Of a stretch of DNA of 64,000 bases, positions 1-64,000 are shown piece by piece (positions within the stretch are counted from its first letter, which is position 1; every line of letters starts with the position of its first letter). The stretch is from an uncultured Gammaproteobacteria bacterium (GTDB taxonomy: Bacteria; Patescibacteriota; Microgenomatia; JALYQM01): assembly GCA_964403585.1 (NCBI GenBank), contig CAYOFQ010000001.1, forward strand, positions 76,456 to 140,455. Direction: 5' to 3'. The position numbers and the translations under genes were made by a program. The notes beneath the pieces are model-generated. The model made no database searches, was not told the DNA's origin, and was given only the letters and a program-made list of their open reading frames with translations.

Positions 1-155
1 GCGTATTTGTTAAAATCGATGACAAGGTTGAAGGATTAATCCATTCATCCAAAATTACCGATCCAAATGAATACACTCCGGGTAAAGAGATCGAAGTGGT
101 TATTGAATCAATGAATGCCGAGTCCAAGAGAATTGCGCTCGCACCAACAGCATAA
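1..155 (+). CDS. S1 RNA-binding domain protein, C-terminal fragment (runs off the window start)
   Basis: Frame 3 reads ...VFVKIDDKVEGLIHSSKITDPNEYTPGKEIEVVIESMNAESKRIALAPTA* with TAA at 153-155. The pattern matches an S1 OB-fold C-terminus. Confidence 0.45.
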   Translation, partial: VFVKIDDKVEGLIHSSKITDPNEYTPGKEIEVVIESMNAESKRIALAPTA

Positions 156-171
156 GAGGTTTATGCAAATC

Positions 172-232
172 ATGACGAAAATCATGAGATTTTCGTCATC
201 ATCAAGAGACAGAGTAATCTGTCTCTTTTGGT
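172..232 (+). terminator. Two consecutive hairpins downstream of the S1-domain gene
   Basis: The first is a 12-bp inverted repeat atgacgaaaatc/gattttcgtcat. The second is an 8-bp stem agagacag...ctgtctct followed by TTT. Confidence 0.5.
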
Positions 233-271
233 ATATCTGCACTTTCGTATTTTATATGGTATAGTATTCAT

Positions 272-1648
272 ATGCCCAGATTAAAAACAGTCTATATCTG
301 TCAAAAATGCGAATACCAGTCACCGCAATGGTTAGGTAAGTGCCCTAACTGTAATGCCTGGAGCTCGTTCATTGAATCGGTCGAGATGGCCAAGTCGTCC
401 ACATCCAGCACTTCTAAGCGCGCTCAGCCGCTGCTCAATCTTGCTGCCACCGATATTGAACCAATCAGTCTGGTCGACGTTGCTAAAAAAGAATTTCACC
501 GGGTGGCTACCACGCTCACCGAGTTTGACCGCGTCTTAGGTGGTGGAGTCGTCCCTGGATCAGTCGTTCTAATCGGCGGCGAGCCCGGTATCGGGAAATC
601 AACCATCTTACTGCAAATCAGCATGATTATGGCCGCGCAGGCAGTCGATAAAGTGTATTATGTCAGTGGCGAAGAGTCGCCGCAGCAAATTAAAATGCGC
701 GCCGAACGGATCGGCGATATCCCTGAAAACCTGATTATTTATCCGCAGACAGATATTGATGGAGTACTGGAATATCTCAATAAAGAAATTATCTCCACTA
801 AAAACGAAAAATCTAAAAATACACACAATTCTTTAGTGATCGTCGATTCGGTACAAACCGTCTCAACAGGAGATTTGGAAAGTCCCCAGGGCTCGGTCAG
901 TCAGGTCAAAGAAGTTGTTTCACGCTTAGTCCGGTTTGCCAAACAAACGCATACCCCGGTATTTATAGTTGGCCACATTACTAAGGACGGGACACTTGCT
1001 GGACCAAAAGTACTGGAGCATCTGGTCGACACGGTTATATACCTGGAAGGTGAACGCTATCACGACTTACGCCTCATGCGTGCCGCAAAGAACCGCTTTG
1101 GCTCTTCAGACGAAATCGGCGTATTTCAAATGACTGAAACCGGACTTAAAGAAATTACTAACCCGTCAGGTATCTTTTTGGAAGAACGAACTACCGCCCC
1201 TGGTGCCGTGGCGTTACCCGCCCTTGAGGGCTCACGTCCGGTAATCCTTGAAGTCCAGGCCCTCGTTACCAAATCATTTCTCGCCATTCCACGCCGCACC
1301 GCCTCCGGCTTCGATATCAACCGCCTGCAAATGCTAATTGCGGTACTCACCAAACGTCTGAATCTCCAGTTATTTGATCAGGATATCTACGTTAATGTAG
1401 TGGGAGGACTAAAATTAACTGAGCCTGCCGCCGATCTCGCTGTTTGCCTGGCTATGATCTCATCTTTTACTAATAAAACACTCTCTCAAACTATGGTTGC
1501 TTTTGGCGAAGTAGGGCTGCAGGGGGAGATACGGAGAGTTACAAAACAAGACAAACGGCTGGAAGAGGCTAAGAAACTGGGGTTCGATCAATTCATATAC
1601 CCGGAAAACGTTAAAAGTATCACCGAAGTAACCAGGATGTTAAAATAG
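272..1648 (+). CDS. radA: DNA repair protein RadA/Sms
   Basis: N-terminal C4 zinc finger (CQKCEYQSPQWLGKCPNCNAW), Walker A GEPGIGKST, and a Lon-like C-terminal domain. An extended -10 (tggtatagt) lies upstream. Confidence 0.95.
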   Translation: MPRLKTVYICQKCEYQSPQWLGKCPNCNAWSSFIESVEMAKSSTSSTSKRAQPLLNLAATDIEPISLVDVAKKEFHRVATTLTEFDRVLGGGVVPGSVVLIGGEPGIGKSTILLQISMIMAAQAVDKVYYVSGEESPQQIKMRAERIGDIPENLIIYPQTDIDGVLEYLNKEIISTKNEKSKNTHNSLVIVDSVQTVSTGDLESPQGSVSQVKEVVSRLVRFAKQTHTPVFIVGHITKDGTLAGPKVLEHLVDTVIYLEGERYHDLRLMRAAKNRFGSSDEIGVFQMTETGLKEITNPSGIFLEERTTAPGAVALPALEGSRPVILEVQALVTKSFLAIPRRTASGFDINRLQMLIAVLTKRLNLQLFDQDIYVNVVGGLKLTEPAADLAVCLAMISSFTNKTLSQTMVAFGEVGLQGEIRRVTKQDKRLEEAKKLGFDQFIYPENVKSITEVTRMLK

Positions 1649-1959
1649 AGTAATTCGAGTACTGCCTCTTCCCATTAATAGCACACCTGTAATATAATAA
1701 TTTTAGGCTTTATCCCGGAGAGAGAAATCTCTTCAAATGAACCATTGCCGGTTCACGTTCTTTTATCTTTACCTTATTAAGAGGTAATCAGGACTTATCC
1801 CATACTGGAGAGAGATATTCCTCTCCAGTATGTATTACAAGTGAAAGTAAGGAAACAGGCATTCTCCTGTTCAATCGACATGCGGTAACCGTATCTGCGG
1901 TGCTACATAAAAGTACAAATAGTTATCCTGCCACCGGGATAATCCTGATTAAATAATAA

Positions 1960-2913
1960 GTGGTTTTTCAATACATTCTTCGGCTCTTTCTTGGAACAAT
2001 GTTTGGTATCCTTGGATATTTCTTATCCTATACCTATCTTCCACACGTTAAAGTATTCTTTGTACCGGATTTCTACCAGTTTCTCATCACACTGAGTTGT
2101 ACCGTCTATGGGTTCTTTGCGTTGCCATTTGCGTTTATTACCTACCAGCGCATGCTCATCGGATGGTTATTTAATTTCGTCCGCTCAATCATCGGTGATA
2201 CACTCCAGGACTTCTACATGCGCTTATCAGAGGAATTTAATAATGATCAGGCCACGGGTCGCCGTCGCCGGGAAGTTAAAGAAAAAAAATCCGAAGCTCT
2301 GGCAAATCCAATGATTTTAGACACCTCCGCTATAATTGACGGCCGTATCGGCGAAATAATCAAAACCGGTTTCCTGACCGGGACATTGGTTATTCCGCAG
2401 TTTGTTGTTCAGGAGCTCCAGTTTATCGCCGATAGTCCTGATGTCCTTAAAAGAGGCCGTGGTCGTAAAGGCCTGGAACTTTTAAATCAAATGAAAAAAT
2501 TGAAACCGCAAAAAGATAAAATTGGAGTTAAAGTTGTGACCAATGATTATGAGAAAATCAAAAAAGTTGACGACAAGCTAATACGGTTAGCCAAAACATT
2601 AAAAGGCGCAATTGTCACCACAGATTTTAATTTAAATAAAGCCGCCGCCTTCCAGAATATCCGCATCCTCAATGTTAACGATCTTACCAATGCGGTAAAA
2701 ACAGTTACGCTTCCTGGTGAAGAAATGGATATCAAAGTAATTCAGGAAGGTAAAGAAAAGAATCAGGGTGTCGGATATCTCGACGACGGTACTATGGTTG
2801 TTGTCGAAAATGCCCAGGGTATGGTCGGGCAAACCGTCAAAGTATCTGTTGCCCGCGTACTGCAAACTGCCGCCGGAAAGATGATCTTCACTGAAGCCAA
2901 AAAAGCAATCTAA
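1960..2913 (+). CDS. PIN/TRAM domain membrane protein (YacL-like)
   Basis: N-terminal TM helices, a PIN-like core (ILDTSAIIDGRI...VIPQFVVQELQ), and a C-terminal TRAM-like beta region. YacL is commonly found next to radA. Confidence 0.7.
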   Translation: MVFQYILRLFLGTMFGILGYFLSYTYLPHVKVFFVPDFYQFLITLSCTVYGFFALPFAFITYQRMLIGWLFNFVRSIIGDTLQDFYMRLSEEFNNDQATGRRRREVKEKKSEALANPMILDTSAIIDGRIGEIIKTGFLTGTLVIPQFVVQELQFIADSPDVLKRGRGRKGLELLNQMKKLKPQKDKIGVKVVTNDYEKIKKVDDKLIRLAKTLKGAIVTTDFNLNKAAAFQNIRILNVNDLTNAVKTVTLPGEEMDIKVIQEGKEKNQGVGYLDDGTMVVVENAQGMVGQTVKVSVARVLQTAAGKMIFTEAKKAI

Positions 2914-2972
2914 TACCCGATCACAATTTGAACTTGTGTTTATTCACTAAAGGGTACTAAAATAGACGGACG

Positions 2973-3929
2973 ATGAATAGTGAATCTGGAAATGGGAAGA
3001 TCTGGCTCGTACTCGTAATCCTAATCATTATTATTCCTGCCGCCATCTGGTATGTCCAGGAAAAAGACAGCCCGTCTGAAACCTTAAATAATCCGCATAT
3101 CGAAACAACCATAGCCTCGCCGCGTATACGCGCCAACAAGGTCGCGCTAAAACAGTTGGATATCACCGCATTGGATCAAAAAATCGACAAGGTCATCGCC
3201 GAACAAACGCCTGAAGGTAATAACTGGATGTTCGGGGTTGCCATAACCGACCCGCTGACAAATCAAAAATACGGCAAAAATGAAACTGAAGTTTTCGATG
3301 CGGCTTCCACAGGTAAAATCCCGATCCTTGCTTCACTGTATGATCAAATTAAATCTAAAAAAATTAACGAAGAGGAAACGATCACCATCACATCCGCAGA
3401 TGTCCAGGATTATGGTACAGGTTCCATCAGATATCAAAAAATGCCCAAGACCTACACAGTAAAGGAACTTGCCGAACTAATGATCAAGCAAAGCGACAAC
3501 ACTGCCGCCTATGTTTTAGCTACTAAAGCGGGAAGAAAAAATATTGCTCAATATGTAAAAGATCTGGGTATGGACACCACTGATACTGCCGAAAATACAA
3601 CCACCCCGTATGACATCAACCTGATGCTCGAACATATATTTAAAATGAAAGAGACTGACCCGACCACCGCCGGAACTTTGGTTAAAATGATGACCGACTC
3701 AATCTTTGAAAACCGCCTGCCGGCACTATTGCCGGAAGAAACAATTGTGGCTCACAAAATCGGGACCGGTACTGCCCAGATTCACGATGTCGGTATAGTA
3801 CTTTTAGACAAAAGACCGTACATCATCTCCGTCTTCACCAAACGCGTCAACGACGAAAAGACAGCTGAGAAAACCATTGCCGAAATCTCTAAAGAAGTGT
3901 ATGAGGAATTCCGGGCCCTTGAGCAGTAA
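2973..3929 (+). CDS. Class A beta-lactamase-like serine hydrolase with N-terminal membrane anchor
   Basis: S-x-x-K (ASTGK), SDN (QSDNTAAY) and KTG (KIGTGT) motifs appear in class-A order. An N-terminal hydrophobic segment is present. Confidence 0.7.
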   Translation: MNSESGNGKIWLVLVILIIIIPAAIWYVQEKDSPSETLNNPHIETTIASPRIRANKVALKQLDITALDQKIDKVIAEQTPEGNNWMFGVAITDPLTNQKYGKNETEVFDAASTGKIPILASLYDQIKSKKINEEETITITSADVQDYGTGSIRYQKMPKTYTVKELAELMIKQSDNTAAYVLATKAGRKNIAQYVKDLGMDTTDTAENTTTPYDINLMLEHIFKMKETDPTTAGTLVKMMTDSIFENRLPALLPEETIVAHKIGTGTAQIHDVGIVLLDKRPYIISVFTKRVNDEKTAEKTIAEISKEVYEEFRALEQ

Positions 3930-4097
3930 TCTAGCCTTTTAATATATCCACAAAAAGTTATCCACAATAGAAATTTACATAAAATTTTAAGTTATCCACA
4001 AAGAAGATTTCAGCTATAAATTAACATAAACAACAAAGTTAGAAACGATAAATAATTATAGGTTATGAAAAATATAAGGGGATAACGCACTATAGGA

Positions 4098-4126
4098 TTG
4101 ACAAATATTGACAAATGATATATAAT
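4098..4126 (+). promoter_or_regulatory. Sigma70-type promoter (TTGACA-17-TATAAT)
   Basis: ttgaca at 4098-4103, a 17-nt spacer, and tataat at 4121-4126. It is preceded by ctatagg, which resembles the motif upstream of the 23.5 kb promoter. Confidence 0.5.
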
Positions 4127-4163
4127 ACTTTCGTTAATTCGAATTAGCTCAATTTGAGGCTAT

Positions 4164-4313
4164 ATGATACGTTTAAAGCAGATATTCGCCAGGTTCGGTA
4201 AAGAAGCAACCAGAGGAGCCAAGAGAACACCGGACGCGGTAACACCGTTTATGCATGAACAAATGAAGCGAGTGTTGCAACAGAACTATCAGAGAATTAT
4301 TACAAATAAGTAA
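4164..4313 (+). CDS. Small basic protein, 49 aa (not in the ORF track)
   Basis: ATG at 4164 with GAGG 5-9 nt upstream. Translation is MIRLKQIFARFGKEATRGAKRTPDAVTPFMHEQMKRVLQQNYQRIITNK*. It lies downstream of the 4098 promoter. Confidence 0.3.
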   Translation: MIRLKQIFARFGKEATRGAKRTPDAVTPFMHEQMKRVLQQNYQRIITNK

Positions 4314-4571
4314 GCATAAAAAAAAGCATTACCACCGCTAGAAAAAATATAAGTCCTACGAGTGGCAATGCCTTTATAATTCCAGTAGTTAACCTCCAGG
4401 CAGCGGAGACTAACTAATGTACGTTTACAATAGTATATAGGAAAAATTGCGTCAACCCGATAGGTGCACCCGAAGTATAACCCAAAGATAGCACCCGAAG
4501 CAATTTCATCTACTTATTCGTGGGCTGGATGTCCGAACACGGAGCGTTTTTTCCTGAGCTGGTTTTTATCA

Positions 4572-4633
4572 GTTTATCTCTTTAATCGAGGGCAGGGGTA
4601 GGGCAGGCCTTTGCTCTCGATTAAAGAGATAAA
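4572..4633. repeat. Perfect 18-bp inverted repeat with a 25-nt G-rich loop
   Basis: gtttatctctttaatcgag at 4572-4590 pairs with ctcgattaaagagataaa at 4616-4633. The loop is ggcaggggtagggcaggcctttgct. Confidence 0.6.
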
Positions 4634-4784
4634 AAAAGATTAAGGACGGGCTCTGGGAAAAACGCTTCATCACGTTCATAGTCTGGCCTACGGACAAGTA
4701 GAGGAACCTGTTACTACTTGTATCTCCCATATATAAATCTTACAGCTCAATAGCAGGAAATTCTTATTACAATAGAATCTTCAT

Positions 4785-4813
4785 TTGACGCCTCTCATAC
4801 AAATAGTTATAAT
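4785..4813 (+). promoter_or_regulatory. Sigma70-type promoter for the LPXTG surface protein gene
   Basis: ttgacg at 4785-4790, a 17-nt spacer, and tataat at 4808-4813. Confidence 0.55.
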
Positions 4814-4874
4814 ACTACTATCACATAAAAATATAAGTAGTATAGAAACGAAAAAATGAAAGGGCAGCTGTACT

Positions 4875-7658
4875 ATGCGCATTACTAAACTTCAGAAGTT
4901 AAAGAATGTTCTCCGTAAATCTTCAGTTATTATTTTAACCTTTGGACTACTGCTCTCATCCTATGGAACCTATCTATCTACCGCATCAAATGTGTATGCG
5001 GACTGGTTCGAACCGGACTGTGCACCACCAAACGGTACCGGCACAACTCTAGATCAAATCGTCAGCGCCGGCGCTCGTCGGGTAGGATTTATGGGAACCG
5101 GATACCGGGTTAAAAACTGCAGCCATACCGATAAACAAATTGGTGCAAAAATAATGTGGGGTATCTGTAAGAATCGTACCGAGTCCTGTGCATTAACCAA
5201 CGTTACAACTGTTAATCCGATCACCTTAAAAGCCGGTGAATACTATACCTTCTATGCGCCCGATGTAAACTTTAGTTGCGGTTCGGGAAGAACGGCTGTT
5301 GTTCCGGATGGAATGCAGGCTGAGGGGTTCTACACTATCGCAGACAAAGATTGCCCTGATGACGGGAATAATCCATCGCCTACGCCAACCGCTACCGCCG
5401 CACCAACCGCGACACCAAATAACGATCCCAATATGTGTCAAAGCTTAAATGTATCTTCCGGATCGATCGCCCCGGGTGGATCGGTAACGTTGACAGCTAC
5501 AGCTAACACCAACCAAATCAAGCGATTCACCTATGGCTTCTATAATCTTAATAACCTCTACGGACCAAACAATCCGAAGCCAATCCAATACCAGCAGGGC
5601 GTTAATTATGCAGTCAATCGCGACGTATCTCCATCCAACACTAATTCAATTACTGTAAACTATGCCGATCTTCATCGTGCAGATTATAACGCCGGTGGTG
5701 CAATTCCAACGCGCGTCCAGGTCAACGCCTTCTTCACCAATACTAATAATGTCTTTTCCAGTCCGGCGGCCGGATGCGTTACATATATTAATGTAGTTGC
5801 GCCAACACCTACGGTAGCTCCAACAACGACACCAACCCCCACACCGGTTCCAACCGTCACACCGACTCCAACACCCGTAGCTACTCCTACCTGCGCACCG
5901 GGTATCGATTGCGGCAATGACGGCTCACCAACGCCTACTGCACAACCTTCTCGCACACCATCACCGACTCCAACACCGACAACGCCACCGATTGGCGGAC
6001 CATCAACAACACCGTCACCAACACCGACTGCAGTTCCAACAGCTGTTCCTTCTGCAACGCCGCCGGTATCAATAACGCCGACCCCAACTCCGAGTGTGAT
6101 CCCGACCACAACGCAGTTAAAGTTCTGCAAATACGAAGACGATAACGCCAACGGTTTAATAGATTCCGGAGAAAATATTATTTCCTGGACCTTTAACTAT
6201 TCAATGAATGGTCAGTCAAACTCTGTGGACAGCCACTGGTGGGAATTCTGGAAGCAGGGATGTGCCATTGTTGACGTTCCCACAGGCACCAGCATCACTG
6301 TCAGTGAAGCAGCTAAATCCGGCTGGAGACCAACCGCAATGTACGCTGATGGCGCGCGCATCGACGGTACAACATATAATTACACATCAGATGCAGACAG
6401 CGTCAAAGTTATGTGGTTCCTCAATACCTTCACACCGGACAACACACCTGTTCCAACACCAAGTATCTTGCCAACCACCACACCGAGTACTTCACCAACA
6501 ACTTCGCCAACCCCAACAGTCACACCGTCAGGCAGCCCAACTGCATCACCTACCAGCGGTCCGACCACAACACCGTCGCCAACACCGACCGTTACACCTA
6601 CTGCCACACCAACAGTAACACCAACGGCCTCGCCGACAGCCAGCCCGTCACCAAGCGGTAGTCCGGGAGCAGTGACGCAGCTAAAAGTATGTAAATACAA
6701 CGACGAAAATAACGACGGAGTAGTGAACAACGGCGAAGGAACCATGGGCTGGAATTTTGAATACACCATAGATAACACTACCACCACCATTAGCCGCAGC
6801 GCCTGGGACATGCTGGTTCACCAGGGATGTGTTATCAGCGACGTACCGGCCAATAAATCCGTTCATGTACGCGAGCAGGGTAGAACCGATTGGTCACAAA
6901 CAGCTCTGTATGCCGATGGTGCTCGAGTCGACGGAACTGAATACACCTATACTTCTTCCACCGACGCAATAAAAGTGCTCTGGTTCTTAAATCACAATAC
7001 ACCGGGTACAACCCCATCACCAAGCCCAACAGCTAGTGTAACACCAACGGCCAGCCCGACTGCCAGCCCAACGGCCTCTCCCACAGTAAGCCCGACAGCC
7101 TCACCAACTGCAACTCCAACAGTTGCCAACTCCAACTACAATATAACGATTGAAAAACGGGTCGACGGCACCAGAGTTGATGGCGACCACGTCGGAATTC
7201 AGTATCGGGTAAAGATTAAGAACAACGGAACCAGCCGGGTAGATAGTCTCGAAGTTCGGGACACCTTACCCCCGGACTTTACCTATGATGCCAATACTAC
7301 CGAGGGTAATATCACCACCAATCCGGATATTCAGGATGTCACCGGCGACGATAACCGGCGCTTAGTCTGGCGCAATATCGCCTTAGATGGGGGACAGGAA
7401 ATCAATTTTGGCTATCGCACTACCGGCAAACGAACTGATACAAATTTCTGTAACGATGCTCAGGTTCGCCGCAACGATAACATTATCTCTACCTCACAAG
7501 CCTGTACACGAATCAACCAGGCAGGACAGACAGCCGTCTTAGCCGCAACCACTACCGCCACACTCCCGGCCACCGGCTCCAGCCCTTGGTTATACGGCGG
7601 AATCCTGCTCATGCTCACCGCCGGCTTAGGTTGGAGATTAAGCCGACACGCGGAGTAA
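4875..7658 (+). CDS. LPXTG-anchored cell-surface protein with Pro/Thr-rich linkers, two tandem ~130-aa beta-sandwich-like repeats and a DUF11-like domain
   Basis: N-terminal signal peptide and long PT linkers. Two homologous repeats each start QLK(F/V)CKY(E/N)D(D/E)N.DG. A DUF11-like segment (NYNITIEKRVDGT...) follows. The C-terminus is LPATG, then a hydrophobic stretch, then RLSRHAE, a classic sortase sorting signal. Confidence 0.85.
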   Translation: MRITKLQKLKNVLRKSSVIILTFGLLLSSYGTYLSTASNVYADWFEPDCAPPNGTGTTLDQIVSAGARRVGFMGTGYRVKNCSHTDKQIGAKIMWGICKNRTESCALTNVTTVNPITLKAGEYYTFYAPDVNFSCGSGRTAVVPDGMQAEGFYTIADKDCPDDGNNPSPTPTATAAPTATPNNDPNMCQSLNVSSGSIAPGGSVTLTATANTNQIKRFTYGFYNLNNLYGPNNPKPIQYQQGVNYAVNRDVSPSNTNSITVNYADLHRADYNAGGAIPTRVQVNAFFTNTNNVFSSPAAGCVTYINVVAPTPTVAPTTTPTPTPVPTVTPTPTPVATPTCAPGIDCGNDGSPTPTAQPSRTPSPTPTPTTPPIGGPSTTPSPTPTAVPTAVPSATPPVSITPTPTPSVIPTTTQLKFCKYEDDNANGLIDSGENIISWTFNYSMNGQSNSVDSHWWEFWKQGCAIVDVPTGTSITVSEAAKSGWRPTAMYADGARIDGTTYNYTSDADSVKVMWFLNTFTPDNTPVPTPSILPTTTPSTSPTTSPTPTVTPSGSPTASPTSGPTTTPSPTPTVTPTATPTVTPTASPTASPSPSGSPGAVTQLKVCKYNDENNDGVVNNGEGTMGWNFEYTIDNTTTTISRSAWDMLVHQGCVISDVPANKSVHVREQGRTDWSQTALYADGARVDGTEYTYTSSTDAIKVLWFLNHNTPGTTPSPSPTASVTPTASPTASPTASPTVSPTASPTATPTVANSNYNITIEKRVDGTRVDGDHVGIQYRVKIKNNGTSRVDSLEVRDTLPPDFTYDANTTEGNITTNPDIQDVTGDDNRRLVWRNIALDGGQEINFGYRTTGKRTDTNFCNDAQVRRNDNIISTSQACTRINQAGQTAVLAATTTATLPATGSSPWLYGGILLMLTAGLGWRLSRHAE

Positions 7659-7685
7659 AAAATATAGTTAGTGCAGATCATATCG

Positions 7686-7717
7686 TAAGGGCATCTGGAA
7701 AGGTGCCCTTTATTTAT
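7686..7717 (+). terminator. Rho-independent terminator
   Basis: aagggca stem, tctggaaagg loop, tgccctt stem, then tatttat. Confidence 0.6.
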
Positions 7718-8125
7718 GATGAACCAAGCAACTACCTGAGCATCCGCAGCGAGTAAAAGATGAGAAGATAAGAGCGAAATTTATTCGGCTTTGTGTAGCC
7801 GAACTTCCGCCCTGGATAGTTGCTAAGATGCCTACACGCTCGAGGTCCGGTAACCATTAAGGAAATTGAAACTGGAGCTTGTGAGGCAAGCAAAACGAAT
7901 AAATGAGCGACACTACCCCAAACTCACTCTTGACACATTCAATTGAATCTGTGAAAATAAAGAGGAAAATAATCATCCATAGATTTTCCCTCACAAAAAC
8001 GTTAATCGCTATTTATGTCACATCTTCGTAAAAATAATCATGACAAACATTCATACTAAAAAGTAATAATTAATAATATAAGTAAATAGAAAGGTCTTCG
8101 CGGCTATACGTCGCATATTACTCCT

Positions 8126-9517
8126 ATGTCAGATGACAGCAAAACATACTTCGAACCAATAATCACTCCAGAAGAAGCCGCCGCCCCAACCCCCGAAACA
8201 GACGGCGCAGAAGTGACCCAAACCACAAACAGAAGAAATTATACCCGCCATTCAGATAAATCTGACCGCGGAGCATCATCCCGGGGAACAGGTAGCCGCA
8301 AAAGATACTCCTCCTATTCCAATCAGAACAACAACGACCAGCAGGGGCAAAACCCGCCGGTAGGTAACCAGGCTCAGGCCGGGGATAATTACTATATACC
8401 GGACATGGCCGGCGAGACCTTACCAATTAAAGGTATTTTAGACATTGCCCAGGAAGGTCACGGATATTTACGTCCAAAGTTCTCACCATCGAACCAGGAT
8501 ATTTACATTTCACAATCACAAATCCGCCGCTTTGGCTTACGCCCGGGAGACATGGTCACCGGCATCGCTCGTCCACCTAAAGAACGTGAACGGTATTATG
8601 GACTCCTTGAAGTCAAAGAAGTAAACGAGCGCCCGGTTGAAGAAAACATGGGCCGCCGCACACGGTTTGAAGATTTAACTGCTATTTACCCCAACACCCG
8701 AATCCAACTTGAACACGGCAAATTCCCGTTGTCCTGCCGCATTATCGACCTCACCGCACCAATTGGTAAGGGACAACGCGGTATGATCGTCTCACCGCCA
8801 AAAGCCGGTAAAACTACCATCATGAAGGATATTGCTTCAGGTATTACTGCCAATCATCCCGAAATTCATCTGATCGCCGCACTCATTGGCGAGCGACCTG
8901 AAGAAGTCACCGACATCTCCCGTTCAGTCAAAGGTGAAGTAATCGCCTCTAATTTTGACGAGCCGGCCGAAGACCAGTGCCGGGTCGCTGAAGTCGCTTT
9001 GGATCGCGCCAAGCGCTTAGTTGAAATGGGGAAGGATGTTGTAATTCTCCTTGATTCCATCACCCGCTTAGCCCGCGCCTACAACCTTTCGGTACCACCA
9101 TCAGGGCGTACATTATCCGGAGGTTTTGACCCGGCTGCGTTATATCCGCCCAAGAAATTCTTTGGTGCTGCTCGTAACTGTGAAGAAGGTGGATCTCTCA
9201 CTATCATCGCTACCGCCCTCATAGATACAGGTTCCCGCATGGACGACCTTATCTATGAAGAATTCAAAGGTACCGGTAACATGGAATTACACCTTGATCG
9301 CAAACTCGCCGAACGCCGCATTTACCCTGCCATCGATCCAGAACGCTCAGGCACCCGCCGCGAAGAATTACTCTTCGACGACGAAACCTACAAGGCTATT
9401 GTTACCTTAGGTCGCATGTTATCCATGCTCAACGATTCTGAACGTACCGAAGTATTGGTAGATCGGCTTATCAAGACCAATTCCAACAAGGAATTCCTTG
9501 AAACCATGAAACAATAA
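8126..9517 (+). CDS. rho: Transcription termination factor Rho, with an N-terminal low-complexity insertion
   Basis: Walker A GKGQRGMIVSPPKAGKTT, a Rho RNA-binding (CSD-like) domain, and a Q/N/S-rich N-terminal extension. Confidence 0.95.
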   Translation: MSDDSKTYFEPIITPEEAAAPTPETDGAEVTQTTNRRNYTRHSDKSDRGASSRGTGSRKRYSSYSNQNNNDQQGQNPPVGNQAQAGDNYYIPDMAGETLPIKGILDIAQEGHGYLRPKFSPSNQDIYISQSQIRRFGLRPGDMVTGIARPPKERERYYGLLEVKEVNERPVEENMGRRTRFEDLTAIYPNTRIQLEHGKFPLSCRIIDLTAPIGKGQRGMIVSPPKAGKTTIMKDIASGITANHPEIHLIAALIGERPEEVTDISRSVKGEVIASNFDEPAEDQCRVAEVALDRAKRLVEMGKDVVILLDSITRLARAYNLSVPPSGRTLSGGFDPAALYPPKKFFGAARNCEEGGSLTIIATALIDTGSRMDDLIYEEFKGTGNMELHLDRKLAERRIYPAIDPERSGTRREELLFDDETYKAIVTLGRMLSMLNDSERTEVLVDRLIKTNSNKEFLETMKQ

Positions 9518-9532
9518 CGGTATCATCCAAAC

Positions 9533-10405
9533 ATGGAAGAACATGATATAGTCCCAACCAGTCCTAAGAGCGAACTTACTAAAGAGGAGCGTCAAGCGGA
9601 TCTCCGATCTCGAATAATGGAGCAAGCCGATACTATATTGGTAGGCCTCGAAAACGCCTTTGCCAAGCACATCGGTTTTGTTGATGACGATGGCACTCCG
9701 CTTAGTTTGCGTGAGTCAATGCGTGAGGTCAAAGAACTAAACGATAGAGATAAACTTCCTCCCAAACTTCAAAAATACTACGATGGCATGGGTCTTAAGC
9801 TAAGAATAAAAAATCCTGATGAATCATTGGAATTAGACATTTTTAGAGGCGGTTTCGCTGTTGGATTTAAATATAGTAATAATGATCAGTCTATTGAATG
9901 GGACATGCACCATTGCCAAAAGCCAGCGTCAGAACGAGATTTGACAATTGTTAATAACAACAAAAAAAATTATACAAAAAAACGAATTCAGTTATTTGAT
10001 ATTCAAGCCCTCAGAAGTGAAGGCGGTTCTCGTCGATTGCCATTATATATGGAAATGATTCAAGGAGAATCGAGAATGTCGGTAAAATACGACGAGCTGG
10101 ACGAAACAGGGAATACCCGATTAATGGGGGGTGCAGAACTAATTCCTCTAAGCATCCAGCATGAGCATTATCAAGGTGAGATTAACCTTTCAGAGGGTAC
10201 TATTAATTTTAAGGTTGTTGGATATCTGGAAACGTACAAGACACCAAAAGCAACACTTGAACCGGATGGCAATACCTTTACCATTGAATCAGGTTTTTCG
10301 GGCAGAAACAAATTCAAGATTAAAATCAACCAAAATATGATTGATGTTATAAGGGATAACGCTTCAGTCATGGTCATGAGTACTGCAGTAAAACAATTGG
10401 AGTAA
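9533..10405 (+). CDS. Hypothetical protein
   Basis: A 290-aa ORF packed tightly after rho. I recognised no motif. Confidence 0.5.
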   Translation: MEEHDIVPTSPKSELTKEERQADLRSRIMEQADTILVGLENAFAKHIGFVDDDGTPLSLRESMREVKELNDRDKLPPKLQKYYDGMGLKLRIKNPDESLELDIFRGGFAVGFKYSNNDQSIEWDMHHCQKPASERDLTIVNNNKKNYTKKRIQLFDIQALRSEGGSRRLPLYMEMIQGESRMSVKYDELDETGNTRLMGGAELIPLSIQHEHYQGEINLSEGTINFKVVGYLETYKTPKATLEPDGNTFTIESGFSGRNKFKIKINQNMIDVIRDNASVMVMSTAVKQLE

Positions 10406-10407
10406 CT

Positions 10408-11067
10408 ATGGACAAACAAAAAATACTTGAACAAACGGAAAAATATATTAAAGATCTCTTAACCGGTGAAGGCTCAGGCCATGACTGGTGGCACATTTAT
10501 CGGGTACGGAACAACGCCTTCTTAATTGCGGAAAATGAAAATGAGGCCGATCTCTTCATTGTTCAGCTCGGTGCCTTACTCCACGACATTGCCGATTGGA
10601 AATTTTATGATGGCGATGAAAATATTGGACCACAGAAAGCCGCAGAATGGCTGGAATCAGTCGGCACGGATGAAGATACTATCGAGAAAGTAAAACACAT
10701 TGTTAAAAATCTCTCCTACAAAGGTGCCGGAGTGCAAAACACGATGGTACTCTTTGAAGGTAAAATAGTCCAGGACGCTGACCGCCTGGATGCTATTGGA
10801 GCCATCGGTATTGCCCGTACATTTGCATACGGCGGTCATAAGAACCGTGAGTTATATGATCCCGATGTTAAGCCGGTTGCACATCAATCAGCCGATGCGT
10901 ATGTAAAGAATACCAGCCCGACCATTAATCATTTCTACGAAAAACTGCTGCTTCTCAAGGACTTAATGAACACCGAGTCCGCCAAAAAAATAGCTCAAGA
11001 GCGTCACGAATTCATGGAATTATATCTCGACCGGTTTTATAAAGAGTGGGAAGGTAAGCAATACTAA
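10408..11067 (+). CDS. HD-domain phosphohydrolase
   Basis: An H...HD...D signature: HDWWHIYRV, LLHDIADWK, QDADRLDAIG. Confidence 0.8.
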   Translation: MDKQKILEQTEKYIKDLLTGEGSGHDWWHIYRVRNNAFLIAENENEADLFIVQLGALLHDIADWKFYDGDENIGPQKAAEWLESVGTDEDTIEKVKHIVKNLSYKGAGVQNTMVLFEGKIVQDADRLDAIGAIGIARTFAYGGHKNRELYDPDVKPVAHQSADAYVKNTSPTINHFYEKLLLLKDLMNTESAKKIAQERHEFMELYLDRFYKEWEGKQY

Positions 11068-11073
11068 GACTAC

Positions 11074-11652
11074 ATGAAGCTTAAAACTATTGTCGTCTCA
11101 ATTCTGTCCGTCATCGTTCTTTTATTAGTAAACACACTTATCCTCATTGCTTTCCTTAGATTTAACCCGTCTCTCCTCATCTACAACCACCAGTACCAGT
11201 CTCATCACCAGGAAATGCTCGCATATTTACTGTCCGGCAACGACCAGAAACTCAATAAAATGTTACCTCAAGATGAGTTCAAGCACATTCAGGACGTCCG
11301 GCGAATTATCGCGAAAATTCCGCTAACAATTTTTCTGATAATTGCAGTAGCAAGTTACTTAACTAAAATGGATCATAAAGTATCAATTAATGAAGTAATC
11401 AACTACTCATTTATAAGTCTTTTGCTACTATTTTTAGTTGGAACATTTCTTTTTATGCCATTCTTTATTGTATTCCACGAGGTGCTTTTCCCGCAGGGAA
11501 ACTGGTCATTTCCTACAAACTCAATTTTGATTCAACTGTATCCGGAGAAATTTTGGCAATATAGCCTGATAATTATTGGTGTAATCACCACCGTGGAACT
11601 TATCTTAGTGAAGTACTTTACGAACCAGCGTCAGCGTAAGCTTGCCGAGTGA
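11074..11652 (+). CDS. Integral membrane protein (DUF1461/TIGR01906-like, tentative)
   Basis: Several predicted TM helices across ~190 aa. The family assignment is from memory only. Confidence 0.45.
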   Translation: MKLKTIVVSILSVIVLLLVNTLILIAFLRFNPSLLIYNHQYQSHHQEMLAYLLSGNDQKLNKMLPQDEFKHIQDVRRIIAKIPLTIFLIIAVASYLTKMDHKVSINEVINYSFISLLLLFLVGTFLFMPFFIVFHEVLFPQGNWSFPTNSILIQLYPEKFWQYSLIIIGVITTVELILVKYFTNQRQRKLAE

Positions 11653-11680
11653 ATCATCCGATGCTGACCTGAGCTCTGTA

Positions 11681-12634
11681 TCAAGTAAGCGAACTACAGC
11701 GTCCCGTCGATGAGCCGCCCTGTTCCGAGCTGAGTAGGGAAGTTGCAAGTCGGGCACCGGCGAGTGCGAGCAGCTCATCATGTTTTGCTTTGTCCCGTAA
11801 GTAAACTTCAGGATAGTTGGGATCATAACGCTTAACAGCTTCCTGTCCCATTCCGGTCTCCCGATCGGCTCGGTCTTTAATCAAAAATCGCAGACCACCT
11901 TTATCTTCAACGTGGTGTCTCCACCTGCGCACAAATGCGGGATCAACCACTTCATAATGGCTGGGCCCGCGGTTCGACTCTGCCCGTTCGTATGTTTCGC
12001 GTAAGGCATATAATCCGCCATGCGCGGCATTATCCCATAAAAAGTCATTAATACTATTTAAACAGTAAGGATTCACATATTCATGTTTAACCCAGTTGCG
12101 AACCACATTCCGCAGACCGGCTGAAAACATCAATTCAGTCTCTTCTTTACCTAACCCGCGCAGCTGCATATAGTCTTGCACAACAATCCAGGCAGCATTT
12201 TGTGAGAGATTACGCTCATAAGAAGTCGAAACACCTAAGTTAGTAGTCGTTTCTAAAATGCCCAGAGCGATCTCTGTTTTCTTATCGGTATCCGGCGCCA
12301 CAACTTTGGTGTATTCATCGATCAGGAATGAAAGCTTAACCGCATCGTGCTCTGTTGCTTCGTTAATAATATGAAGCCCGCGCAATGCCAGAGAAGAAAA
12401 CGCCCGTGTACCGAGGAAGGAATAATGCAGATCTCTGTCCGCGTCAAAAAAGTATTGCTGAACATCCGAAGTAAACCGTTTGTCTTTATAAAAAGTGTAA
12501 TGTTCTTGAGTTTTTGGATAATTCTTTTCGCGCGAATTACCTGCAAGGAGGGTAAGCACAGCAATGGCCTGCTCATGAGCATTCTCCGGCTCAATCGCTT
12601 CGGTAACATACCCCAGGCCTTTAATTTCAAACAC
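11681..12634 (-). CDS. Hypothetical protein, one of the few minus-strand genes
   Basis: A 317-aa ORF on the minus strand. I recognised no catalytic motif. The 3' end at 11690-11800 is locally GC-rich. Confidence 0.5.
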   Translation of the reverse strand: MFEIKGLGYVTEAIEPENAHEQAIAVLTLLAGNSREKNYPKTQEHYTFYKDKRFTSDVQQYFFDADRDLHYSFLGTRAFSSLALRGLHIINEATEHDAVKLSFLIDEYTKVVAPDTDKKTEIALGILETTTNLGVSTSYERNLSQNAAWIVVQDYMQLRGLGKEETELMFSAGLRNVVRNWVKHEYVNPYCLNSINDFLWDNAAHGGLYALRETYERAESNRGPSHYEVVDPAFVRRWRHHVEDKGGLRFLIKDRADRETGMGQEAVKRYDPNYPEVYLRDKAKHDELLALAGARLATSLLSSEQGGSSTGRCSSLT

Positions 12635-12657
12635 ATTGACGGTGTATTCCCAGGTAT

Positions 12658-12948
12658 CTATTTGCCCCGATCCAGAAGATCCTGTAACTCCGCCGTCTTC
12701 TTTTCGGAAAACCGCGCATACTCTTTGGCAATCCGCTCAGTCTTGCCTCGACGGTACAGTTTATCAAAGTGAGCTAAATCACGCGCGCTGATTGAACTTT
12801 TAAATTCCCGTTCCGCTGCAACAAGGGGAGAACGCTCAGGAACATCTTTTTGAGCTAAAGATAAACCAATATCAACGGCTTCGCCTTCAGACATAGTAAA
12901 GAGAGTATATACTACCCGGAGGCCAAACAAAACGGGAAAATAGGGCAA
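12658..12948 (-). CDS. Hypothetical small protein, probably starting at the internal Met at 12894
   Basis: Lies immediately upstream of, and co-directional with, the 317-aa minus-strand gene. The probable start is MSEGEAV.... Confidence 0.4.
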   Translation of the reverse strand: MPYFPVLFGLRVVYTLFTMSEGEAVDIGLSLAQKDVPERSPLVAAEREFKSSISARDLAHFDKLYRRGKTERIAKEYARFSEKKTAELQDLLDRGK

Positions 12949-12999
12949 TAAACCGCTCCTTTACTTCTTTAAAGCATTTCATGGTATAATACTCGAATC

Positions 13000-13677
13000 A
13001 TGCATTTCGATCTTACAGAACTTATTAAGCAAGTCGGCTATATCGGCATTTTTGCTATAGTTTTTGCCGAATCAGGCTTGCTTATCGGATTTTTCCTTCC
13101 GGGTGACAGCTTGTTATTCACTGCCGGCTTTTTAGCCTCACAAATGTTCCAGGGTCAGCCCATTTTGAACGTCGGACTACTCTATATTATCTGTCTTATA
13201 GCAGCTATATCCGGAGACAGCACCGGTTACTATATCGGACGCAAAACCGGCAAAAGAATCTTTAATAAGGAAGACTCGCTGCTGTTCAACAAGAGCCATA
13301 TTTTGAAAGCTGAAGAATTCTACGAAAAGCACGGTGGTAAGACCATTGTCCTTGCACGCTTCATGCCGGTCATCCGCACGTTTGCACCCATCGTTGCCGG
13401 AGCCGGAAATATGAAATACGGGTCTTTCGTATTTTATAACGTGGTAGGCGGATTCATTTGGGTAACCTCCATGGTCTGGGGTGGATATTTTCTGGGTCGG
13501 GTAATACCTGATGTAGATAAATATTTATTACCAATCATCGGCTTGATTGTCTTAGCTTCCGCCGGTCCGGGAGTGTATCACTTCCTCAAAGATGAAAGTA
13601 ACCGCAAGAAGGTAATGGAATTATCCAAGCAGCTCTTAAACAAAAACAAACGGCACCGCAAAACAGAAGACAAATAA
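13000..13677 (+). CDS. DedA family membrane protein
   Basis: DedA/SNARE-associated signature VFAESGLLIGFFLPGDSLLFTAGFLAS...GKTIVLARFMPVIRTFAP. Confidence 0.85.
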   Translation: MHFDLTELIKQVGYIGIFAIVFAESGLLIGFFLPGDSLLFTAGFLASQMFQGQPILNVGLLYIICLIAAISGDSTGYYIGRKTGKRIFNKEDSLLFNKSHILKAEEFYEKHGGKTIVLARFMPVIRTFAPIVAGAGNMKYGSFVFYNVVGGFIWVTSMVWGGYFLGRVIPDVDKYLLPIIGLIVLASAGPGVYHFLKDESNRKKVMELSKQLLNKNKRHRKTEDK

Positions 13678-13797
13678 GCCCTGTAAAAGCACTATTCTCC
13701 ACATATACGTATTTCTTTCGCCTTGACTTTTAACTCGCTGTACTGCAATATACATCAAGCAATAACTATTCAGTAAACGCATATTGCGAATAAAATT

Positions 13798-14943
13798 ATG
13801 TCTCTGCTCGAAGATATACAAGATTTTTCCTCACTCATTTCGCGTTACTCAACTCACAAAGTAACGTTCTGCGCTGAATCATTTGAAGCGCAGAAAAAAG
13901 TCGTCACTAAAAAAATAATTAAACGAAGAGGACAACTATCCCGTCCGACAGTTCACCTGGGCATGGTTGGCATTGTTGCCGGTGTATTAGTCGGTGGCAG
14001 TTTCATGAGTGGAACATCTTCCACTTCACCGCAATATCCGGAAGCCGACGCTGCCACACCCCAGGAAATTCCGCAAGCCGAGTTAGCCGCCTTTGGTGGA
14101 GACTCACTGGATAACATGAACGCGCAAACCCTCATCTCAGATAAGCCCCGGGATCAAATAATTGATTACACCGTCAAGTCGGGCGAGACTCTTTCACAAA
14201 TTGCCGATAATTTTGGCATCGACAGCAACACTATCAAATGGGCCAACGATTTGGAAGATAAAGACGCCATCAAGCCCGGACAGGTTCTTAAAATTCTTCC
14301 GGTTTCCGGTGTCGCGCATCATGTAGTGCGTGGTGACACCGTCTATAGCATTGCGAAAAAATACGATACCAACCCTCAGGCCATTGTGGATTTTCCCTTC
14401 AATGATATCGGCGAAAATCTTAGTTTGCGCATCAGTCAAATCATTATCGTTCCCGACGGCACACCTGAAGAAAAACCGCGCCCCTCCAAAGCACCGGTCA
14501 AAGTTGTCGAAGGCCCGACGGATACCAAGAAACCGGGCGATAAACCAACCAAGCAGGGTAATGGTATTGGTACCGGATCGTTTATGTGGCCGGTCCGCGG
14601 ACTTATCACCCAGGGCTTTAAATCCTATCACCCGGGATTGGATATTGCCGGAAGCTCCGGTGACCCGGTGGTTGCAGCCGACGGTGGAGAAGTTATTGTT
14701 TCAGGGTGGACAGACAATACCGGCTATGGCAACCGTGTCATGATTAAGCACCCCAACGGCTATGTAACACTCTATGGACATTTACTTTCCAATTCCAATC
14801 GCGTCAAGACCGGCGATAAAGTTTCCAAGGGACAGGTAATCGGACTCCGTGGTTCCACCGGCCGGTCCACAGGCCCGCACCTGCACTTTGAAGTACGTAA
14901 GCCGGGCTCCGCCAATCAGAATCCATCCAATTTCTTAAAGTAA
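13798..14943 (+). CDS. LysM-domain M23 family metalloendopeptidase
   Basis: Two LysM repeats (YTVKSGETLSQIADNFGI; HVVRGDTVYSIAKKYD). M23 motifs HPGLDIAG...D and GSTGRSTGPHLHFEV. Confidence 0.85.
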   Translation: MSLLEDIQDFSSLISRYSTHKVTFCAESFEAQKKVVTKKIIKRRGQLSRPTVHLGMVGIVAGVLVGGSFMSGTSSTSPQYPEADAATPQEIPQAELAAFGGDSLDNMNAQTLISDKPRDQIIDYTVKSGETLSQIADNFGIDSNTIKWANDLEDKDAIKPGQVLKILPVSGVAHHVVRGDTVYSIAKKYDTNPQAIVDFPFNDIGENLSLRISQIIIVPDGTPEEKPRPSKAPVKVVEGPTDTKKPGDKPTKQGNGIGTGSFMWPVRGLITQGFKSYHPGLDIAGSSGDPVVAADGGEVIVSGWTDNTGYGNRVMIKHPNGYVTLYGHLLSNSNRVKTGDKVSKGQVIGLRGSTGRSTGPHLHFEVRKPGSANQNPSNFLK

Positions 14944-14958
14944 GGTATAATACCCCTA

Positions 14959-16041
14959 ATGAATGAGATAACAATTAAGGAAAAAGCATTTCCGCTTCCC
15001 ACCTTCTTTCCTGATGCCACCCGTGGTGTCATCAGAACCCTGGATAGCCAGGATTTGCATCAAAGCGGTGTCGAAGGACTAATCGTCAATACCTACCATC
15101 TGATGAGCAAGCCGGGGACAACGGTCTTAAAAGAGGTCGGGGGAATCAAAGCCCTGATGGGGTGGGACGGCTGGATAATTTCCGATTCCGGTGGATTTCA
15201 GTTACTTTCCATGATTTATCAGAACCCTGCCTTTGGAAAAATCAATCGTGATGGCGTAATTTTTTATCGCGACTCCAAAGGCGGCAAGGAAAAATACAAT
15301 TTCACTCCCGAAAAATCCATCCAGGTGCAGTTCGCCTTGGGCGCGGATATTATGATCTGTCTTGACGATTGTCCGCCCCTGGGGGCAACACCGCAGGAAG
15401 AGCAGGAGAGTATTCAGCGCACCATCGAATGGGCGAGGCGCTGCAAGGAAGAATTTGAAACCCAGGTTAAAAATAAAAAAATGACGGGTGCAAATCGTCC
15501 GTTATTGTTTGGCGTAATTCAGGGTGGCAACAGCAAAGAACTCCGCGAACAGTGTGCTCAGGCACTCATTAATATAGGTTTTGACGGATACGGATTTGGC
15601 GGCTGGCCGTTGGATGAAGGCGGTAAGTACAACAACGAAATTCTCCAATTTACTGCCGATCTTATTCCCAAAGAACTGCCTAAATACGCCTTAGGCGTCG
15701 GCAATCCGCAGGCCGTCCATGATTGTTACCAAATGGGCTGGAATATTTTTGATTGTGTCCTGCCAACCAGAGACGCGCGCCACCAGCGGTTATATATTCT
15801 GGAGTCAAACAATACCGGGCAAATCTACTCCTATCTCCACATCTCTCAGGAAAAATATACCCGGGATACCCAGCCAATCGATCCGAACTGTGATTGCCAC
15901 ACCTGTCAAAAATACTCTCGGGCCTATTTAAAACACTTGTTCGAAATTGAAGATGCCACCGCCTCGCGCCTTGCTACCATGCACAATGTACGAACCTATA
16001 CCCGTTTAATTGAAAAATTGCGGGTCAGCGGTACGATATAA
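14959..16041 (+). CDS. tgt: Queuine tRNA-ribosyltransferase
   Basis: TGT signatures include DSGGFQ and LGVGNP. A C-terminal Zn site CDCHTCQKYSRAYLKHL is present. Confidence 0.9.
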   Translation: MNEITIKEKAFPLPTFFPDATRGVIRTLDSQDLHQSGVEGLIVNTYHLMSKPGTTVLKEVGGIKALMGWDGWIISDSGGFQLLSMIYQNPAFGKINRDGVIFYRDSKGGKEKYNFTPEKSIQVQFALGADIMICLDDCPPLGATPQEEQESIQRTIEWARRCKEEFETQVKNKKMTGANRPLLFGVIQGGNSKELREQCAQALINIGFDGYGFGGWPLDEGGKYNNEILQFTADLIPKELPKYALGVGNPQAVHDCYQMGWNIFDCVLPTRDARHQRLYILESNNTGQIYSYLHISQEKYTRDTQPIDPNCDCHTCQKYSRAYLKHLFEIEDATASRLATMHNVRTYTRLIEKLRVSGTI

Positions 16042-16050
16042 TGTCGGCAT

Positions 16051-16848
16051 ATGCCGGACACACATTCCATCATTACTAAAATCAGTCAAACTAAAAAATA
16101 TCGCGCACTTGCACCACAAACTATTCAACGGATTGTCGAAGAAACCGCGCGCAGATATCGCCCCTCTGAAGTAGAGAATGAGTCAAAGAAAAAACTTCAT
16201 CAGATCTGGGGAGCATACTATTCCACTCGACCGAATTTCCAAAAAATACTTTCCAAAATTGACGAAGAAATACATACCGGAAAAACCGTCAAAGAAATAT
16301 TTCATCCACTATTGCAGATTCATGCATCAACCCGAGAACGGATGCCAATTCTGGATGAGTTTTATACAAACATATTTGCCATTACCGGGCATCCTGCGAG
16401 CATCATTGACCATGCAGCAGGTCTGAATGCACTTACACTGCCATGGATGCAATTACCCGCTACAACTAACTACACAGCCCGGGACATAGATGTCGAAGAG
16501 GTTATGTTTATAAACACTGTTTTTAAAAAAATACCCGGCTTTTCAAATAATAAAAGCGAAGTACATGATCTCTTTGAGCATGGAATTCCGTCGGCACAAA
16601 TGCATTTCCTTTTTAAAATCTTGCCACTCCTTGAACAACAGCATAAAGGCGCAGCGCATCACATCTTAAATAAAATAATAGGGAAATGGATTATCGTGAC
16701 CTATCCCACTGCATCACTTTCAGGAATTAATAAAGGCATGCTGCAAACCTATATGTCTCATTGCGAGGAAATTATCAATCAGGAAAACTGGAAACACACC
16801 AAATTGAATTTTCCGGGAGAACTGGTTTATATAATTGAAAAAAACTAA
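16051..16848 (+). CDS. 16S rRNA (guanine1405-N7)-methyltransferase, ArmA/Rmt (FmrO) family homolog
   Basis: Long blocks match my memory of ArmA and RmtB. Examples: SKKKLHQIWGAYYSTRPNFQKIL against ArmA SKKKLHQIWGSYYSAYPNWDKLL; LQIHASTRERM; LDEFYTNIF; IIDHAAGLNALTL against DFGCGFNPLAL; FKILPLLEQQ; TYPTASLSGINKGM; GELVYIIEKN. Confidence 0.7.
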   Translation: MPDTHSIITKISQTKKYRALAPQTIQRIVEETARRYRPSEVENESKKKLHQIWGAYYSTRPNFQKILSKIDEEIHTGKTVKEIFHPLLQIHASTRERMPILDEFYTNIFAITGHPASIIDHAAGLNALTLPWMQLPATTNYTARDIDVEEVMFINTVFKKIPGFSNNKSEVHDLFEHGIPSAQMHFLFKILPLLEQQHKGAAHHILNKIIGKWIIVTYPTASLSGINKGMLQTYMSHCEEIINQENWKHTKLNFPGELVYIIEKN

Positions 16849-17555
16849 AAACGGTCATCAGCCTGATCAATCTCTTCAATCTGTGGTACACCGCTAAAAG
16901 ATTCAAATGCTGCAATATTTTTAACCAGCATCTCTCGGGTAGTAAAGGGATTAGTAATATATTCATGGAGCGAATCAAAATCAACCCACTCGTAAGTACC
17001 TTCATTATTCCCAATCAGTTCACCGGTAGGGTTATTGCACAAACAATAAAACATAAACTTATCTTCTAAAAGCTCATTAGTTTTATTATCATAAATTCGG
17101 TAATGATTGAGTTTCACAATTACAGGTACACCATCCAGATTTGTTTCTTCTTTCATCTCCCGGATACCGGCTTCGACAACGCTTTCTCCGAAACGTATCT
17201 TACCTGAAAAGAACCCCTGGCACCCGTAAAAAGGTTGTTTCTTGCGGGTATAGATTAAATACTGTATCCGTCCGTCAAGTACCCGCCGGCAACAAATAGT
17301 TACCGAGAGTTTGGCCTGCTTTTGTATCGAAACCGTGTCGGTATCCATTCGGTTGGCATACTCTTTCCCCGCAGGGGTCAAAGTATAGCCGTCTTCGGCT
17401 TTAACCACATGGCCGGCTTTAATCAGCTGATCAAGATGGAAATCCAACTGGTTATTCTCAATTTCAGCGCTGGGTTTGAGTTCGGAATATCGCAGGTGCG
17501 TGGCGAACAATAAACGCTTCAGAATCTGTAGTTGGAGGGTATGTAACTGCTTCAT
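16845..17555 (-). CDS. NUDIX hydrolase with N-terminal winged-helix domain
   Basis: Nudix box GKIRFGESVVEAGIREMKEETNL. An N-terminal HTH-like segment is LQLQILKRLLFATHLRYSEL. Confidence 0.75.
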   Translation of the reverse strand: MKQLHTLQLQILKRLLFATHLRYSELKPSAEIENNQLDFHLDQLIKAGHVVKAEDGYTLTPAGKEYANRMDTDTVSIQKQAKLSVTICCRRVLDGRIQYLIYTRKKQPFYGCQGFFSGKIRFGESVVEAGIREMKEETNLDGVPVIVKLNHYRIYDNKTNELLEDKFMFYCLCNNPTGELIGNNEGTYEWVDFDSLHEYITNPFTTREMLVKNIAAFESFSGVPQIEEIDQADDRF

Positions 17556-17659
17556 AAAGCGATTCTAACCAAACAATGAACCAATTACTAGTCAATTCGG
17601 CTTGACTGTAATTTTGCCTAAGGACTATTAACCGAATACATGATAAAATAAACCTAATT

Positions 17660-19063
17660 ATGTTGGATTACGCAAAAGTAAAAATCAAAGCTGGAGATGG
17701 CGGTAAAGGCCTGGTTGGTTTCCACCGGGAGAAATTTGTACCGAAAGGTGGACCTGACGGTGGTGACGGCGGCAAAGGCGGCGACTTCTATATTGAAGCC
17801 TCCAACAGTGTGTCCACACTCCTGGACTTCCAATTCCTTGACCATTTCGATGCTGAAAGCGGTGAACCTGGGGGTACCTCTAATAAGCATGGCAAGGACG
17901 GACACGACTATATTCTCAAAGTTCCGGTCGGCAGCATCATTCGCATCAATAAGTTAACTGTAGATTTACCAACCAATAAACGACGAAAAGGCGATGTTCG
18001 AGAGCCAAACAAGTATGAACAAAAAGTATTCAATTATAAAAAAATAGAAAAATTGAAAAATCGTCACGAAGCCTTGCAGGATGAGGAAGAGATAAGCGTT
18101 GAACAGCCTATAACAATCAACACCTCCGAAGATGTCGAAGATATTTCTAAAGTACATCAAACAATATCACAAAATGATTCCGATGATATCGTTGAAGAAT
18201 ACGAGGATAATAAAGAAAAAACACCATCGGAAGGATATAAAGTCTACGATTTTAGCGAAAAAAGTAAATATAGCGCTAATACTCAACGAACTCAAAAAAG
18301 CATCGGATCCCAATACGAAAAAGACGAACGACCGGTCTTTGATCTTGATCAGGAAAGCAAGAAAATAATGATCGCCCGCGGCGGCGTTGGCGGCAGAGGC
18401 AACACCCGTTTTAAAAATTCCATCGATAAAGCACCTAAGTTTGCTGAGGCCGGACAAAAAGGCGAATATGTTGAAATTGAAATCATCCTGAAGATGGTTG
18501 CCAATGTCGGATTAATCGGACTACCCAATGCCGGGAAATCAACAATTCTTTCCAAACTCACTGCGGCATCACCAAAAATTGCCAATTACGCCTTTACAAC
18601 TCTCGAACCGAATCTCGGTGTTATGACCGAAGGTGATCAGCGAATTATTCTGGCAGATATACCTGGTTTAATTGAAGGAGCGTCGCAAGGTAAAGGATTA
18701 GGCTACAGATTTTTGCAGCATATTGAAAGAACTGAGCTTCTTGTCCATGTAATCGCTATTCCGGATATACAATCAGACACAACACCTGAAGCGCTAAAAG
18801 ACGAAATACTGAATACATACACTACTGTCCGTCAGGAGTTGGAGCAGTATGGGCATGAAATTCCGCAAAAAAAAGAAATCGTTATCATCAATAAAATAGA
18901 CAAGCTCCCGGAGGGACAGAACACCGTATATATACCGCCGATTGAAGAAGCGCTTAAAAAACTCGGCGAACCGTACGGCTTCATTTCAGCTGAACAGGAG
19001 TTGGGATTAAATGGATTGAAGAAAATAATTCACGCTGCGCTTGTGACCGGGCAAGATAAGTGA
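17660..19063 (+). CDS. obg: GTPase Obg/CgtA with a ~150-aa low-complexity insertion
   Basis: Obg fold N-domain with Gly-rich GDGGKG...GGDGGKGGD. G-domain motifs GLIGLPNAGKST and DIPGLIEGA. An acidic/lysine-rich insert at about aa 95-240 separates the two. Confidence 0.9.
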   Translation: MLDYAKVKIKAGDGGKGLVGFHREKFVPKGGPDGGDGGKGGDFYIEASNSVSTLLDFQFLDHFDAESGEPGGTSNKHGKDGHDYILKVPVGSIIRINKLTVDLPTNKRRKGDVREPNKYEQKVFNYKKIEKLKNRHEALQDEEEISVEQPITINTSEDVEDISKVHQTISQNDSDDIVEEYEDNKEKTPSEGYKVYDFSEKSKYSANTQRTQKSIGSQYEKDERPVFDLDQESKKIMIARGGVGGRGNTRFKNSIDKAPKFAEAGQKGEYVEIEIILKMVANVGLIGLPNAGKSTILSKLTAASPKIANYAFTTLEPNLGVMTEGDQRIILADIPGLIEGASQGKGLGYRFLQHIERTELLVHVIAIPDIQSDTTPEALKDEILNTYTTVRQELEQYGHEIPQKKEIVIINKIDKLPEGQNTVYIPPIEEALKKLGEPYGFISAEQELGLNGLKKIIHAALVTGQDK

Positions 19064-19094
19064 TATCATTAGTATAATATTAAAGGAGGAAAAA

Positions 19095-19409
19095 ATGGCA
19101 CGCTATTATGAAGATCGACCAGTAGATAATTCTTTTCAATCCGGTGTATTTGGACTCGTCCTGGGATTCCTTGCCGGAGCCGCTGCCGTAATTCTTTCTG
19201 ATCCGGATAAAAGAGAAAAGGTCAAAGAAAAAACCGCCGAACTAATAGATAAAAGCAAAACCACAGTTATCCCGGCGGTCGTGAGCACTTTAACGGACAC
19301 GGTCAAAGAAAAAGCCGACCAACTGCAGGACACGATCACCGAGAAAGTCAGTCAGGCCGAGAACAAAGTTAACGATGAAATAGATAAAATAAACAACAAA
19401 GAGGTCTAA
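19095..19409 (+). CDS. YtxH-like small membrane/coiled-coil protein
   Basis: N-terminal TM (VFGLVLGFLAGAAAVIL) followed by a K/E-rich coiled coil. RBS AAAGGAGG is 6 nt upstream. Confidence 0.5.
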   Translation: MARYYEDRPVDNSFQSGVFGLVLGFLAGAAAVILSDPDKREKVKEKTAELIDKSKTTVIPAVVSTLTDTVKEKADQLQDTITEKVSQAENKVNDEIDKINNKEV

Positions 19410-19649
19410 ATGCAAATGAGCTCACTGGATTTTCTTTACCTTGCTTTAGCTGCATGTGCCGTAAGTATTACGGTATTTATTAACATTGTGTTGTATCAAA
19501 TAATTGTTACCTTAAAAATGGCCCGAGGTACCCTTGAACACATTCACGATTATACCCGCGATGCCGTAATCGCCAAGGATAAACTAAAGTTACAATTCTT
19601 GCGGGGCGCCCAGAAAATTCTTTCCTTTTTACCCAAAAAAGAAAGATAA
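19410..19649 (+). CDS. Hypothetical small membrane protein
   Basis: 79 aa with one TM. It starts 1 nt after the previous stop. Confidence 0.4.
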   Translation: MQMSSLDFLYLALAACAVSITVFINIVLYQIIVTLKMARGTLEHIHDYTRDAVIAKDKLKLQFLRGAQKILSFLPKKER

Positions 19650-19743
19650 CAAAGTAATAAATAAGAATTCAAAAGAAAACAAAGTACATCAATATTTAAT
19701 ATTTCAGCTTGACTAATGTATATGTTTGTAATATACATAAGAT

Positions 19744-20037
19744 ATGGTGATTCTACCCGAAATGCTCACATTCGATTGGGATGAAGGAAATAGAGAAAAA
19801 AACCAAATAAGTCATGGAATAATGTGGATAGACGCAGAGGAAGTATTCTTTAATAGACCACTAATGATTCATTCTGACGAGGGCCATTCAAAAGTTGAAG
19901 CACGTTACCAGGCACTTGGAAGGACCAATAAAGATCGAAAAGTATTTGTTGTATTTACAATAAGAAAAAACAAAATACGAATAATTTCTATCCGAGACAT
20001 GAATAAAAAAGAAAAGGCGGCCTATGAACAAAATTAA
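19744..20037 (+). CDS. brnT: BrnT-family type II toxin (DUF497 RNase)
   Basis: The stretch FDWDEGNREKNQ.HGI...EEVF...HSKVEARYQALGRT...VFVVFTIRKNKIRIISIRDMNKKE fits the BrnT pattern. The gene overlaps the antitoxin by 14 nt. Confidence 0.8.
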   Translation: MVILPEMLTFDWDEGNREKNQISHGIMWIDAEEVFFNRPLMIHSDEGHSKVEARYQALGRTNKDRKVFVVFTIRKNKIRIISIRDMNKKEKAAYEQN

Positions 20038-20344
20038 AAAGATACCAGCATTCAAATCAGAAGATGAAGAGCGAAAATTCTGGGATACACACGATTCTAC
20101 CGAATATGTGGACTGGAGCCGGGCTGAAGAAACAGTGTTCCCGAATCTACAGCCATCCACCCAAACCATATCTCTCCGACTACCCGAATCATTACTTGCA
20201 CGCATCAAAAACGAGGCAAATAAAAAAGATATTCCATACCAATCCTTAATGAAAATATATTTGAGTAAGGCCGTCGAAGAAGATCAAAGCTTACCACTTG
20301 CATCATACGGTATAATAAGAGACAAGGCGAAAAAGGGCCGCTAG
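20024..20344 (+). CDS. brnA: BrnA-family antitoxin (CopG/RHH-like)
   Basis: KFWDTHDSTEYVDW...ISLRLPESLLARIKNEANKKDIPYQSLMKIYL is the typical BrnA C-terminal RHH. Confidence 0.8.
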   Translation: MNKIKKIPAFKSEDEERKFWDTHDSTEYVDWSRAEETVFPNLQPSTQTISLRLPESLLARIKNEANKKDIPYQSLMKIYLSKAVEEDQSLPLASYGIIRDKAKKGR

Positions 20345-20407
20345 CTCATTTGGTAGAGCGCCTCCATGGCATGGAGGAGGTGAGGGGTTCGAGCCCCCTG
20401 CGGTCCA
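20335..20407 (+). tRNA. tRNA-Ala (anticodon GGC)
   Basis: A cloverleaf with acceptor stem gggccgc/gcggtcc includes the G3:U70 Ala identity pair. D arm gctc...gagc. Anticodon stem cctcc/ggagg with loop atGGCat. T arm agggg-ttcgagc-cccct. Discriminator A; CCA is not encoded. The 5' end overlaps the brnA stop codon. Confidence 0.85.
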
Positions 20408-20423
20408 CTAAACTGCTACAAGT

Positions 20424-22817
20424 TTGATGGCAAAGTTAGAAGTTGAAAAAATACCAATTCGCACCGAACCGGCCAGCGCTGAATATCTTCGGCGTATCCT
20501 CAGCTCGGGATTCGAAGGCCGGCGTGAACGTAAAAGATATGCCGACCAGGTCGTCTCTTACGCTACTACGGAAACAGTCACCGTTCAAGATACGCTCCAG
20601 GGCGTCTATTTAGGATATTATTTTATCGCTAACGGCGAAGCAGATATCGGCAGGCAAATTCTTGACCAAATTGAAGAGTATTTAAATCCCACGCTTCCTC
20701 CCGGAGGCGAAGGAAAGTTACGCGTAGTTCACAAATTTCTCCGGGGATACCACACCACCGCGCAGCAAGCCAGTGAATATATCGATCAATCAATAAAAGC
20801 AATAACTATCCTAGGGAAAAGAGATCGGCGCGAGACCAGTTTTCCGGGAATTGAAGAACTGATTGACCAGGCCTCTAAGGGTGCGTATCAAATGCGGCGG
20901 ATGGAAAATCCTGAAGCCATGCCCTTAACCACCTTGATACCGGAACGAGTTCGGGTCGTTCAAAAATCCGAAGAACCGTTAATCATTTTCAATAAACGTA
21001 TTCTGAGCCTGTCTGCCGATCTTGCCAACTCTGACGAGCTTGCTATTCTTGCCGGTATCCCGGATGAAGCCATGGAAGCAATCAGGAATATTGGACTGCC
21101 AGCAGATACCATTCTGCCAAATGCCTTACACGATAGATATAGCGGACTAACCTTTGCAGAAATAATCAGCCGTACAGATGTCTCTAATCTTGAAATACTA
21201 AAGTACATTGCCGCACTCCCCAAAGGTGATGTCATCTATGAATACATAGCTCAAACTGTTTTCTTTACTAACGTTATGTTTCCTGCCGATCGCAGTGTCG
21301 ACGAAGTCTTGGAGGATACCGAGTTCACGAAAAGAATAGTCAATTTCCAGCAATGGCTCATCAATAAATTATTCCTGCCCGTGTTCGAGCCGGACAAACT
21401 GGATCGCGAATTTGACCAGGCATTTATCGGGTTAATGCAGGGGAAATTTATCGGAACACAGTTTCAGATTGCTAATACGTTATTCGGAGCTGCTCTCTAT
21501 AATACTCAAACCCTGCTCAGACTTTACCCGGAATTAAGCATTGTCGATGTCATCGGCAGGCAGGAACTGCTAGCTGCACTGATGAAGCAAGCCGAAGCCC
21601 AAACCGCTGGAATACCGAGCATTTATACACACCAACTCATGCTCGATTTCTTTGATTCCCACTACCGGGATATCGCTGCAAGCTTTAATTCCAGATTTAA
21701 AAATACCAGATTTGTCCAAACACTATTATTCTCGGTAGCAGCTGCCCAGGAAGATCAATTTAAACAATCTTCCGAAGAATCAGTAGTAGATGAAATTATT
21801 ACCCAACTTGGACCGGAGTTTATTCGAGTCCTTAAAGATAGAGAAGTCCAGTTCCAGGAGACCATTGCAGATATCTGGAACGGCGTCAAAGAAACCGGAG
21901 TTGAAGTGGCATATTATCTGTATCCGGGTTCTTCATACGAAAAAATATTTGATCCGGATTCGGCGCTGGGTATTTTGGGATTTTCCGGAATCGAATTTAT
22001 TGCAGACACTGCCAACAATCGCCATATCCACTTTATCTTAAATTCCAAAAATAATAATCTCGCGCTGGTTGGAATTTTTGATGCCGAAACCGGTCTTGTT
22101 ATTCAATTGGGCGAAGAATTTTTCAAACACACGGAAATCAGTACATTCATACATTTAATTGCGACAACCTATTACAACGACTTTGTTAGCGAACGTCGTG
22201 AAGAACGTCAGGCAGTCATATCTGGACCGCGCAGATCAACTAAGGAACGTCAGAGTGGCACAACAGAAGCGACTGCAACCGATGAAGGTCAGTTGGAAAT
22301 TACGTTGGAAAAAGATTTGCCGCGTACTCATCGACCGCGCTATCGCCGTGAACCGCTTCCGGAAGGAGTAGTTGAACATCCGGCCGAACAGATCCAAGCA
22401 ACCGGACAAACTGAAAGACGCAGAATACTGTATCAGGAGCGCGAACAAAAAAGAGTTCCGCTTGGTCGAGCCGGAGCATACAGGGAAGCACTACAAGCAT
22501 ATTTGTTGGACCAATCGGAAACAAACCGTGAAGCCTTGCGCATTGCGCGGGAGAGGATCTATCAAATCAGCACGGACAAACGCGACAACGCCCCTCCACG
22601 CTTCAACGGCAACCTGGAAGTAGTTATCGATCCGGTAAACGGTGATGAAATATTTTTGGAAACCTGGCGGGTCAAACACACCATTCCCAAACTTACCGAA
22701 GAAGAACAGGCAGATATTCGTATCTTATACCGAAACCGCTTTAAAGGGACCGGGCATACTGCCAAACTGCTCGACGAACTAATAGGCCTGGTAATGGATG
22801 ATACGAAAAGGGAATAG
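20424..22817 (+). CDS. Hypothetical protein, 797 aa
   Basis: A long ORF with host-like codon usage and no motif I recognise. It lies directly downstream of the tRNA-Ala. Confidence 0.55.
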   Translation: MMAKLEVEKIPIRTEPASAEYLRRILSSGFEGRRERKRYADQVVSYATTETVTVQDTLQGVYLGYYFIANGEADIGRQILDQIEEYLNPTLPPGGEGKLRVVHKFLRGYHTTAQQASEYIDQSIKAITILGKRDRRETSFPGIEELIDQASKGAYQMRRMENPEAMPLTTLIPERVRVVQKSEEPLIIFNKRILSLSADLANSDELAILAGIPDEAMEAIRNIGLPADTILPNALHDRYSGLTFAEIISRTDVSNLEILKYIAALPKGDVIYEYIAQTVFFTNVMFPADRSVDEVLEDTEFTKRIVNFQQWLINKLFLPVFEPDKLDREFDQAFIGLMQGKFIGTQFQIANTLFGAALYNTQTLLRLYPELSIVDVIGRQELLAALMKQAEAQTAGIPSIYTHQLMLDFFDSHYRDIAASFNSRFKNTRFVQTLLFSVAAAQEDQFKQSSEESVVDEIITQLGPEFIRVLKDREVQFQETIADIWNGVKETGVEVAYYLYPGSSYEKIFDPDSALGILGFSGIEFIADTANNRHIHFILNSKNNNLALVGIFDAETGLVIQLGEEFFKHTEISTFIHLIATTYYNDFVSERREERQAVISGPRRSTKERQSGTTEATATDEGQLEITLEKDLPRTHRPRYRREPLPEGVVEHPAEQIQATGQTERRRILYQEREQKRVPLGRAGAYREALQAYLLDQSETNREALRIARERIYQISTDKRDNAPPRFNGNLEVVIDPVNGDEIFLETWRVKHTIPKLTEEEQADIRILYRNRFKGTGHTAKLLDELIGLVMDDTKRE

Positions 22818-22940
22818 GAAGGTGCACGAATTGTCCATTTTAAACTGAATAGTATGCTCAACGCATCTAGCAGTATAAAACTTACGAGTGCTATGCACCT
22901 TCCTTAAATGGTACGGGGCGGAGGAGAGGACCTAGTGGAA

Positions 22941-23237
22941 CTAGGTAAGTTGGAAGTAAGCCTGTATTGCACCTAATCCCAAATTCAGTACCAGAAACGC
23001 GAGGAATGACAAGGCGGTGGCGAGAATGAAAACGATGACCTTTAGCGGCCACCGGATAATCCATGTTAACCTTGGCCCTCCGGTCGCTTTGGCAGCCCGA
23101 TATCCGGCATACAGTGACGCCATGAATTCAAGCAGCCAAATCAGAAACCACGGGTCCCGCAGATTCGGTGCGTGTATCACACCATTTCTCCTTGTCCTCA
23201 CTCCGACCCCGATACTTATGCATGTATGTAAATGCAC
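22941..23237 (-). CDS. Putative small membrane protein (start uncertain)
   Basis: A minus-strand ORF of intermediate GC with two hydrophobic segments (WFLIWLLEF; IVFILATALSFLAFLVLNLGLGAI). The real start may be the internal Met (MASLYAGY...). Confidence 0.3.
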   Translation of the reverse strand: MHLHTCISIGVGVRTRRNGVIHAPNLRDPWFLIWLLEFMASLYAGYRAAKATGGPRLTWIIRWPLKVIVFILATALSFLAFLVLNLGLGAIQAYFQLT

Positions 23238-23520
23238 AAATATCAGAGTCTGAAAAAGAACAACACGAACATTTTAAAGATCGGATAAATAAGGAATAGT
23301 ATAAACAATTATACCATCAATAATTAAACAAAATTATATATTTTAAAAAGGAGATTTGGACAACAAGAGAGACAACAGCAAGGCAGTATACCAGAAAAGC
23401 AGAGAATATTCAACCTATAGTAACAGAAGAATAACAATATGGATAGAATAATTAAGAATTCTAGAAGGATTAAATAAGCTTAAATTTATAGATATTTCAA
23501 AAAATAAATAACCTATAGTA

Positions 23521-23549
23521 TTGACAAATAAGACAAAATATGGTATAGT
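23521..23549 (+). promoter_or_regulatory. Sigma70-type promoter with extended -10 (island unit 1)
   Basis: ttgaca at 23521-23526, a 17-nt spacer ending in tgg, and tatagt at 23544-23549. It is preceded by aaataacctatagtatt. Confidence 0.55.
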
Positions 23550-23952
23550 AGGCCCACTCTCCAACTCATTTTGAGCTCATTAACATCACAGTAGGGAGTC
23601 TACTGATCGGGAAAAGGTCACAAAATGAGGTTAAAATTAGCGCTCTGCGTTAGCTTTTGACACCATTCCAGCCCTTTATCGCGGTTAGTTTCTCCCTGCT
23701 AATACTCACAATTATGTGAGAGACAAATATGAATACCTTTGCCAACTTTATCTGGATGCAGACAAAGTGAGCTTGGACGGTTACTATTGTTGTTCTAATC
23801 ATTTAGAACCCTCTAAAGTTATCGCCTGAGCTCAACTTGTCTGCATTCAGAATGTAAGAAGGGGATGGTGTTTCGAACACCCGTATGCAGAATCCCTATC
23901 CGCCGCCCTCAACCGTTGTTGTTCAAACCGCTAAGTTGAAAGGAAACCGACA

Positions 23953-25011
23953 ATGGCACGCCAAATCATCATCGAGCTCTGGAATGGGACGAAAATCAAG
24001 CTGGAGCCAAAGGGCGATTTGAAGATGGAGGTGCAGTTTCCCTCGCCGATGTACCAATTGCTCCGGCCACTGGCCGAGATCACGATCATCGACGAGATCG
24101 ATCTGACCCCGCCCGTCACGCCCGAGAAGCCCGCGCCGACCCCCACCGCGACCAACACGCCGGACGAGACCGACACCGCGCTTCGCCGAAACTCGCGGCT
24201 GCAGGCCATTGCGACCCACGCCATCGGCGTGCTGGTCGGCTTGATCATCGGCCTGTTGCTCGCCGGTTTCATCTACCGCGACCACATCCACCCCGAGACC
24301 TTCCTGCAGCATGTGCATATGGAGCAGTGGCTTGCCACTCGCTACAGCGCCACGCTGCATGCCGTTTCGGACAAGCAGGTCGAGGTCGACAACGCCAACA
24401 TCCGCGCCGGCGCTCTCGAGACCGACAAGTTGTGGCTGCAGCAGCAGCTCGACGCCGAGCAGACCGCCAACATGAAGCTGATCGACGCGCTCACTATCGC
24501 TGCCGCCGGCACGGGCAACACCTACAACACCTACAACAACCTGCCCGGCTACCAGCAGCAGTATGACCCCACCAGCGGCCAGCTGACCTACAACGGGCCG
24601 AACAACGACTCGTTGCGTATTCTTGGTGACATGCTGGACTCGCTGAACCTCAACGGCAATGGCGCCAACTCCCAGAACTCGGCCGCGGCCATCAACAACT
24701 CGATCTGGCTGGGGAGCTACGACAGTGGTGCCTGGAACTACGCCGGCATTGGCGAGATCCGCGTGCTGAGCACACCCGCCAACGGCGCGCCCGGCTATTT
24801 CACCTACGAGTTGCCCGTCGCCAGCGACAGCCAGGCGGTTCACTATCTCAACCCTAACGCGCTCCGCGACGCGCAGACCAACCAGCCCGTCACGGTGCCC
24901 GGCCGCTACAAGGTCGTCAACCGCAGCCTCTACACCGGCGCGGCCACTGATGGCGAAGCCACGCAATTGGACAACGTCAGCCAGCTGTGGCTCGAGTACA
25001 TCGGCCAGTAG
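23953..25011 (+). CDS. GC-rich island ORF a: bitopic membrane protein with PT-rich linker and Q/N/G-rich C-terminal domain
   Basis: ATG with AAGGAAA 8 nt upstream. Third codon positions are strongly G/C-biased, which fits + strand coding. One TM (AIGVLVGLIIGLLLAGFIY). The long minus-strand ORF 23923-25164 is the usual GC-rich antisense artefact. Confidence 0.6.
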   Translation: MARQIIIELWNGTKIKLEPKGDLKMEVQFPSPMYQLLRPLAEITIIDEIDLTPPVTPEKPAPTPTATNTPDETDTALRRNSRLQAIATHAIGVLVGLIIGLLLAGFIYRDHIHPETFLQHVHMEQWLATRYSATLHAVSDKQVEVDNANIRAGALETDKLWLQQQLDAEQTANMKLIDALTIAAAGTGNTYNTYNNLPGYQQQYDPTSGQLTYNGPNNDSLRILGDMLDSLNLNGNGANSQNSAAAINNSIWLGSYDSGAWNYAGIGEIRVLSTPANGAPGYFTYELPVASDSQAVHYLNPNALRDAQTNQPVTVPGRYKVVNRSLYTGAATDGEATQLDNVSQLWLEYIGQ

Positions 25012-25253
25012 GCCTTTCTTTTTTCTCTCACAACGCCATGCCTTAGTGCATGTCGCCGCCTGTGCCTTAGGGTACGGCGTTGTGAGTTTGACATATACCG
25101 TCGAGCAGAGAGAATTTGGCCGACGGGGGTCAGAGGAGTGCCGAAGGCACGAAGCGGTGCGCATGCATCATTTCGTTCACCTACAGCACTCCTCGTCAAC
25201 CACCCCCGCCGGCCTTTTCTCGTTTTAAAGGTAAAAATTAATATCCTATAATA

Positions 25254-25282
25254 TTGCCAAATAGTACAAAAAGTGATACAAT
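25254..25282 (+). promoter_or_regulatory. Sigma70-type promoter (island unit 2)
   Basis: ttgcca at 25254-25259, a 17-nt spacer, and tacaat at 25277-25282. It is preceded by atcctataatatt. Confidence 0.5.
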
Positions 25283-25606
25283 TCCCCCGCAAACGCGTCA
25301 ACGATCCAAGTTCCTTAAAATCGGGTAGTGGAGAAGCGTGAGGATTGGATTCTTCGGCTAAAGTCCGTGCTTAAGCATGGATAGAATCTGAAACAATCGA
25401 ATCTCTCTAAATTCTCTACTACCGCCAATAGTAATTTCCAATCCTGACTTCCATTATCCCTATCAGAAGATACAGATAGTTATTTATAGATATCTTTTGA
25501 TACGGATAATGGAATACAAAGGAAAACTAATGAAACAAGCTCAGGCACCGTAGACGGCCGTTTGTTTAGATCGCTGAAACTGAAAGAAAGCAAAGGAGAA
25601 ACAACT

Positions 25607-26365
25607 GTGAATGATCCAACTCCAATCGAGCAGGCCCGACAACTAATCGGCGAACAACGCTACGACGAGGCACTGCAAATCCTGCGTGAACTAACCGAGG
25701 CCGAGCCTACCAACGTGGAGGCCTGGCTGCTTTCGGCTCAAGTTCTCGCCGAACCATCGACGAAGAAGTACTGCTACAAGAAAGTGCTCGAGATCGACCC
25801 GACCAACGAGACCGCGCTCAAAGGCCTGCAGGCCCTGCCTCCGGACGAAGCCGAGGTCGTATTCGATGGCCAACCGGCCCTTGATTCAAGAGGCCGCGTC
25901 CCCGGCCGTGTTGGTGAGACTGATCAGGTTCTGAGCGATGTGTACGCCGATGCTGGTGTCGCCACAGGGCAAGGTGCTCCAAGGCGCCGTCGGCTTCGCT
26001 GGCTTATCCCAGCAGTTCTTGTGCTGCTCCTGCTAGTAGTTCTGGCGCTCGCCCTTGGCAGCCGCTCCGGCACACCGCCTGCAGCGTCACCTACGCCACC
26101 ACCCGCCACCGCCCAGCCGCAGGCAACCGCGCCCGCACAACCGACCGCCGCGACCGAATCGACGGCTGCACCAGAGCCGACGGCCCCGCCGCCGACCAAC
26201 GCACCGCAGCCTACCGCTGTGCCGACTTCCGCCCCGACCACCGCGCCGACTAGCCCGCCACCCACCGCCGCGCCCACAAACTCCGGCGCCCTGCGCCCGG
26301 GCGACACGGTCATTTCGACCGCGACGCCAGCTACCAGGCCAGGCGTTCTGCGCCCCGGCGGCTAG
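25607..26365 (+). CDS. GC-rich island ORF b: TPR-like N-domain, TM helix, Pro/Ala/Thr-rich region ending in LRPG repeats
   Basis: The probable start is GTG at 25607, with AAAGGAG 7 nt upstream; the ORF track extends it to 25562. One TM (WLIPAVLVLLLLVVLALALG). The C-terminus is ...GALRPGDTVISTATPATRPGVLRPGG*. Confidence 0.55.
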   Translation: MNDPTPIEQARQLIGEQRYDEALQILRELTEAEPTNVEAWLLSAQVLAEPSTKKYCYKKVLEIDPTNETALKGLQALPPDEAEVVFDGQPALDSRGRVPGRVGETDQVLSDVYADAGVATGQGAPRRRRLRWLIPAVLVLLLLVVLALALGSRSGTPPAASPTPPPATAQPQATAPAQPTAATESTAAPEPTAPPPTNAPQPTAVPTSAPTTAPTSPPPTAAPTNSGALRPGDTVISTATPATRPGVLRPGG

Positions 26366-26593
26366 CGCTTCGGACACTCATGGTGTGATCACACCATCTG
26401 CCAGGAGTGGTTTTGGATCCTCCAAGATAAACCCGGTGTGGGGTTTGTCTTTAGTGGAAATTACTACGAACCGTACGCCTCTATGGCGGCATCATCAGCA
26501 AGCACGCCTTCAGCAATGAGGGAAAGTGAGTGTAAAAGATGTAGGTTCAGGCGGTAGTAGTTTTCAGTAAATAACCTATAATATTTATTTAAA

Positions 26594-26621
26594 GGTTGAT
26601 AATTACTTAAAATCTGGTATA
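26594..26621 (+). promoter_or_regulatory. Sigma70-type promoter with extended -10 (island unit 3)
   Basis: ttgata at 26594-26599, a 16-nt spacer ending in tgg, and tataat at 26616-26621. It is preceded by aaataacctataatatt. Confidence 0.5.
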
Positions 26622-27094
26622 ATTGCAGGGCAATATTTAGTCCTATAGTACTGTTACTACAAATGTGAATATGAACTATTCGTATTCAGACTTGTACTAA
26701 TAAGTACGGCACTTTAAAAACTGCATAGACAGTAGTGGGAAACGATGGGGATTGGACACGACCTCAGTCAACCATGCATAATTGTGTGCATTCGCGCCTG
26801 ATGAAACGGTCAAGTCTCCGTGTTTTTCCCACTACCCTTAATTGAAAAAGAAGTTCTTCCAAATAAACTATCCAATAATCCTATGAGGTGTTAAGCATAA
26901 ATTTAGCACTTGATAGGATTATTGTGATAGCAAAGCAAGGAGGATTATCTGATCACCTGCACGAGCCGCAAGGCGACGATGCAGAAAGCGGAGAGAGACC
27001 GCCCGAAGAACTGTGAGCGCAAGCTTACAGAGATGGTGGAAACCCATCACGAAACATACGTCGATCATCAGTTGTACAACTAGGAGAAGTAACA

Positions 27095-28171
27095 GTGAAA
27101 CGCTTACCAAACCTGCGGTACCTTTTGAGCATCGCGATGCTCGTGCTGGCCGCCCTCGCCGCCGCCCCGGCCGCCGCCGCGCCCGCCACCTGTGCCAAAC
27201 CGATCAACGGCAAGGGCGAAATTCACGGCAAGACCTATCAGTCGGACTGCATCAACGACACCACCGACCCGTTCGACCTAGCGGTCAGCGGCAATTTCGG
27301 CAAGGCCGATACTGTGTTGCTCCAGCTCCGCTCACCAAGCCAGCTGAGCTTCCAGCTCGACCCCAAAGACCCGGCAGCCATTGCCGTAGTGCCGAACGCC
27401 TGGTCGGATCCCATCATGTGGGACAAGTCGTATAACGACCACGCCATCCGCATCCTGCCGTACGGCGCCGTCGAGATTTCGGCGACGTCGACGCTGGCTC
27501 TGTGGTACATCACCCGCCAACCCGCTCAGGTCGTCGCACAGCCGACACCCACCAACACCGCCGGCCAGCTCGTGGCCCAGTCGCAGGTAGAGAACCAAAC
27601 CATCGATATCGCCGACGCGACCGCGCTGGCGAAGATCAAGCTGCACGATGGAGATGAGCTGGAGTGGAGCTTCGCAAAGTCGGCTACGCCGATCACGCTG
27701 ACGCTCTCGTCGGACAAGCCCTCGTACCCATTCTCGCTGATCCACGCCTCGAGCGGCACCGCCCAGTTTCAGTCGAAGATCTGGAGCAAGTCGAAAGGCC
27801 ACGAGATTCGCACGCAGGTGCCATCTGACCACGGCACTTTGAACAGCGGCCCTGCTGTGATCTCGATTTCCGTGGAGGCACCCGCCGGCACCACCGACCA
27901 GCTGAATCTGAAGATCACCCGCGCCGCGCAGCCCGCTACCTCCGCTGGCTCGAACGCCACGGTGCCAAACGGCGACTTGCCAAACACCGGCTGGGCCGAC
28001 TTGGGCGGCTTGATGCAGCTCGGCGACTCCGCTACCAACCAGACCACCGGCATGAACGCTTTCATCACCTTCCCCCTCAGCGCTACCCAGCGCTGGGTCG
28101 TCGGTGGCCTCGCCGCCTTGCTCGCCATCGGCCTCTTGGCCCGCCGCCGGCGCGCCTCCAAGGCACGCTAG
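27095..28171 (+). CDS. GC-rich island ORF c: secreted surface protein with LPNTG motif and C-terminal TM plus Arg-rich tail
   Basis: GTG start with AGGAG 8 nt upstream. Signal peptide. The C-terminal region has DLPNTG, then about 38 aa, then the hydrophobic stretch VVGGLAALLAIGLLA and RRRRASKAR. This is a sortase-signal-like layout with an atypically long gap. Confidence 0.6.
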   Translation: MKRLPNLRYLLSIAMLVLAALAAAPAAAAPATCAKPINGKGEIHGKTYQSDCINDTTDPFDLAVSGNFGKADTVLLQLRSPSQLSFQLDPKDPAAIAVVPNAWSDPIMWDKSYNDHAIRILPYGAVEISATSTLALWYITRQPAQVVAQPTPTNTAGQLVAQSQVENQTIDIADATALAKIKLHDGDELEWSFAKSATPITLTLSSDKPSYPFSLIHASSGTAQFQSKIWSKSKGHEIRTQVPSDHGTLNSGPAVISISVEAPAGTTDQLNLKITRAAQPATSAGSNATVPNGDLPNTGWADLGGLMQLGDSATNQTTGMNAFITFPLSATQRWVVGGLAALLAIGLLARRRRASKAR

Positions 28172-28185
28172 CACATCGGCCCTTC

Positions 28186-28260
28186 GGGGGAGAGCGCGCA
28201 TCATGCGCCGCGCGCTCTCCTCTCGGAGAACAGGACTTTCTTTTTCTATTTTTGTTTTTG
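28186..28260 (+). terminator. Strong GC-rich rho-independent terminator closing the GC-rich block
   Basis: ggagagcgcgc...gcgcgctctcc hairpin followed by a T-rich run (ctttctttttctatttttgtttttg). Confidence 0.6.
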
Positions 28261-28386
28261 TCTCGCTTCGCCTAGCCGGTGAAGAAATTGCCAGTGATGG
28301 TGATGTGAGATGAAGATAAAGAAAGAAAAGGGTAGTGGGTTCTGTTGAAAATCGGAGTAATGTACTCGGGTTTTGAATAGAATCTT

Positions 28387-31300
28387 ATGAACGAATCAGC
28401 AATGCACTTCCGGGGAATGGAATTTAATAATCCCTTCCCAAACCGCGATCTCGAACAACTCACCAAAAAGATGGAGGAGTTGCGCGAACGTGCCGGTCAC
28501 TTCTCGCTGTCAGTTGGCGAAAGATTAGCAAACGTCAGAGAGCAATTGCAAACATATTCGCAAATCGCCCAGGAAAAAATTATCCAAACCGACCATAACT
28601 TAACCATGCTTGCGCATATCCACCGCGAAAAAATTATTGACGGTGCCGAATTTGCAGCCGCCCATCCGGTTGAAGCCGGAAAAATAGTTATCAAAAAAGG
28701 CTGGATTTATGCCGCCGGCGCCGGAGCGCGCTATGCACTAATTGCTACGGGCACTGCCATGGGCTACATGCTCTATCCGGTTGCTGCATTTGGTACCGCA
28801 CTTTCATCAATGGTTGTAGGAGGGTACAAAGATTGGCAAACCATGCACAGTAAAAACGGTGCCCGCGAGCTATACAACAAATACGTTGGCAAAGACGCGC
28901 TCCGTGCCGAAACCTATGACGATGATCAAAAGACCGGTTGGTGGAACGCCGTTAAAAAATTTACCGGCAGATATTCCATGTCTGTCAAAGAAGGCTATCG
29001 CCGCGCCTATGGCGCCTATACGTACAAAGAAGTTATCAACCAAATGGTTGAAGATACCTCAGAAGAAAATTTTAGCAAATATGCTGAAAGAATTGCTAAT
29101 GCCACACACGGTGAAATAGATTACCGTGCTTTGCACAGATTACAGGCAGAATTAAGAGATAAACTTATTGACGCCAGTTACGGTGTTGCCGTTGCCATGA
29201 ACAACCACACACGCAAAGATGGTCAGGCAGTTATTAAAAAATATTTTTCAGTCCTGCAACAAACAGCTGAATATACCAAAGTCGACACAGCGGAATTCAT
29301 GAGTCAAGTTGCCGAACAGAAAAACAAAAGACTGGAGTCCTCAGCTAAAAAAGGTTTTGCCGCAACATTATTATCCCGCGGCAGCTGGTCAATGGCCCGC
29401 TTCGCTTCCGGGGGCGCACTACTCGGACGTTTCACCCCCAAGGCCGAAGCCCACGACGCCATCTTTGGGAATCAACACCAACCGGAAACACCAAAGGTGC
29501 AAATTGGTCACGCTGTTCGTGAAGACCAATACGTACCTAAAACAGAAACCGCTCCACAACCAAAACCATCATTTAAGACATCATCTGTACGAACAGATAT
29601 CCGGTCTGAACTACGAGCAGAAAATGCTGCATTTGTGCATACAGTTCCAGAACCAAAAGTAGCCGCTGTACCAAGGATAGAAATGAAACCGATTGAAATA
29701 TCTGTTGAGCAAAACCACGGTCTGTTCATATCTCTTAAAAACAGTGGTTGGGGAGATATAAGTGATAGTGACAGTGGTGCACGTTTTATGGCTGAAGTGG
29801 CACCTCTCTTTCGTGGACATGGATTATCTGAAGAACAATACCAAGACCTAATGCGAGTAGTCTATGAAAATAAAGATATCACCGCTGAGGATTTATGGAA
29901 AAAATTCAAATGGTTTGATAAAGCTTTCATGGTCCATGCAGGAAAATTCAATATTAATATTCCTCAAGTGGTTGATGACCCAACCATTAAAGTAAATTAT
30001 GATTTCACGGCTCAAACAGTTCGTCGAGAAGGAGTTCCTAAAGTATTATTCAGCGTACTACTTAAGGACGATCCACCTCCTAAACCTGAAGGAGGAGTAT
30101 TGCACCCGGGCGGATCTGGTTTGGGAACGAATCATGCCGAAGGTACAGTATTACGTCCAGGAGGACGGCCAAATATTCCAACAACCGAGAATGTACCCGT
30201 GCGACCATTGCCAGACGCGAGTGATCGTCTGATGGATAATTCTCCGAATACTACAGTGCCAGAACGCAAACCTAACGTTCTACACCCAGGTGGAGGGCAG
30301 CCAACTACACCTGCGCAAAGTGAAGCATTACGACCAGGTCAATCAACTATCAATCAAGAGGATGGAGCTGCTAATACCGAAACATTAAAGCCGGGATCAA
30401 CAGTAATAAATACTCCTACCGAAGCTCGAATGCATCCGGGTAGTACAATCTTTAAGGATAAACCCACATCATCAGCTACTGTCACATTGCGGCCTGGAGC
30501 TACTACTATTAACGATCAAGTCGAACAACAAGCCGCAGCCCAACCACTTCCCGCAGCTGAAATTCCCAGAGCTAAAGAATTCAACTTCAACCAGGAATTC
30601 TTTGTCAGCTCCGCCAATAAAATAATTGAAATCACCAAAGAAAACGTAAAGCGCTGGTTGCACTTACCACTCTCCATTAATGAACTTCCTGCAGATCCAA
30701 ACTGGGATGAAACAATTGTTTCAGAATACATGGGCCGCACAATTATATTTGTACACTCCGCCCGCAAAGATGGTATGGATTTACCTGGCAACTTCTTCCG
30801 TGAAGCAGCCGAGCTTGGACAGAGTTCCTTCGGATATGGGCAGGACCAGGTCCAGGAGTACTTAAAACAAGCGATCAGTGAAAATCGAACAGCTTTATTT
30901 ACCGGCCAAGACGGTTCTCAACAGACGTTCCGCTTAACGAATGCCTTCTACCAGCCGTATCGCGAAGTGGTGCAAGAAGATCTCTGGGGAAATAAGTACG
31001 ATAACAACCTTTCCGATTTAGCCCAATACGTCAGCCAGACAAATAAAGACGACGTGATCATAGTTTTCTGTGGACGTTCACATGTTGAAGCAATCCGCAA
31101 AGGAATCGAAATCATGCAGGAAGTAAAAAGTACCTTACCAGCAGAACAAAAGGATGTCGCGGAAACAGTAATAATCACACTGCAAAATAGTAAAGCAACT
31201 GGCCAATCCTACACTAATGCGGTGCAAAACATGTTCAGCATATTAAAAGCAAGCAACCCTAAAGAATATGAAAAGCTCTTACTGCTTTATACCGGTGAAC

Positions 31301-31392
31301 CTTACAATAAAGATCCAGAAGCATTAAAGCAAGCCAATCCCTACATGTTCTCCGGAGCCCGTTACGTCCTCGGCTTATCTCCGGTAAAATAA
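28387..31392 (+). CDS. Hypothetical large protein (1001 aa) with central L(R/H)PG repeat region
   Basis: Host-like AT-rich codon usage. An N-terminal region carries a hydrophobic patch. A central repeat at aa ~560-700 runs VLHPGGSG...VLRPGGRP...VLHPGGGQ...ALRPGQSTIN...LKPGSTVIN...MHPGSTIF...LRPGATTIN. Confidence 0.6.
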   Translation: MNESAMHFRGMEFNNPFPNRDLEQLTKKMEELRERAGHFSLSVGERLANVREQLQTYSQIAQEKIIQTDHNLTMLAHIHREKIIDGAEFAAAHPVEAGKIVIKKGWIYAAGAGARYALIATGTAMGYMLYPVAAFGTALSSMVVGGYKDWQTMHSKNGARELYNKYVGKDALRAETYDDDQKTGWWNAVKKFTGRYSMSVKEGYRRAYGAYTYKEVINQMVEDTSEENFSKYAERIANATHGEIDYRALHRLQAELRDKLIDASYGVAVAMNNHTRKDGQAVIKKYFSVLQQTAEYTKVDTAEFMSQVAEQKNKRLESSAKKGFAATLLSRGSWSMARFASGGALLGRFTPKAEAHDAIFGNQHQPETPKVQIGHAVREDQYVPKTETAPQPKPSFKTSSVRTDIRSELRAENAAFVHTVPEPKVAAVPRIEMKPIEISVEQNHGLFISLKNSGWGDISDSDSGARFMAEVAPLFRGHGLSEEQYQDLMRVVYENKDITAEDLWKKFKWFDKAFMVHAGKFNINIPQVVDDPTIKVNYDFTAQTVRREGVPKVLFSVLLKDDPPPKPEGGVLHPGGSGLGTNHAEGTVLRPGGRPNIPTTENVPVRPLPDASDRLMDNSPNTTVPERKPNVLHPGGGQPTTPAQSEALRPGQSTINQEDGAANTETLKPGSTVINTPTEARMHPGSTIFKDKPTSSATVTLRPGATTINDQVEQQAAAQPLPAAEIPRAKEFNFNQEFFVSSANKIIEITKENVKRWLHLPLSINELPADPNWDETIVSEYMGRTIIFVHSARKDGMDLPGNFFREAAELGQSSFGYGQDQVQEYLKQAISENRTALFTGQDGSQQTFRLTNAFYQPYREVVQEDLWGNKYDNNLSDLAQYVSQTNKDDVIIVFCGRSHVEAIRKGIEIMQEVKSTLPAEQKDVAETVIITLQNSKATGQSYTNAVQNMFSILKASNPKEYEKLLLLYTGEPYNKDPEALKQANPYMFSGARYVLGLSPVK

Positions 31393-31438
31393 GCACTACC
31401 ACCTTGCCAAGTGCTTTCAAGTACGAGATAACAGGAGA

Positions 31439-32704
31439 ATGGAACTCATTGTCGATCTGCATCTGCATTCTCACTATTCCCGCGCCACCAGTAAAGAATC
31501 CAATTTAGAAGGATTGTATAAATGGGGAAAAATCAAAGGCATTAATATAATTGGCACCGGAGATTTTACGCATCCGTTGTGGTTTGCCGAATTAATCAAC
31601 AAACTTGAACCGGCCGAAGACGGCCTCTATGCCCTCCGCGAAGAGTACGCCAAACCAATAGACATGATATTGCCGGAGGTACTAAGAAATAATGTGATAC
31701 GATTTGTAGCAACTGTTGAAATCAGTAATATCTATTCCAAACAGGGTAAAGTGCGCAAATTACACAACCTTCTAATAGTACCAAATTTAGAAGTTGCCGC
31801 CTCTATCAATAAACAATTGGATCGCCTTGGAAATCTAAAAGCCGATGGTCGACCTATCCTGGGATTGGATAGCAAGTTACTGTTAAAAATAACCCTGGAG
31901 TCACATCCCGAATCACTTTTCGTCCCCGCGCATATTTGGACGCCGTGGTTTGGCATGTTTGGCTCTAAGTCAGGATTCGACAAAATAACCGATGCCTTCG
32001 AAGAATTAACACCGCACATCCACGCCATTGAAACCGGCCTCTCATCCGACCCGCATATGAACTGGCAGGTGTCTCAACTGGATACCTTGACAGTTATTTC
32101 TAACTCCGATGCTCATTCGCCGCAAAAGCTGGGCAGAGAAGCCAATGTGATTAATACCGCCCTGTCTTACACAGACATTATCGGCGGGATACGCACCAAC
32201 GACCAACGATTCATCGGTACTATCGAATTCTTTCCTGAAGAAGGGAAGTATCATTACGACGGACACCGCGCTTGTAAAGTTGTCTTTACACCCGAACAAA
32301 CCAAAGCTCATCACGGAATGTGCCCTGTTTGTCATAAACCAGTGACGGTGGGTGTAGAGTATCGCGTTATGGAACTCAGCGATCGCACTCACGGATATGT
32401 ACCTGCTAGTAATAAGCAAGTCGAATATATCATTCCACTTATTGAGATTATCGCTGAATTAAACAATGTTAAAAGTACCGCTTCCAAAAAAGTACAGGAT
32501 CAGTATCAACAGGTATATTCAACTCTCGGCGATGAATTTAGTATCCTTCGTTCGCTGCCGGTAACTTCAATCGATCAGGCCGGATTTACTAAACTCGCCG
32601 AGGTAATAAAAAAAATGCGCCGGCGCGAGGTACGTATCGCCCCGGGGTATGACGGAGTATACGGCACGGTAAAACTAATGCCATCACTACCGGTGCAAAA
32701 ATAG
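31439..32704 (+). CDS. PHP-domain nuclease, endonuclease Q-like
   Basis: An N-terminal PHP motif (DLHLHSHYSRATS) and a zinc-finger-like CPVCHK in the C-terminal half, at ~420 aa, match the EndoQ architecture. The assignment is from memory. Confidence 0.55.
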   Translation: MELIVDLHLHSHYSRATSKESNLEGLYKWGKIKGINIIGTGDFTHPLWFAELINKLEPAEDGLYALREEYAKPIDMILPEVLRNNVIRFVATVEISNIYSKQGKVRKLHNLLIVPNLEVAASINKQLDRLGNLKADGRPILGLDSKLLLKITLESHPESLFVPAHIWTPWFGMFGSKSGFDKITDAFEELTPHIHAIETGLSSDPHMNWQVSQLDTLTVISNSDAHSPQKLGREANVINTALSYTDIIGGIRTNDQRFIGTIEFFPEEGKYHYDGHRACKVVFTPEQTKAHHGMCPVCHKPVTVGVEYRVMELSDRTHGYVPASNKQVEYIIPLIEIIAELNNVKSTASKKVQDQYQQVYSTLGDEFSILRSLPVTSIDQAGFTKLAEVIKKMRRREVRIAPGYDGVYGTVKLMPSLPVQK

Positions 32705-32962
32705 CTACTGAGTCTGAAAAGCATTGGCACAATTAAGGAGACTTCGCTAATTATCCAATGAAAACTTCTCCAATATAACAATAATAGTAATTATAAAACT
32801 GGTTGACATTCAACAATGATAGCAAAGTATATAAAAAATAATACAGTGTTAATAGTAATAGAACCATTGTGATATATTTATAAATACCTAAAATAATACA
32901 AAATGCATCAAAAAATTCTACTTGACAATCACCCATAGCGTGATCTACTGTTAACAGTACCT

Positions 32963-33715
32963 ATGAAGTATCCAAAAGCCACGACCGCTTTTATGTTTGC
33001 TGCCGCGATGTTTGCCACCGGAGCATCGGTAACGTTTGTTAATGCCGAGAGTGGTCCCGGTGGTGGGAAACGAAGCCCTGATTCAAGTGGTTCGGTTAGA
33101 CCATCAAAGAGTCCCTCCTTTAAACCATTTGATAAACACTCATCTCCTTCCGGAGAATCAAATAAAGGACGTGGTGGTCATAGTCAGCGCATCGCTACTG
33201 ATTCGGATAAAATAAAGGATAAACTCGCAACCCGGTCAGGTGAACGTAAGGCCAAACTTACAAATTTGAGCAATAACCTGATCAGAAGATTTACCAACGT
33301 AACTGAGCGCCAGGAAAATATTTTGAATCGCGCTAACACCCGTATTGCTTCGATGTCGGCTACAGGCTCCAACGTTGCCGATCTGAAAGCAAGATCAGCC
33401 AGTATTTCAGCTATGATCGCCAAACAAAAGACCTCCATAGCGGCACTAAAAACAACATTAGCAGCAATTTCTACATCAAATTCTTCTGGAGATTCCATTG
33501 GTAAGGCCATATCCGATGTAGTTAAACAGGTCACAGCAACCCATAAAGCCTTGCACGATCTTGTTAAGGCTATGGGCGGCAAGGGCAATTCCTCCCACTC
33601 TCCGGCAGTTCGACCAACAAAAAGCCCGAAAGCTTCCGCCAGCGTTAAACCTTCTACGACTCCGGTAAGTTCCGCTGAACCGTCCGACGAGCCGCTTTCC
33701 GAAGATGAGGAATAA
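32963..33715 (+). CDS. Secreted Ser/Lys-rich coiled-coil protein
   Basis: Signal peptide (MKYPKATTAFMFAAAMFATGASVTFVNA). The rest is low-complexity, and the C-terminus is acidic. Confidence 0.5.
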   Translation: MKYPKATTAFMFAAAMFATGASVTFVNAESGPGGGKRSPDSSGSVRPSKSPSFKPFDKHSSPSGESNKGRGGHSQRIATDSDKIKDKLATRSGERKAKLTNLSNNLIRRFTNVTERQENILNRANTRIASMSATGSNVADLKARSASISAMIAKQKTSIAALKTTLAAISTSNSSGDSIGKAISDVVKQVTATHKALHDLVKAMGGKGNSSHSPAVRPTKSPKASASVKPSTTPVSSAEPSDEPLSEDEE

Positions 33716-33754
33716 CACCCGGGGTTTTAAAAGCACTGTGATATAATTAATACC

Positions 33755-36508
33755 ATGAAACCCTATAATCATAAAGAAATCGAACCAAAATGGTCACAAG
33801 TCTGGAAGGAAAACAAAACCTACCGCACTCCGGATACCAGTGACAAACCCAAAGATTACACGATTGTCATGTTCCCGTACCCGTCCGGGGATCTCCACAT
33901 CGGGCACTGGTATAATTTCGCTCCCACCGACGTCTACGCTCGTTTTAAACGCATGTCCGGTAAAAATGTAATGACCACTATTGGTTTTGATGCTTTTGGT
34001 CTGCCGGCCGAAGGTGCAGCCATCAAACGGGGAATTCATCCGTCCGACTGGACACATTCCAATATCCAGTCAATGTTAAAACAGCTGGAAAAAATGGGAC
34101 CGTCGTATGATTGGGAACGAACCGTTGTTACCTGCGATCCCGATTATTATAAATGGACACAGTGGTGTTTCTTAAAGCTGTACGAAAAAGGGTTAGCCTA
34201 CAAAACCAAAGCCGCAGTTAACTGGTGTCCGGTAGATAAATCCGTTCTGGCGAACGAACAGGCTGAAGGCGGAGTCTGCTGGCGTTGTGGCTCACAAGTC
34301 GAACAAAAAATGATCGAACAGTGGTTCTTCAAAATCACCGAGTATGCCGAGCGCTTACTCGAGGGCTTGGAAACCCTGGACTGGCCGGAACGAATTAAAT
34401 TAATGCAATATAATTGGATTGGCAAAAGTGAAGGCGCTGAAATTACCTTTAAAATTGTTACCGAAGGACAGGATACCCCCAAGCCTTTAACAGTATTCAC
34501 CACCCGTCCTGATACATTATTTGGTGCAACCTTCTTGGTAGTTGCACCGGAGCATCCGCAGCTGGATGATCTCACAACAGAAGAACATAAACGCGAAGTG
34601 CATAGTTATCGCGAACAAACTGTCCATAAGTCTGAATTAGAGCGCATTGCGGATAATAAAAAGAAGACGGGTACCTTTACCGGATCATATGCAATCCATC
34701 CGTTTACCAATCGCAAGTTGCCGGTTTGGACCGCCGATTTTATCTTAGCTAATTACGGCACCGGAGCTATTATGGCCGTACCGGGACACGACCAGCGCGA
34801 CTATGACTTTGCCAAGCAGTACGATTTACCTATCAAATTTATTCTCCAGCCGGCCGAAGTTTCCGCAGTTATTGTTGAAAAAAGCGTGGATAAACAGCTG
34901 TTCGATGATTTGACCCAACTGGGAGGATTCACCGTCTCGGATTTTAGTTTGTGGGGCAAGATGGTCAATTTCGGCAGAGACAAAATTGAGACTTTCCGTA
35001 AATTGGTCCAAACACATCTCCAGGAAGGACCGCACGTCGTACATACTGACGGAGTTATTCGCATGGCCATATTTAAAGATAAAGTGGTGGCCTACAATAC
35101 CGAATCCCGATCCTGGGAAGAAGCTATTGCCTATGGCAAAGAAAAGAAAATCATCCCGGAAAATCTCGACTTCACCTTTCCGGAAGAAGGCTTCACTAAA
35201 CCGTTTACCGATACAGAGAATGCCTACTTGATCGATTCTGAAAATTTCTCCGGACTTTCCAGTGCTGACGCTAAAAAATTAATCGTCAAAGTATTGGAAA
35301 AAGAAAATCAGGGTACCAGAACCATAAAATATAAATTACGGGACTGGTTAGTATCCAGACAGCGCTATTGGGGCGCTCCAATTCCAATTATTTATTGCGA
35401 ACACTGTGGCACTGTACCGGTGCCGGAAAAAGATCTCCCGGTAGTCTTGCCATACGAGGTGGATTACACTCCGCAGGAAGTATCACCACTCGGATCGGCT
35501 CCGGATTTCGTGAATGTTAAGTGTCCAAAATGTGGCGCAGATGCGAAACGTGACACCGATACTATGGACACCTTCGTAGACAGCTCCTGGTACTTCTTGC
35601 GCTATCCCACACCCCATGATGATACTCGGCCGTTTGGTTCTGCTAAATTGGGCGGATCGGACACCGTAAACCAGTGGGCACCGGTAGATAAATACGTTGG
35701 TGGAGCGGAACACGCGGTATTACACTTGCTCTATTCCCGTTTCTTCACCAAAGTCTTTGCGGATGAAGGGTATTTGAATTTTCAGGAACCATTCCAGAGC
35801 TTGTTTAATCAGGGAATTATCCTGGGGCCGGATCATCAGAAAATGTCCAAGTCCAAAGGTAATGTCATTAATCCTGACGAGTTAGTCGAGCATTATGGAT
35901 GCGATGCTGTGCGTATGTATCTCTGTTTCCTGGGCCCATACGATCAGGGAGGACCATGGAACCCTGCCGGTATTGAGGGGGTTTCCCGCTTTATGCGTAA
36001 ATTCTACGGTGTTTTAACTGGAGATCACGCGACAACTGCGGACAATAATCTTGACGTCGCTATCAATAAATTAATTAAGAAGGTTACCAATGATCTCCCG
36101 CAAATGAAATTTAATACGTCGGTAGCGGCCTTCATGGAATTCATTAATACCGTTGGCGAGCAAAAACTAACCATCGAACAGAAGAAGTCAGTGATCAAGC
36201 TCATTGCACCATTTGCGCCATTCTTGTCTGAAGAACTGTGGAATGAATATGCTCCGGGACAGGGAAGTGTCCACCATCAATCCTGGCCAACCTTTGACCC
36301 GGCAATGCTCATCGAATCTGATGTTGAAATTGTCATTCAGGTAAATGGCAAAGTCCGGGACAGATTTGTCGTGCCTTTAAATACCGACAAGGATACCGTC
36401 GTCAGCCAGGCCTTGAGTCGTGAGATAGTGGTAAAGTTTACAGAGGGCAAACAACCCGATTCACTCATCTTTGTGCCGAACAAATTACTTAACATTGTCA
36501 TCAAATAA
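33755..36508 (+). CDS. leuS: Leucine--tRNA ligase
   Basis: HIGH motif (PYPSGDLHIGHWYNF), KMSKS motif (KMSKSKGN), and a CP1 editing domain. Confidence 0.95.
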   Translation: MKPYNHKEIEPKWSQVWKENKTYRTPDTSDKPKDYTIVMFPYPSGDLHIGHWYNFAPTDVYARFKRMSGKNVMTTIGFDAFGLPAEGAAIKRGIHPSDWTHSNIQSMLKQLEKMGPSYDWERTVVTCDPDYYKWTQWCFLKLYEKGLAYKTKAAVNWCPVDKSVLANEQAEGGVCWRCGSQVEQKMIEQWFFKITEYAERLLEGLETLDWPERIKLMQYNWIGKSEGAEITFKIVTEGQDTPKPLTVFTTRPDTLFGATFLVVAPEHPQLDDLTTEEHKREVHSYREQTVHKSELERIADNKKKTGTFTGSYAIHPFTNRKLPVWTADFILANYGTGAIMAVPGHDQRDYDFAKQYDLPIKFILQPAEVSAVIVEKSVDKQLFDDLTQLGGFTVSDFSLWGKMVNFGRDKIETFRKLVQTHLQEGPHVVHTDGVIRMAIFKDKVVAYNTESRSWEEAIAYGKEKKIIPENLDFTFPEEGFTKPFTDTENAYLIDSENFSGLSSADAKKLIVKVLEKENQGTRTIKYKLRDWLVSRQRYWGAPIPIIYCEHCGTVPVPEKDLPVVLPYEVDYTPQEVSPLGSAPDFVNVKCPKCGADAKRDTDTMDTFVDSSWYFLRYPTPHDDTRPFGSAKLGGSDTVNQWAPVDKYVGGAEHAVLHLLYSRFFTKVFADEGYLNFQEPFQSLFNQGIILGPDHQKMSKSKGNVINPDELVEHYGCDAVRMYLCFLGPYDQGGPWNPAGIEGVSRFMRKFYGVLTGDHATTADNNLDVAINKLIKKVTNDLPQMKFNTSVAAFMEFINTVGEQKLTIEQKKSVIKLIAPFAPFLSEELWNEYAPGQGSVHHQSWPTFDPAMLIESDVEIVIQVNGKVRDRFVVPLNTDKDTVVSQALSREIVVKFTEGKQPDSLIFVPNKLLNIVIK

Positions 36509-36514
36509 TCGGTC

Positions 36515-37315
36515 TTGCCAAGATACTGCCTTCAGATAAATAATGGAAGTATGCCGCTACTCTTCCAACGCCACAGGCTAGCCTCGCTCTTCCTTCTTGG
36601 TGGAGTAATCTCCCTCGTCATCGGTTGTATCCAATTATACCCACTTATTACTTCAACCACAGATCCGGTTGTTGTAGTAAAAAGCAATGAAAAACAAATA
36701 TATCAAAATATAAATAAAGAAAGCGAAATAGCACATACTATATCTAAAGTCGCTTCCGAATCAGCCACAATTGTTGTAGATGTCGCGGGCGCGGTTAACT
36801 GGCCGGGAGTCTACACATTGCCAAAATACTCACGCATTAATGACGCGCTTGTGTCAGCGGGAGGTATTTCCAAAAAAGGCGACACCGGCTGGGTTGGTAA
36901 AAATCTTAATCTTGCGACCAGGTTGGAAGATGGCGATAAAATATTTATCCCGGCTATCGGTGAAGCCAAAACCGGAAGTGCTCCAACACCACTTCCGGTC
37001 GTGCCGGCTGCAACAGCTACAGCATCACAGGAAAGTTCCCCTGTGCACGTCGCCGGAATAAGCACCGATCAGCCGGGGCATCAAAAAGCATCCCCGGGGG
37101 CGGGAGCAGCTGCTCCATCGGCAACCCCGTTCGACGGAAAAATAAATATTAATACCGGCACTGCAACTGAACTTGACGTACTACCGGGAGTAGGCGCTAT
37201 CACCGCGCAAAAGATAATCGATAACCGACCGTACACTACTATCGAAGAACTCAAAGAAAAAAAGGCCGTCAATAAAAGTACCTTTGAAAAGATCAAGGAC
37301 AAAATTAAATTATAA
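36515..37315 (+). CDS. comEA: Competence protein ComEA (SLBB + helix-hairpin-helix)
   Basis: SLBB-like segment IVVDVAGAVNWPGVYTLPKYSRINDALVSAGG. C-terminal HhH2 is INTGTATELDVLPGVGAITAQKIIDNRPYTTIEEL. The true start may be the Met at 36551. Confidence 0.8.
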   Translation: MPRYCLQINNGSMPLLFQRHRLASLFLLGGVISLVIGCIQLYPLITSTTDPVVVVKSNEKQIYQNINKESEIAHTISKVASESATIVVDVAGAVNWPGVYTLPKYSRINDALVSAGGISKKGDTGWVGKNLNLATRLEDGDKIFIPAIGEAKTGSAPTPLPVVPAATATASQESSPVHVAGISTDQPGHQKASPGAGAAAPSATPFDGKININTGTATELDVLPGVGAITAQKIIDNRPYTTIEELKEKKAVNKSTFEKIKDKIKL

Positions 37316-37321
37316 TCCTTA

Positions 37322-38194
37322 TTGACCGGCTCACTGCAAATCTTTTACGCTATGTATATGCCGTCTAAATCCAAACTAAGTTATTATGCGCTCGACATAT
37401 TTTTCTTATTCCTCGGAATGTGGTGGCTCACTATCCAGGCACGGGGGCTTACCACCGGTGCTGAAAACTACCACTTCAATACTGCGTACGCAATTATGAC
37501 CGCCTTAGGTGGTGTCATTGCCATCCGCAACGCCAAAGAATGGGGTGGTATAAAAAGTTTATACGGCCGGACACTGATCGGTGTCGGATTAGCACTCATC
37601 AGCTTCGCCATTGGCGGCATCATCTGGGCATACTACAATTATGGAGGATTAACACTTAGTAATGTTCTCGCGCCGCAACCCATAAGTGACGTACCGTATC
37701 CCGGTTGGCCCGACATCGGTTTCGGCGGTTTCTTTCCATTCTGCTTGTTCGGGTTGTGGAGCCTGGTAACGGCCGTTGGATTCAAATACGTTTGGCAAAC
37801 CAACAGGGGAAAATTATTTTTGATAGTTACCCCGGTCGTGGCTACAGTAGTAACCTTTTTAATCTTCAAAGATCTTCGTCCGTTGAGCTTTGACGGTGGC
37901 GAAGCCCTTGCCGTCGGACTTAATTATTATTACACCGTCGGCGATGCCATCATGATCGGCATTAGTATTGCGCTGCTATTCCTCTCTAATAAATTTGGAG
38001 GAGGTAAACTGCGCCCGGCAGTTACCTTTATTACTCTTGGCTTAATTGTTCAGTACTTGGCTGACCTTATCTTTAACTACCGCACCAGTCAGGAAACATA
38101 TTACAATGCCGATATCAGCGACATGCTCTATGCTACTGCGCTCTACCTGATTGCTGTTGGGGGCAGTATGTTTACCTTAAGAGGAAAGAGATAA
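37322..38194 (+). CDS. Hypothetical polytopic membrane protein
   Basis: Six or more hydrophobic helices and no recognised motif. Confidence 0.45.
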   Translation: MTGSLQIFYAMYMPSKSKLSYYALDIFFLFLGMWWLTIQARGLTTGAENYHFNTAYAIMTALGGVIAIRNAKEWGGIKSLYGRTLIGVGLALISFAIGGIIWAYYNYGGLTLSNVLAPQPISDVPYPGWPDIGFGGFFPFCLFGLWSLVTAVGFKYVWQTNRGKLFLIVTPVVATVVTFLIFKDLRPLSFDGGEALAVGLNYYYTVGDAIMIGISIALLFLSNKFGGGKLRPAVTFITLGLIVQYLADLIFNYRTSQETYYNADISDMLYATALYLIAVGGSMFTLRGKR

Positions 38195-38196
38195 AT

Positions 38197-38484
38197 ATGG
38201 ACACGTATTTGGAAATTATCCGGTCAATAATCAAATCCCAAATGGCCATTATTGGACCGATGGCTATCGATGAGGCCAATAAAATCGACGGACTTTCAGT
38301 GGATAATAAAGTTGAAAAAGTCACATTGATCTCCAACAGTCCTGATGAGACTATCAAGAGACTGGTCGAGCAATACGCTTCTTTGTTTGGCGCAATTTCA
38401 ATAGAAGTGAGTAAGGAAGCAGTCGGAGCGGTGGTAAAAAACACGGATAAAAAAGACATCAAACTCCCCGTACTCCTGCAGTAA
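38197..38484 (+). CDS. Hypothetical small protein
   Basis: A 95-aa ORF lying between the membrane protein and the histidine kinase. Confidence 0.4.
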   Translation: MDTYLEIIRSIIKSQMAIIGPMAIDEANKIDGLSVDNKVEKVTLISNSPDETIKRLVEQYASLFGAISIEVSKEAVGAVVKNTDKKDIKLPVLLQ

Positions 38485-38493
38485 GGTTTACCT

Positions 38494-39696
38494 ATGAGTG
38501 ATCAATCCAGAGTGATGACAACAGACGAGCATAGCAGAATTTCCGCTGAGCTATACAAGAAAAATCGCGAGCTCATTCAAGCACTTGAACAATCCAAACA
38601 GTTAACCCAATTACTCCAGGAAGAAAAAAATAAGGTCGAAAGCATTCTGGAAAATATTGTCGATAGCGTAATTTTTCTCGGGCATAGCGGTAAAATAATC
38701 ACTATCAACAAGGCCGGAGAGCAAGCTCTTGGCATCAAAAAGGAAGATGTCTTCAAAAAGCCCTTCAGTGAAGTTATAAAGATTTATGAGGGAACTACCG
38801 AGATTCCCTTGAATGCGCTGTTTAAATCTGAGGAAAAAGATAAAACGAATATCAGTAAAGTACTTAGAATCGTCGGTACCCGGGAAATTTACGGTTCAAT
38901 CGGCATAGCATATGTTTTTTACGAAGCGGATCGGAAAAGAACTATTATCACAATTCACGATAAAACCAAGGAACATGAGCTCGAGGATATGAAATTGGAC
39001 TTCGTCTCTATGGCTGCGCACGAATTACGAACGCCGCTCACTTCGATAAGAGGGTACGCCAGCTTAATGAGTGAGGAGATTGAAGAAGAGGGAAAATTGC
39101 CGTTGGAAGACTGGAAAACCTTACTCTCACGCATCGCCGTCAGTTCCGACCAGTTACTGGCCCTTGTCGAGAATATCTTAAATGTAACAAAAATCGAGCG
39201 CGGAGTCCTGTCTTTGGCCTGTAAGGATTTACATTGGAAAGATTGTGTGCACGAAGTTGTCGAAACATTCCTGGATAGAGCCAAAAGCAAAGGGATCACA
39301 CTTCAGTATCCGGAGATCGACGAAAACATATTAGTCTATGCCGACAAGCTACGCATTGAGGAGGTGTTGGCGAATCTTCTTTCCAATGCCATCAATTACA
39401 CACAAAATAACGGTGAAGTCCAAATTTCGGTCAAAATCAGCGACGATCAGGACTGGATTGTAACATCTGTTAAAGATAACGGACCGGGAATTCCTAAAAA
39501 ATCCCAGCACCATTTATTTGAAAAATTCTTCCGGGTTTCAGGTCCGCTAGAGCAGGGATCAAAGGGGAATGGACTCGGATTATATATCTCGAAGTCTATT
39601 GTCCAAATGCACGGCGGTAAAATTTGGGTTGATTCCGATGAAGGAAAAGGCGCTTGTTTCAGTTTCACTGTCCCGAGAGTTGAAACCAAGAAGTAA
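38494..39696 (+). CDS. Sensor histidine kinase (PAS + HisKA + HATPase_c)
   Basis: H-box HELRTPLTSIRGY. N box NLLSNAINYT. G boxes DNGPGIP and GLGLYISKSIVQMHGG. Confidence 0.85.
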   Translation: MSDQSRVMTTDEHSRISAELYKKNRELIQALEQSKQLTQLLQEEKNKVESILENIVDSVIFLGHSGKIITINKAGEQALGIKKEDVFKKPFSEVIKIYEGTTEIPLNALFKSEEKDKTNISKVLRIVGTREIYGSIGIAYVFYEADRKRTIITIHDKTKEHELEDMKLDFVSMAAHELRTPLTSIRGYASLMSEEIEEEGKLPLEDWKTLLSRIAVSSDQLLALVENILNVTKIERGVLSLACKDLHWKDCVHEVVETFLDRAKSKGITLQYPEIDENILVYADKLRIEEVLANLLSNAINYTQNNGEVQISVKISDDQDWIVTSVKDNGPGIPKKSQHHLFEKFFRVSGPLEQGSKGNGLGLYISKSIVQMHGGKIWVDSDEGKGACFSFTVPRVETKK

Positions 39697-39737
39697 TTAT
39701 TGACAATGTAACTCAAAAAAAGAATAATACCCTTAAT

Positions 39738-40127
39738 ATGGATAAACCCAAACGCATTCTATTAGTTGAAGATGAATTCTTCATTCGTGACCTGTATGAA
39801 CGATATCTCAAAAAAAACGGATACGAAATTATTAGTGCGGTTGATGGTCAGGACGGTTTAGATAAAGCACTAAATAATCAGGTTGATCTCATTTTACTGG
39901 ATATCATGATGCCTAAAATGACCGGCATCGAAGTATTGGAGAAAATTAAGGCCGAGTCTTCGCCGGCAAAGGCAACTCCGGTATATCTGTTAACCAATCA
40001 GGTGCAGGAATCAATTATCAAAGAGGCCTTTAAACTTGGTGCTGAAGGATACTTAATTAAAGCACAGTTATTGCCAAAGCAAATTGTTGAAGAAATCGAG
40101 AATATCTTCAAAAACCGCAAGGGCTAA
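39738..40127 (+). CDS. Single-domain response regulator (CheY-like receiver)
   Basis: ILLVEDE...DLILLDIMMPKMTGIEVL...K marks a receiver domain with a phospho-acceptor Asp. There is no output domain. Confidence 0.85.
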   Translation: MDKPKRILLVEDEFFIRDLYERYLKKNGYEIISAVDGQDGLDKALNNQVDLILLDIMMPKMTGIEVLEKIKAESSPAKATPVYLLTNQVQESIIKEAFKLGAEGYLIKAQLLPKQIVEEIENIFKNRKG

Positions 40128-40169
40128 GCCGATCTTTACATCCGAAAATAAATAAACTACGCTTAATTA

Positions 40170-41456
40170 ATGAGCGTTACACTCCGACACACGCTGCTCA
40201 GTCTCTGTGTTCTGGCATTCTTAATAGTAAGATATTATCAGACTATTCCTGCTGAAATCCCGCAACCGACTTCAATTCACGCCGGTGGTCAGATAGTCGG
40301 GCTCCCATATTCTAAAAATACCAGTCAGTTTCTTGAGCTAAAGGTAACGTCTAGTTCAGCAAGCAGTATCCGGGTCGGTGAGCACATAAAACTTGTTACT
40401 GCTACGTATCCGCAATATCAGTATGGAGACATTCTCAATGTCGAGGGCATCTTTAACGAACGGCGAACACTGATATACCCCAAGATACATAAAATAGATT
40501 ACCGTCCTAATTTCTTCTTAAATCTGTTATTCAAATTTAGACATCGTTTCGAAAAGTCTCTTCAATCATACTTGCCCCGCGATGACGCCGCCTTAGCCCA
40601 GGGCATGGTCCTTGGTACCAACCAGGAGTTCTCTGAGGAAATTGAAGCGGCTTTCAAGCGTACCGGTACTATGCACATGATCGTTGTCTCGGGCTTTAAT
40701 ATCACTCTGGTCGCGGGAAGTATCTTACGTCTAGCCGGATTGCTTCACCGCCGCATAGTCATCATCCTTGCAATTGTAGGGAGCTCCGTCTTCGTGTTAC
40801 TTACCGGTGCCCAGCCACCGGCTGTCAGAGCCGGCATCATGGCTGTAATTTTACTTATCGGGCAATTTACCGGGCGACCTGCGCATGCCGTACGCGTGTT
40901 AACTGTCACAATCATCATCATGCTTGCCATACATCCGCAGTTGGTCAATTCGGTTTCCTTTCAGCTTTCCTCGCTTGCCACCATAGGATTACTCTGTATA
41001 GCTCAACCGCTAAGTAAAAAACTAAAGCAGCCTAAATCTTCTGTACTGCGCTATCTACAGGGCGAGCTCGTTGTCACACTCTCCGCTCAGGTAATGGTTG
41101 CGCCGGTACTGATGCATACCTTTGCATCAGTATCACTCATCTCTCCGCCTGCTAATCTGGCAGTGTCCTGGCTAATACCCTACATCATGGTATCAGCATT
41201 GATCCTCTGTCTGGCAGACATGGTAATCCCAATGATAGCCCACGTAATTGCCTTTGAGCTCGGGTCAATTACCGCATTTTTCCTGCAGATAATCAGTATT
41301 TTTTCCGAAGTACCGGGAGGGGATATAAACAATATCAAAATCAACTCTGCGATTATTATAGGTATCTACAGTATTCTAGTCTATTTGATAATAAAAATAT
41401 CCGATCAAAAAATATATTCAAAAGAAGGAGAAAGTGAAGAGGAGGAAAATGAATAA
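40170..41456 (+). CDS. comEC: ComEC/Rec2 competence channel, N-terminal OB + membrane domain
   Basis: The competence domain is GMVLGTNQEFSEEIEAAFKRTGTMHMIVVSGFNITLV, followed by many TM helices. Confidence 0.75.
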   Translation: MSVTLRHTLLSLCVLAFLIVRYYQTIPAEIPQPTSIHAGGQIVGLPYSKNTSQFLELKVTSSSASSIRVGEHIKLVTATYPQYQYGDILNVEGIFNERRTLIYPKIHKIDYRPNFFLNLLFKFRHRFEKSLQSYLPRDDAALAQGMVLGTNQEFSEEIEAAFKRTGTMHMIVVSGFNITLVAGSILRLAGLLHRRIVIILAIVGSSVFVLLTGAQPPAVRAGIMAVILLIGQFTGRPAHAVRVLTVTIIIMLAIHPQLVNSVSFQLSSLATIGLLCIAQPLSKKLKQPKSSVLRYLQGELVVTLSAQVMVAPVLMHTFASVSLISPPANLAVSWLIPYIMVSALILCLADMVIPMIAHVIAFELGSITAFFLQIISIFSEVPGGDINNIKINSAIIIGIYSILVYLIIKISDQKIYSKEGESEEEENE

Positions 41457-42351
41457 AATTACAGTAACAACAATAAGTATGATAATAATAATCTCCGTCG
41501 GAATCAATAGTGCAAAATTCGGCAGGGATCGTAATCTCCATATCGTAATGTGTGACGTTGGACAAGGCGACGGAATTTTCATTACGACCCCACTACATAA
41601 GCAACTCCTTATTGATGGCGGGCCGGACACTAAGATCCAGAAGTGCATTGCTAAGCACTCGGCCTTTTATGACCGGTCACTAACTGCCATATTTATTTCT
41701 CACTTTCATGCCGACCACATCACGGGGTTCATTGAGCTCCTGAATGGTTACTCGGTACAGACGATCTTCAAGAACGAGTTGAATTATGCCACACCCGAAA
41801 AGACCGAGTTCGAAAAACGTGCCTTGGATGAAACAGCAGACATTCAGGAGCTCTGGCAGCTGGACAGTATTGCCATCGAGCCGGAAGTTAATATAACAGT
41901 CCTGTGGCCGCAGGAAAACACCTGGAACCGACAGAACGGCAACTGGGAGGCATATATAGATGACTTAAACGATTCCTCACTGGTATTACTGATGAGATTC
42001 AAAAACCTTGCCATACTTTTTACCGGCGATGCTGGTACGGATGTTCTCGACCGTGTTGCCGAACTGCCTATTTGGGACACTGTCCGTAAGGATGCCAAAA
42101 CAAGAATATATAAAGTAGCCCATCATGGCTCCCGCGACGCAGTGTCTGCTAAGCTGCTTGCTCAGTTTCAGCCGGGAGTCAGCTTAATTTCGGCAGGAAA
42201 TAATAATAAGTTCAACCATCCGCATCGGGAATCCATCGATGCACTTACTAACAGTAACATAGCAATCTATCGAACCGACCGTCAGGGGAGTATCGAGCTT
42301 ACTACTGACGGTGATAAACTCTGGGTTAAAACTGAGCGTCATAATCCCTAA
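41434..42351 (+). CDS. ComEC C-terminal metallo-beta-lactamase domain encoded as a separate ORF
   Basis: MBL motif HFHADHITG with ...D...H. The ORF overlaps the comEC membrane-domain ORF by 23 nt in another frame. Confidence 0.7.
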   Translation: MKRRKMNKITVTTISMIIIISVGINSAKFGRDRNLHIVMCDVGQGDGIFITTPLHKQLLIDGGPDTKIQKCIAKHSAFYDRSLTAIFISHFHADHITGFIELLNGYSVQTIFKNELNYATPEKTEFEKRALDETADIQELWQLDSIAIEPEVNITVLWPQENTWNRQNGNWEAYIDDLNDSSLVLLMRFKNLAILFTGDAGTDVLDRVAELPIWDTVRKDAKTRIYKVAHHGSRDAVSAKLLAQFQPGVSLISAGNNNKFNHPHRESIDALTNSNIAIYRTDRQGSIELTTDGDKLWVKTERHNP

Positions 42352-42394
42352 TCATTGACAATAACCCGCAATCAATGCTATAAATAAACCAATA

Positions 42395-42660
42395 TCTGCC
42401 TGCCATACGAATAGGTATAAAGCCGTGAGTTGGTTAGAAACAACCCACAAGTAAGAGTCGCGCCTTACTGGCTGAGCGCCAAATACGCTACGGAAATATT
42501 CGATCCGTATAAAACGAAGCATCGCCTACGCGGTCACGAGTGCCCTGATGGGAATACTATTAGGGAATCAAGGTGGTACCACGAGTAACTCCCATCCTGT
42601 CAGGAAGAGATCTCGTCCTTGGAAATAACTTTTGTTGTTTTCAATGACGGGATTTTTTAG
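42395..42660 (+). promoter_or_regulatory. T-box leader upstream of argS
   Basis: The conserved T-box sequence aatcaaggtggtaccacg sits at 42566-42583. The leader follows a promoter (ttgaca at 42354, 18-nt spacer, tataaa). Confidence 0.6.
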
Positions 42661-42674
42661 TAAGGTGGTTATAT

Positions 42675-44585
42675 ATGGTAAAGACAGTTATTCAAAAAAA
42701 TCTGGCCGATGCGGTCAAAGAGGTATGGGAAATTGAACTCATCCCAAACGATATCAACGTTGATTTTCCTTCGGCAGAAGGGTTTGGCGACTACACCACT
42801 AATTGCGCTATGGTCATGGTAAAGCTCTTGCCTAAAGAATCCAAGCAACCACCACTTGAAATTGCTAAAAAATTGGCGGAAAAATTAATAGAAAAAGACA
42901 ATCGTCAGATATTCAGCAAGATAGAAGCTGTTGCTCCGGGATTTATAAATCTTACATTGTCGCTATCATATTTGCACAACTATATTCATACACCCGTAGC
43001 AGCCCATCTGGACGTGCTGAAACAAACCTATCATGATGATCGGAAAGTATTGATCGAGTACGTTGGACCCAATACCAATAAGCCCCTGCATATCGGGCAC
43101 TTACGCAACGCTAGTCTCGGGCTGGCTCTTTTGAACCTTAACAAGGCCAGTGGCAAGAATGTTGTTGCCGCCAACATTAACAACGATCGGGGAATCCATA
43201 TTATTAAATCCATGTACGGGTACCTTATGTACGGAAAGAAAGATCAGAACCGTCCACTGGAGGCGTTTAAAGATTACCGTGAAGCACTGAGTGAATGGAA
43301 GGAACATCCTGAACACTGGCAAACGCCGGCTGAGCAGGAACTGAAGCCTGATCATTTTGTCGGATATTATTACATTCTTGGCAATACCGACTATGAGATT
43401 GCTGAAAAACAAGTTGAAGAAAGCCAACTGGATAACCCGCAGGCTGCCCATAACCAGATGCAGAATATGCTCGAGGCATGGGAGAATGACGATACGGATA
43501 TCCGGGCACTCTGGAAGCAAAACAATGACTGGTTCTATGAGGGCATGCACGAGACCTTACGAACCTTTAATATCTATTCACCGTCCGATCCTACCAAGTT
43601 CTTTGATATTGAATGGTATGAGAGTCAGATTTACAAAAACGGTAAAGACGCGATTTTGGAAAAAATCGGCAACGGAGTTATTACTGAATGCGAAGACGGA
43701 CATGTTGAAGCCGTACTCGAAAAATATAACCTTCCCAACATCGTTTTACTGAGAAAGAACAAAACATCTCTATATATAGTACAAGATATCGAAATGTTAC
43801 GCCAACGACTCAAAGAGTATCACATGGATCGGGTGCTCTATTTAACAGCCGCGGAACAGAATCTGCGCTTTCAGCAATTGTTTGCCATTTGCGAATCACT
43901 CGGCTTTGGAAAATTGGAACAGATGGCCCACTTAGGCTACGGCATGGTTCGAACGCCGGAAGGGAAGATGTCGTCCCGCAAAGGCACAGTAATCTTGGCT
44001 GACGAATTAATTGCCGAAGTTGAAGAAAAAGCCATCGAAAAAATAAACAGCGAGCATGCCGATTATACACAAGAAGATAAGGAAAAAATTAGCAGACAAG
44101 TGGCTATAGCTGCTATTAAGTACGGTATTCTTAAATACAATGCACTCAGTAATATTATCTTTGATAGCGAGTCAAGCATCGCTTTTGAAGGGGACACCGG
44201 TCCGTATCTGCAATATACCTATGCTCGCACAGCCTCAATCCGAAGAAAATTTAAAGAAAAATTCCCGGGAGTTGAAATCTCTCCGGAGCATATTAATCAG
44301 GTTACTCTCGACCAGCTTGCTCCCGAAGAGCTTGACCTTATGAAATATCTCTTCCGTTTTCCGGAAACCATAGCCAAAGCTGCTCATACCGCCAGCCCAA
44401 ACTATATCTGTGAATATTTATTCAATCTCTGCCAGAAGTTCAATTTTTTCTACACTACCAAGCCAATAATGAACGAAAAAAACACCAGCACTCGAGATTT
44501 CCGATTGCAAATTACACTCAAAACATCTGAGACATTAAAAACAGGGCTGGCACTAATAGGCATAGAAGCACCGGAAAAAATGTAA
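42675..44585 (+). CDS. argS: Arginine--tRNA ligase
   Basis: HIGH motif PNTNKPLHIGHLRNA and a class I ArgRS anticodon-binding C-terminus. Confidence 0.95.
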   Translation: MVKTVIQKNLADAVKEVWEIELIPNDINVDFPSAEGFGDYTTNCAMVMVKLLPKESKQPPLEIAKKLAEKLIEKDNRQIFSKIEAVAPGFINLTLSLSYLHNYIHTPVAAHLDVLKQTYHDDRKVLIEYVGPNTNKPLHIGHLRNASLGLALLNLNKASGKNVVAANINNDRGIHIIKSMYGYLMYGKKDQNRPLEAFKDYREALSEWKEHPEHWQTPAEQELKPDHFVGYYYILGNTDYEIAEKQVEESQLDNPQAAHNQMQNMLEAWENDDTDIRALWKQNNDWFYEGMHETLRTFNIYSPSDPTKFFDIEWYESQIYKNGKDAILEKIGNGVITECEDGHVEAVLEKYNLPNIVLLRKNKTSLYIVQDIEMLRQRLKEYHMDRVLYLTAAEQNLRFQQLFAICESLGFGKLEQMAHLGYGMVRTPEGKMSSRKGTVILADELIAEVEEKAIEKINSEHADYTQEDKEKISRQVAIAAIKYGILKYNALSNIIFDSESSIAFEGDTGPYLQYTYARTASIRRKFKEKFPGVEISPEHINQVTLDQLAPEELDLMKYLFRFPETIAKAAHTASPNYICEYLFNLCQKFNFFYTTKPIMNEKNTSTRDFRLQITLKTSETLKTGLALIGIEAPEKM

Positions 44586-44631
44586 ATGCCTTTCTGATGC
44601 TAATATAAGTCCATTATGGTACAATAGAACA

Positions 44632-45540
44632 ATGAAAAAAAGAACAATTGGCATTGTTCTCCTGGTTATTCTTTTCGTCCCGCTCATCTTAATACTGAGT
44701 AATTGGAGTACAGTCCAGGCTACTATCATCCAACGATTAAAAAATCAGATTAGGCAAGATTTTCTCGCTCAGGATACAGCGGTAAACCGTACTATTAATA
44801 CCCCCCGTACAGAAGATGCCTTCTCTTTTGCCTTAGTCACAGATATCCATAATAATACAAAAGGGCTCACATCCGCAGTCCAAGAGATCAATAGTTCTTC
44901 AGCAGAGTTCACAATTGGTTTGGGAGACTATACCGATGTCGGGACCAAGCAGGAGTTCGACAAAATAAAACAACAGCTCAATAAATTAAATAAACCATAC
45001 TGGTTGCTTCCCGGTGACCACGACCTCTGGAATGGGCGCGACAAAACTGATGATCCTAAAATATATTTCTCGCAAAGCTTTCCTAATTCGCCCCAAAATC
45101 AGGTTAAGCACGGAGTCCAATTTCTGTTCCTCGACAATGCCGATTTGTACCAGGGTGTAAACACCGATGATTTAGCAGAATTTAAAGAAGTATTGCTAAA
45201 TTCTCAATCCTCAACCACCCTGGTTTTTTCGCATAAAGCAATCACACATCCGTTGACCATCCATCGCATGGGGTATATAAACGATACTAAAAACGAGGAA
45301 GTCGCCCAACAGGCTGCCGAGATTCTCGAAGCAATACAAAACAAAAAGAATACCAGAATCATTTTATTCAGTGGCGACCTGCATACATTTAGCAAATACA
45401 CCTTCCCTGGTGATAAATTTGAAGGATACACAATTGGGGCGTTGACGGAAACTAAAAATTTCCAGACACCCCGCTTCGCTATCGTTCACATCGGCAAAGA
45501 TAATAGTGTGACGGTCGAAGATAAGCCAATCAATAAGTAA
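44632..45540 (+). CDS. Calcineurin-like metallophosphoesterase with N-terminal TM
   Basis: Motifs DIHNN, GDYTD and GDHDLW. Confidence 0.75.
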   Translation: MKKRTIGIVLLVILFVPLILILSNWSTVQATIIQRLKNQIRQDFLAQDTAVNRTINTPRTEDAFSFALVTDIHNNTKGLTSAVQEINSSSAEFTIGLGDYTDVGTKQEFDKIKQQLNKLNKPYWLLPGDHDLWNGRDKTDDPKIYFSQSFPNSPQNQVKHGVQFLFLDNADLYQGVNTDDLAEFKEVLLNSQSSTTLVFSHKAITHPLTIHRMGYINDTKNEEVAQQAAEILEAIQNKKNTRIILFSGDLHTFSKYTFPGDKFEGYTIGALTETKNFQTPRFAIVHIGKDNSVTVEDKPINK

Positions 45541-45589
45541 AATCCACCATATTGCCGGGTAAGGGAGAAAAGTTGTATCATCTAAAGAT

Positions 45590-46858
45590 ATGGAATACAA
45601 AAAGACAGTACTAAAAAACGGTTTGAAATTAATCACCATCCCCATGAAGGACCTGAAGTCCGCTACAGTGCTTGTTTTAGTGGGTACCGGTTCCCGTTAC
45701 GAGAACGAAAAAAATAACGGTATCGCTCATTTTCTTGAGCACATGTTCTTTAAAGGAACTGAGAAACGCCCCAATACAACCGACATCAGCGGCGAAATTG
45801 ATTCCTTGGGAGCTGACTACAACGCTTTCACCGGTAAAGAATATACCGGTTACTACATTAAGTCTGCCAGTACTCATTTAAAAACCTCCGTCGATATTCT
45901 TTCCGACATGTTAATTAACTCAAAATTCGACACAGAAGAAATTGAACGCGAAAAAGGAGTTATTTGCGAAGAAATAAACATGTACGAAGATACTCCTATG
46001 CGTCATGTCGGCGACATCTATGAAGCGTTAGCCTACCAGGGGAACCCGCTCGGTTTTGATACCGCCGGCACCAAGGAAGTAGTCCGTTCATTAAACAGAG
46101 ACATCTTTTTGGACTATCTCCATCATTTTTATACACCTAACAATATGGTTGTAGTTATCTCCGGCGATATTGAGCGCTATGATGTCGAGAAACTCGTCAC
46201 CAATTCATTTGGTGAAATGAAAGCCGGGGATAAACCTGACTTTATTAAGTTTTTCGATACCCAGGATCGGCCGTGGATAACTGTCTCTCATAAACGCACC
46301 GACCAGGCGCACTTTTGCCTGGGCGTGCGTTCTTATCAGATCGGACACCCTGACCGCTATGCGACTACAGTATTCAACACGGTGATGGGTGGTAACATGA
46401 GCTCGAGACTTTTTATTGAAGTCCGTGAGCGACGGGGACTGTGTTACTATATTTCCTCAGATAACGAAGCCCATCTGGATACCGGTTCATGGGTTATTCA
46501 GGCCGGCGTCGATGTGAACCGCATTGAAGAAGCTATTAAAGTATCTCTTGAAGAGCTGAATAAAATCCGTAACGAAGAAGTCACGGATAAAGAATTAACC
46601 AAGGCAAAAGAATACCTTAAAGGTAAGCTCGCGCTCGGACTCGAAGATAGTAAGGGCGTTGCCAACCTCTACGGAGCAGGGGAGCTGTTGGAAGATCGTA
46701 TACGCACTCCTGACGAGATTATTGCCGGTATCGATGCGGTCACTAAGGACGATGTTAAACGCATTGCCAACAACCTTATTCGGAAAAATAAGCTCACTTT
46801 TGCCGTTATCGGACCATATGAAGACCAGGCCCGGTTTAATGAAATAATAACCCTGTGA
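45590..46858 (+). CDS. M16 family zinc peptidase (pitrilysin-like)
   Basis: Inverted zinc motif HFLEHMFFKGT...E. Confidence 0.85.
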   Translation: MEYKKTVLKNGLKLITIPMKDLKSATVLVLVGTGSRYENEKNNGIAHFLEHMFFKGTEKRPNTTDISGEIDSLGADYNAFTGKEYTGYYIKSASTHLKTSVDILSDMLINSKFDTEEIEREKGVICEEINMYEDTPMRHVGDIYEALAYQGNPLGFDTAGTKEVVRSLNRDIFLDYLHHFYTPNNMVVVISGDIERYDVEKLVTNSFGEMKAGDKPDFIKFFDTQDRPWITVSHKRTDQAHFCLGVRSYQIGHPDRYATTVFNTVMGGNMSSRLFIEVRERRGLCYYISSDNEAHLDTGSWVIQAGVDVNRIEEAIKVSLEELNKIRNEEVTDKELTKAKEYLKGKLALGLEDSKGVANLYGAGELLEDRIRTPDEIIAGIDAVTKDDVKRIANNLIRKNKLTFAVIGPYEDQARFNEIITL

Positions 46859-46906
46859 CGCCCATTCTTGACGCCTGCGGTATTGGACAAGTATAATCGT
46901 TAGGAT

Positions 46907-47506
46907 ATGTCCAATGTGCTCAAAGAACGTACTCTTATTGTCATAAAACCTGATGCTGTCAAACGTGCCCTGACAGGCACAATTATTAAGAAGTTTGAAG
47001 ACGTCGGATTGAAGCTGGTCGCCTGCAAAATGATCGTAGCCTCAAAGGAACAAGTTGAAGGGCACTATCCGATCAAAGATCCCAACTGGGTACGCATGCT
47101 CGGCGAAAAAACCTTAAAAACTTTTTCCGATCTGAAACTTGATGTAAAATCCAAATTAGGCACCGATGACCCAATGGAACTGGGACACGACGTTGTTAAC
47201 AAGCTGGTTCAGCATTGGTCCGAAGGACCGGTCATTGTTATGATCTGGGAAGGTCCACACGCCATTGAAGTTGCCCGTAAACTGCGGGGTGTCACGACAC
47301 CATTACAAGCCGAACCCGGATCCATTCTGGGTGATCTTTCTTTTGATTCACAACTGATCTCAAATACGTTAGGCAGAGCCATGAAGACGTTTGTCCATGC
47401 CTCCGGCGAAACCAGTGAAGCAGATCGGGAGATTAAGCACTGGTTTGGTGAAGAGGCCACGCTCTACGACTATTACAACCGCACCGATCACTCTGCCATG
47501 TTATAA
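46907..47506 (+). CDS. ndk: Nucleoside diphosphate kinase-like protein 1
   Basis: NDK fold with LIVIKPDAV and the active-site His in TFVHASGE. It is extended relative to the canonical form. Confidence 0.75.
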   Translation: MSNVLKERTLIVIKPDAVKRALTGTIIKKFEDVGLKLVACKMIVASKEQVEGHYPIKDPNWVRMLGEKTLKTFSDLKLDVKSKLGTDDPMELGHDVVNKLVQHWSEGPVIVMIWEGPHAIEVARKLRGVTTPLQAEPGSILGDLSFDSQLISNTLGRAMKTFVHASGETSEADREIKHWFGEEATLYDYYNRTDHSAML

Positions 47507-47537
47507 ACATATTTTACTAAAGAAAGGCCTCCAGGCT

Positions 47538-48161
47538 ATGGAAAAACCGCAAAAAGAAAAAACCTTAATTGTTATCAAGCACGACGGAGTAGCTCGTGGA
47601 ATCATTGGCGAAATTATCCATCGCTATGAAAAAGCCGGCTTAAAAGTTGTCGCCATGAAGATGTTGCACCCTACCAAGGAAATGGCCGATAAACACTACC
47701 AGGCAACCCCGGAAGACCTTGAGAGAATGGGCAATAATACCCTCCGTGATGCCGCCGAAAAAGGCGTCGATGTCAAAATCAAATTCGGTACAGATAATGC
47801 TCAGGAGATTGGCAAGTTTATCAAGAAGTGGTTAATCGACTATCTAAACGAAGGTCCGGTGATCGCTTTTGTACTGGAAGGATATAATGCAATTAAAATT
47901 GGCCGAAAAATAACCGGGGCAACACTTCCTTCTGAAGCACTCCCGGGAACTATCCGTGGTGATTTAACTCACGACAATCCTGAATTGGCCAACTTCTATG
48001 ACCGCCCGATGCGCAATTTGGTACACGCTTCAGGTAAGCCAAGCGAAGCTGAATTTGAAATCAACTTATGGTTCTCTTCCGACGAAGTCTTTTCTTATGA
48101 TCGTGTTGATGAAGAGGCCATGTTCGGTCCAATCAAACCTGTCCAGCCCAAGCAAAATTAA
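47538..48161 (+). CDS. Nucleoside diphosphate kinase-like protein 2 (tandem paralog)
   Basis: Start at the ATG at 47538 (MEKPQKEKTLIVIKHDGV...). Active-site His in NLVHASGK. The ORF-track start at 47391 would overlap the upstream gene. Confidence 0.75.
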   Translation: MEKPQKEKTLIVIKHDGVARGIIGEIIHRYEKAGLKVVAMKMLHPTKEMADKHYQATPEDLERMGNNTLRDAAEKGVDVKIKFGTDNAQEIGKFIKKWLIDYLNEGPVIAFVLEGYNAIKIGRKITGATLPSEALPGTIRGDLTHDNPELANFYDRPMRNLVHASGKPSEAEFEINLWFSSDEVFSYDRVDEEAMFGPIKPVQPKQN

Positions 48162-48191
48162 TATACTTGTAAGGAATAGAGAGAATATCAG

Positions 48192-49301
48192 ATGTCTAAT
48201 TATGTTGTTTCCCGCTTGCCTAAATCTAAAGTTAAAGTAGAGATGCATATCTCCAAAGATCAAATTGAATCAGCTTACAAAAAAGCCTTGGCCCGCATTG
48301 CCGAGGAAACACATCTACGCGGGTTTAGAAAAGGTAAGGCTCCCCAAGAAATGGTTGAGTCCGCTGTAGGTCAGGAAAAAATCTACGAAGAAGCTCTTAA
48401 TAGACTCCTGCCTAATGAACTCGAAGCAGCACTGAAAGAAGAAGCCGAGAAAAATAAGGACGAGCGATTTATCGTACTCGACTACCCTAATTTCAATTTA
48501 ACTAATCAGTGGAAACCCGGTGACGACTTGGATGTCACTGCTGAATGTACTCTTTATCCTAAAGTTAACATCGAAAAGTTAGCCAGTCAGCTCAAAGTTA
48601 CCAAAGAGCTGCCACCGGAAGTTACCGATGAGCAGGTTAATGAATCAGTAGGTAAAATCTTTGAGCAGTACAAGCGAATTAAAGAGGAAGAACAAAAGAA
48701 AGCAGCGGAAAATGTTGTAGCAAATAACGCCGCGCTTGTTGATGCTAAAGGAGATACTTTGATACAAAATACACAGGACGATGTAGCCATGGACGATACC
48801 TTTGCACAGGCTGCCGGCGCTAAAGACCTGGAAGATCTCAGGAAGATGGTCAAGTCTGAACTACAATATGAAAGTTCTACCACTGTCGAACGGGACTTCG
48901 AAGATAAAGTTATCAAGAAAATGCTCGAGCTTGTCGATATTGATGTGCCGGATATGCTGGTTCATGAGGAACTGCACCGAATCGAAGACCGCTTCAAGGA
49001 ACAACTATCTCGCATTGGAACTACTCTGGAAAACTATCTGAGCATTGAAAATAAAACTGAAGAAGACATCCGCCAAGAATGGAACGACCGGGCTTTGGAA
49101 AATACTAAGGTTGCCCTTATCTTAAATGAAATTAAGGTTGAAAAAGATTTACCGGTAACGGATGAAGAAATCAAGTTCCTGGCCATGCAAAACGGTGTGA
49201 AAAATAACATGACTGAGCAACAGTATACTTCAATTAAGTACTTACTGGGTCAATCTAAAGCACTTCAGGAAGCTAAGAAAATGGCTGAAGAGAAGCAATA
49301 G
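48192..49301 (+). CDS. tig: Trigger factor (short form)
   Basis: Ribosome-binding N-domain with a GFRKGKAP loop. C-terminal helical arms are present, and the PPIase domain appears absent or reduced. Confidence 0.75.
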   Translation: MSNYVVSRLPKSKVKVEMHISKDQIESAYKKALARIAEETHLRGFRKGKAPQEMVESAVGQEKIYEEALNRLLPNELEAALKEEAEKNKDERFIVLDYPNFNLTNQWKPGDDLDVTAECTLYPKVNIEKLASQLKVTKELPPEVTDEQVNESVGKIFEQYKRIKEEEQKKAAENVVANNAALVDAKGDTLIQNTQDDVAMDDTFAQAAGAKDLEDLRKMVKSELQYESSTTVERDFEDKVIKKMLELVDIDVPDMLVHEELHRIEDRFKEQLSRIGTTLENYLSIENKTEEDIRQEWNDRALENTKVALILNEIKVEKDLPVTDEEIKFLAMQNGVKNNMTEQQYTSIKYLLGQSKALQEAKKMAEEKQ

Positions 49302-49341
49302 GTTTACCAAAGATTCTGCCCTAAGTTCCGTATAATAAAAC

Positions 49342-50253
49342 CTAATCAATGACCGGATTCAAAGGAGCGCCGCTCACTGATGATGAGCTAAAAGCAAACC
49401 AGGCTACCAGTGAAATTATTACTATCGCCAGGAACAACGACACAAATAGGAAGATTGGTTTAACCCAACCGGCGGATCTCTTTTTCTCCTGATTCCGTGG
49501 TACCGCTGCTTCCCGTGGACTATAGGTGTACGTTGAGGAGCGTGGCTCGTCGCTGACATATGCCGCATCGGTATCATATTCTTCTAATTCCACCTCATCA
49601 TTAGTGTCTTGCAAATCAAAAATGTGATTAAATTTTTCCTGCTCAATGGTTGAGAAGTTATCTGAAGCAACTTGTTTGATTGGACGCGGCTCTTCAGTTA
49701 CCGGTGTTGGCACAGCTGTTTGAACAGGCTCTGGAGCATGGTAAACCGGTTCTTCGACTTTCTTTTCAGTATGTGAAGAGTACTCCAAAGGGGTGTAAGC
49801 ATGTTCAATGTTCATGCTGGTATATGAAGAAGGCCGGATCTCAAGCTGAGAGTCTATCGAATGTTGCACTAATTCATCTTGGACACCCGGCTCAATAACC
49901 TGAATATATTCATCTACCGAGTCTTCTTCAGGTTCAGGTACGTGCACGGCTGTCTGTGCTGTAAGGTCACTTGGTGTAACTAAGGGTTCCGAAGGTAACT
50001 GCACTGCGGCTGGATCTATCGTTGTCGCTACTGGGGTTACCGGCGTGACTGAAGGTTTTTCATACGCGGGGGTTTGTATAACATCATCTAATTGCTTCTT
50101 AGTGTATCTTCGTATACCTGTCGGAGTGCGTTCTGGCACCAGGAAACCTTTTTTCTCCCATCGTCGTAGTGTAGATGCCGATACACGGAGATAGTCGGCT
50201 GCTTCGGTAATGCCTAGATATTCTGATTCGGAGGTTTGAGTAACGGTATCCAT
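49342..50253 (-). CDS. MerR/excisionase-type HTH protein with disordered linker and C-terminal TM anchor
   Basis: The N-terminal HTH is LGITEAADYLRVSASTLRRWEKKGFL, and the C-terminal TM is IFLFVSLFLAIVIISLVAWFAF. It is transcribed divergently from the giant gene. Confidence 0.6.
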   Translation of the reverse strand: MDTVTQTSESEYLGITEAADYLRVSASTLRRWEKKGFLVPERTPTGIRRYTKKQLDDVIQTPAYEKPSVTPVTPVATTIDPAAVQLPSEPLVTPSDLTAQTAVHVPEPEEDSVDEYIQVIEPGVQDELVQHSIDSQLEIRPSSYTSMNIEHAYTPLEYSSHTEKKVEEPVYHAPEPVQTAVPTPVTEEPRPIKQVASDNFSTIEQEKFNHIFDLQDTNDEVELEEYDTDAAYVSDEPRSSTYTYSPREAAVPRNQEKKRSAGWVKPIFLFVSLFLAIVIISLVAWFAFSSSSVSGAPLNPVID

Positions 50254-50718
50254 AGGCTATCTAAAATTAACTAAATGAATACTAACTGATAATATCTCTC
50301 AGGTCAATACCAAATAAATCACCGTCCGGTATAAAAATTTCTGAAAATAAGTAATTACACTACCTGCATGCAGCCCTATAATACTAAAAAATGAAAGTCG
50401 TGAAAACAATTTTTTATATACAAGAGGAAAATGTATTAAATTAAAGTATATAAGGTACACAATATATTCTAGCATTGCAATAATTTAATACTAAAATATC
50501 AAAGTAAAATAAGTATCACAAAATTAACTAAGTAAATTATATAACAATATATACAATAATTTTAGAAAAAAATTTAGACCAAAATCCCTAATTTTCATAA
50601 AAGTTTGAAAATAAATAGAGTAATACTCGTTCTCAATCAGTTCGCCTGGTTAAATATATTCAAGAGGAGATATCGCCATGCTATTGACACAATATCCTAA
50701 ATAGGTAACACTAGATTA

Positions 50719-53700
50719 ATGGCTGCCCACCAAAAACATACATCTTCGTTTCGAGCTCAATTTCTCCAGGCTGAGCAAGAGGGGAGAACCATCGTAGATA
50801 TATGTAATGAGTTCAATATTTCCAGAAAAACCTATTACAAATGGAAAAACCTTTTTGAGAAGAATAATTCGGTTGAAAACCGCCAAAGAGGACGCAAAAA
50901 GACAGTCGACCCACGCATCGAAAAGATCGTTATCGACTTAATCAAATTAAATCCAGGCTGGAGTGTCGATAAGCTGTACCTCTTCTTAATGGAGAACAAT
51001 AACAATCAGCAGTTGGTCAGCCGTCACTGGATCCAATTGCTTCTCCAAAAAAATAAATTAAGCACACTTGAGAGCCGGATGAAATACAGTTATATGCATT
51101 CACCCCAACCGGCTCCTGCACAGGAAGTACCTGCAGTCGAAGTCATTCCCGCAATTGAACAGCAGGCCGTCTTGCACGCGGGAGACGCCTCTCCGCCGCG
51201 AATTACCCCGTCACTCAATCTCTCCTTTGATACCATCCCTTCTTTTGCTGCATCATTATTCAATAAACAGACCGTTACCTGGTTGTTTAAATCAGACAAA
51301 CTATATCTATCTGGTACAGTTATCGTTTCAATAATTAACGCCCTCCTCGTTTCCCGCATTATCGGAGCAGTCGCGGCCGCTGAAGAGATAAGTGGTAAGA
51401 TCGGCACGTTCTTATCGGCAATCGCACTATTCTGTGGAATATTCTTCTTCCTGTATTCAATCAAATACTATATAACCATCGCCGCTGTTATTCTGAAGAG
51501 CCGTTCAGATAAGAAGAAAAGTACTTCACCTGGTCTGGTCGAAAAAGTAACCGGGGAAATTCCATACATCGGACCGGTTATTCAGTCCCTATATAAAAGA
51601 GTTACACGCACTGAATTGGATCCGGTCAGCCTGCATAAAGAAGTGCAGAATACCGAACTGACCGAATATCCGTTCTTCAGTGTGCAGATACCATTATATA
51701 ACGAAAAGAAAGTCGCCAACCGCGTTACAGCGGCCGCCGCCGCCATGGACTATCCGAACTTCGAAGTCCTGGTCTGCGATGATTCCACCGATGAAACTAC
51801 CCAATTACTCTATGACAAGTGGAACGGCCACGATAAAGTTAAGATTCTCCACCGAACCATCCGCAGTGGTTTCAAGGGTGCAGCCTTAGACAATGCGCTT
51901 AAGTACATGGATGAGCGCACCGAGTACGTCGTAATCTTTGATGCCGACTTTGTCCCGTATCCGGACACCTTACAGTTATTCGCTAAATACTTCAAAGTAA
52001 TCGGCGATCATGAGCGTAATAACACTATCAATCCAAGCATGGCTGCTGCTAATCAGGTAGTCAAAGATATTCAGGCAGCCCAGTATCAGGGTAAAACAGT
52101 TGCTGTCCAGGGGTATCAGTGGCATGTACTCAATAAATCCGAGAACTGGATCACCCGTGCGGTTCGTTCCGAGTTTGCCGGCTCATATATTATTGAGCGC
52201 TCCGGTGGCCAGGTATTCGGGCTCTTAAAACAGATCGCCGGATCAGTCTACGCCATCAATGCCAAAGTCTTGCGTGAAGTAGGCTGGGGGACATCCATTA
52301 CTGAAGACTTCCAGTTAACCTTAAAGCTGTATCAGCAGGGCTACAAGGTTGCGTATACACCATATATACAGGCACCGTCAGAATGTGTATCCACACTCAA
52401 ACGCTTAATTCGTCAGCGCCAGCGCTGGGCAGAAGGGCATTCTTTCAATATTAAGAAACAACTGTTCGCCATGTTGAAATCACCCGGCATGACGCCGAAG
52501 GAAAAATGGGAAGCTATCTATTTAACTCCTTATTACTTACAGGCATTTATCTTCATTTTAGGTTCAATCTGCTGGATCATTGCTGAAACAGTTTTGCGCG
52601 TACAACTGCCATTCTGGACTGCTGCGCTCGGCTGGTCATTAGTCTTGACCAACCTCTTCTCGTTACCGCTCATGAACACGGTGGGACTCTTCCTTGAAGA
52701 AGGTGAGGAGCGCGACTATCTCGGCATATTCTCGTTCATCACGCTCTGCTACATTCTGGCCCCGTTCATTGGTTTCGCAGCAGTCAAAGGCTTTTTGGAA
52801 AAAGAGGAAGGCCCGTGGTTCCGAACGCCTAAATCCGGACATATCACCGATAAAGTTAACCGGACTAAGGAAGGCAAGCGGGAAACAATTATCAAATATC
52901 TGCCATGGATTAAACCGGCTATCAACGTTTTTAATTCAATCATTCCTGAAAGAGCCTCATCAGCAGTCTCTCCATACTTAGCGTATGAAACTGCCGGTAA
53001 CGATTTCAACAATCCAAGACAGGAGCGAAACCGGTCGATACTCAAGAAGCGTCTGACACATTTAAGTATCTTAGTGGTACTAAGTATTACAGTTTTAGCG
53101 AACATCGCCCAAACCACCGTGCCTCAATCCTTCGCGGTAGCCAGCACGCAATACGCCCGCACGACCGACGCCGATAACCTCACGAATACCGCCACAGCTG
53201 CCCGCAAGGTATTAAGCTCTACTATTGGTGCCAGCACAACATCCAGAACCCTCGACGCTACCAACACAACCTTCTATATCCTTACCGACAACATGAACAA
53301 AAACTGGACCAACGATACTGAGATCAACGACTCCAACACCACCGGAGAACGACGCAATGTTGCCATCAGCACTGATTCAAGCGGAAATACGGTCGCTGTA
53401 TGGGAAGACTCCCGAACCACTTTAACTACTGTACAAAACCGTTTCGATAACACCCAGGGAGCTATGGGCACCGGTAGATATGCTGCGCCGGTAATCCCAC
53501 TTCTTGACGGAAGAGTCCTGATAGCTGGTGGTCAAACCAGTGGCCCCACAAACTTATCCAGCGGCGAAATCTTTGATCCGATCACCGGGACATTCTCAGC
53601 AATCGCTACCAACATGGCCAATGCTCGTTATATGGGTAATGGCACCGTCTTGAATGATGGCCGCGCCTTTTTGGTAAGTGGTGGGAGTGGCACGACCGCA

Positions 53701-56700
53701 TATTCAACTACATCATTCTTTGACCCCAACACCAATAGTTTCTCAGCAGGACCTAACATGACCACCGCACGATACTCCGCACCAATCGAAAAATTAAATA
53801 ACGGTAAGATTCTCATCATGGGTGGCTGCACCGCAGTCGATGCTGTATCGGGTACTTGTTCAAGTGGCTATCTAAGCACAGCTGAATTATACGACCCGGC
53901 TACCAATACCTGGACGCTTACAGGAACTATGAAGGACATGCGCTCCTTCCATCAGTCAACATTACTACCGAATGGTGAAGTACTGGTTGTTGGAGGATCC
54001 AACGGTTCGGCACTATCCACGAGTGAAATATACAATACGGTAACCGGAACCTGGAGGGCGGGTGCAAACATGGTCACTGCTCGCTTATTCCCGGCCTTAG
54101 CGATGGTTACCGATACCAAAGCAATGGTTGTCGGTGGTATGACCACCAGTACGGATCTCTCCAGCACCGAGTTATATGATTATGTTGCCAACACCTGGAA
54201 CAGTAATGGAAATATTAACAGTGCTAATGTTGGTGGCTTCATGCGCAATGGTTTTATGAAATTAGCTAACGGTAAATTCCTGTTGGCTGGGTCATATAAA
54301 TCTACCGATGCCGGCAATCCAAGCAGCACGGCGCTCTTATACGATCCATCTATTAATACATGGTCAACCGTCAGCAATAACATATCCACACCTAAGTCGC
54401 TCTTCAATATGGCCTTATTGCCCAACGGCGATATATTACTTCCAGGCGGTGTAACAACAGGTACCAGCTCTACAACTAACTCCAATCTCTACACACCAGT
54501 CACCTATGATATCTACGCTCAGAAATACGATAAAACCGGAGCCAAGCTCTGGAACTCCGGCTCAGATATTCGCGTAAACTCCGACGATGGAAACCGCCTC
54601 TCAGCCTCCGGACCACCAAACTACAACCATTTATTCCCAACTGTCGGGATTGATGGTTCGGGTAACGCGGTCGTAGCATGGGCCGAGCAACGCGACGGAG
54701 TCTACTCACCAAGCATCTGGGCACAGAAACTGCAATCTTCAGACGGTAGCAAACTATGGCCAAGTGGTACAAAAAATGCGTTTGCCGCGACCGGCAACAA
54801 TCTTTCTCAGATCAGAGGAGGAGACAACACTTCGGCCACAACCATGGTCACTCCCGATGGAAGATTATTCGTTGTTGGCTCAGAATTAACCGGTGCTCCT
54901 CGTACTTCATCAGATATCTACAACCCAACCACCAATACCTTCTCGGCCGGACCTAATACTGCAGTACAGCGTTCCAACGCCACTACCGTTCCGCTCATGA
55001 ACGGGAAAATACTCGTGATTGGCGGTAACACTGGTACTCTGGCCAGTACCGCTGCTCAATTATATGATCCCGTCACCGGTACCTATGCCACCACCACCGG
55101 CGGTAACATTCATGTCCGCAGCGGACCTCAGGCAACTTTGCTTAAGAATGGCAAGGTATTCATCACCGGTACCAACCTCGATCCTGGTGCGGGTCAGTCT
55201 GTATCGGAAATTTATGACCCGGTCACTAATACCTTTGCACTTGGCCCGACTCTCAATTTTAACCGTCGTTTGCATGCACAGGCACTCTTACCAAATGGTA
55301 AAGTCATTATTATTGGAGGCATTGGCTCAGGTGCTGCACCAACGGTACCTGAAATTTACGATCCGGTCACAAATACCATAACTATATCAAACGCACGCAA
55401 TGCCAATAAAGCACGTTCAACTGCAGTAACGCTTAACAACGGAAAAATACTCCATATTGGATCAGCCAGCTCTCGCAGTATCGCTGAACTATATGATCCG
55501 TTAACTGACGACTTTACTGACGCCGGATGGACGAGCAAGTTCATTGACCGAGTTCACGATGCTGCAGTTGTTCTGCCAAATGGAAAGGTACTTCTAGCTG
55601 GTGGCACAGATAGTGCTGGTACAACAGATTTCTCTTCAACCGAAATCTACGATCCGGCGACCAATACCTGGTCTCCGGGACCGAACATGGCCGCTTCCAG
55701 AAGGCAGGCGAATTTGACCTTTATACCGAAATCACACAAAGTGCTGACGTACGGAGGCAGTACCACTTCGGTGACCTCATCCTCAGCGGAAGTCTATACT
55801 CCGGTAACCGACATGCAGGTCAGCCAGTTTGACTACAAAACTAATATCATGCTGCAGGGCGCCGTTGCCGGAAATATCACAGGCATCTTCTATAAGAAGC
55901 CGAAGATAACGATCAATAGCACCGGGGATGCCGTGATCGCCTGGCAGGAAAACAAAGACACTCGAACAGCCTTCCAGGGATTGAGTCATGCCTTTGATGC
56001 CAATGCGCGCTACGATTATGGCCGAAACCCCGCGGTAGTAGGTAACTGTCAAAACGGAACTGGTTGTGGAGCGATCCCGTCAATAATATCTCCACCGATA
56101 CAAATTGCCGCACAACGTATCTGTAACCAAGCGTCCTGTACCGATGCCGGCACCACTTCCGGCGAACGAACCTGGGGAGATACACAAAGTCTCTACAACC
56201 AGAATATGCCCGAAAATATTTACGTATCGAATGTACGTAACGCCCGCAATGTAAATGTTACCAGCGATGGCACCAGCACTGCTCTCATTTACGAGTCGGA
56301 TTCAGGTTTGTCACAAGATCTCTCCACAACCAGTAAGACCGATCCGAAAACCAGCAAAATATACATGCAAAAACTTGATGCCGATGGTAAAACTCTATGG
56401 ACGGGTGGTTGGACAGCTCCATCCGGCGGCATGGTCTCCAACCGCAGAACACAAACCACCACCTTGCTACCAAACGGCTCAGTTCTCCTGGCCGGAGGAC
56501 AAAATGGTTCAGCGCTATCTTCAGCAGAAGTACACAACCCTGAAACATTAACCAGCGTCGCTGCCACTAATAATATGCCGGTGGCTCGAATCAATCATTC
56601 CGCGACGTTACTTAATAACGGCAAAGTTCTCATCTCCGGAGGCGGTACCACCAGCTCTACCTCCAGCTCAACCGCGGATTTGTTTACGCCCAGCGGCACC

Positions 56701-59592
56701 AGCGGATCGTTCGCTGCTACGGTTGGGGCTATGAAGGTATCCCGAGCTGACCACTCTAGCGTACTATTACGTAACGGAAAGGTTTTGTTGGCCGGCGGAC
56801 GTAATGCTACTACGGCGACCTCCACTGCCGAACTGTATGACAGCACCACTGCGGTTGCCGCCAGCGCCTTCACATCTACCACCAATAACATGACTGCCGG
56901 TATTAGATACGGTCACCGCGCATCATTATTGCCAAATGGCAACGTTGTCGTTGCCGGTGGAACTAACGGAACCGGGCCATTATCCAGTGCCGAAATTTAT
57001 GATGACGCAAGCGGAACCTGGGGGAATGCCAGTATCATGGTTCAAAAACGCAGCCAGTTTAGTTTGACATTACTCCCTAATGGTAAGATCTTAGCAGTAG
57101 GCGGATGTATTGCTGGCAACTGTACTGCAGGGGCTGCTAACCGTACCTCAACTGCCGAACTCTTTGATCCATTAAAGAATGCCTGGACCAGTACCGGATC
57201 CTTAGTAATTGGTGTCCGCTCCGAACACAGCGCATCATTACTACCTTCAGGTAAGGTTGTTATCTATGGTGGAACAACCGACGGTACAACCTTCCTGTCC
57301 ACAACCGAGATCTATGATCCGGCAACGGGTACCTTTACCGCAGGGAGCACTGCACAGACAGGGCGACGCGATCACGACGCCATAGCGTTAACAAATGGTA
57401 AGGTCATGACCTTTGACGGATGGAACGGTACTACTACATTCTCAAGCTCCGAATTACTCTCGTTCGATCAGCAGATTTCCACCGGAAATGCAACCCAATC
57501 CCAGAATCCGGATGTTGTAAAAGACAGCTCCGGTAATCTGCAGGCCGTTTGGCAAGCGTGGAGGGCAGAAGGCCTTGGTTTGGGCAGCGGTGGTGGTTCT
57601 TGGAAAGTAATGACTCAGGAAATAAATAATCCAGCTTCAGGAGCAGTAACCAAACAATATCCTTCGGGAACAGTTAATAGTTGGGCAACTTCTGCAAATA
57701 TGTCTACAGCCCGCCGGGATCACGCCTCGGTGCTTCTGCCAAACGGCAAAATTATAGCTGGAGGAGGAATTGATCAATCATCCGGTCAGTTGAGCTCTAC
57801 GGAAATATATGATCCACAAACAGGAACATGGTCTGCTGGAGCTACTATGGTTAATCACCACGCCGGATTCGCCATGTTTACACTCAGTTCCGGAAAAGTT
57901 ATAGCTTTTGCCGGATACAATGCCGGCTCCAATAAGACTGACATTTATGACCCGGCAGCTAATACCTGGACCGCGCCCACATCAGCAAACCTGGTATTAG
58001 CACACTCAGAATATGCAGTGACAGCGTTGAACGACGGAAAGATTATGCTTGTCGGAGGACAGGACGGCAATAGTACTGCGATGCGTACAACCTCTGAACT
58101 ATTCGACCCAGCAACGCAAACCTGGACCAATACAACTGGCGGATTAACAACCGGTAGGCAATATTTTAGTGTGACCAAAACCAATGACGGAAAAGTGTAT
58201 GCCATTGGTGGGTGTACTAATGCCTCGACCTGTTCAGGCGCGAACATCGTTAACACCATTGAAGTATACAATCCAAGTACCTCTACCTGGTCATCGGTAT
58301 CGGCTACTTTAGGGACCGCACGATTCCGTCACAACGCTACACTCTTACCCAACGGTAAGATCTTGATTAATGGAGGTCAGAATAGTTCCGGTACCAACTT
58401 ATCTTCAAGTGAAATCTTCGATCCGAACTCCTTAACCATTACGACAGCCGCCACTGCACCGTTCTCAAGTTCCAGAGGGAATAATCCATTACCTTACAGT
58501 GCGACACTTTCAAATGGCAAGGTCTTCTTAACAAGAGGCATTGCATCAAACTCGACTGCAACGCAAACAATGTTATACGACCCGACGTCAGATACCTGGG
58601 CTTCAACAACCGGAGGCTTATCCAAAGGCTATTACGCTGCAAGTATTATTGGAATGAAAAACGGTAAAGTACTCATCATGGGCGGATCGGATAGCTCTAC
58701 AAACTACTACTCCAGTTCAGAATTATATACTCCGGAGTTGAGCGAACAACCCGTATCCAGTGACGATTCATCAGTCAACTATGATCAGACCGAGCCGAAG
58801 ATTGGTGCAGATACTGCCAATGCGTACAGCTACGTAGCCTGGAATGACGATCGGGTAACATCTCCATCAGACACCACAGGGGAAATGAATATCTACATGC
58901 AAAAACTTGATGGAGGGGGAAATCCGGTTTGGCCAAACGGACTTGGTGAAAACGGCTCATATAACGTTCGCGATACCCGCGTTGACACGACCCGCGGCAG
59001 CTTAAATACGTCTGTACAGACAGGTGTAGCCATCGCTAAGAGCGTCTTTACCAATACCGCAACTGATGTTCCAATCCAATTGGCCTGGACAGATACTCGT
59101 GACGGTACCCCAACATCCAGTATTTATGGTCAGTCATATAACACACGAAATTACAGTATGAGTTCAACTACGTGGACGGCGTACTATTACATTACCGGCA
59201 GTCCGACTAACGCCAACTCAATTAAAGTACAGGTAGGTACTACTGAATCCGATGGCGAGACAGTCAGCTACACGAGCGCTGAGTCTACGTACACAGGCGA
59301 CGGAACCAATGGGCAGAAGTCGACAGTCTTCTCGAACTTACCACCGACCAACGACACCTCACTAACACATCGTCGCTTAATTCTTAAGTTCACACGCAGT
59401 ACCGGAAGCATGACAATTTCATATAACGGCGGGGCCGGCGTAGCAGACACCAGATTAGAGGTAGGAACAATCGTGCCTGAGCGCTCGCTCATGCTGGTGC
59501 TCATTATCCCGGCTCTCCCGGCCCTTGCGCTCGGACATAAGAGATATCGCGTCCACCTCATCCGCCAGCACAATAGTAAGACTAAAGTATAG
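50719..59592 (+). CDS. Giant multidomain protein: IS3-like transposase HTH N-terminus + processive GT2 glycosyltransferase with TM helices + very large Kelch/beta-propeller repeat ectodomain
   Basis: N-terminal OrfA-like HTH (SSFRAQFLQ...ISRKTYYKWKNLFE) and HTH_21-like segment (DPRIEKIVIDLIKLNPGWSVDKLY). No DDE domain. GT2 motifs DDSTD, DAD, TED, QRQRW with flanking TM helices. More than 30 repeats of LLPNGKVL..GG...S.EIYDP.TNTW type, plus the interspersed motif IY.QK.D..G..LW. C-terminal TM plus HKRYR tail. Confidence 0.8.
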   Translation: MAAHQKHTSSFRAQFLQAEQEGRTIVDICNEFNISRKTYYKWKNLFEKNNSVENRQRGRKKTVDPRIEKIVIDLIKLNPGWSVDKLYLFLMENNNNQQLVSRHWIQLLLQKNKLSTLESRMKYSYMHSPQPAPAQEVPAVEVIPAIEQQAVLHAGDASPPRITPSLNLSFDTIPSFAASLFNKQTVTWLFKSDKLYLSGTVIVSIINALLVSRIIGAVAAAEEISGKIGTFLSAIALFCGIFFFLYSIKYYITIAAVILKSRSDKKKSTSPGLVEKVTGEIPYIGPVIQSLYKRVTRTELDPVSLHKEVQNTELTEYPFFSVQIPLYNEKKVANRVTAAAAAMDYPNFEVLVCDDSTDETTQLLYDKWNGHDKVKILHRTIRSGFKGAALDNALKYMDERTEYVVIFDADFVPYPDTLQLFAKYFKVIGDHERNNTINPSMAAANQVVKDIQAAQYQGKTVAVQGYQWHVLNKSENWITRAVRSEFAGSYIIERSGGQVFGLLKQIAGSVYAINAKVLREVGWGTSITEDFQLTLKLYQQGYKVAYTPYIQAPSECVSTLKRLIRQRQRWAEGHSFNIKKQLFAMLKSPGMTPKEKWEAIYLTPYYLQAFIFILGSICWIIAETVLRVQLPFWTAALGWSLVLTNLFSLPLMNTVGLFLEEGEERDYLGIFSFITLCYILAPFIGFAAVKGFLEKEEGPWFRTPKSGHITDKVNRTKEGKRETIIKYLPWIKPAINVFNSIIPERASSAVSPYLAYETAGNDFNNPRQERNRSILKKRLTHLSILVVLSITVLANIAQTTVPQSFAVASTQYARTTDADNLTNTATAARKVLSSTIGASTTSRTLDATNTTFYILTDNMNKNWTNDTEINDSNTTGERRNVAISTDSSGNTVAVWEDSRTTLTTVQNRFDNTQGAMGTGRYAAPVIPLLDGRVLIAGGQTSGPTNLSSGEIFDPITGTFSAIATNMANARYMGNGTVLNDGRAFLVSGGSGTTAYSTTSFFDPNTNSFSAGPNMTTARYSAPIEKLNNGKILIMGGCTAVDAVSGTCSSGYLSTAELYDPATNTWTLTGTMKDMRSFHQSTLLPNGEVLVVGGSNGSALSTSEIYNTVTGTWRAGANMVTARLFPALAMVTDTKAMVVGGMTTSTDLSSTELYDYVANTWNSNGNINSANVGGFMRNGFMKLANGKFLLAGSYKSTDAGNPSSTALLYDPSINTWSTVSNNISTPKSLFNMALLPNGDILLPGGVTTGTSSTTNSNLYTPVTYDIYAQKYDKTGAKLWNSGSDIRVNSDDGNRLSASGPPNYNHLFPTVGIDGSGNAVVAWAEQRDGVYSPSIWAQKLQSSDGSKLWPSGTKNAFAATGNNLSQIRGGDNTSATTMVTPDGRLFVVGSELTGAPRTSSDIYNPTTNTFSAGPNTAVQRSNATTVPLMNGKILVIGGNTGTLASTAAQLYDPVTGTYATTTGGNIHVRSGPQATLLKNGKVFITGTNLDPGAGQSVSEIYDPVTNTFALGPTLNFNRRLHAQALLPNGKVIIIGGIGSGAAPTVPEIYDPVTNTITISNARNANKARSTAVTLNNGKILHIGSASSRSIAELYDPLTDDFTDAGWTSKFIDRVHDAAVVLPNGKVLLAGGTDSAGTTDFSSTEIYDPATNTWSPGPNMAASRRQANLTFIPKSHKVLTYGGSTTSVTSSSAEVYTPVTDMQVSQFDYKTNIMLQGAVAGNITGIFYKKPKITINSTGDAVIAWQENKDTRTAFQGLSHAFDANARYDYGRNPAVVGNCQNGTGCGAIPSIISPPIQIAAQRICNQASCTDAGTTSGERTWGDTQSLYNQNMPENIYVSNVRNARNVNVTSDGTSTALIYESDSGLSQDLSTTSKTDPKTSKIYMQKLDADGKTLWTGGWTAPSGGMVSNRRTQTTTLLPNGSVLLAGGQNGSALSSAEVHNPETLTSVAATNNMPVARINHSATLLNNGKVLISGGGTTSSTSSSTADLFTPSGTSGSFAATVGAMKVSRADHSSVLLRNGKVLLAGGRNATTATSTAELYDSTTAVAASAFTSTTNNMTAGIRYGHRASLLPNGNVVVAGGTNGTGPLSSAEIYDDASGTWGNASIMVQKRSQFSLTLLPNGKILAVGGCIAGNCTAGAANRTSTAELFDPLKNAWTSTGSLVIGVRSEHSASLLPSGKVVIYGGTTDGTTFLSTTEIYDPATGTFTAGSTAQTGRRDHDAIALTNGKVMTFDGWNGTTTFSSSELLSFDQQISTGNATQSQNPDVVKDSSGNLQAVWQAWRAEGLGLGSGGGSWKVMTQEINNPASGAVTKQYPSGTVNSWATSANMSTARRDHASVLLPNGKIIAGGGIDQSSGQLSSTEIYDPQTGTWSAGATMVNHHAGFAMFTLSSGKVIAFAGYNAGSNKTDIYDPAANTWTAPTSANLVLAHSEYAVTALNDGKIMLVGGQDGNSTAMRTTSELFDPATQTWTNTTGGLTTGRQYFSVTKTNDGKVYAIGGCTNASTCSGANIVNTIEVYNPSTSTWSSVSATLGTARFRHNATLLPNGKILINGGQNSSGTNLSSSEIFDPNSLTITTAATAPFSSSRGNNPLPYSATLSNGKVFLTRGIASNSTATQTMLYDPTSDTWASTTGGLSKGYYAASIIGMKNGKVLIMGGSDSSTNYYSSSELYTPELSEQPVSSDDSSVNYDQTEPKIGADTANAYSYVAWNDDRVTSPSDTTGEMNIYMQKLDGGGNPVWPNGLGENGSYNVRDTRVDTTRGSLNTSVQTGVAIAKSVFTNTATDVPIQLAWTDTRDGTPTSSIYGQSYNTRNYSMSSTTWTAYYYITGSPTNANSIKVQVGTTESDGETVSYTSAESTYTGDGTNGQKSTVFSNLPPTNDTSLTHRRLILKFTRSTGSMTISYNGGAGVADTRLEVGTIVPERSLMLVLIIPALPALALGHKRYRVHLIRQHNSKTKV

Positions 59593-59765
59593 AGTGTATA
59601 AAAACTAATTCACCCATACAGTAAGTATTTTGCCATTCAGCTTCTGATTAGTATCCTCAACCCAATTTGTATTCCCTAAACTAACGTAGTTCTGAACGCA
59701 GTCCAGGGAAAACCGTAGCACAACACGCCATAAATCAAACTTCTCATGGCAGGCAAGTGGATCAG

Positions 59766-59806
59766 GTAATTTTCACACTTTATAGCAATAATAGTAGGTG
59801 TGAAAA
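59766..59806. repeat. 11-bp perfect inverted repeat between the giant paralogs
   Basis: aattttcacac...gtgtgaaaatt with a 19-nt loop. Confidence 0.5.
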
Positions 59807-59955
59807 TTATCACAACACAAGACCTGTAGCATTATTAAAAAGAATATCAAGACTCTACTAATATGAGAGAGTACCCAAGCATAAACCAGAAATAAAATAG
59901 AAAGTTTTACTCATACTATTGACATAATATGCTAATTATCCAACAGTAGATAAAG

Positions 59956-62900
59956 ATGAAAAAAGCAGTCAGATATTCCATCGGGTTTAAACAAAAAGTG
60001 CTGCAGGATCCTGAACAGAATATCGTCAAGTTGTGCCATAAATATAAAATCGACCGGACTACATATTATGAATGGCAGAAAAAATTATCCGGAAAGGTAA
60101 GTAAGACGGCTGATCAGGTAGTTTCCAAACCATCTAAACCGATTCTCAGAATCCAGGCCAGAAAGCATAGTATTGAATTTAGACATAAACTTCTTGAACT
60201 GGTCAGCGAAGGTCATTCTATTTCGGCTGTCTGCCGGGCATTAAAGATCAATCGGAGTACCTACTATAAATGGCATCACCGTTTGAATGGAAATCTGGGT
60301 TTAAGCAATAACAAACCGGGCAGTCGTGAAAGAATCGATCAACGAGTCATTAAGATAATCTTTGATATAGTAAGGGTATATCCACAGTGGAGCATTGATC
60401 AGATATATCAGTATATTCACCAGGAATCACCTGAACAGTTAATAAGCAGAGGTGCTATTCAAAAAATCTTAAAAAGAAATAACTTAAGCACAGTTAACAG
60501 ACGCCTCGCCTTTAGTTACCTGCACACACCTTCTGTCACCACAACAGTACCGGATATAACCACTACTGAAAATATCGTTCCGGTTGATCAGCAAATTATT
60601 CGATCGCGTGGAGACCCTTCACCACCTGTCTATAGTGCATCAAACCTATTCAACAAGCGCCATCAATCTGGTTCATTATATATAGCTGCAATCATCGTTA
60701 GCGCTATAGCCAATGCATATCTCCTCAGTAAGGTAATCCTTTCTATTAGTCAGACATCTGGTATATTGAATAAAATCGGCATGGGGCTTGCCTCAATCGC
60801 TCTGTTCTGTGGAATATTCTTCTTCCTGTACTCACTTAAATATTACATCACTATCGCAACTGTCATTTATAAATCTCAGAATAAAGTACGGAATAAAGGA
60901 ATACTGTCGACACTCCTCAATAAATTCTCTTCATCTCGTCAAAATATTGACCCTGTTACATTACAAAAACAGGTCATGGCAGCCGAGCTAACGGAGTATC
61001 CGTTCTTCAGCGTGCAGATACCGTTATATAACGAGAAGAAAGTCGCCAACCGCGTTACAGCGGCCGCCGCCGCCATGGACTATCCGAACTTCGAAGTCCT
61101 GGTCTGCGATGATTCCACCGATGAAACGACTCAATTACTTTATGGTCGCTGGTCAGGTAGTGATAAAGTCAAAATTCTCCATCGCGTTAATCGTACAGGA
61201 TTCAAGGGTGCCGCTTTGGATAACGCACTTAAGTATATGGATCCACGCACCGAGTACGTCGTAATCTTTGATGCCGATTTCGTACCATATCCGGACACCT
61301 TACAGCTATTTGCCAAATACTTTAAAGTAATCGCAGAAAATGAGCGTAATAATACTATCAATCCTGGCATGGCTGCTGCTAACCAGGTAGTCAAAGATAT
61401 CCAGGCAGCGCAGTATCAAGGTAAAACAGTTGCTGTCCAAGGGTACCAGTGGCATGTACTCAATAAATCCGAGAACTGGATCACTCGTGCGGTTCGCTCC
61501 GAATTCGCCGGCTCATATATTATTGAGCGCTCCGGTGGCCAGGTATTTGGACTCTTAAAACAGATCGCCGGATCGGTGTACGCGATCAATGCCAAAGTCT
61601 TGCGTGAGGTTGGGTGGGGAACATCCATTACTGAAGACTTCCAGTTAACCTTAAAGTTGTACCAGCAGGGCTACAAGGTTGCGTATACCCCATATATACA
61701 AGCCCCGTCAGAATGTGTATCCACACTCAAGCGATTAATCCGCCAGCGCCAACGCTGGGCAGAAGGACATTCATATAACATCAAAAGGCAAATCATTGCA
61801 CTTATAACCTCACCAAACATGTCTCTCCGCGAAAAATGGGAAGCAATCTATCTCACACCTTACTATCTGCAGGCCTTCATATTTATTCTTGGCACTTTCT
61901 GCTGGGTTATTGCCGAAACCGTATTGCAGGTAAGACTCCCATTCTGGGGCTCTGCACTCGGCTGGTCATTAGTCTTGACCAACCTCTTCTCGTTACCGCT
62001 CATGAACACGGTGGGACTCTTCCTGGAAGAAGGAGAGGAGCGGGATTATCTTGGATTATTCTCTTTCATAACCTTATGTTATGTCCTTGCTCCGTTCATT
62101 GGCTTCGCCGCGCTTAAGGGTTTTCTCGAGAAAGAAGAAGGCCCATGGTTCCGAACGCCTAAATCCGGACATATTACCGATAAAATCAATCGCACAGACA
62201 ATAATTCATCACGTATTCTCAAGTATCTCCCGTGGATTAAACCGGCGATGGACACATTCAACAGACGTATAACTGCAAAAATCTCTCCGGCCGTATCACC
62301 GTATCTCAACTATGCTACTGCCGGCAATAGTTTCTCAAATTTCAGTGTTCCAAACAAGCGCAGCCGGATCATGAAACGGGGAATGCATACCATCATAGTC
62401 CTCGCCTTTATGGTTACTATCGCAGCTAACATCGCCCAGACTACTATTCCACAGGCATTTGCCAATCCGGACACATTCTACATTCGAACAACCACTGCCG
62501 ACAACCTGGATGATACAACGAATAACAAAAGACTGCAGGGAAGTGTCTCAATCGGATCATCAACCACAACACAAACCCTCTCTGCTACCAATCCAACATT
62601 ATACATAATTACAGATAATTTCAATAAACGCTGGACCAACGATATTCAAGTCCCTGATACTTCAAACCAGGAGCGTAGAAATGTGCAGATAGCGACAGAT
62701 TCAGATGGATCAACAGTTGCAGTCTGGGAAGATCTGCGCAACAACAGCAGCACTCATCAAAATCGCTTTGACACGACCGGAGCCATGTCTACAGGACGCT
62801 ATGCTGCGCCGGTAGTGCCATTATTGGATGGAAGAGTAGTGATAGCAGGTGGACAAACAAGTGGGCCGTCTAACCTTTCTGGTGGCGAAATTTTTGACCC

Positions 62901-64000
62901 AGTAAGTCAAACATTTACAACCGTTTCCAATAATATGGTTAACACACGATACATGGGAGTAGGTTCACTATTGGATGACGGCCGCGCTATGTTTATCAGT
63001 GGGGCTAATGGTGCTACAGCATATTCAACCACCACTATTTTTGATCCGAATACCAATACTTTTTCCGCGGGACCAAACATGTCAGCAGCAAAATATTCCG
63101 CTCCAGTTGAAAAGTTATATAACGGCAAACTTTTGGTAATGGGAGGATGTACAGCGGTAGACGCTGCCTCAGGTGCTTGCTCAAGTGGCTATCTAAGTTC
63201 GGTGGAGCTATTTGACCCTGCCACGAGTACCTGGACGTCAACCGGAAATATGTCCGTTGCGCGCTCCTTCGCGCAATCAACACTATTACCAAATGGTGAA
63301 GTGTTAATTGCAGGCGGTTCGAACGGATCAACATACCATTCATCAACAGAAATATACAATCCCGTTACAGGAACATGGAGAAAAGTACCGGGGATGGTAC
63401 AAGGTAGATACTTAGCCGCAATGGCGCAAATTTCCGACACTGAAGTAATGGTTGTTGGGGGTGCAGATGGTACTTCAGATTTTTCCTCAACTGAAATCTT
63501 CGATATTGTTGCAAATACATGGAGGAGCAATGGCAATATTAATAGCACCAACAGAGGAGGATTTTTAGCAGATTCATTTATTAAATTGCCAAACGGTAAA
63601 ATATTACTTGCTGGTGCATATAGAACACAAGACGCGTCCAATCCAGTCAGTACAGCCTTACTCTATGATCCAATTGCCAATACCTGGGCTAGTACAGGAA
63701 ATAATCTAACACTCAGCAACGCGCTCTTTAATATGGCACTGCTCCCCGATGGAAAAGTAGTAATTCCAGGAGGAATGACTACCGGCACTTCTGCGACTAC
63801 CGCTTCGCATATTTATACGCCCAACAGCTATGATATTTACGCACAAAAAATAGACAGAAATGGAAATAAGCTTTGGGGTAGTGGAACAGATATTCGGGTC
63901 AACTCGGATGATGGGAATAGATACTCCTCGGGAGGACCGTTATATAATCACCTCAATCCGCATGTGGCGCTAGATTCATCCGGAAATGCCATCGTAGCCT
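59956..64000 (+). CDS. Second giant HTH-GT2-Kelch paralog (5' partial; runs off the window end)
   Basis: Begins MKKAVRYSIGFKQKVL...IDRTTYYEWQKKL. This paralog has two OrfA-like HTH repeats. The GT2 region is near-identical in nucleotide sequence to 51650-52900. Kelch-like repeats continue to position 64000 with no stop, so the gene is absent from the ORF track. Confidence 0.75.
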   Translation, partial: MKKAVRYSIGFKQKVLQDPEQNIVKLCHKYKIDRTTYYEWQKKLSGKVSKTADQVVSKPSKPILRIQARKHSIEFRHKLLELVSEGHSISAVCRALKINRSTYYKWHHRLNGNLGLSNNKPGSRERIDQRVIKIIFDIVRVYPQWSIDQIYQYIHQESPEQLISRGAIQKILKRNNLSTVNRRLAFSYLHTPSVTTTVPDITTTENIVPVDQQIIRSRGDPSPPVYSASNLFNKRHQSGSLYIAAIIVSAIANAYLLSKVILSISQTSGILNKIGMGLASIALFCGIFFFLYSLKYYITIATVIYKSQNKVRNKGILSTLLNKFSSSRQNIDPVTLQKQVMAAELTEYPFFSVQIPLYNEKKVANRVTAAAAAMDYPNFEVLVCDDSTDETTQLLYGRWSGSDKVKILHRVNRTGFKGAALDNALKYMDPRTEYVVIFDADFVPYPDTLQLFAKYFKVIAENERNNTINPGMAAANQVVKDIQAAQYQGKTVAVQGYQWHVLNKSENWITRAVRSEFAGSYIIERSGGQVFGLLKQIAGSVYAINAKVLREVGWGTSITEDFQLTLKLYQQGYKVAYTPYIQAPSECVSTLKRLIRQRQRWAEGHSYNIKRQIIALITSPNMSLREKWEAIYLTPYYLQAFIFILGTFCWVIAETVLQVRLPFWGSALGWSLVLTNLFSLPLMNTVGLFLEEGEERDYLGLFSFITLCYVLAPFIGFAALKGFLEKEEGPWFRTPKSGHITDKINRTDNNSSRILKYLPWIKPAMDTFNRRITAKISPAVSPYLNYATAGNSFSNFSVPNKRSRIMKRGMHTIIVLAFMVTIAANIAQTTIPQAFANPDTFYIRTTTADNLDDTTNNKRLQGSVSIGSSTTTQTLSATNPTLYIITDNFNKRWTNDIQVPDTSNQERRNVQIATDSDGSTVAVWEDLRNNSSTHQNRFDTTGAMSTGRYAAPVVPLLDGRVVIAGGQTSGPSNLSGGEIFDPVSQTFTTVSNNMVNTRYMGVGSLLDDGRAMFISGANGATAYSTTTIFDPNTNTFSAGPNMSAAKYSAPVEKLYNGKLLVMGGCTAVDAASGACSSGYLSSVELFDPATSTWTSTGNMSVARSFAQSTLLPNGEVLIAGGSNGSTYHSSTEIYNPVTGTWRKVPGMVQGRYLAAMAQISDTEVMVVGGADGTSDFSSTEIFDIVANTWRSNGNINSTNRGGFLADSFIKLPNGKILLAGAYRTQDASNPVSTALLYDPIANTWASTGNNLTLSNALFNMALLPDGKVVIPGGMTTGTSATTASHIYTPNSYDIYAQKIDRNGNKLWGSGTDIRVNSDDGNRYSSGGPLYNHLNPHVALDSSGNAIVA

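Follow-up and report, generated by a model that had tools for sequence, protein, structure and literature searches.

Processive synthases such as BcsA, HAS, PgaC and PcManGT combine a GT-A domain bearing the D, DxD, TED and QxxRW motifs with an interface helix, a TM channel and a gating-type loop ending in T-x-K, and in BcsA-BcsB or the fused AcsAB the synthase works beside an extracellular partner domain; BcsB has a C-terminal TM anchor. ToxR and CadC are membrane-tethered one-component DNA-binding proteins, in which an OmpR-type winged-helix head is joined to a single TM helix. In Streptomyces, the cellulose-synthase-like GT2 protein CslA and the membrane-tethered extracellular Kelch-propeller protein GlxA form a functional synthase complex (PMC11022532). 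In the exosortase model, the substrate is cleaved near its sorting motif, the helix stays in the membrane and the new C-terminus is conjugated, and such systems are associated with EPS loci (PMC7468200). No prior description of CPR exosortases or of HTH-GT2 fusions was found in the searchable literature.

The window analysed here is the whole stretch of 64,000 nt from assembly GCA_964403585.1 (contig CAYOFQ010000001.1, positions 76,456-140,455, forward strand). It contains a gene (50719..59592, + strand) encoding, in a single ORF without a stop, a protein of 2957 aa that bears an HTH head, a GT2 synthase, a Kelch ectodomain and a VPE-CTERM tail; the database record P0241 is identical to this protein. 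A sequence-only reading of this DNA had described one chain running from the HTH region directly into the GT2 domain, with the order HTH without a catalytic domain, TM helices, processive GT2, TM helices, Kelch repeats, and a C-terminal helix with a basic tail, and both the continuity and the order were borne out. We conclude that the gene product is probably a synthase of a surface glycan that carries, on the same chain, an adhesin or binding ectodomain processed by a sortase, and that it is equipped with a cytoplasmic head of the DNA-binding type. The new points are the conserved [TIV][IV]PE-helix-basic tail, the exosortase-like gene adjacent to it in relatives, the variable ectodomain, the swappable HTH and a divergent membrane-anchored MerR-like gene.

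The synthase core begins with a TM hairpin (aa 195-266; 51301..51516, +) that bears the motif G..FFFLYS.KYY and was located by hydropathy and by the AF2 helices 195-220 and 224-266; its residues G229, G240, F243, Y246, S247, Y250 and Y251 are invariant among 71 aligned relatives. The GT-A fold GT2 catalytic domain (aa 318-560; 51670..52398, +) matched the Pfam families Glyco_tranf_2_3, Glycos_transf_2 and Glyco_trans_2_3 with E-values of 1e-17 to 1e-19. The motifs by which the domain had been recognised as a processive GT2 are all intact, i.e., DDSTD (aa 354-358), DAD (408-410), TED (528-530) and QRQRW (566-570), and nearly all of their residues are invariant or at least 90% conserved in the same alignment. 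According to the AF2 model, the next part (52399..52854, +) comprises an interface helix with QRQRW, the TM helices 607-625 and 632-659, a hydrophobic, interface-type helix 667-693 and the WFRTPK sequence (700-705), so that a gating-type loop ending in T-x-K is present in this protein too. Beyond the GT2 domain, invariance extends to Q566, R567, R569, W570, W700, R702, T703, P704 and K705. One more TM helix (aa 773-800; 53035..53118, +), seen both in the hydropathy scan and as an AF2 helix, leads out to the ectodomain.

The AF2 model of aa 1-804 has a mean pLDDT of 75, with high values in the HTH and GT2 regions. Its best Foldseek matches are the BcsA proteins of E. coli and Rhodobacter (E 2e-14 to 8.5e-11, 4HG6 and 4P00 included), along with hyaluronan synthases (~1e-10) and PcManGT (TM-score 0.74, normalised to target length). 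Sequence searches of the PDB gave BcsA and chondroitin synthase, the identity to solved synthases being only 13-18%. All NCBIfam equivalog scores lie far below their cut-offs (64 bits vs 699 for TIGR03030, 53 vs 992 for PRK11498), and Pfam detected no PilZ domain in the protein; by these two measures it does not belong with the orthologues of BcsA, the UDP-forming cellulose synthase. The protein further differs from BcsA-BcsB by its N-terminal HTH head, by its VPE sorting-type tail and by a Kelch array that takes the place of BcsB. It is likely to be a family-2 glycosyltransferase of the cellulose/hyaluronan-synthase type, processive and embedded in the membrane, that polymerises a nucleotide-sugar and would pass the glycan to the cell surface through the TM channel of the synthase itself. 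The predicted topology, from N to C, starts with a cytoplasmic HTH, the TM hairpin, a cytoplasmic GT-A domain, two TM helices, the interface helix and the WFRTPK gating-type loop; one more TM helix would then pass outward to an extracellular Kelch array of ~2100 aa, followed by the final VPE, TM helix and HKRYR.

This architecture had at first been regarded as novel and unfamiliar. The search for HTH-GT2 fusions showed that it is not one of a kind: more than 1000 database proteins, mostly from Patescibacteria/Microgenomates, bear such a fusion, and relatives carry the JGI label "cellulose synthase-like glycosyltransferase/transposase". The architecture is therefore not unique but only uninterpreted. 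At least 1095 homologues were found, most of them with HTH Pfam domains; the fusion proteins often occur several per genome and often exceed 2000 aa. In 75 genome loci plus the window we counted 108 family genes, encoding up to 4458 aa. The ectodomain differs among the members, being Kelch, LamG or unrecognisable, and HTH-GT2-Kelch versions also occur in L001, L054, P0242 and P0243. The locus L001 provides a syntenic orthologue of 3189 aa, with an identity of 59% in aa 1-804 and of 44% in the ectodomain. A tandem paralogue with an extra N-terminal HTH and Kelch repeats lies immediately at hand (59956..64000, +); it is cut by the window end and measures 2301 aa in the source genome. The GT2 domain, with a mean identity of 62% to the relatives, is 95% identical in protein to that of this second paralogue, whereas the two paralogues are only 84% identical in DNA. 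The record P0245, identical to the second paralogue over the visible 1348 aa, ends in a C-terminus without the VPE signal.

The C-terminus of the full-length protein was read from the sequence as a tripartite sorting-type signal, TIVPE / RSLMLVLIIPALPALALG / HKRYR (aa 2917-2944; 59467..59550, +), in which a 17-residue helix separates TIVPE from HKRYR, 13 aa from the end. The hydrophobic helix and HKRYR after the VPE had been reported previously, and the arrangement IVPE-RSLMLVLIIPALPALALG-HKRYR is indeed what the sequence contains. The corresponding pattern, [TIV][IV]PE-helix(P..P)-basic, recurs in 44 of the 59 complete family C-termini, with prolines conserved within the helix (PFIP / IPALP). 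Of the 54 times that it occurs across all the ORFs in the related loci, 53 fall in family members or probable family fragments. The curated NCBIfam CTERM sorting-signal models, among them PEP-CTERM, PGF-CTERM and VPEID-CTERM, gave no match at E<=10 with the tails of the query and three relatives, and for this reason the tail is not classed here as a true PEP-CTERM. An N-terminal signal peptide is absent, the N-terminus being the predicted cytoplasmic HTH followed by the polytopic synthase.

The relatives supplied a candidate partner for this tail. Of 76 sources, namely the window, itself negative, and 75 related loci, 46 contain a gene for a ~190-aa membrane protein of the exosortase/archaeosortase family, usually directly downstream and in many loci at a spacing of -31 to +71 nt from the family gene. 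All 32 partner proteins scanned matched TIGR04178, a representative passing its cut-off (26 vs 23 bits), and none of the named exosortase subfamilies in NCBIfam was reached at cut-off. The partner has an invariant Cys (C89, WNCxGWQS), Arg (R133, NxxR) and His (H153, FHDY), and JGI likewise annotates these proteins as exosortase/archaeosortase family. A six-frame search with a partner-profile HMM over the window, which ends inside the second paralogue, and over L001 (22 kb) revealed no exosortase-family ORF. Both the regex-defined signal and a sortase gene close by are missing from 13 of the 59 complete family genes. Family-wide conservation of the tail and the gene directly downstream in relatives thus give substance to the former remark that the C-terminus is "loosely PEP-CTERM-like".

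When compared to the PEP-CTERM and archaeosortase (PGF-CTERM etc.) systems, the family shares the P-E motif with its TM helix and basic cluster, the nearby polytopic Cys/Arg/His partner (in relatives) and the tie to glycosyltransferases and surface polysaccharide. It differs in that [TIV][IV]PE stands in place of PEP and matches no NCBIfam signal model, the sortase homologue is small (~190 aa), and the pairing with it is roughly one-to-one and adjacent. The substrate would be the synthase polypeptide itself, polytopic and devoid of a signal peptide; we know of no precedent for a polytopic membrane enzyme of this kind as a sortase substrate. Another difference from PEP-CTERM systems is that the CPR host has no outer membrane. 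We suggest that the VPE tail probably serves as a family-specific PEP-CTERM-like sorting signal, and that the small exosortase-like protein would recognise it, cut near the VPE and re-anchor the C-terminus of the ectodomain to a lipid or glycan. A point against the sortase reading is that cleavage at the tail would not free the ectodomain.

The same helix could alternatively act as a BcsB-like tail anchor that packs on the synthase TM bundle, as in BcsA-BcsB and AcsAB, with the ectodomain guiding the nascent glycan and the small downstream membrane protein being a structural subunit or unrelated. A GT2 domain succeeded by an extracellular domain and one TM helix at the C-terminus recalls BcsA-BcsB, whose structures 4HG6 and 4P00 rank with the top fold matches; the conserved prolines could reflect helix packing, and 24 of the 59 family genes lack a sortase gene within 3 kb. 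The AF2 model of a short full-length homologue, P0004, contains two HTH modules, GT2, a beta-sandwich ectodomain of ~200 aa and a terminal helix, for which the pLDDT reaches only ~60-75. However, the exosortase catalytic Cys, Arg and His are invariant in the downstream protein, and a predicted extracytoplasmic PE followed by a helix and a basic cluster is the exact tripartite layout of exosortase/archaeosortase substrates (PMC7468200). This makes a mere anchor rather unlikely in our view, and we keep to the sorting-signal reading of the tail.

At the opposite end of the protein lies a predicted cytoplasmic, bipartite HTH head of the IS481/IS630/IS3-transposase type, devoid of DDE (aa 9-127; 50743..51099, +; Pfam, NCBIfam and AF2). 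In Pfam, aa 1-68 match HTH_28 (E 9.5e-9), HTH_Tnp_1 (1.6e-7), HTH_29 and HTH_23, all above cut-off, and aa 38-102 match HTH_32 below it. In NCBIfam, aa 12-124 align to the first ~115 positions of the models for IS481 (3.7e-12; model positions 2-113), IS630 (4e-9; positions 2-120) and IS3 (3e-6), with all transposase scores far below cut-off, e.g., 46 bits vs 224. AF2 places helices at 9-20, 25-32, 36-49, 65-77, 83-93, 102-111 and 117-127 with a pLDDT of 85-95. The sequence-only reading had assigned the head to IS3 OrfA and OrfB with an HTH_21-like part: relatedness to transposase HTH folds holds, as does the lack of an rve/DDE catalytic domain in the protein (none in the Pfam and NCBIfam scans), whereas the head is closer to IS481/IS630 and Pfam did not detect HTH_21 in it. 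A PDB sequence search with the head gave no match at E<=1.

In a phmmer search of 1.84 billion representatives, the best 150 relatives of the head were other fusion proteins, fragments or HTH arrays. For the 49 of these matches that did not look like fusions, the 25 most frequent Pfam families included no DDE/rve domain. Unlike the IS481, IS630 and IS3 transposases, with which it shares a bipartite HTH of ~115 aa, the protein thus has its kin among CPR HTH-GT2 proteins and HTH arrays. Since its nearest relatives are not transposases, descent of the head from a transposase is proposed at the superfamily level only. The head is kept across the family and duplicated in most members, and it is the least conserved folded part (~25% identity among relatives vs 62% for GT2). 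In P0113 and P0119 a MerR-type HTH occupies its place on the same GT2 core. A Pro/Ala-rich linker, predicted to be disordered (aa 128-194; 51100..51300, +; pLDDT <50 at aa 132-174), connects the head to the synthase and has a mean identity to relatives of only 13%.

A divergent gene lies upstream (49342..50253, - strand). Its 303-aa product comprises an N-terminal HTH of the MerR/HTH_17 type (Pfam MerR, MerR_1 and HTH_17), an acidic/Pro-rich linker and a C-terminal TM helix. The corresponding cluster numbers 27 genes from 25 sources, the window and 24 related loci, and as a rule these genes sit directly upstream of the family gene on the opposite strand. The DNA upstream of both paralogues contains short AT-rich repeats only, with no convincing operator or repeat, and promoter-like sites are no more frequent there than expected from shuffling. 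The one addition is a perfect inverted repeat of 12 nt upstream of the second paralogue, at 59767-59809. As regards terminal inverted repeats, nothing flanks the gene apart from those short upstream AT-rich repeats, and an Rfam scan of the window gave a tRNA-Ala only.

The head may bind DNA at the membrane, for autoregulation or for locus tethering. The protein would then resemble ToxR and CadC in that a cytoplasmic, here predicted, DNA-binding domain is covalently joined to a membrane protein with an extracytoplasmic domain, and it would differ from them in that a whole polysaccharide synthase stands between head and ectodomain. Alternatively, the head could be a signalling output, such that ectodomain engagement or envelope stress triggers proteolysis and frees the HTH as a soluble transcription factor in a RIP-like manner. 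The disordered 60-aa linker between the HTH and the first TM helix would suit such a release, the upstream MerR-like protein shares the plan of HTH, long linker and TM anchor, and HTH types are exchangeable at the head position. Nevertheless, we give this possibility little credence: the conserved neighbourhood shows no evident protease site or dedicated protease, and the GT2 core between head and ectodomain would make signal transmission indirect.

The ectodomain is built mainly of Kelch repeats (Pfam Kelch_1, E 9e-125, 16 stretches). The "dozens" of repeats noted earlier are real as an array, but their number is 28 (27 by regex plus one added by eye at ~aa 2513). Pfam Kelch families and the blade count place them in four groups of 7, corresponding to propellers at aa ~925-1262 (53491..54504, +), ~1365-1700 (54811..55818, +), ~1900-2250 (56416..57468, +) and ~2320-2680 (57676..58758, +). 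The interspersed Y.QKLD..G..LW repeats, also seen before, are present 4-5 times. The four propellers are separated by delta-60-like blades. The solved sequences closest to the array are KLHL/KEAP1-type and designed Kelch propellers, not galactose oxidase/GlxA.

Since Kelch is swapped for other domains in paralogues, a binding module suits the ectodomain better than an obligatory enzyme, and we propose that the array may be a surface binding or adhesin module kept beside the glycan exit and exchangeable for LamG or other domains. A catalytic array, i.e., a GlxA-like radical copper oxidase that oxidises or modifies the nascent glycan, is highly improbable: the GlxA model does match in nine stretches (NCBIfam, E 1e-50), Glyoxal_oxid_N matches in Pfam, and CslA-GlxA exemplifies a functional pairing of a GT2 protein with an extracellular Kelch protein (PMC11022532), but the GlxA model NF052501 scores only 172 bits against a cut-off of 800, the nearest PDB sequences are those named above, and LamG or unrecognisable domains replace Kelch in paralogues. 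Family score and nearest solved sequences likewise speak against membership in the galactose oxidase/GlxA group. The Streptomyces system, for all its likeness in joining a cellulose-synthase-like GT2 to a tethered extracellular Kelch propeller, consists of two proteins and a single propeller with a copper-radical site, whereas the window encodes one polypeptide with four canonical Kelch propellers. Finally, although the relatives in L017, L061 and L074 are split into neighbouring ORFs, an assembly or gene-calling artefact (e.g., a transposase remnant reading into a separate GT2 gene and then a separate Kelch gene) has a practically negligible chance, because the fusion lies in one ORF also in the tandem paralogue at 59956, whose DNA is only 84% identical, in the syntenic orthologue of L001 with the identical arrangement and in more than 1000 independent proteins, and residues at the HTH and GT2 junction are conserved in relatives.

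CPR/Patescibacteria are ultra-small bacteria, mostly uncultured episymbionts, and their cell-surface biology is poorly known. The results show that Microgenomates hold expanded sets of synthase-ectodomain fusions, several per genome and many longer than 2000 aa, with swappable surface domains, and that the family joins a sorting-type tail, an exosortase-like partner (in relatives) and a cytoplasmic head of the DNA-binding type. A far-reaching extension, distinctly unlikely as it stands, would make this a CPR-wide surface system in which one polypeptide acts as glycan synthase and as an exchangeable adhesin/receptor ectodomain, cut and ligated by a mini-exosortase, possibly to the extruded glycan or to lipid, with coupling to DNA via the transposase-derived HTH; if true, surface polymer, host contact and nucleoid would be coupled directly in these episymbionts, mechanically or through regulation. 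Under the same extension, the delta-60-like blades scattered between the Kelch propellers may also form a hub propeller into which the four Kelch propellers are inserted. If the proposed processing holds, this would be the first case of an exosortase-type system acting on the polysaccharide synthase itself, and if the predicted DNA binding holds, the family would represent a new kind of membrane-tethered DNA-binding protein. In that event, it would also be a tractable candidate for the machinery by which these organisms attach to hosts and form a matrix.

The gene at window 50719-59592 (+) is a single ORF encoding 2957 aa. Within aa 1-102, the Pfam models HTH_28, HTH_Tnp_1, HTH_29 and HTH_23 were all matched above cut-off, along with HTH_32, and an rve/DDE domain was absent. 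In NCBIfam, aa 12-124 aligned with the N-terminal ~115 positions in the transposase models IS481 (E 3.7e-12), IS630 (4e-9) and IS3 (3e-6), all far under the full-length cut-offs. Since the N-terminal ~115 model positions are what aligns and rve/DDE is lacking, the head is the bipartite DNA-binding module of IS481/IS630/IS3-type transposases and nothing beyond. The transposase-type HTH without rve/DDE proposed in the sequence-only reading thus stands, while its attribution to IS3 OrfA/OrfB and HTH_21 proved imprecise. The closest relatives of the head are other proteins of the HTH-GT2 family rather than transposases.

The GT2 motifs recognized in that reading were confirmed: DDSTD (aa 354-358), DAD (408-410), TED (528-530) and QRQRW (566-570). 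In an alignment of 71 relatives, nearly all of these residues were invariant or at least 90% conserved, as was the WFRTPK loop (aa 700-705). An AF2 model of aa 1-804 built with the family alignment (mean pLDDT 75) was confident for the HTH helices and the GT-A domain, with a disordered linker at 132-174. Its top Foldseek matches were BcsA (E 2e-14 to 8.5e-11) and hyaluronan synthases, the archaeal PcManGT also being among the best (TM-score 0.74, target-length normalised); BcsA and chondroitin synthase were the PDB sequence matches. By analogy with the BcsA structure, the chain would run through a TM hairpin (195-266), the GT domain, the QRQRW interface helix, TM helices 607-625 and 632-659, an interface-type helix (667-693), the cytoplasmic WFRTPK loop and TM helix 773-800. 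This BcsA-like order would make the Kelch array extracellular and return the HKRYR tail to the cytoplasm.

The Kelch array noticed earlier was confirmed, with a Kelch_1 E-value of 9e-125 (Pfam) and 28 blades, seven in each of four groups (a regex detected 27, and one was recognised by eye). The propellers look like Kelch domains of the protein-interaction type (KLHL, KEAP1 and the designed SAKe) and not like galactose oxidase or GlxA, so that binding or adhesion is favoured over GlxA-like oxidation. A GT2 synthase and an extracellular Kelch protein are known as a functional pair in CslA-GlxA (PMC11022532). The segments between the Kelch groups carry D.SGN.VVAW and IY.QK.D..G..LW motifs and match the delta-60 repeat model under its cut-off. 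These delta-60-like blades, single or paired between the four propellers, lie at aa ~880-900, 1262-1350, 1725-1745, 1845-1895, 2262-2300 and 2700-2810 (window ~53356-59150), and might assemble as one hub propeller into which the Kelch propellers are inserted. The family alignment shows another conserved VPE(V)-like motif (query aa ~800-806, TTVPQSF) just outside the TM helix preceding the ectodomain, mirroring the VPE ahead of the C-terminal helix.

A stop-free scan revealed a second gene of the same HTH-GT2-Kelch architecture (paralog 2), running from 59956 (+) to the window end at 64000 and carrying one more HTH at its N-terminus. Relative to the query, identity in the GT2 core is 95% in protein and 84% in DNA, and 65% overall; paralog 2 is a true paralog and not a collapsed repeat. 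Its full product in the source genome, P0245 (2301 aa), matches the visible 1348 aa exactly and has no VPE-helix-basic tail, so paralog 2 may be decaying or cut short. In the 363-nt spacer that separates the two genes lies a perfect 12-nt inverted repeat, TAATTTTCACAC-N19-GTGTGAAAATTA (59767-59809), a possible operator or hairpin.

A genome scan identified a related locus, L001, that shares upstream synteny with the window (ArgRS, metallophosphoesterase, M16 peptidase, NDK, trigger factor and a divergent MerR-like gene). Encoded there is an ortholog of 3189 aa that combines HTH, GT2, LamG and a Kelch array with a VVPE-helix-RRRR tail. The tails of two further orthologs, P0242 (3422 aa) and P0243 (3134 aa), are near-identical. 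Paralog 2 and these three orthologs show that the HTH-GT2-Kelch fusion is real.

With the N-terminal 794 aa of the query as search input, at least 1095 proteins were retrieved at E<1e-5, mainly from Patescibacteria/Microgenomates (Woese-, Gottesman-, Curtiss-, Davies- and Chisholmbacteria). Their typical length is 1000-1400 aa, and nearly all combine HTH_Tnp_1/28/29/32 with GT2. The JGI annotation of relatives is "cellulose synthase-like glycosyltransferase/transposase". The query, whose architecture had been taken as unfamiliar, is an ordinary member of this large family and not a singular invention. In the records, many contigs with the Patescibacteria-type family bear the names 'uncultured Gammaproteobacteria', 'Bathyarchaeia' or 'Nevskiaceae', probably a placeholder or mis-binned taxonomy.

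The window and 75 genome loci together contain 108 family genes, often in tandem or several per genome, many exceeding 2000 aa (the longest, 4458 aa). The ectodomain is Kelch in the window, L001, L054 and P0242/3, Laminin_G_3 in L001, L023 and L069, a ~200-aa beta-sandwich in the short forms, and nothing recognisable in L021. Most members have two bipartite HTH modules; P0113 and P0119 bear a MerR-type HTH in place of the usual head, and in Chloroflexi relatives the head is missing altogether. Conservation reaches 80% in the gating loop and 62% in the GT2 core, and falls to about 25% in the HTH and 13% in the linker.

The query ends in TIVPE-RSLMLVLIIPALPALALG-HKRYR followed by 13 residues, and its relatives in [TIV][IV]PE, a helix in which prolines are conserved (PFIP or similar) and a cluster of Lys/Arg; one subclass has an added cytoplasmic tail ending in LDELPV. 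The tail regex matched 79 of the 120 homologs listed and 44 of the 59 complete genes in the loci. When all 692 ORFs in the loci were scanned, it occurred 54 times: 48 in the family, five in probable fragments of family genes and one likely by chance.

Neighbour clustering uncovered a same-strand gene directly downstream, often at a spacing of -31 to +71 nt, that encodes a polytopic protein of ~190 aa (BLAST clustering gave 49 members in 44 loci, and the HMM found it in 46 of 76 sources). All 32 members scanned matched the exosortase/archaeosortase signature TIGR04178, a representative scoring above its cut-off, and none reached the cut-off of a named exosortase subfamily. WNCxGWQS, NxxR and FHDY supply the invariant Cys, Arg and His, and JGI annotates these proteins as exosortase/archaeosortase family. 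Since both the tail pattern and the TIGR04178-type partner recur, the passing remark that the query tail was loosely PEP-CTERM-like holds at the family level. No partner gene was found within the 64-kb window, which ends inside paralog 2. In the accepted exosortase model, cleavage occurs near the motif, the helix stays in the membrane, and the new C-terminus is conjugated to an unidentified moiety; such systems are associated with exopolysaccharide loci (PMC7468200).

The neighbourhood is that of an envelope-glycan locus. A divergent MerR/HTH_17-type gene lies upstream in 25 sources (24 related loci and the window); in the window (49342-50253, -) its 303-aa product has an HTH joined by a long acidic/Pro-rich linker to a C-terminal TM helix. 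A polytopic membrane protein of ~460 aa without a Pfam match is present in 60 copies in 37 loci, and GT4, PMT_2-like GT-C and MFS-spermidine-synthase-TPR fusion genes also recur (among loci L005-L071). In L001, where conserved-neighbourhood genes occupy 19573-21729, a TMEM260-like GT-C directly follows the family gene. At window 46907-48161 (+), two neighbouring NDK-like ORFs of 199 and 256 aa overlap, and L001 has a tandem NDK pair too. The window also contains a GC island (24000-28000; 0.57 vs. about 0.44 for the genome) coding for Pro/Ala/Thr-rich low-complexity secreted or membrane proteins; there, ORF 27095-28171 (+) closes with LPNTG, then a hydrophobic helix and RRRR, the classic layout of a sortase-A LPXTG signal.

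Every part of the query is of a known kind, and GT2/exosortase co-occurrence is known at the locus level from the NCBIfam XrtP-associated GT models; the query matches NF053846 weakly. In the literature searched, we found no prior description of an HTH-synthase fusion, of an exosortase-type system in CPR bacteria or of a sorting-type tail on the synthase polypeptide itself. The operator search identified none. The head is conserved, duplicated, replaced by a MerR-type HTH and accompanied by a membrane-tethered MerR neighbour, and we therefore infer that it may serve generic DNA binding at the membrane, in autoregulation or tethering.

Taken together, the HTH-GT2 family is common in databases and so far uninterpreted, and the best-supported mechanism is as follows. 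A BcsA/HAS-like synthase would extrude a surface glycan, fused to an exchangeable extracellular binding module (in the query, four Kelch propellers); a dedicated mini-exosortase would handle the C-terminal signal on the ectodomain, and a cytoplasmic DNA-binding head would reside at the opposite end of the polypeptide from the sorting-type tail.

Follow-up and report, generated by a model that had tools for sequence, protein, structure and literature searches.

The tufA/tufB genes are an example of bacterial paralogs under concerted evolution by gene conversion, Neisseria pilE/pilS and Borrelia vlsE are antigenic-variation cassette systems, and proteins of the ToxR/CadC type are membrane-tethered one-component regulators. 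Recurrent, long-lasting cases of concerted evolution in bacterial paralogs have been catalogued (PMC6053082); in the CslA–GlxA system of Streptomyces a cellulose-synthase-like GT2 works with an extracytoplasmic, membrane-anchored Kelch-type propeller protein (PMC11022532). The locus described here lies in a stretch of 64,000 nt (the window) from an uncultured Patescibacteria (CPR) bacterium, and holds two giant, collinear ORFs on the same strand (p1 and p2, table), as the original prediction of tandem paralogs had it; they stand in tandem and belong to a large multidomain membrane-protein family of Patescibacteria (CPR) that is uncharacterised. Its members are predicted to run from a cytoplasmic, transposase-derived HTH through two TM helices, a GT2 synthase, more membrane helices and one outward TM helix to a large ectodomain that varies between lineages (Kelch propellers here) and a conserved VPE-TM-basic anchor. 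Relatives keep the locus in synteny with housekeeping genes, and a single giant gene lies there between a MerR-like gene and DUF2723; no p2-type ortholog was found in other genomes. p1 and p2 were compared over the 1348 aa of p2 visible in the window. The explanation regarded as probable combines three elements, namely tandem genes of a CPR family, an old duplication and a GT2 core patched by gene conversion.

Features of the p1/p2 locus (window coordinates; aa numbering of p1; domain functions and topology are predictions)
Feature	Coordinates	Strand	Details
Copy 1 (p1)	50719..59592	+	complete, 2957 aa; order: HTH, 2 TM, GT2 synthase, TM/interface helices, TM, Kelch ectodomain, C-terminal anchor
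Copy 2 (p2)	59956..64000	+	open at window end, 1348 aa visible: two HTH repeats, 2 TM, GT2 (60976-61818), TM helices, first Kelch propeller, spacer start
Promoter-like element, p1	50684..50711	+	TTGACA, 16-nt spacer CAATATCCTAAATAGG, TAACAC; ends 7 nt before ATG
Promoter-like element, p2	59919..59946	+	TTGACA, 16-nt spacer, CAACAG; ends 9 nt before ATG
Bipartite transposase-type HTH, cytoplasmic	50719..51090	+	aa 1-124; Pfam HTH_28, HTH_Tnp_1, HTH_29, HTH_23, HTH_32
Two N-terminal TM helices	51298..51456	+	aa 194-246; hydropathy, AF2
GT-A fold GT2 catalytic domain	51646..52488	+	aa 310-590
GT2 motifs DDSTD; FDADF; ITEDF; QRQRW (p1)	51778; 51937; 52297; 52414		aa 354; 407; 527; 566
Post-catalytic membrane helices	52528..52833	+	aa 604-693; two TM and a probable interface helix
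Invariant cytoplasmic loop motif WFRTPK	52816-52833	+	like the BcsA gating loop FxVTxK
Outward TM helix	53053..53109	+	aa 779-797; K/R-rich loop before, few charges after
Ectodomain	53110..59460	+	aa 798-2914; about four six-bladed Kelch propellers with IYAQK...W spacer modules between
C-terminal anchor, family-conserved	59461..59592	+	VPERS, hydrophobic helix LMLVLIIPALPALAL, basic tail HKRYRVHLIRQHNSK
Conversion tract A	51646..51800	+	pairs with 60976-61130; pS 0.10-0.38; holds 92-nt run
Conversion tract C	51916..52400	+	pairs with 61246-61730; pS 0.23-0.38; aa identity 98%
Conversion tract E	52591..52695	+	pairs with 61921-62025; pS 0.22-0.28; holds 68-nt run

Like BcsA, class I hyaluronan synthases (HAS) and PcManGT, p1 and p2 carry a GT-A domain with the D, DxD, TED and QxxRW motifs; as in these synthases, the catalytic domain is flanked by TM helices on its N-terminal side and by TM/interface helices on its C-terminal side, and the p1 loop WFRTPK sits where BcsA has FxVTxK. 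The catalytic motifs were invariant in 30/30 family members, the Pfam models Glyco_tranf_2_3, Glycos_transf_2 and Glyco_trans_2_3 scored above their cut-offs, and the best Foldseek matches of the AF2 model were BcsA (E=1.7e-15), HAS (E~1e-12) and PcManGT (TMt 0.72). Sequence matches in the PDB were weak (E of at least 1e-10) and partial (aa 307-425 or 507-575), the stronger ones lying nearly all in the first part of the GT2, and the NCBIfam equivalogs of characterised synthases stayed far below cut-off (PgaC_IcaA 83 bits vs 422, CelA 63 vs 699, NodC 24 vs 550). From its complete set of catalytic motifs and the model, the core of both proteins is predicted to be a processive BcsA/HAS-like GT2 synthase. 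Unlike in BcsA, a PilZ domain (c-di-GMP control) was absent from the Pfam matches of p1 and p2 and no BcsB-like partner was seen; a further difference from the known synthases is that the p1 chain also carries an HTH at its N-terminus, a giant ectodomain and an anchor at its C-terminus. Topology was assigned from hydropathy, the distribution of K/R and the AF2 model (mean pLDDT 71, moderate). Each protein would polymerise a beta-linked glycan and extrude it beneath its own, presumably surface-exposed ectodomain.

The combination of a GT2 synthase with Kelch-type propellers recalls CslA–GlxA, but here synthase and propellers share one polypeptide and there are about four propellers. The NCBIfam GlxA model gave 172.5 bits (cut-off 800), and neither galactose oxidase nor GlxA was present among the 60 of 89 PDB sequence matches listed for the Kelch part, which were designed or eukaryotic six-bladed Kelch domains; on the family HMM and the PDB matches listed, a GlxA-type copper-radical oxidase partner was rejected, and the propellers look like generic Kelch. 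At the N-terminus, the HTH of p1 is homologous to the first ~120 residues of IS630/IS481 transposases (NCBIfam IS481 E=6e-11, IS630 8e-8, model positions 2-120 only) and was modelled with pLDDT 80-95. Unlike these transposases, p1 has no DDE catalytic domain: no match extended past model position ~120 (scores 42 vs a cut-off of 224 and 32 vs 100). Inverted repeats of at least 30 nt were not found within 48000-64000. An IS630/IS481 transposase was rejected on the missing catalytic domain and terminal inverted repeats and on the syntenic position of the locus. The placing of a cytoplasmic N-terminal DNA-binding domain directly before TM helices is shared with ToxR/CadC, but the p1 HTH is of another type than the OmpR winged helix and its DNA binding is predicted. 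The C-terminus resembles LPXTG and PEP-CTERM signals in having a signature motif, a TM helix and a basic cluster; unlike these it matched no known sorting-domain model (NCBIfam, six C-termini, E<=10) and is not shared by unrelated proteins in the loci covered. This VPE-TM-basic layout was found in most complete family members, and within 1.13 Mb of loci the motif was confined to family proteins, the five matches among 685 non-family ORFs all being truncated or split family genes.

Both genes are preceded by a promoter-like element. The shared 20-nt motif CTATTGACAYAATATSCTAA that had been pointed out upstream of both copies was recovered at 50681-50700 and 59916-59935 only, with 0.01 occurrences expected by chance, and the p1 spacer CAATATCCTAAATAGG carries the palindrome CCTA-AA-TAGG. 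With only 7 nt between the p1 element and the ATG, the transcript probably has little or no leader. The motif belongs to a family-specific element (TTGACA, conserved spacer, TAACA), which lay upstream of family genes in 31 of its 32 instances in 1.13 Mb, and a matching architecture was present upstream of orthologs and of family genes at about 45 other loci. The tethered HTH may act on this family-specific element.

The GT2 segments of p1 and p2 keep the same offset, 9330 nt, throughout their alignment. Their longest exact runs measure 92 nt (51706-51797) and 68 nt (52627-52694). The original prediction of two genes was confirmed, but the claim of a near-identical tract of ~1.2 kb was overstated: identity was 83.6% over 1273 nt by blastn (51653-52922 vs 60983-62249) and 82.6% ungapped across 51650-52900, i.e. 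~83% overall. The tract is a mosaic in which bins of 90-98% (51700-51800, 51900-52400, 52600-52700 and 52800-52850) alternate with bins of 52-78% nt identity, the latter saturated at silent sites. A further short patch, 84% identical to p2, lies in the N-terminal TM region (p1 51419-51492). The HTH (44-56% nt) and Kelch parts (53-72% nt) were far more diverged, as had been noticed, and the extra N-terminal HTH repeat of p2 is present (repeats aa 1-65 and 66-190); so are the antisense ORFs that mirror each other at 51810-51995 and 61140-61394, though only as mechanical ORFs.

Silent-codon identity was 0.83 to p2 vs 0.48 to the ortholog L077 in tract A, 0.78 vs 0.42 in tract C and 0.84 vs 0.48 in tract E, while in the GT2 patches between the tracts pS was 0.8-0.96; pN was 0.00-0.22 throughout, i.e. 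amino acids were conserved. Silent-codon identity between p1 and p2 was clustered (runs test, p=5e-5; longest identical-codon run, p=7.5e-4), and against the orthologs L077, L080 and L001 the three tracts had baseline silent identity only (0.42-0.52). The pS profile, runs test and ortholog control thus agree on synonymous divergence that is reduced, clustered and unshared with orthologs. Strong purifying selection on the protein of an old duplication, with no conversion, would account for the ~120 columns of the core that are invariant among 30 family sequences and for the near-zero pN; selection on the protein leaves silent divergence unlowered, however, and could explain neither the contrast in pS between discrete tracts and equally conserved neighbours nor the clustering nor the baseline identity to orthologs, so that this reading is very improbable. 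Selection on the mRNA or DNA of the core (for an embedded RNA fold, a regulatory site inside the gene or optimised codon usage) might be suggested by the position of the tracts on the most conserved protein segments, but the baseline silent identity to orthologs excludes synonymous-site constraint, Rfam gave no match in the tracts, and the pattern, specific to paralogs, is seen again in unrelated genomes whose sequences differ; such selection was considered extremely unlikely.

Patchy gene conversion on top of an old duplication was shown by these silent-site comparisons together with incongruent adjacent segments; in the GT2 core it left three or more tracts with little silent divergence. That the duplication is old was shown by silent sites saturated across most of the genes. 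The segments of the alignment disagreed as follows: p1 and p2 agreed against L077 at 9 sites in tract C (the reverse at 0), at 113 sites in the Kelch segment (reverse at 28) and at 11 sites in the 'post' segment, aa 731-890 (reverse at 26), the adjacent post and Kelch segments differing with p=1.5e-8 (Fisher). In patches B and D the paralogs were no closer to each other than to L077, and outside the converted tracts p1 was nearer to an ortholog in another genome than to p2. The paralog comparison at the locus is one of two sequences only, and the evidence for an old duplication comes mostly from the post, B and D segments and from the additional HTH repeat; the phylogeny of the HTH region was noisy at 30-46% identity and disagreed with ArgRS distances. 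One recent event, either a partial duplication (the alternative named in the original prediction) or a replacement of the ~1.25-kb core, with ordinary decay afterwards, would be in keeping with a similar region that forms an unbroken collinear stretch of 1273 nt. It predicts uniform pS, whereas values from 0.10 to 0.96 were observed in alternating patches, two of them (B and D) no nearer to the paralog than to L077, and it requires a separate, older exchange for the Kelch region; with saturated patches inside the tract, the affinity of p1 to orthologs outside it and one giant gene in relatives, it is disfavoured and judged unlikely.

In the first Kelch propeller amino acid identity was 69% between paralogs vs 42-45% between orthologs, with silent sites near saturation between p1 and p2. 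Free divergence is therefore too simple a picture of the ectodomains, and of the original interpretation, which was supported in part, concerted evolution of the core stands (pS profile, silent-site clustering, ortholog control, incongruent segments) but plain diversification of the ectodomains does not. The likeness of the propellers would fit an older exchange between the paralogs.

Assembly was checked against an independent short-read Logan contig (L076), which matched the window for 19,061 nt with 0 mismatches and ended at 51735, 30 nt into the 92-nt exact repeat. Logan assemblies use k=31, and a stop 30 nt (k-1) inside the 92-mer is what two real paths leave where they converge. Short-read assembly could go wrong at the exact runs of 92 and 68 nt, the contig L078 of a sister MAG breaks within the core, and at another locus (L038) the core is suspiciously 100% identical between copies. 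Against a collapsed repeat, mis-join or chimeric consensus at the present locus, 17% of positions differ between the copies, both have long intact frames, own promoters and own flanks, and L076 breaks where two true copies of the 92-mer would split a k=31 graph; the earlier worry is largely answered and such an artefact is highly improbable, although the downstream halves of p1 and p2 may be swapped at the 92-mer.

The conversion-patched core was not peculiar to this locus. In trees from four other genomes (L008, L012, L023 and L028) the N-terminus grouped by subfamily and the core by genome, with which the nucleotide-level pattern of family paralogs agreed, and tandem partners ranked 1-2 as nearest neighbours in the core and 10-59 in the N-terminus. 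Interlocus concerted evolution was thus found here and in those four genomes, and the opposed groupings of N-terminus and core indicate that core-restricted concerted evolution recurs in this family, over many CPR genomes. As in catalogued concerted paralogs, paralogs are closer than orthologs in several lineages and conversion homogenises; unlike there, conversion affects one domain of a multidomain gene whose two flanks come from subfamilies that separated long ago, its tracts are short and differ in age, and the family is CPR-specific and uncharacterised. Non-reciprocal homologous recombination between p1 and p2 has overwritten patches of the GT2 core repeatedly. It may be confined to the core by purifying selection there, which would preserve enough nucleotide identity to seed recombination, the flanks having presumably diverged too far for conversion.

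With pilE/pilS and vlsE the locus shares tandem related genes for large surface proteins (here predicted ones) and conversion between the copies, but p1 and p2 each have a promoter element and a start codon, and there are no silent cassettes. An antigenic- or phase-variation cassette was rejected, as conversion targets the conserved cytoplasmic GT2 core and not the exposed variable part. The variable surface system originally proposed is plausible in that conserved ends enclose a hypervariable ectodomain; no switching mechanism was found at the locus, and the effect of conversion is to homogenise the conserved core, not to diversify the ectodomain. A wider reading, in which HTH autoregulation, core homogenisation and exchange of ectodomain cassettes jointly form a modular surface system across the CPR, is tentative and as a whole doubtful. 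An IS-derived, membrane-tethered HTH would autoregulate each gene through a co-inherited operator-promoter, the promoter spacer sequence covarying with HTH subfamily; recurrent conversion would keep co-resident synthase cores identical, perhaps because the same polymer or joint assembly is required; and the GT2 core (5') and the VPE-TM anchor (3') would be recombination handles for swapping hypervariable ectodomain cassettes. If this were true, epibiotic bacteria would gain a changeable host-contact surface.

The two giant genes lie next to each other on the same strand, and the similarity between copy 1 (p1) and copy 2 (p2) was located by blastn of p1 against the window, which gave three collinear blocks (table). 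Identity was 82.6% across 51650–52900 at a constant offset of 9330 nt, and the longest exact runs between the copies were 92 nt (51706–51797) and 68 nt (52627–52694). The original prediction had described a near-identical tract of ~1.2 kb; the tract is genuine and well above chance, though it is not almost identical (82.6–83.6%), since bins of 90–98% identity are interspersed with bins of 52–78%. The additional HTH repeat of the second paralog was recovered, and the mirrored antisense ORFs are present but are mechanical ORFs only. The earlier observation was confirmed in part, and its interpretation as gene conversion was supported.

Features of the giant gene pair and its surroundings (window coordinates)
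Feature	Copy 1 or window	Copy 2	Strand	Details
Giant gene	50719..59592	from 59956	+	p1 2957 aa; p2 1348 aa visible, reading frame still open at the window end
Block 1	51653-52922	60983-62249		83.6% identity, 1273 nt
Block 2	53235-54593	62565-63917		65.7% identity, 1377 nt
Block 3	51419-51492	60794-60867		83.8% identity, 74 nt
Low-pS tract A	51646-51800			GT2 core
Low-pS tract C	51916-52400			GT2 core
Low-pS tract E	52591-52695			GT2 core
Shared upstream 20-mer	50681-50700	59916-59935		
Promoter-like element	50684-50711	59919-59946		also upstream of family genes in L001-L075
C-terminal module	59461-59592			also in family ORFs of the loci and in homologous proteins P0001-P0070
MerR-type protein	49342-50253		-	N-terminal MerR HTH, long acidic/proline-rich linker, C-terminal TM helix

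Silent (pS) and amino-acid-changing (pN) differences were estimated by the Nei–Gojobori method on the p1–p2 codon alignment. pS was saturated (0.74–0.88) in the HTH, TM, linker, post-TM and Kelch parts and only 0.10–0.38 in tracts A, C and E of the GT2 core, and it reached 0.8–0.96 in the intervening core patches (B and D) despite a conserved protein (pN 0.03–0.22). Same-codon sites were strongly clustered among the 360 core codons with identical amino acids (runs test p = 5e-5), and the longest identical-codon run in the core was 29 codons (p = 7.5e-4). A single recent partial duplication of the core, which had been proposed beside gene conversion, is at odds with this alternation of pS. Silent-codon identity between p1 and p2 was 0.78–0.84 in the tracts, and the same tracts of either copy gave 0.42–0.52, which is background, against the giant genes at the syntenic position in three related genomes (loci L077, L080 and L001); because the orthologs are at background, constraint on synonymous sites and selection at the protein level were excluded as causes of the likeness. 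Low-pS tracts, codon clustering and the ortholog control thus bear out gene conversion between the copies.

The history of the pair was followed by counting shared sites among p1, p2 and L077, which is the closest ortholog (ArgRS 74% identical). Sites at which p1 and p2 agreed against L077, and sites at which p1 and L077 agreed against p2, numbered 9 and 0 in GT2 tract C (binomial p = 0.004), 11 and 26 in the 'post' segment (aa 731–890; p = 0.02) and 113 and 28 in the first Kelch propeller (aa 891–1320; p = 3e-13). The 'post' segment and the neighbouring Kelch segment were incongruent (Fisher p = 1.5e-8), and in patches B and D L077 was slightly nearer to p1 than p2 was. The single-HTH form is common to p1 and all three orthologs, the two-HTH form retained in p2 is the family consensus, and relatives at ArgRS identities of 64% and 59% have a single giant gene, flanked by the MerR-like gene and a DUF2723/TMEM260-like gene. 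Most simply, the paralog pair is old and has exchanged sequence several times; of these exchanges, those in the GT2 core would be recent, after the split from the L077 lineage, and that in the first propeller would be older. The orthologs were reached via neighbouring genes; the protein homolog search gave no giant family members and a best match of 45%, although a 59% ortholog exists. No close relatives of the p2 N-terminus were found in the JGI metagenomes scanned. In L078 (GCA_030855825.1), a sister assembly of the closest relative, the contig ends at locus position 19192, 454 aa into the giant gene and within the equivalent of tract C, a hint that this genome may also have a second copy, identical in the core.

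The original prediction had called for a check on a collapsed or mis-joined repeat, and the assembly was compared with an independent contig. A protein 100% identical to the window's ArgRS is encoded on an NCBI contig of 1,573,555 nt and on a Logan contig of SRR16481186. Logan contig L076 (SRR16481186_58928) matches window 32675–51735 with 0 mismatches and ends exactly 30 nt inside the 92-nt repeat, directly before which, at 51705, the copies differ (A versus G). In a de Bruijn graph with k = 31, as used by Logan, two genuine paths would meet at this very point; given also that the copies diverge by 17%, a collapsed repeat is very unlikely. It is still conceivable that the downstream halves of the two copies were swapped at the exact runs.

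More than 1000 homologs of the protein were obtained, of which those with a source name mostly bear the name of a Patescibacteria lineage (Gottesman-, Woese-, Davies-, Curtiss-, Chisholmbacteria and others); identity to the query was no more than 42–45% in the best matches. A genome scan for family genes gave 75 loci, in which copies are often tandem or clustered, and nucleotide likeness was confined to the GT2 core in eleven pairs of other loci too, with core silent-codon identities from background (0.43–0.50) up to 0.74–1.00. Among 76 family genes, the tandem partner was the nearest neighbour of the core (rank 1–2, 73–100% aa identity), whereas for the N-terminal region it ranked 10th to 59th, with 24–35% identity against 45–75% to genes of other genomes. 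Neighbour-joining of N-terminal regions split the pairs of L008, L012, L023 and L028 into subfamilies c0 and c1, and neighbour-joining of cores grouped the genes by genome (82–96% within genomes versus 65–76% within subfamilies). These partner ranks and by-genome core trees indicate that core-restricted concerted evolution is a recurrent property of the family. Recurrent concerted evolution was found in only 26 genes in a 2018 survey of prokaryotes (PMC6053082), and a literature search for this family in CPR returned no paper specific to it. One tandem pair, in L038 (7858–13873 and 14061–17190), is 100% identical in core and post-core at both amino acid and codon level, with N-termini at 47%; either conversion took place very recently or the assembly duplicated the sequence. 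Many clearly Patescibacteria-like loci (L001, L008, L010, L012 and others) are titled 'uncultured Gammaproteobacteria', 'Bathyarchaeia' or 'Nevskiaceae', probably because the MAGs they come from were mislabelled or misbinned.

Pfam searches of both copies gave N-terminal transposase-type HTH domains, GT2 domains at aa 320–644 and many Kelch repeats. The HTH alignment was limited to the N-terminal ~120 positions of the transposase models for IS481 and IS630, with no transposase catalytic domain in the match, and a mobile element was rejected on the lack of a DDE domain and of inverted repeats and on the conserved synteny. The GT2 motifs DDSTD, FDADF, ITEDF and QRQRW are invariant across 30 family members. 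An AF2 model of p1 aa 1–800 (mean pLDDT 71; GT2 domain and helices mostly >85) was nearest in structure to BcsA, hyaluronan synthases and PcManGT. Scores for the models specific to PgaC, CelA and NodC were far under the respective cut-offs. From hydropathy, K/R distribution and the AF2 model, the predicted order is HTH inside, TM1–2, GT2 inside, two TM helices with a probable interface helix, a K/R-rich cytoplasmic loop with an invariant WFRTPK, TM 779–797 leading outward, the ectodomain outside, and, last, a TM helix whose basic tail is inside. The p1 ectodomain comprises about four six-bladed Kelch propellers with spacer modules between them. We infer that the protein is a processive glycan synthase whose product would emerge under the ectodomain that the same protein exposes at the surface. 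The Streptomyces CslA–GlxA complex is the closest functional analogy (PMC11022532), although the protein does not qualify as a member of that system. By sequence, the Kelch domains were rejected as a copper oxidase of the GlxA type.

Most complete family members end in (V/I/T)PE-x, a hydrophobic helix (often PFLP or PFIP) and a K/R cluster, a motif restricted to family proteins within the loci examined and without a match among known sorting-signal models. This anchor is common to members whatever their ectodomain, and the family therefore has conserved ends and a hypervariable middle. A subset of members carries an extra cytoplasmic tail ending in ...DELPV.

The predicted common promoter motif was also found: the shared upstream 20-mer occurs only ahead of the two copies (0.01 expected) and is part of a family-specific element consisting of TTGACA, a conserved spacer (typically GT(T)ACCCA..., with TACCC) and (G/T)GTAACA(T/A). 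A loose pattern of the element had 32 instances on both strands of 1.13 Mb of loci, and 31 of these lie upstream of HTH-GT2 family genes (27 by an automatic criterion, four more on inspection). Both the length (16–19 nt) and the sequence of the spacer change with HTH subfamily, as expected from orthology, yet autoregulation would also predict this; the element might serve the tethered HTH as an operator, with an IS terminal repeat as its possible origin. It ends 7–9 nt ahead of the ATG in p1 and p2, neither of which has a Shine–Dalgarno sequence. TATAAT-like boxes stand 6–10 nt before many start codons of the window (e.g. 272, 13000, 14959, 16051, 33755, 44632, 46907), and most of these genes also lack a Shine–Dalgarno sequence; the genome may thus make wide use of leaderless mRNAs. 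A generic sigma-70 scan was uninformative (30 sites versus 28 expected).

The MerR-type protein is a second membrane-tethered HTH protein, transcribed divergently from the giant gene and syntenic next to it in L001, L077 and L080; in homologs P0115 and P0120 a MerR HTH is instead fused to GT2. In relatives (L079 10001–19911 and a JGI 3300071325 contig), downstream of the giant gene lies a GT-C type membrane glycosyltransferase-like cluster (TMEM260_N/DUF2723 with TPR, Glucodextran_B, YfhO, second TMEM260_N), which suggests a surface glycan or glycoprotein locus; the window genome has a DUF2723 homolog, P0243, on the 1.57-Mb NCBI contig that carries the identical ArgRS. Window 24000–28200 has a GC of 0.57 (0.44 elsewhere) and ORFs overlapping on both strands; the products of its plausible genes are membrane or secreted proteins of low complexity, rich in Pro/Thr/Ala and with no strong Pfam match, the 267-aa ORF 25562–26365 having weak TPR matches only. 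Adjacent nucleoside diphosphate kinase genes at 46907–47506 and 47391–48161, with NDK matches interrupted in both, are kept in relatives as genes of 199 aa and ~206 aa.

The 'variable surface system' of the original prediction is still an interpretation: the analysis found no switching mechanism, and the effect of conversion is to make the enzyme core uniform, not to vary the exposed part. The phenomenon is a known process in an uncharacterised, architecturally unusual CPR family, which would add a clear case to the 26 genes of the 2018 survey (PMC6053082). In practice, the GT2 core of the family breaks short-read assemblies and confounds phylogenies built on it. Patescibacteria account for much of bacterial diversity and are regarded as host-attached, and their cell surface is hardly known; the locus exposes a large multi-copy family that joins a DNA-binding domain, a polysaccharide synthase and a giant variable ectodomain in one polypeptide, with its own promoter type and domain-restricted concerted evolution in several lineages. 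Testable hypotheses follow for the binding of the 30-bp promoter element by the HTH, the polymer made by the synthase and the exchange of ectodomains between copies.
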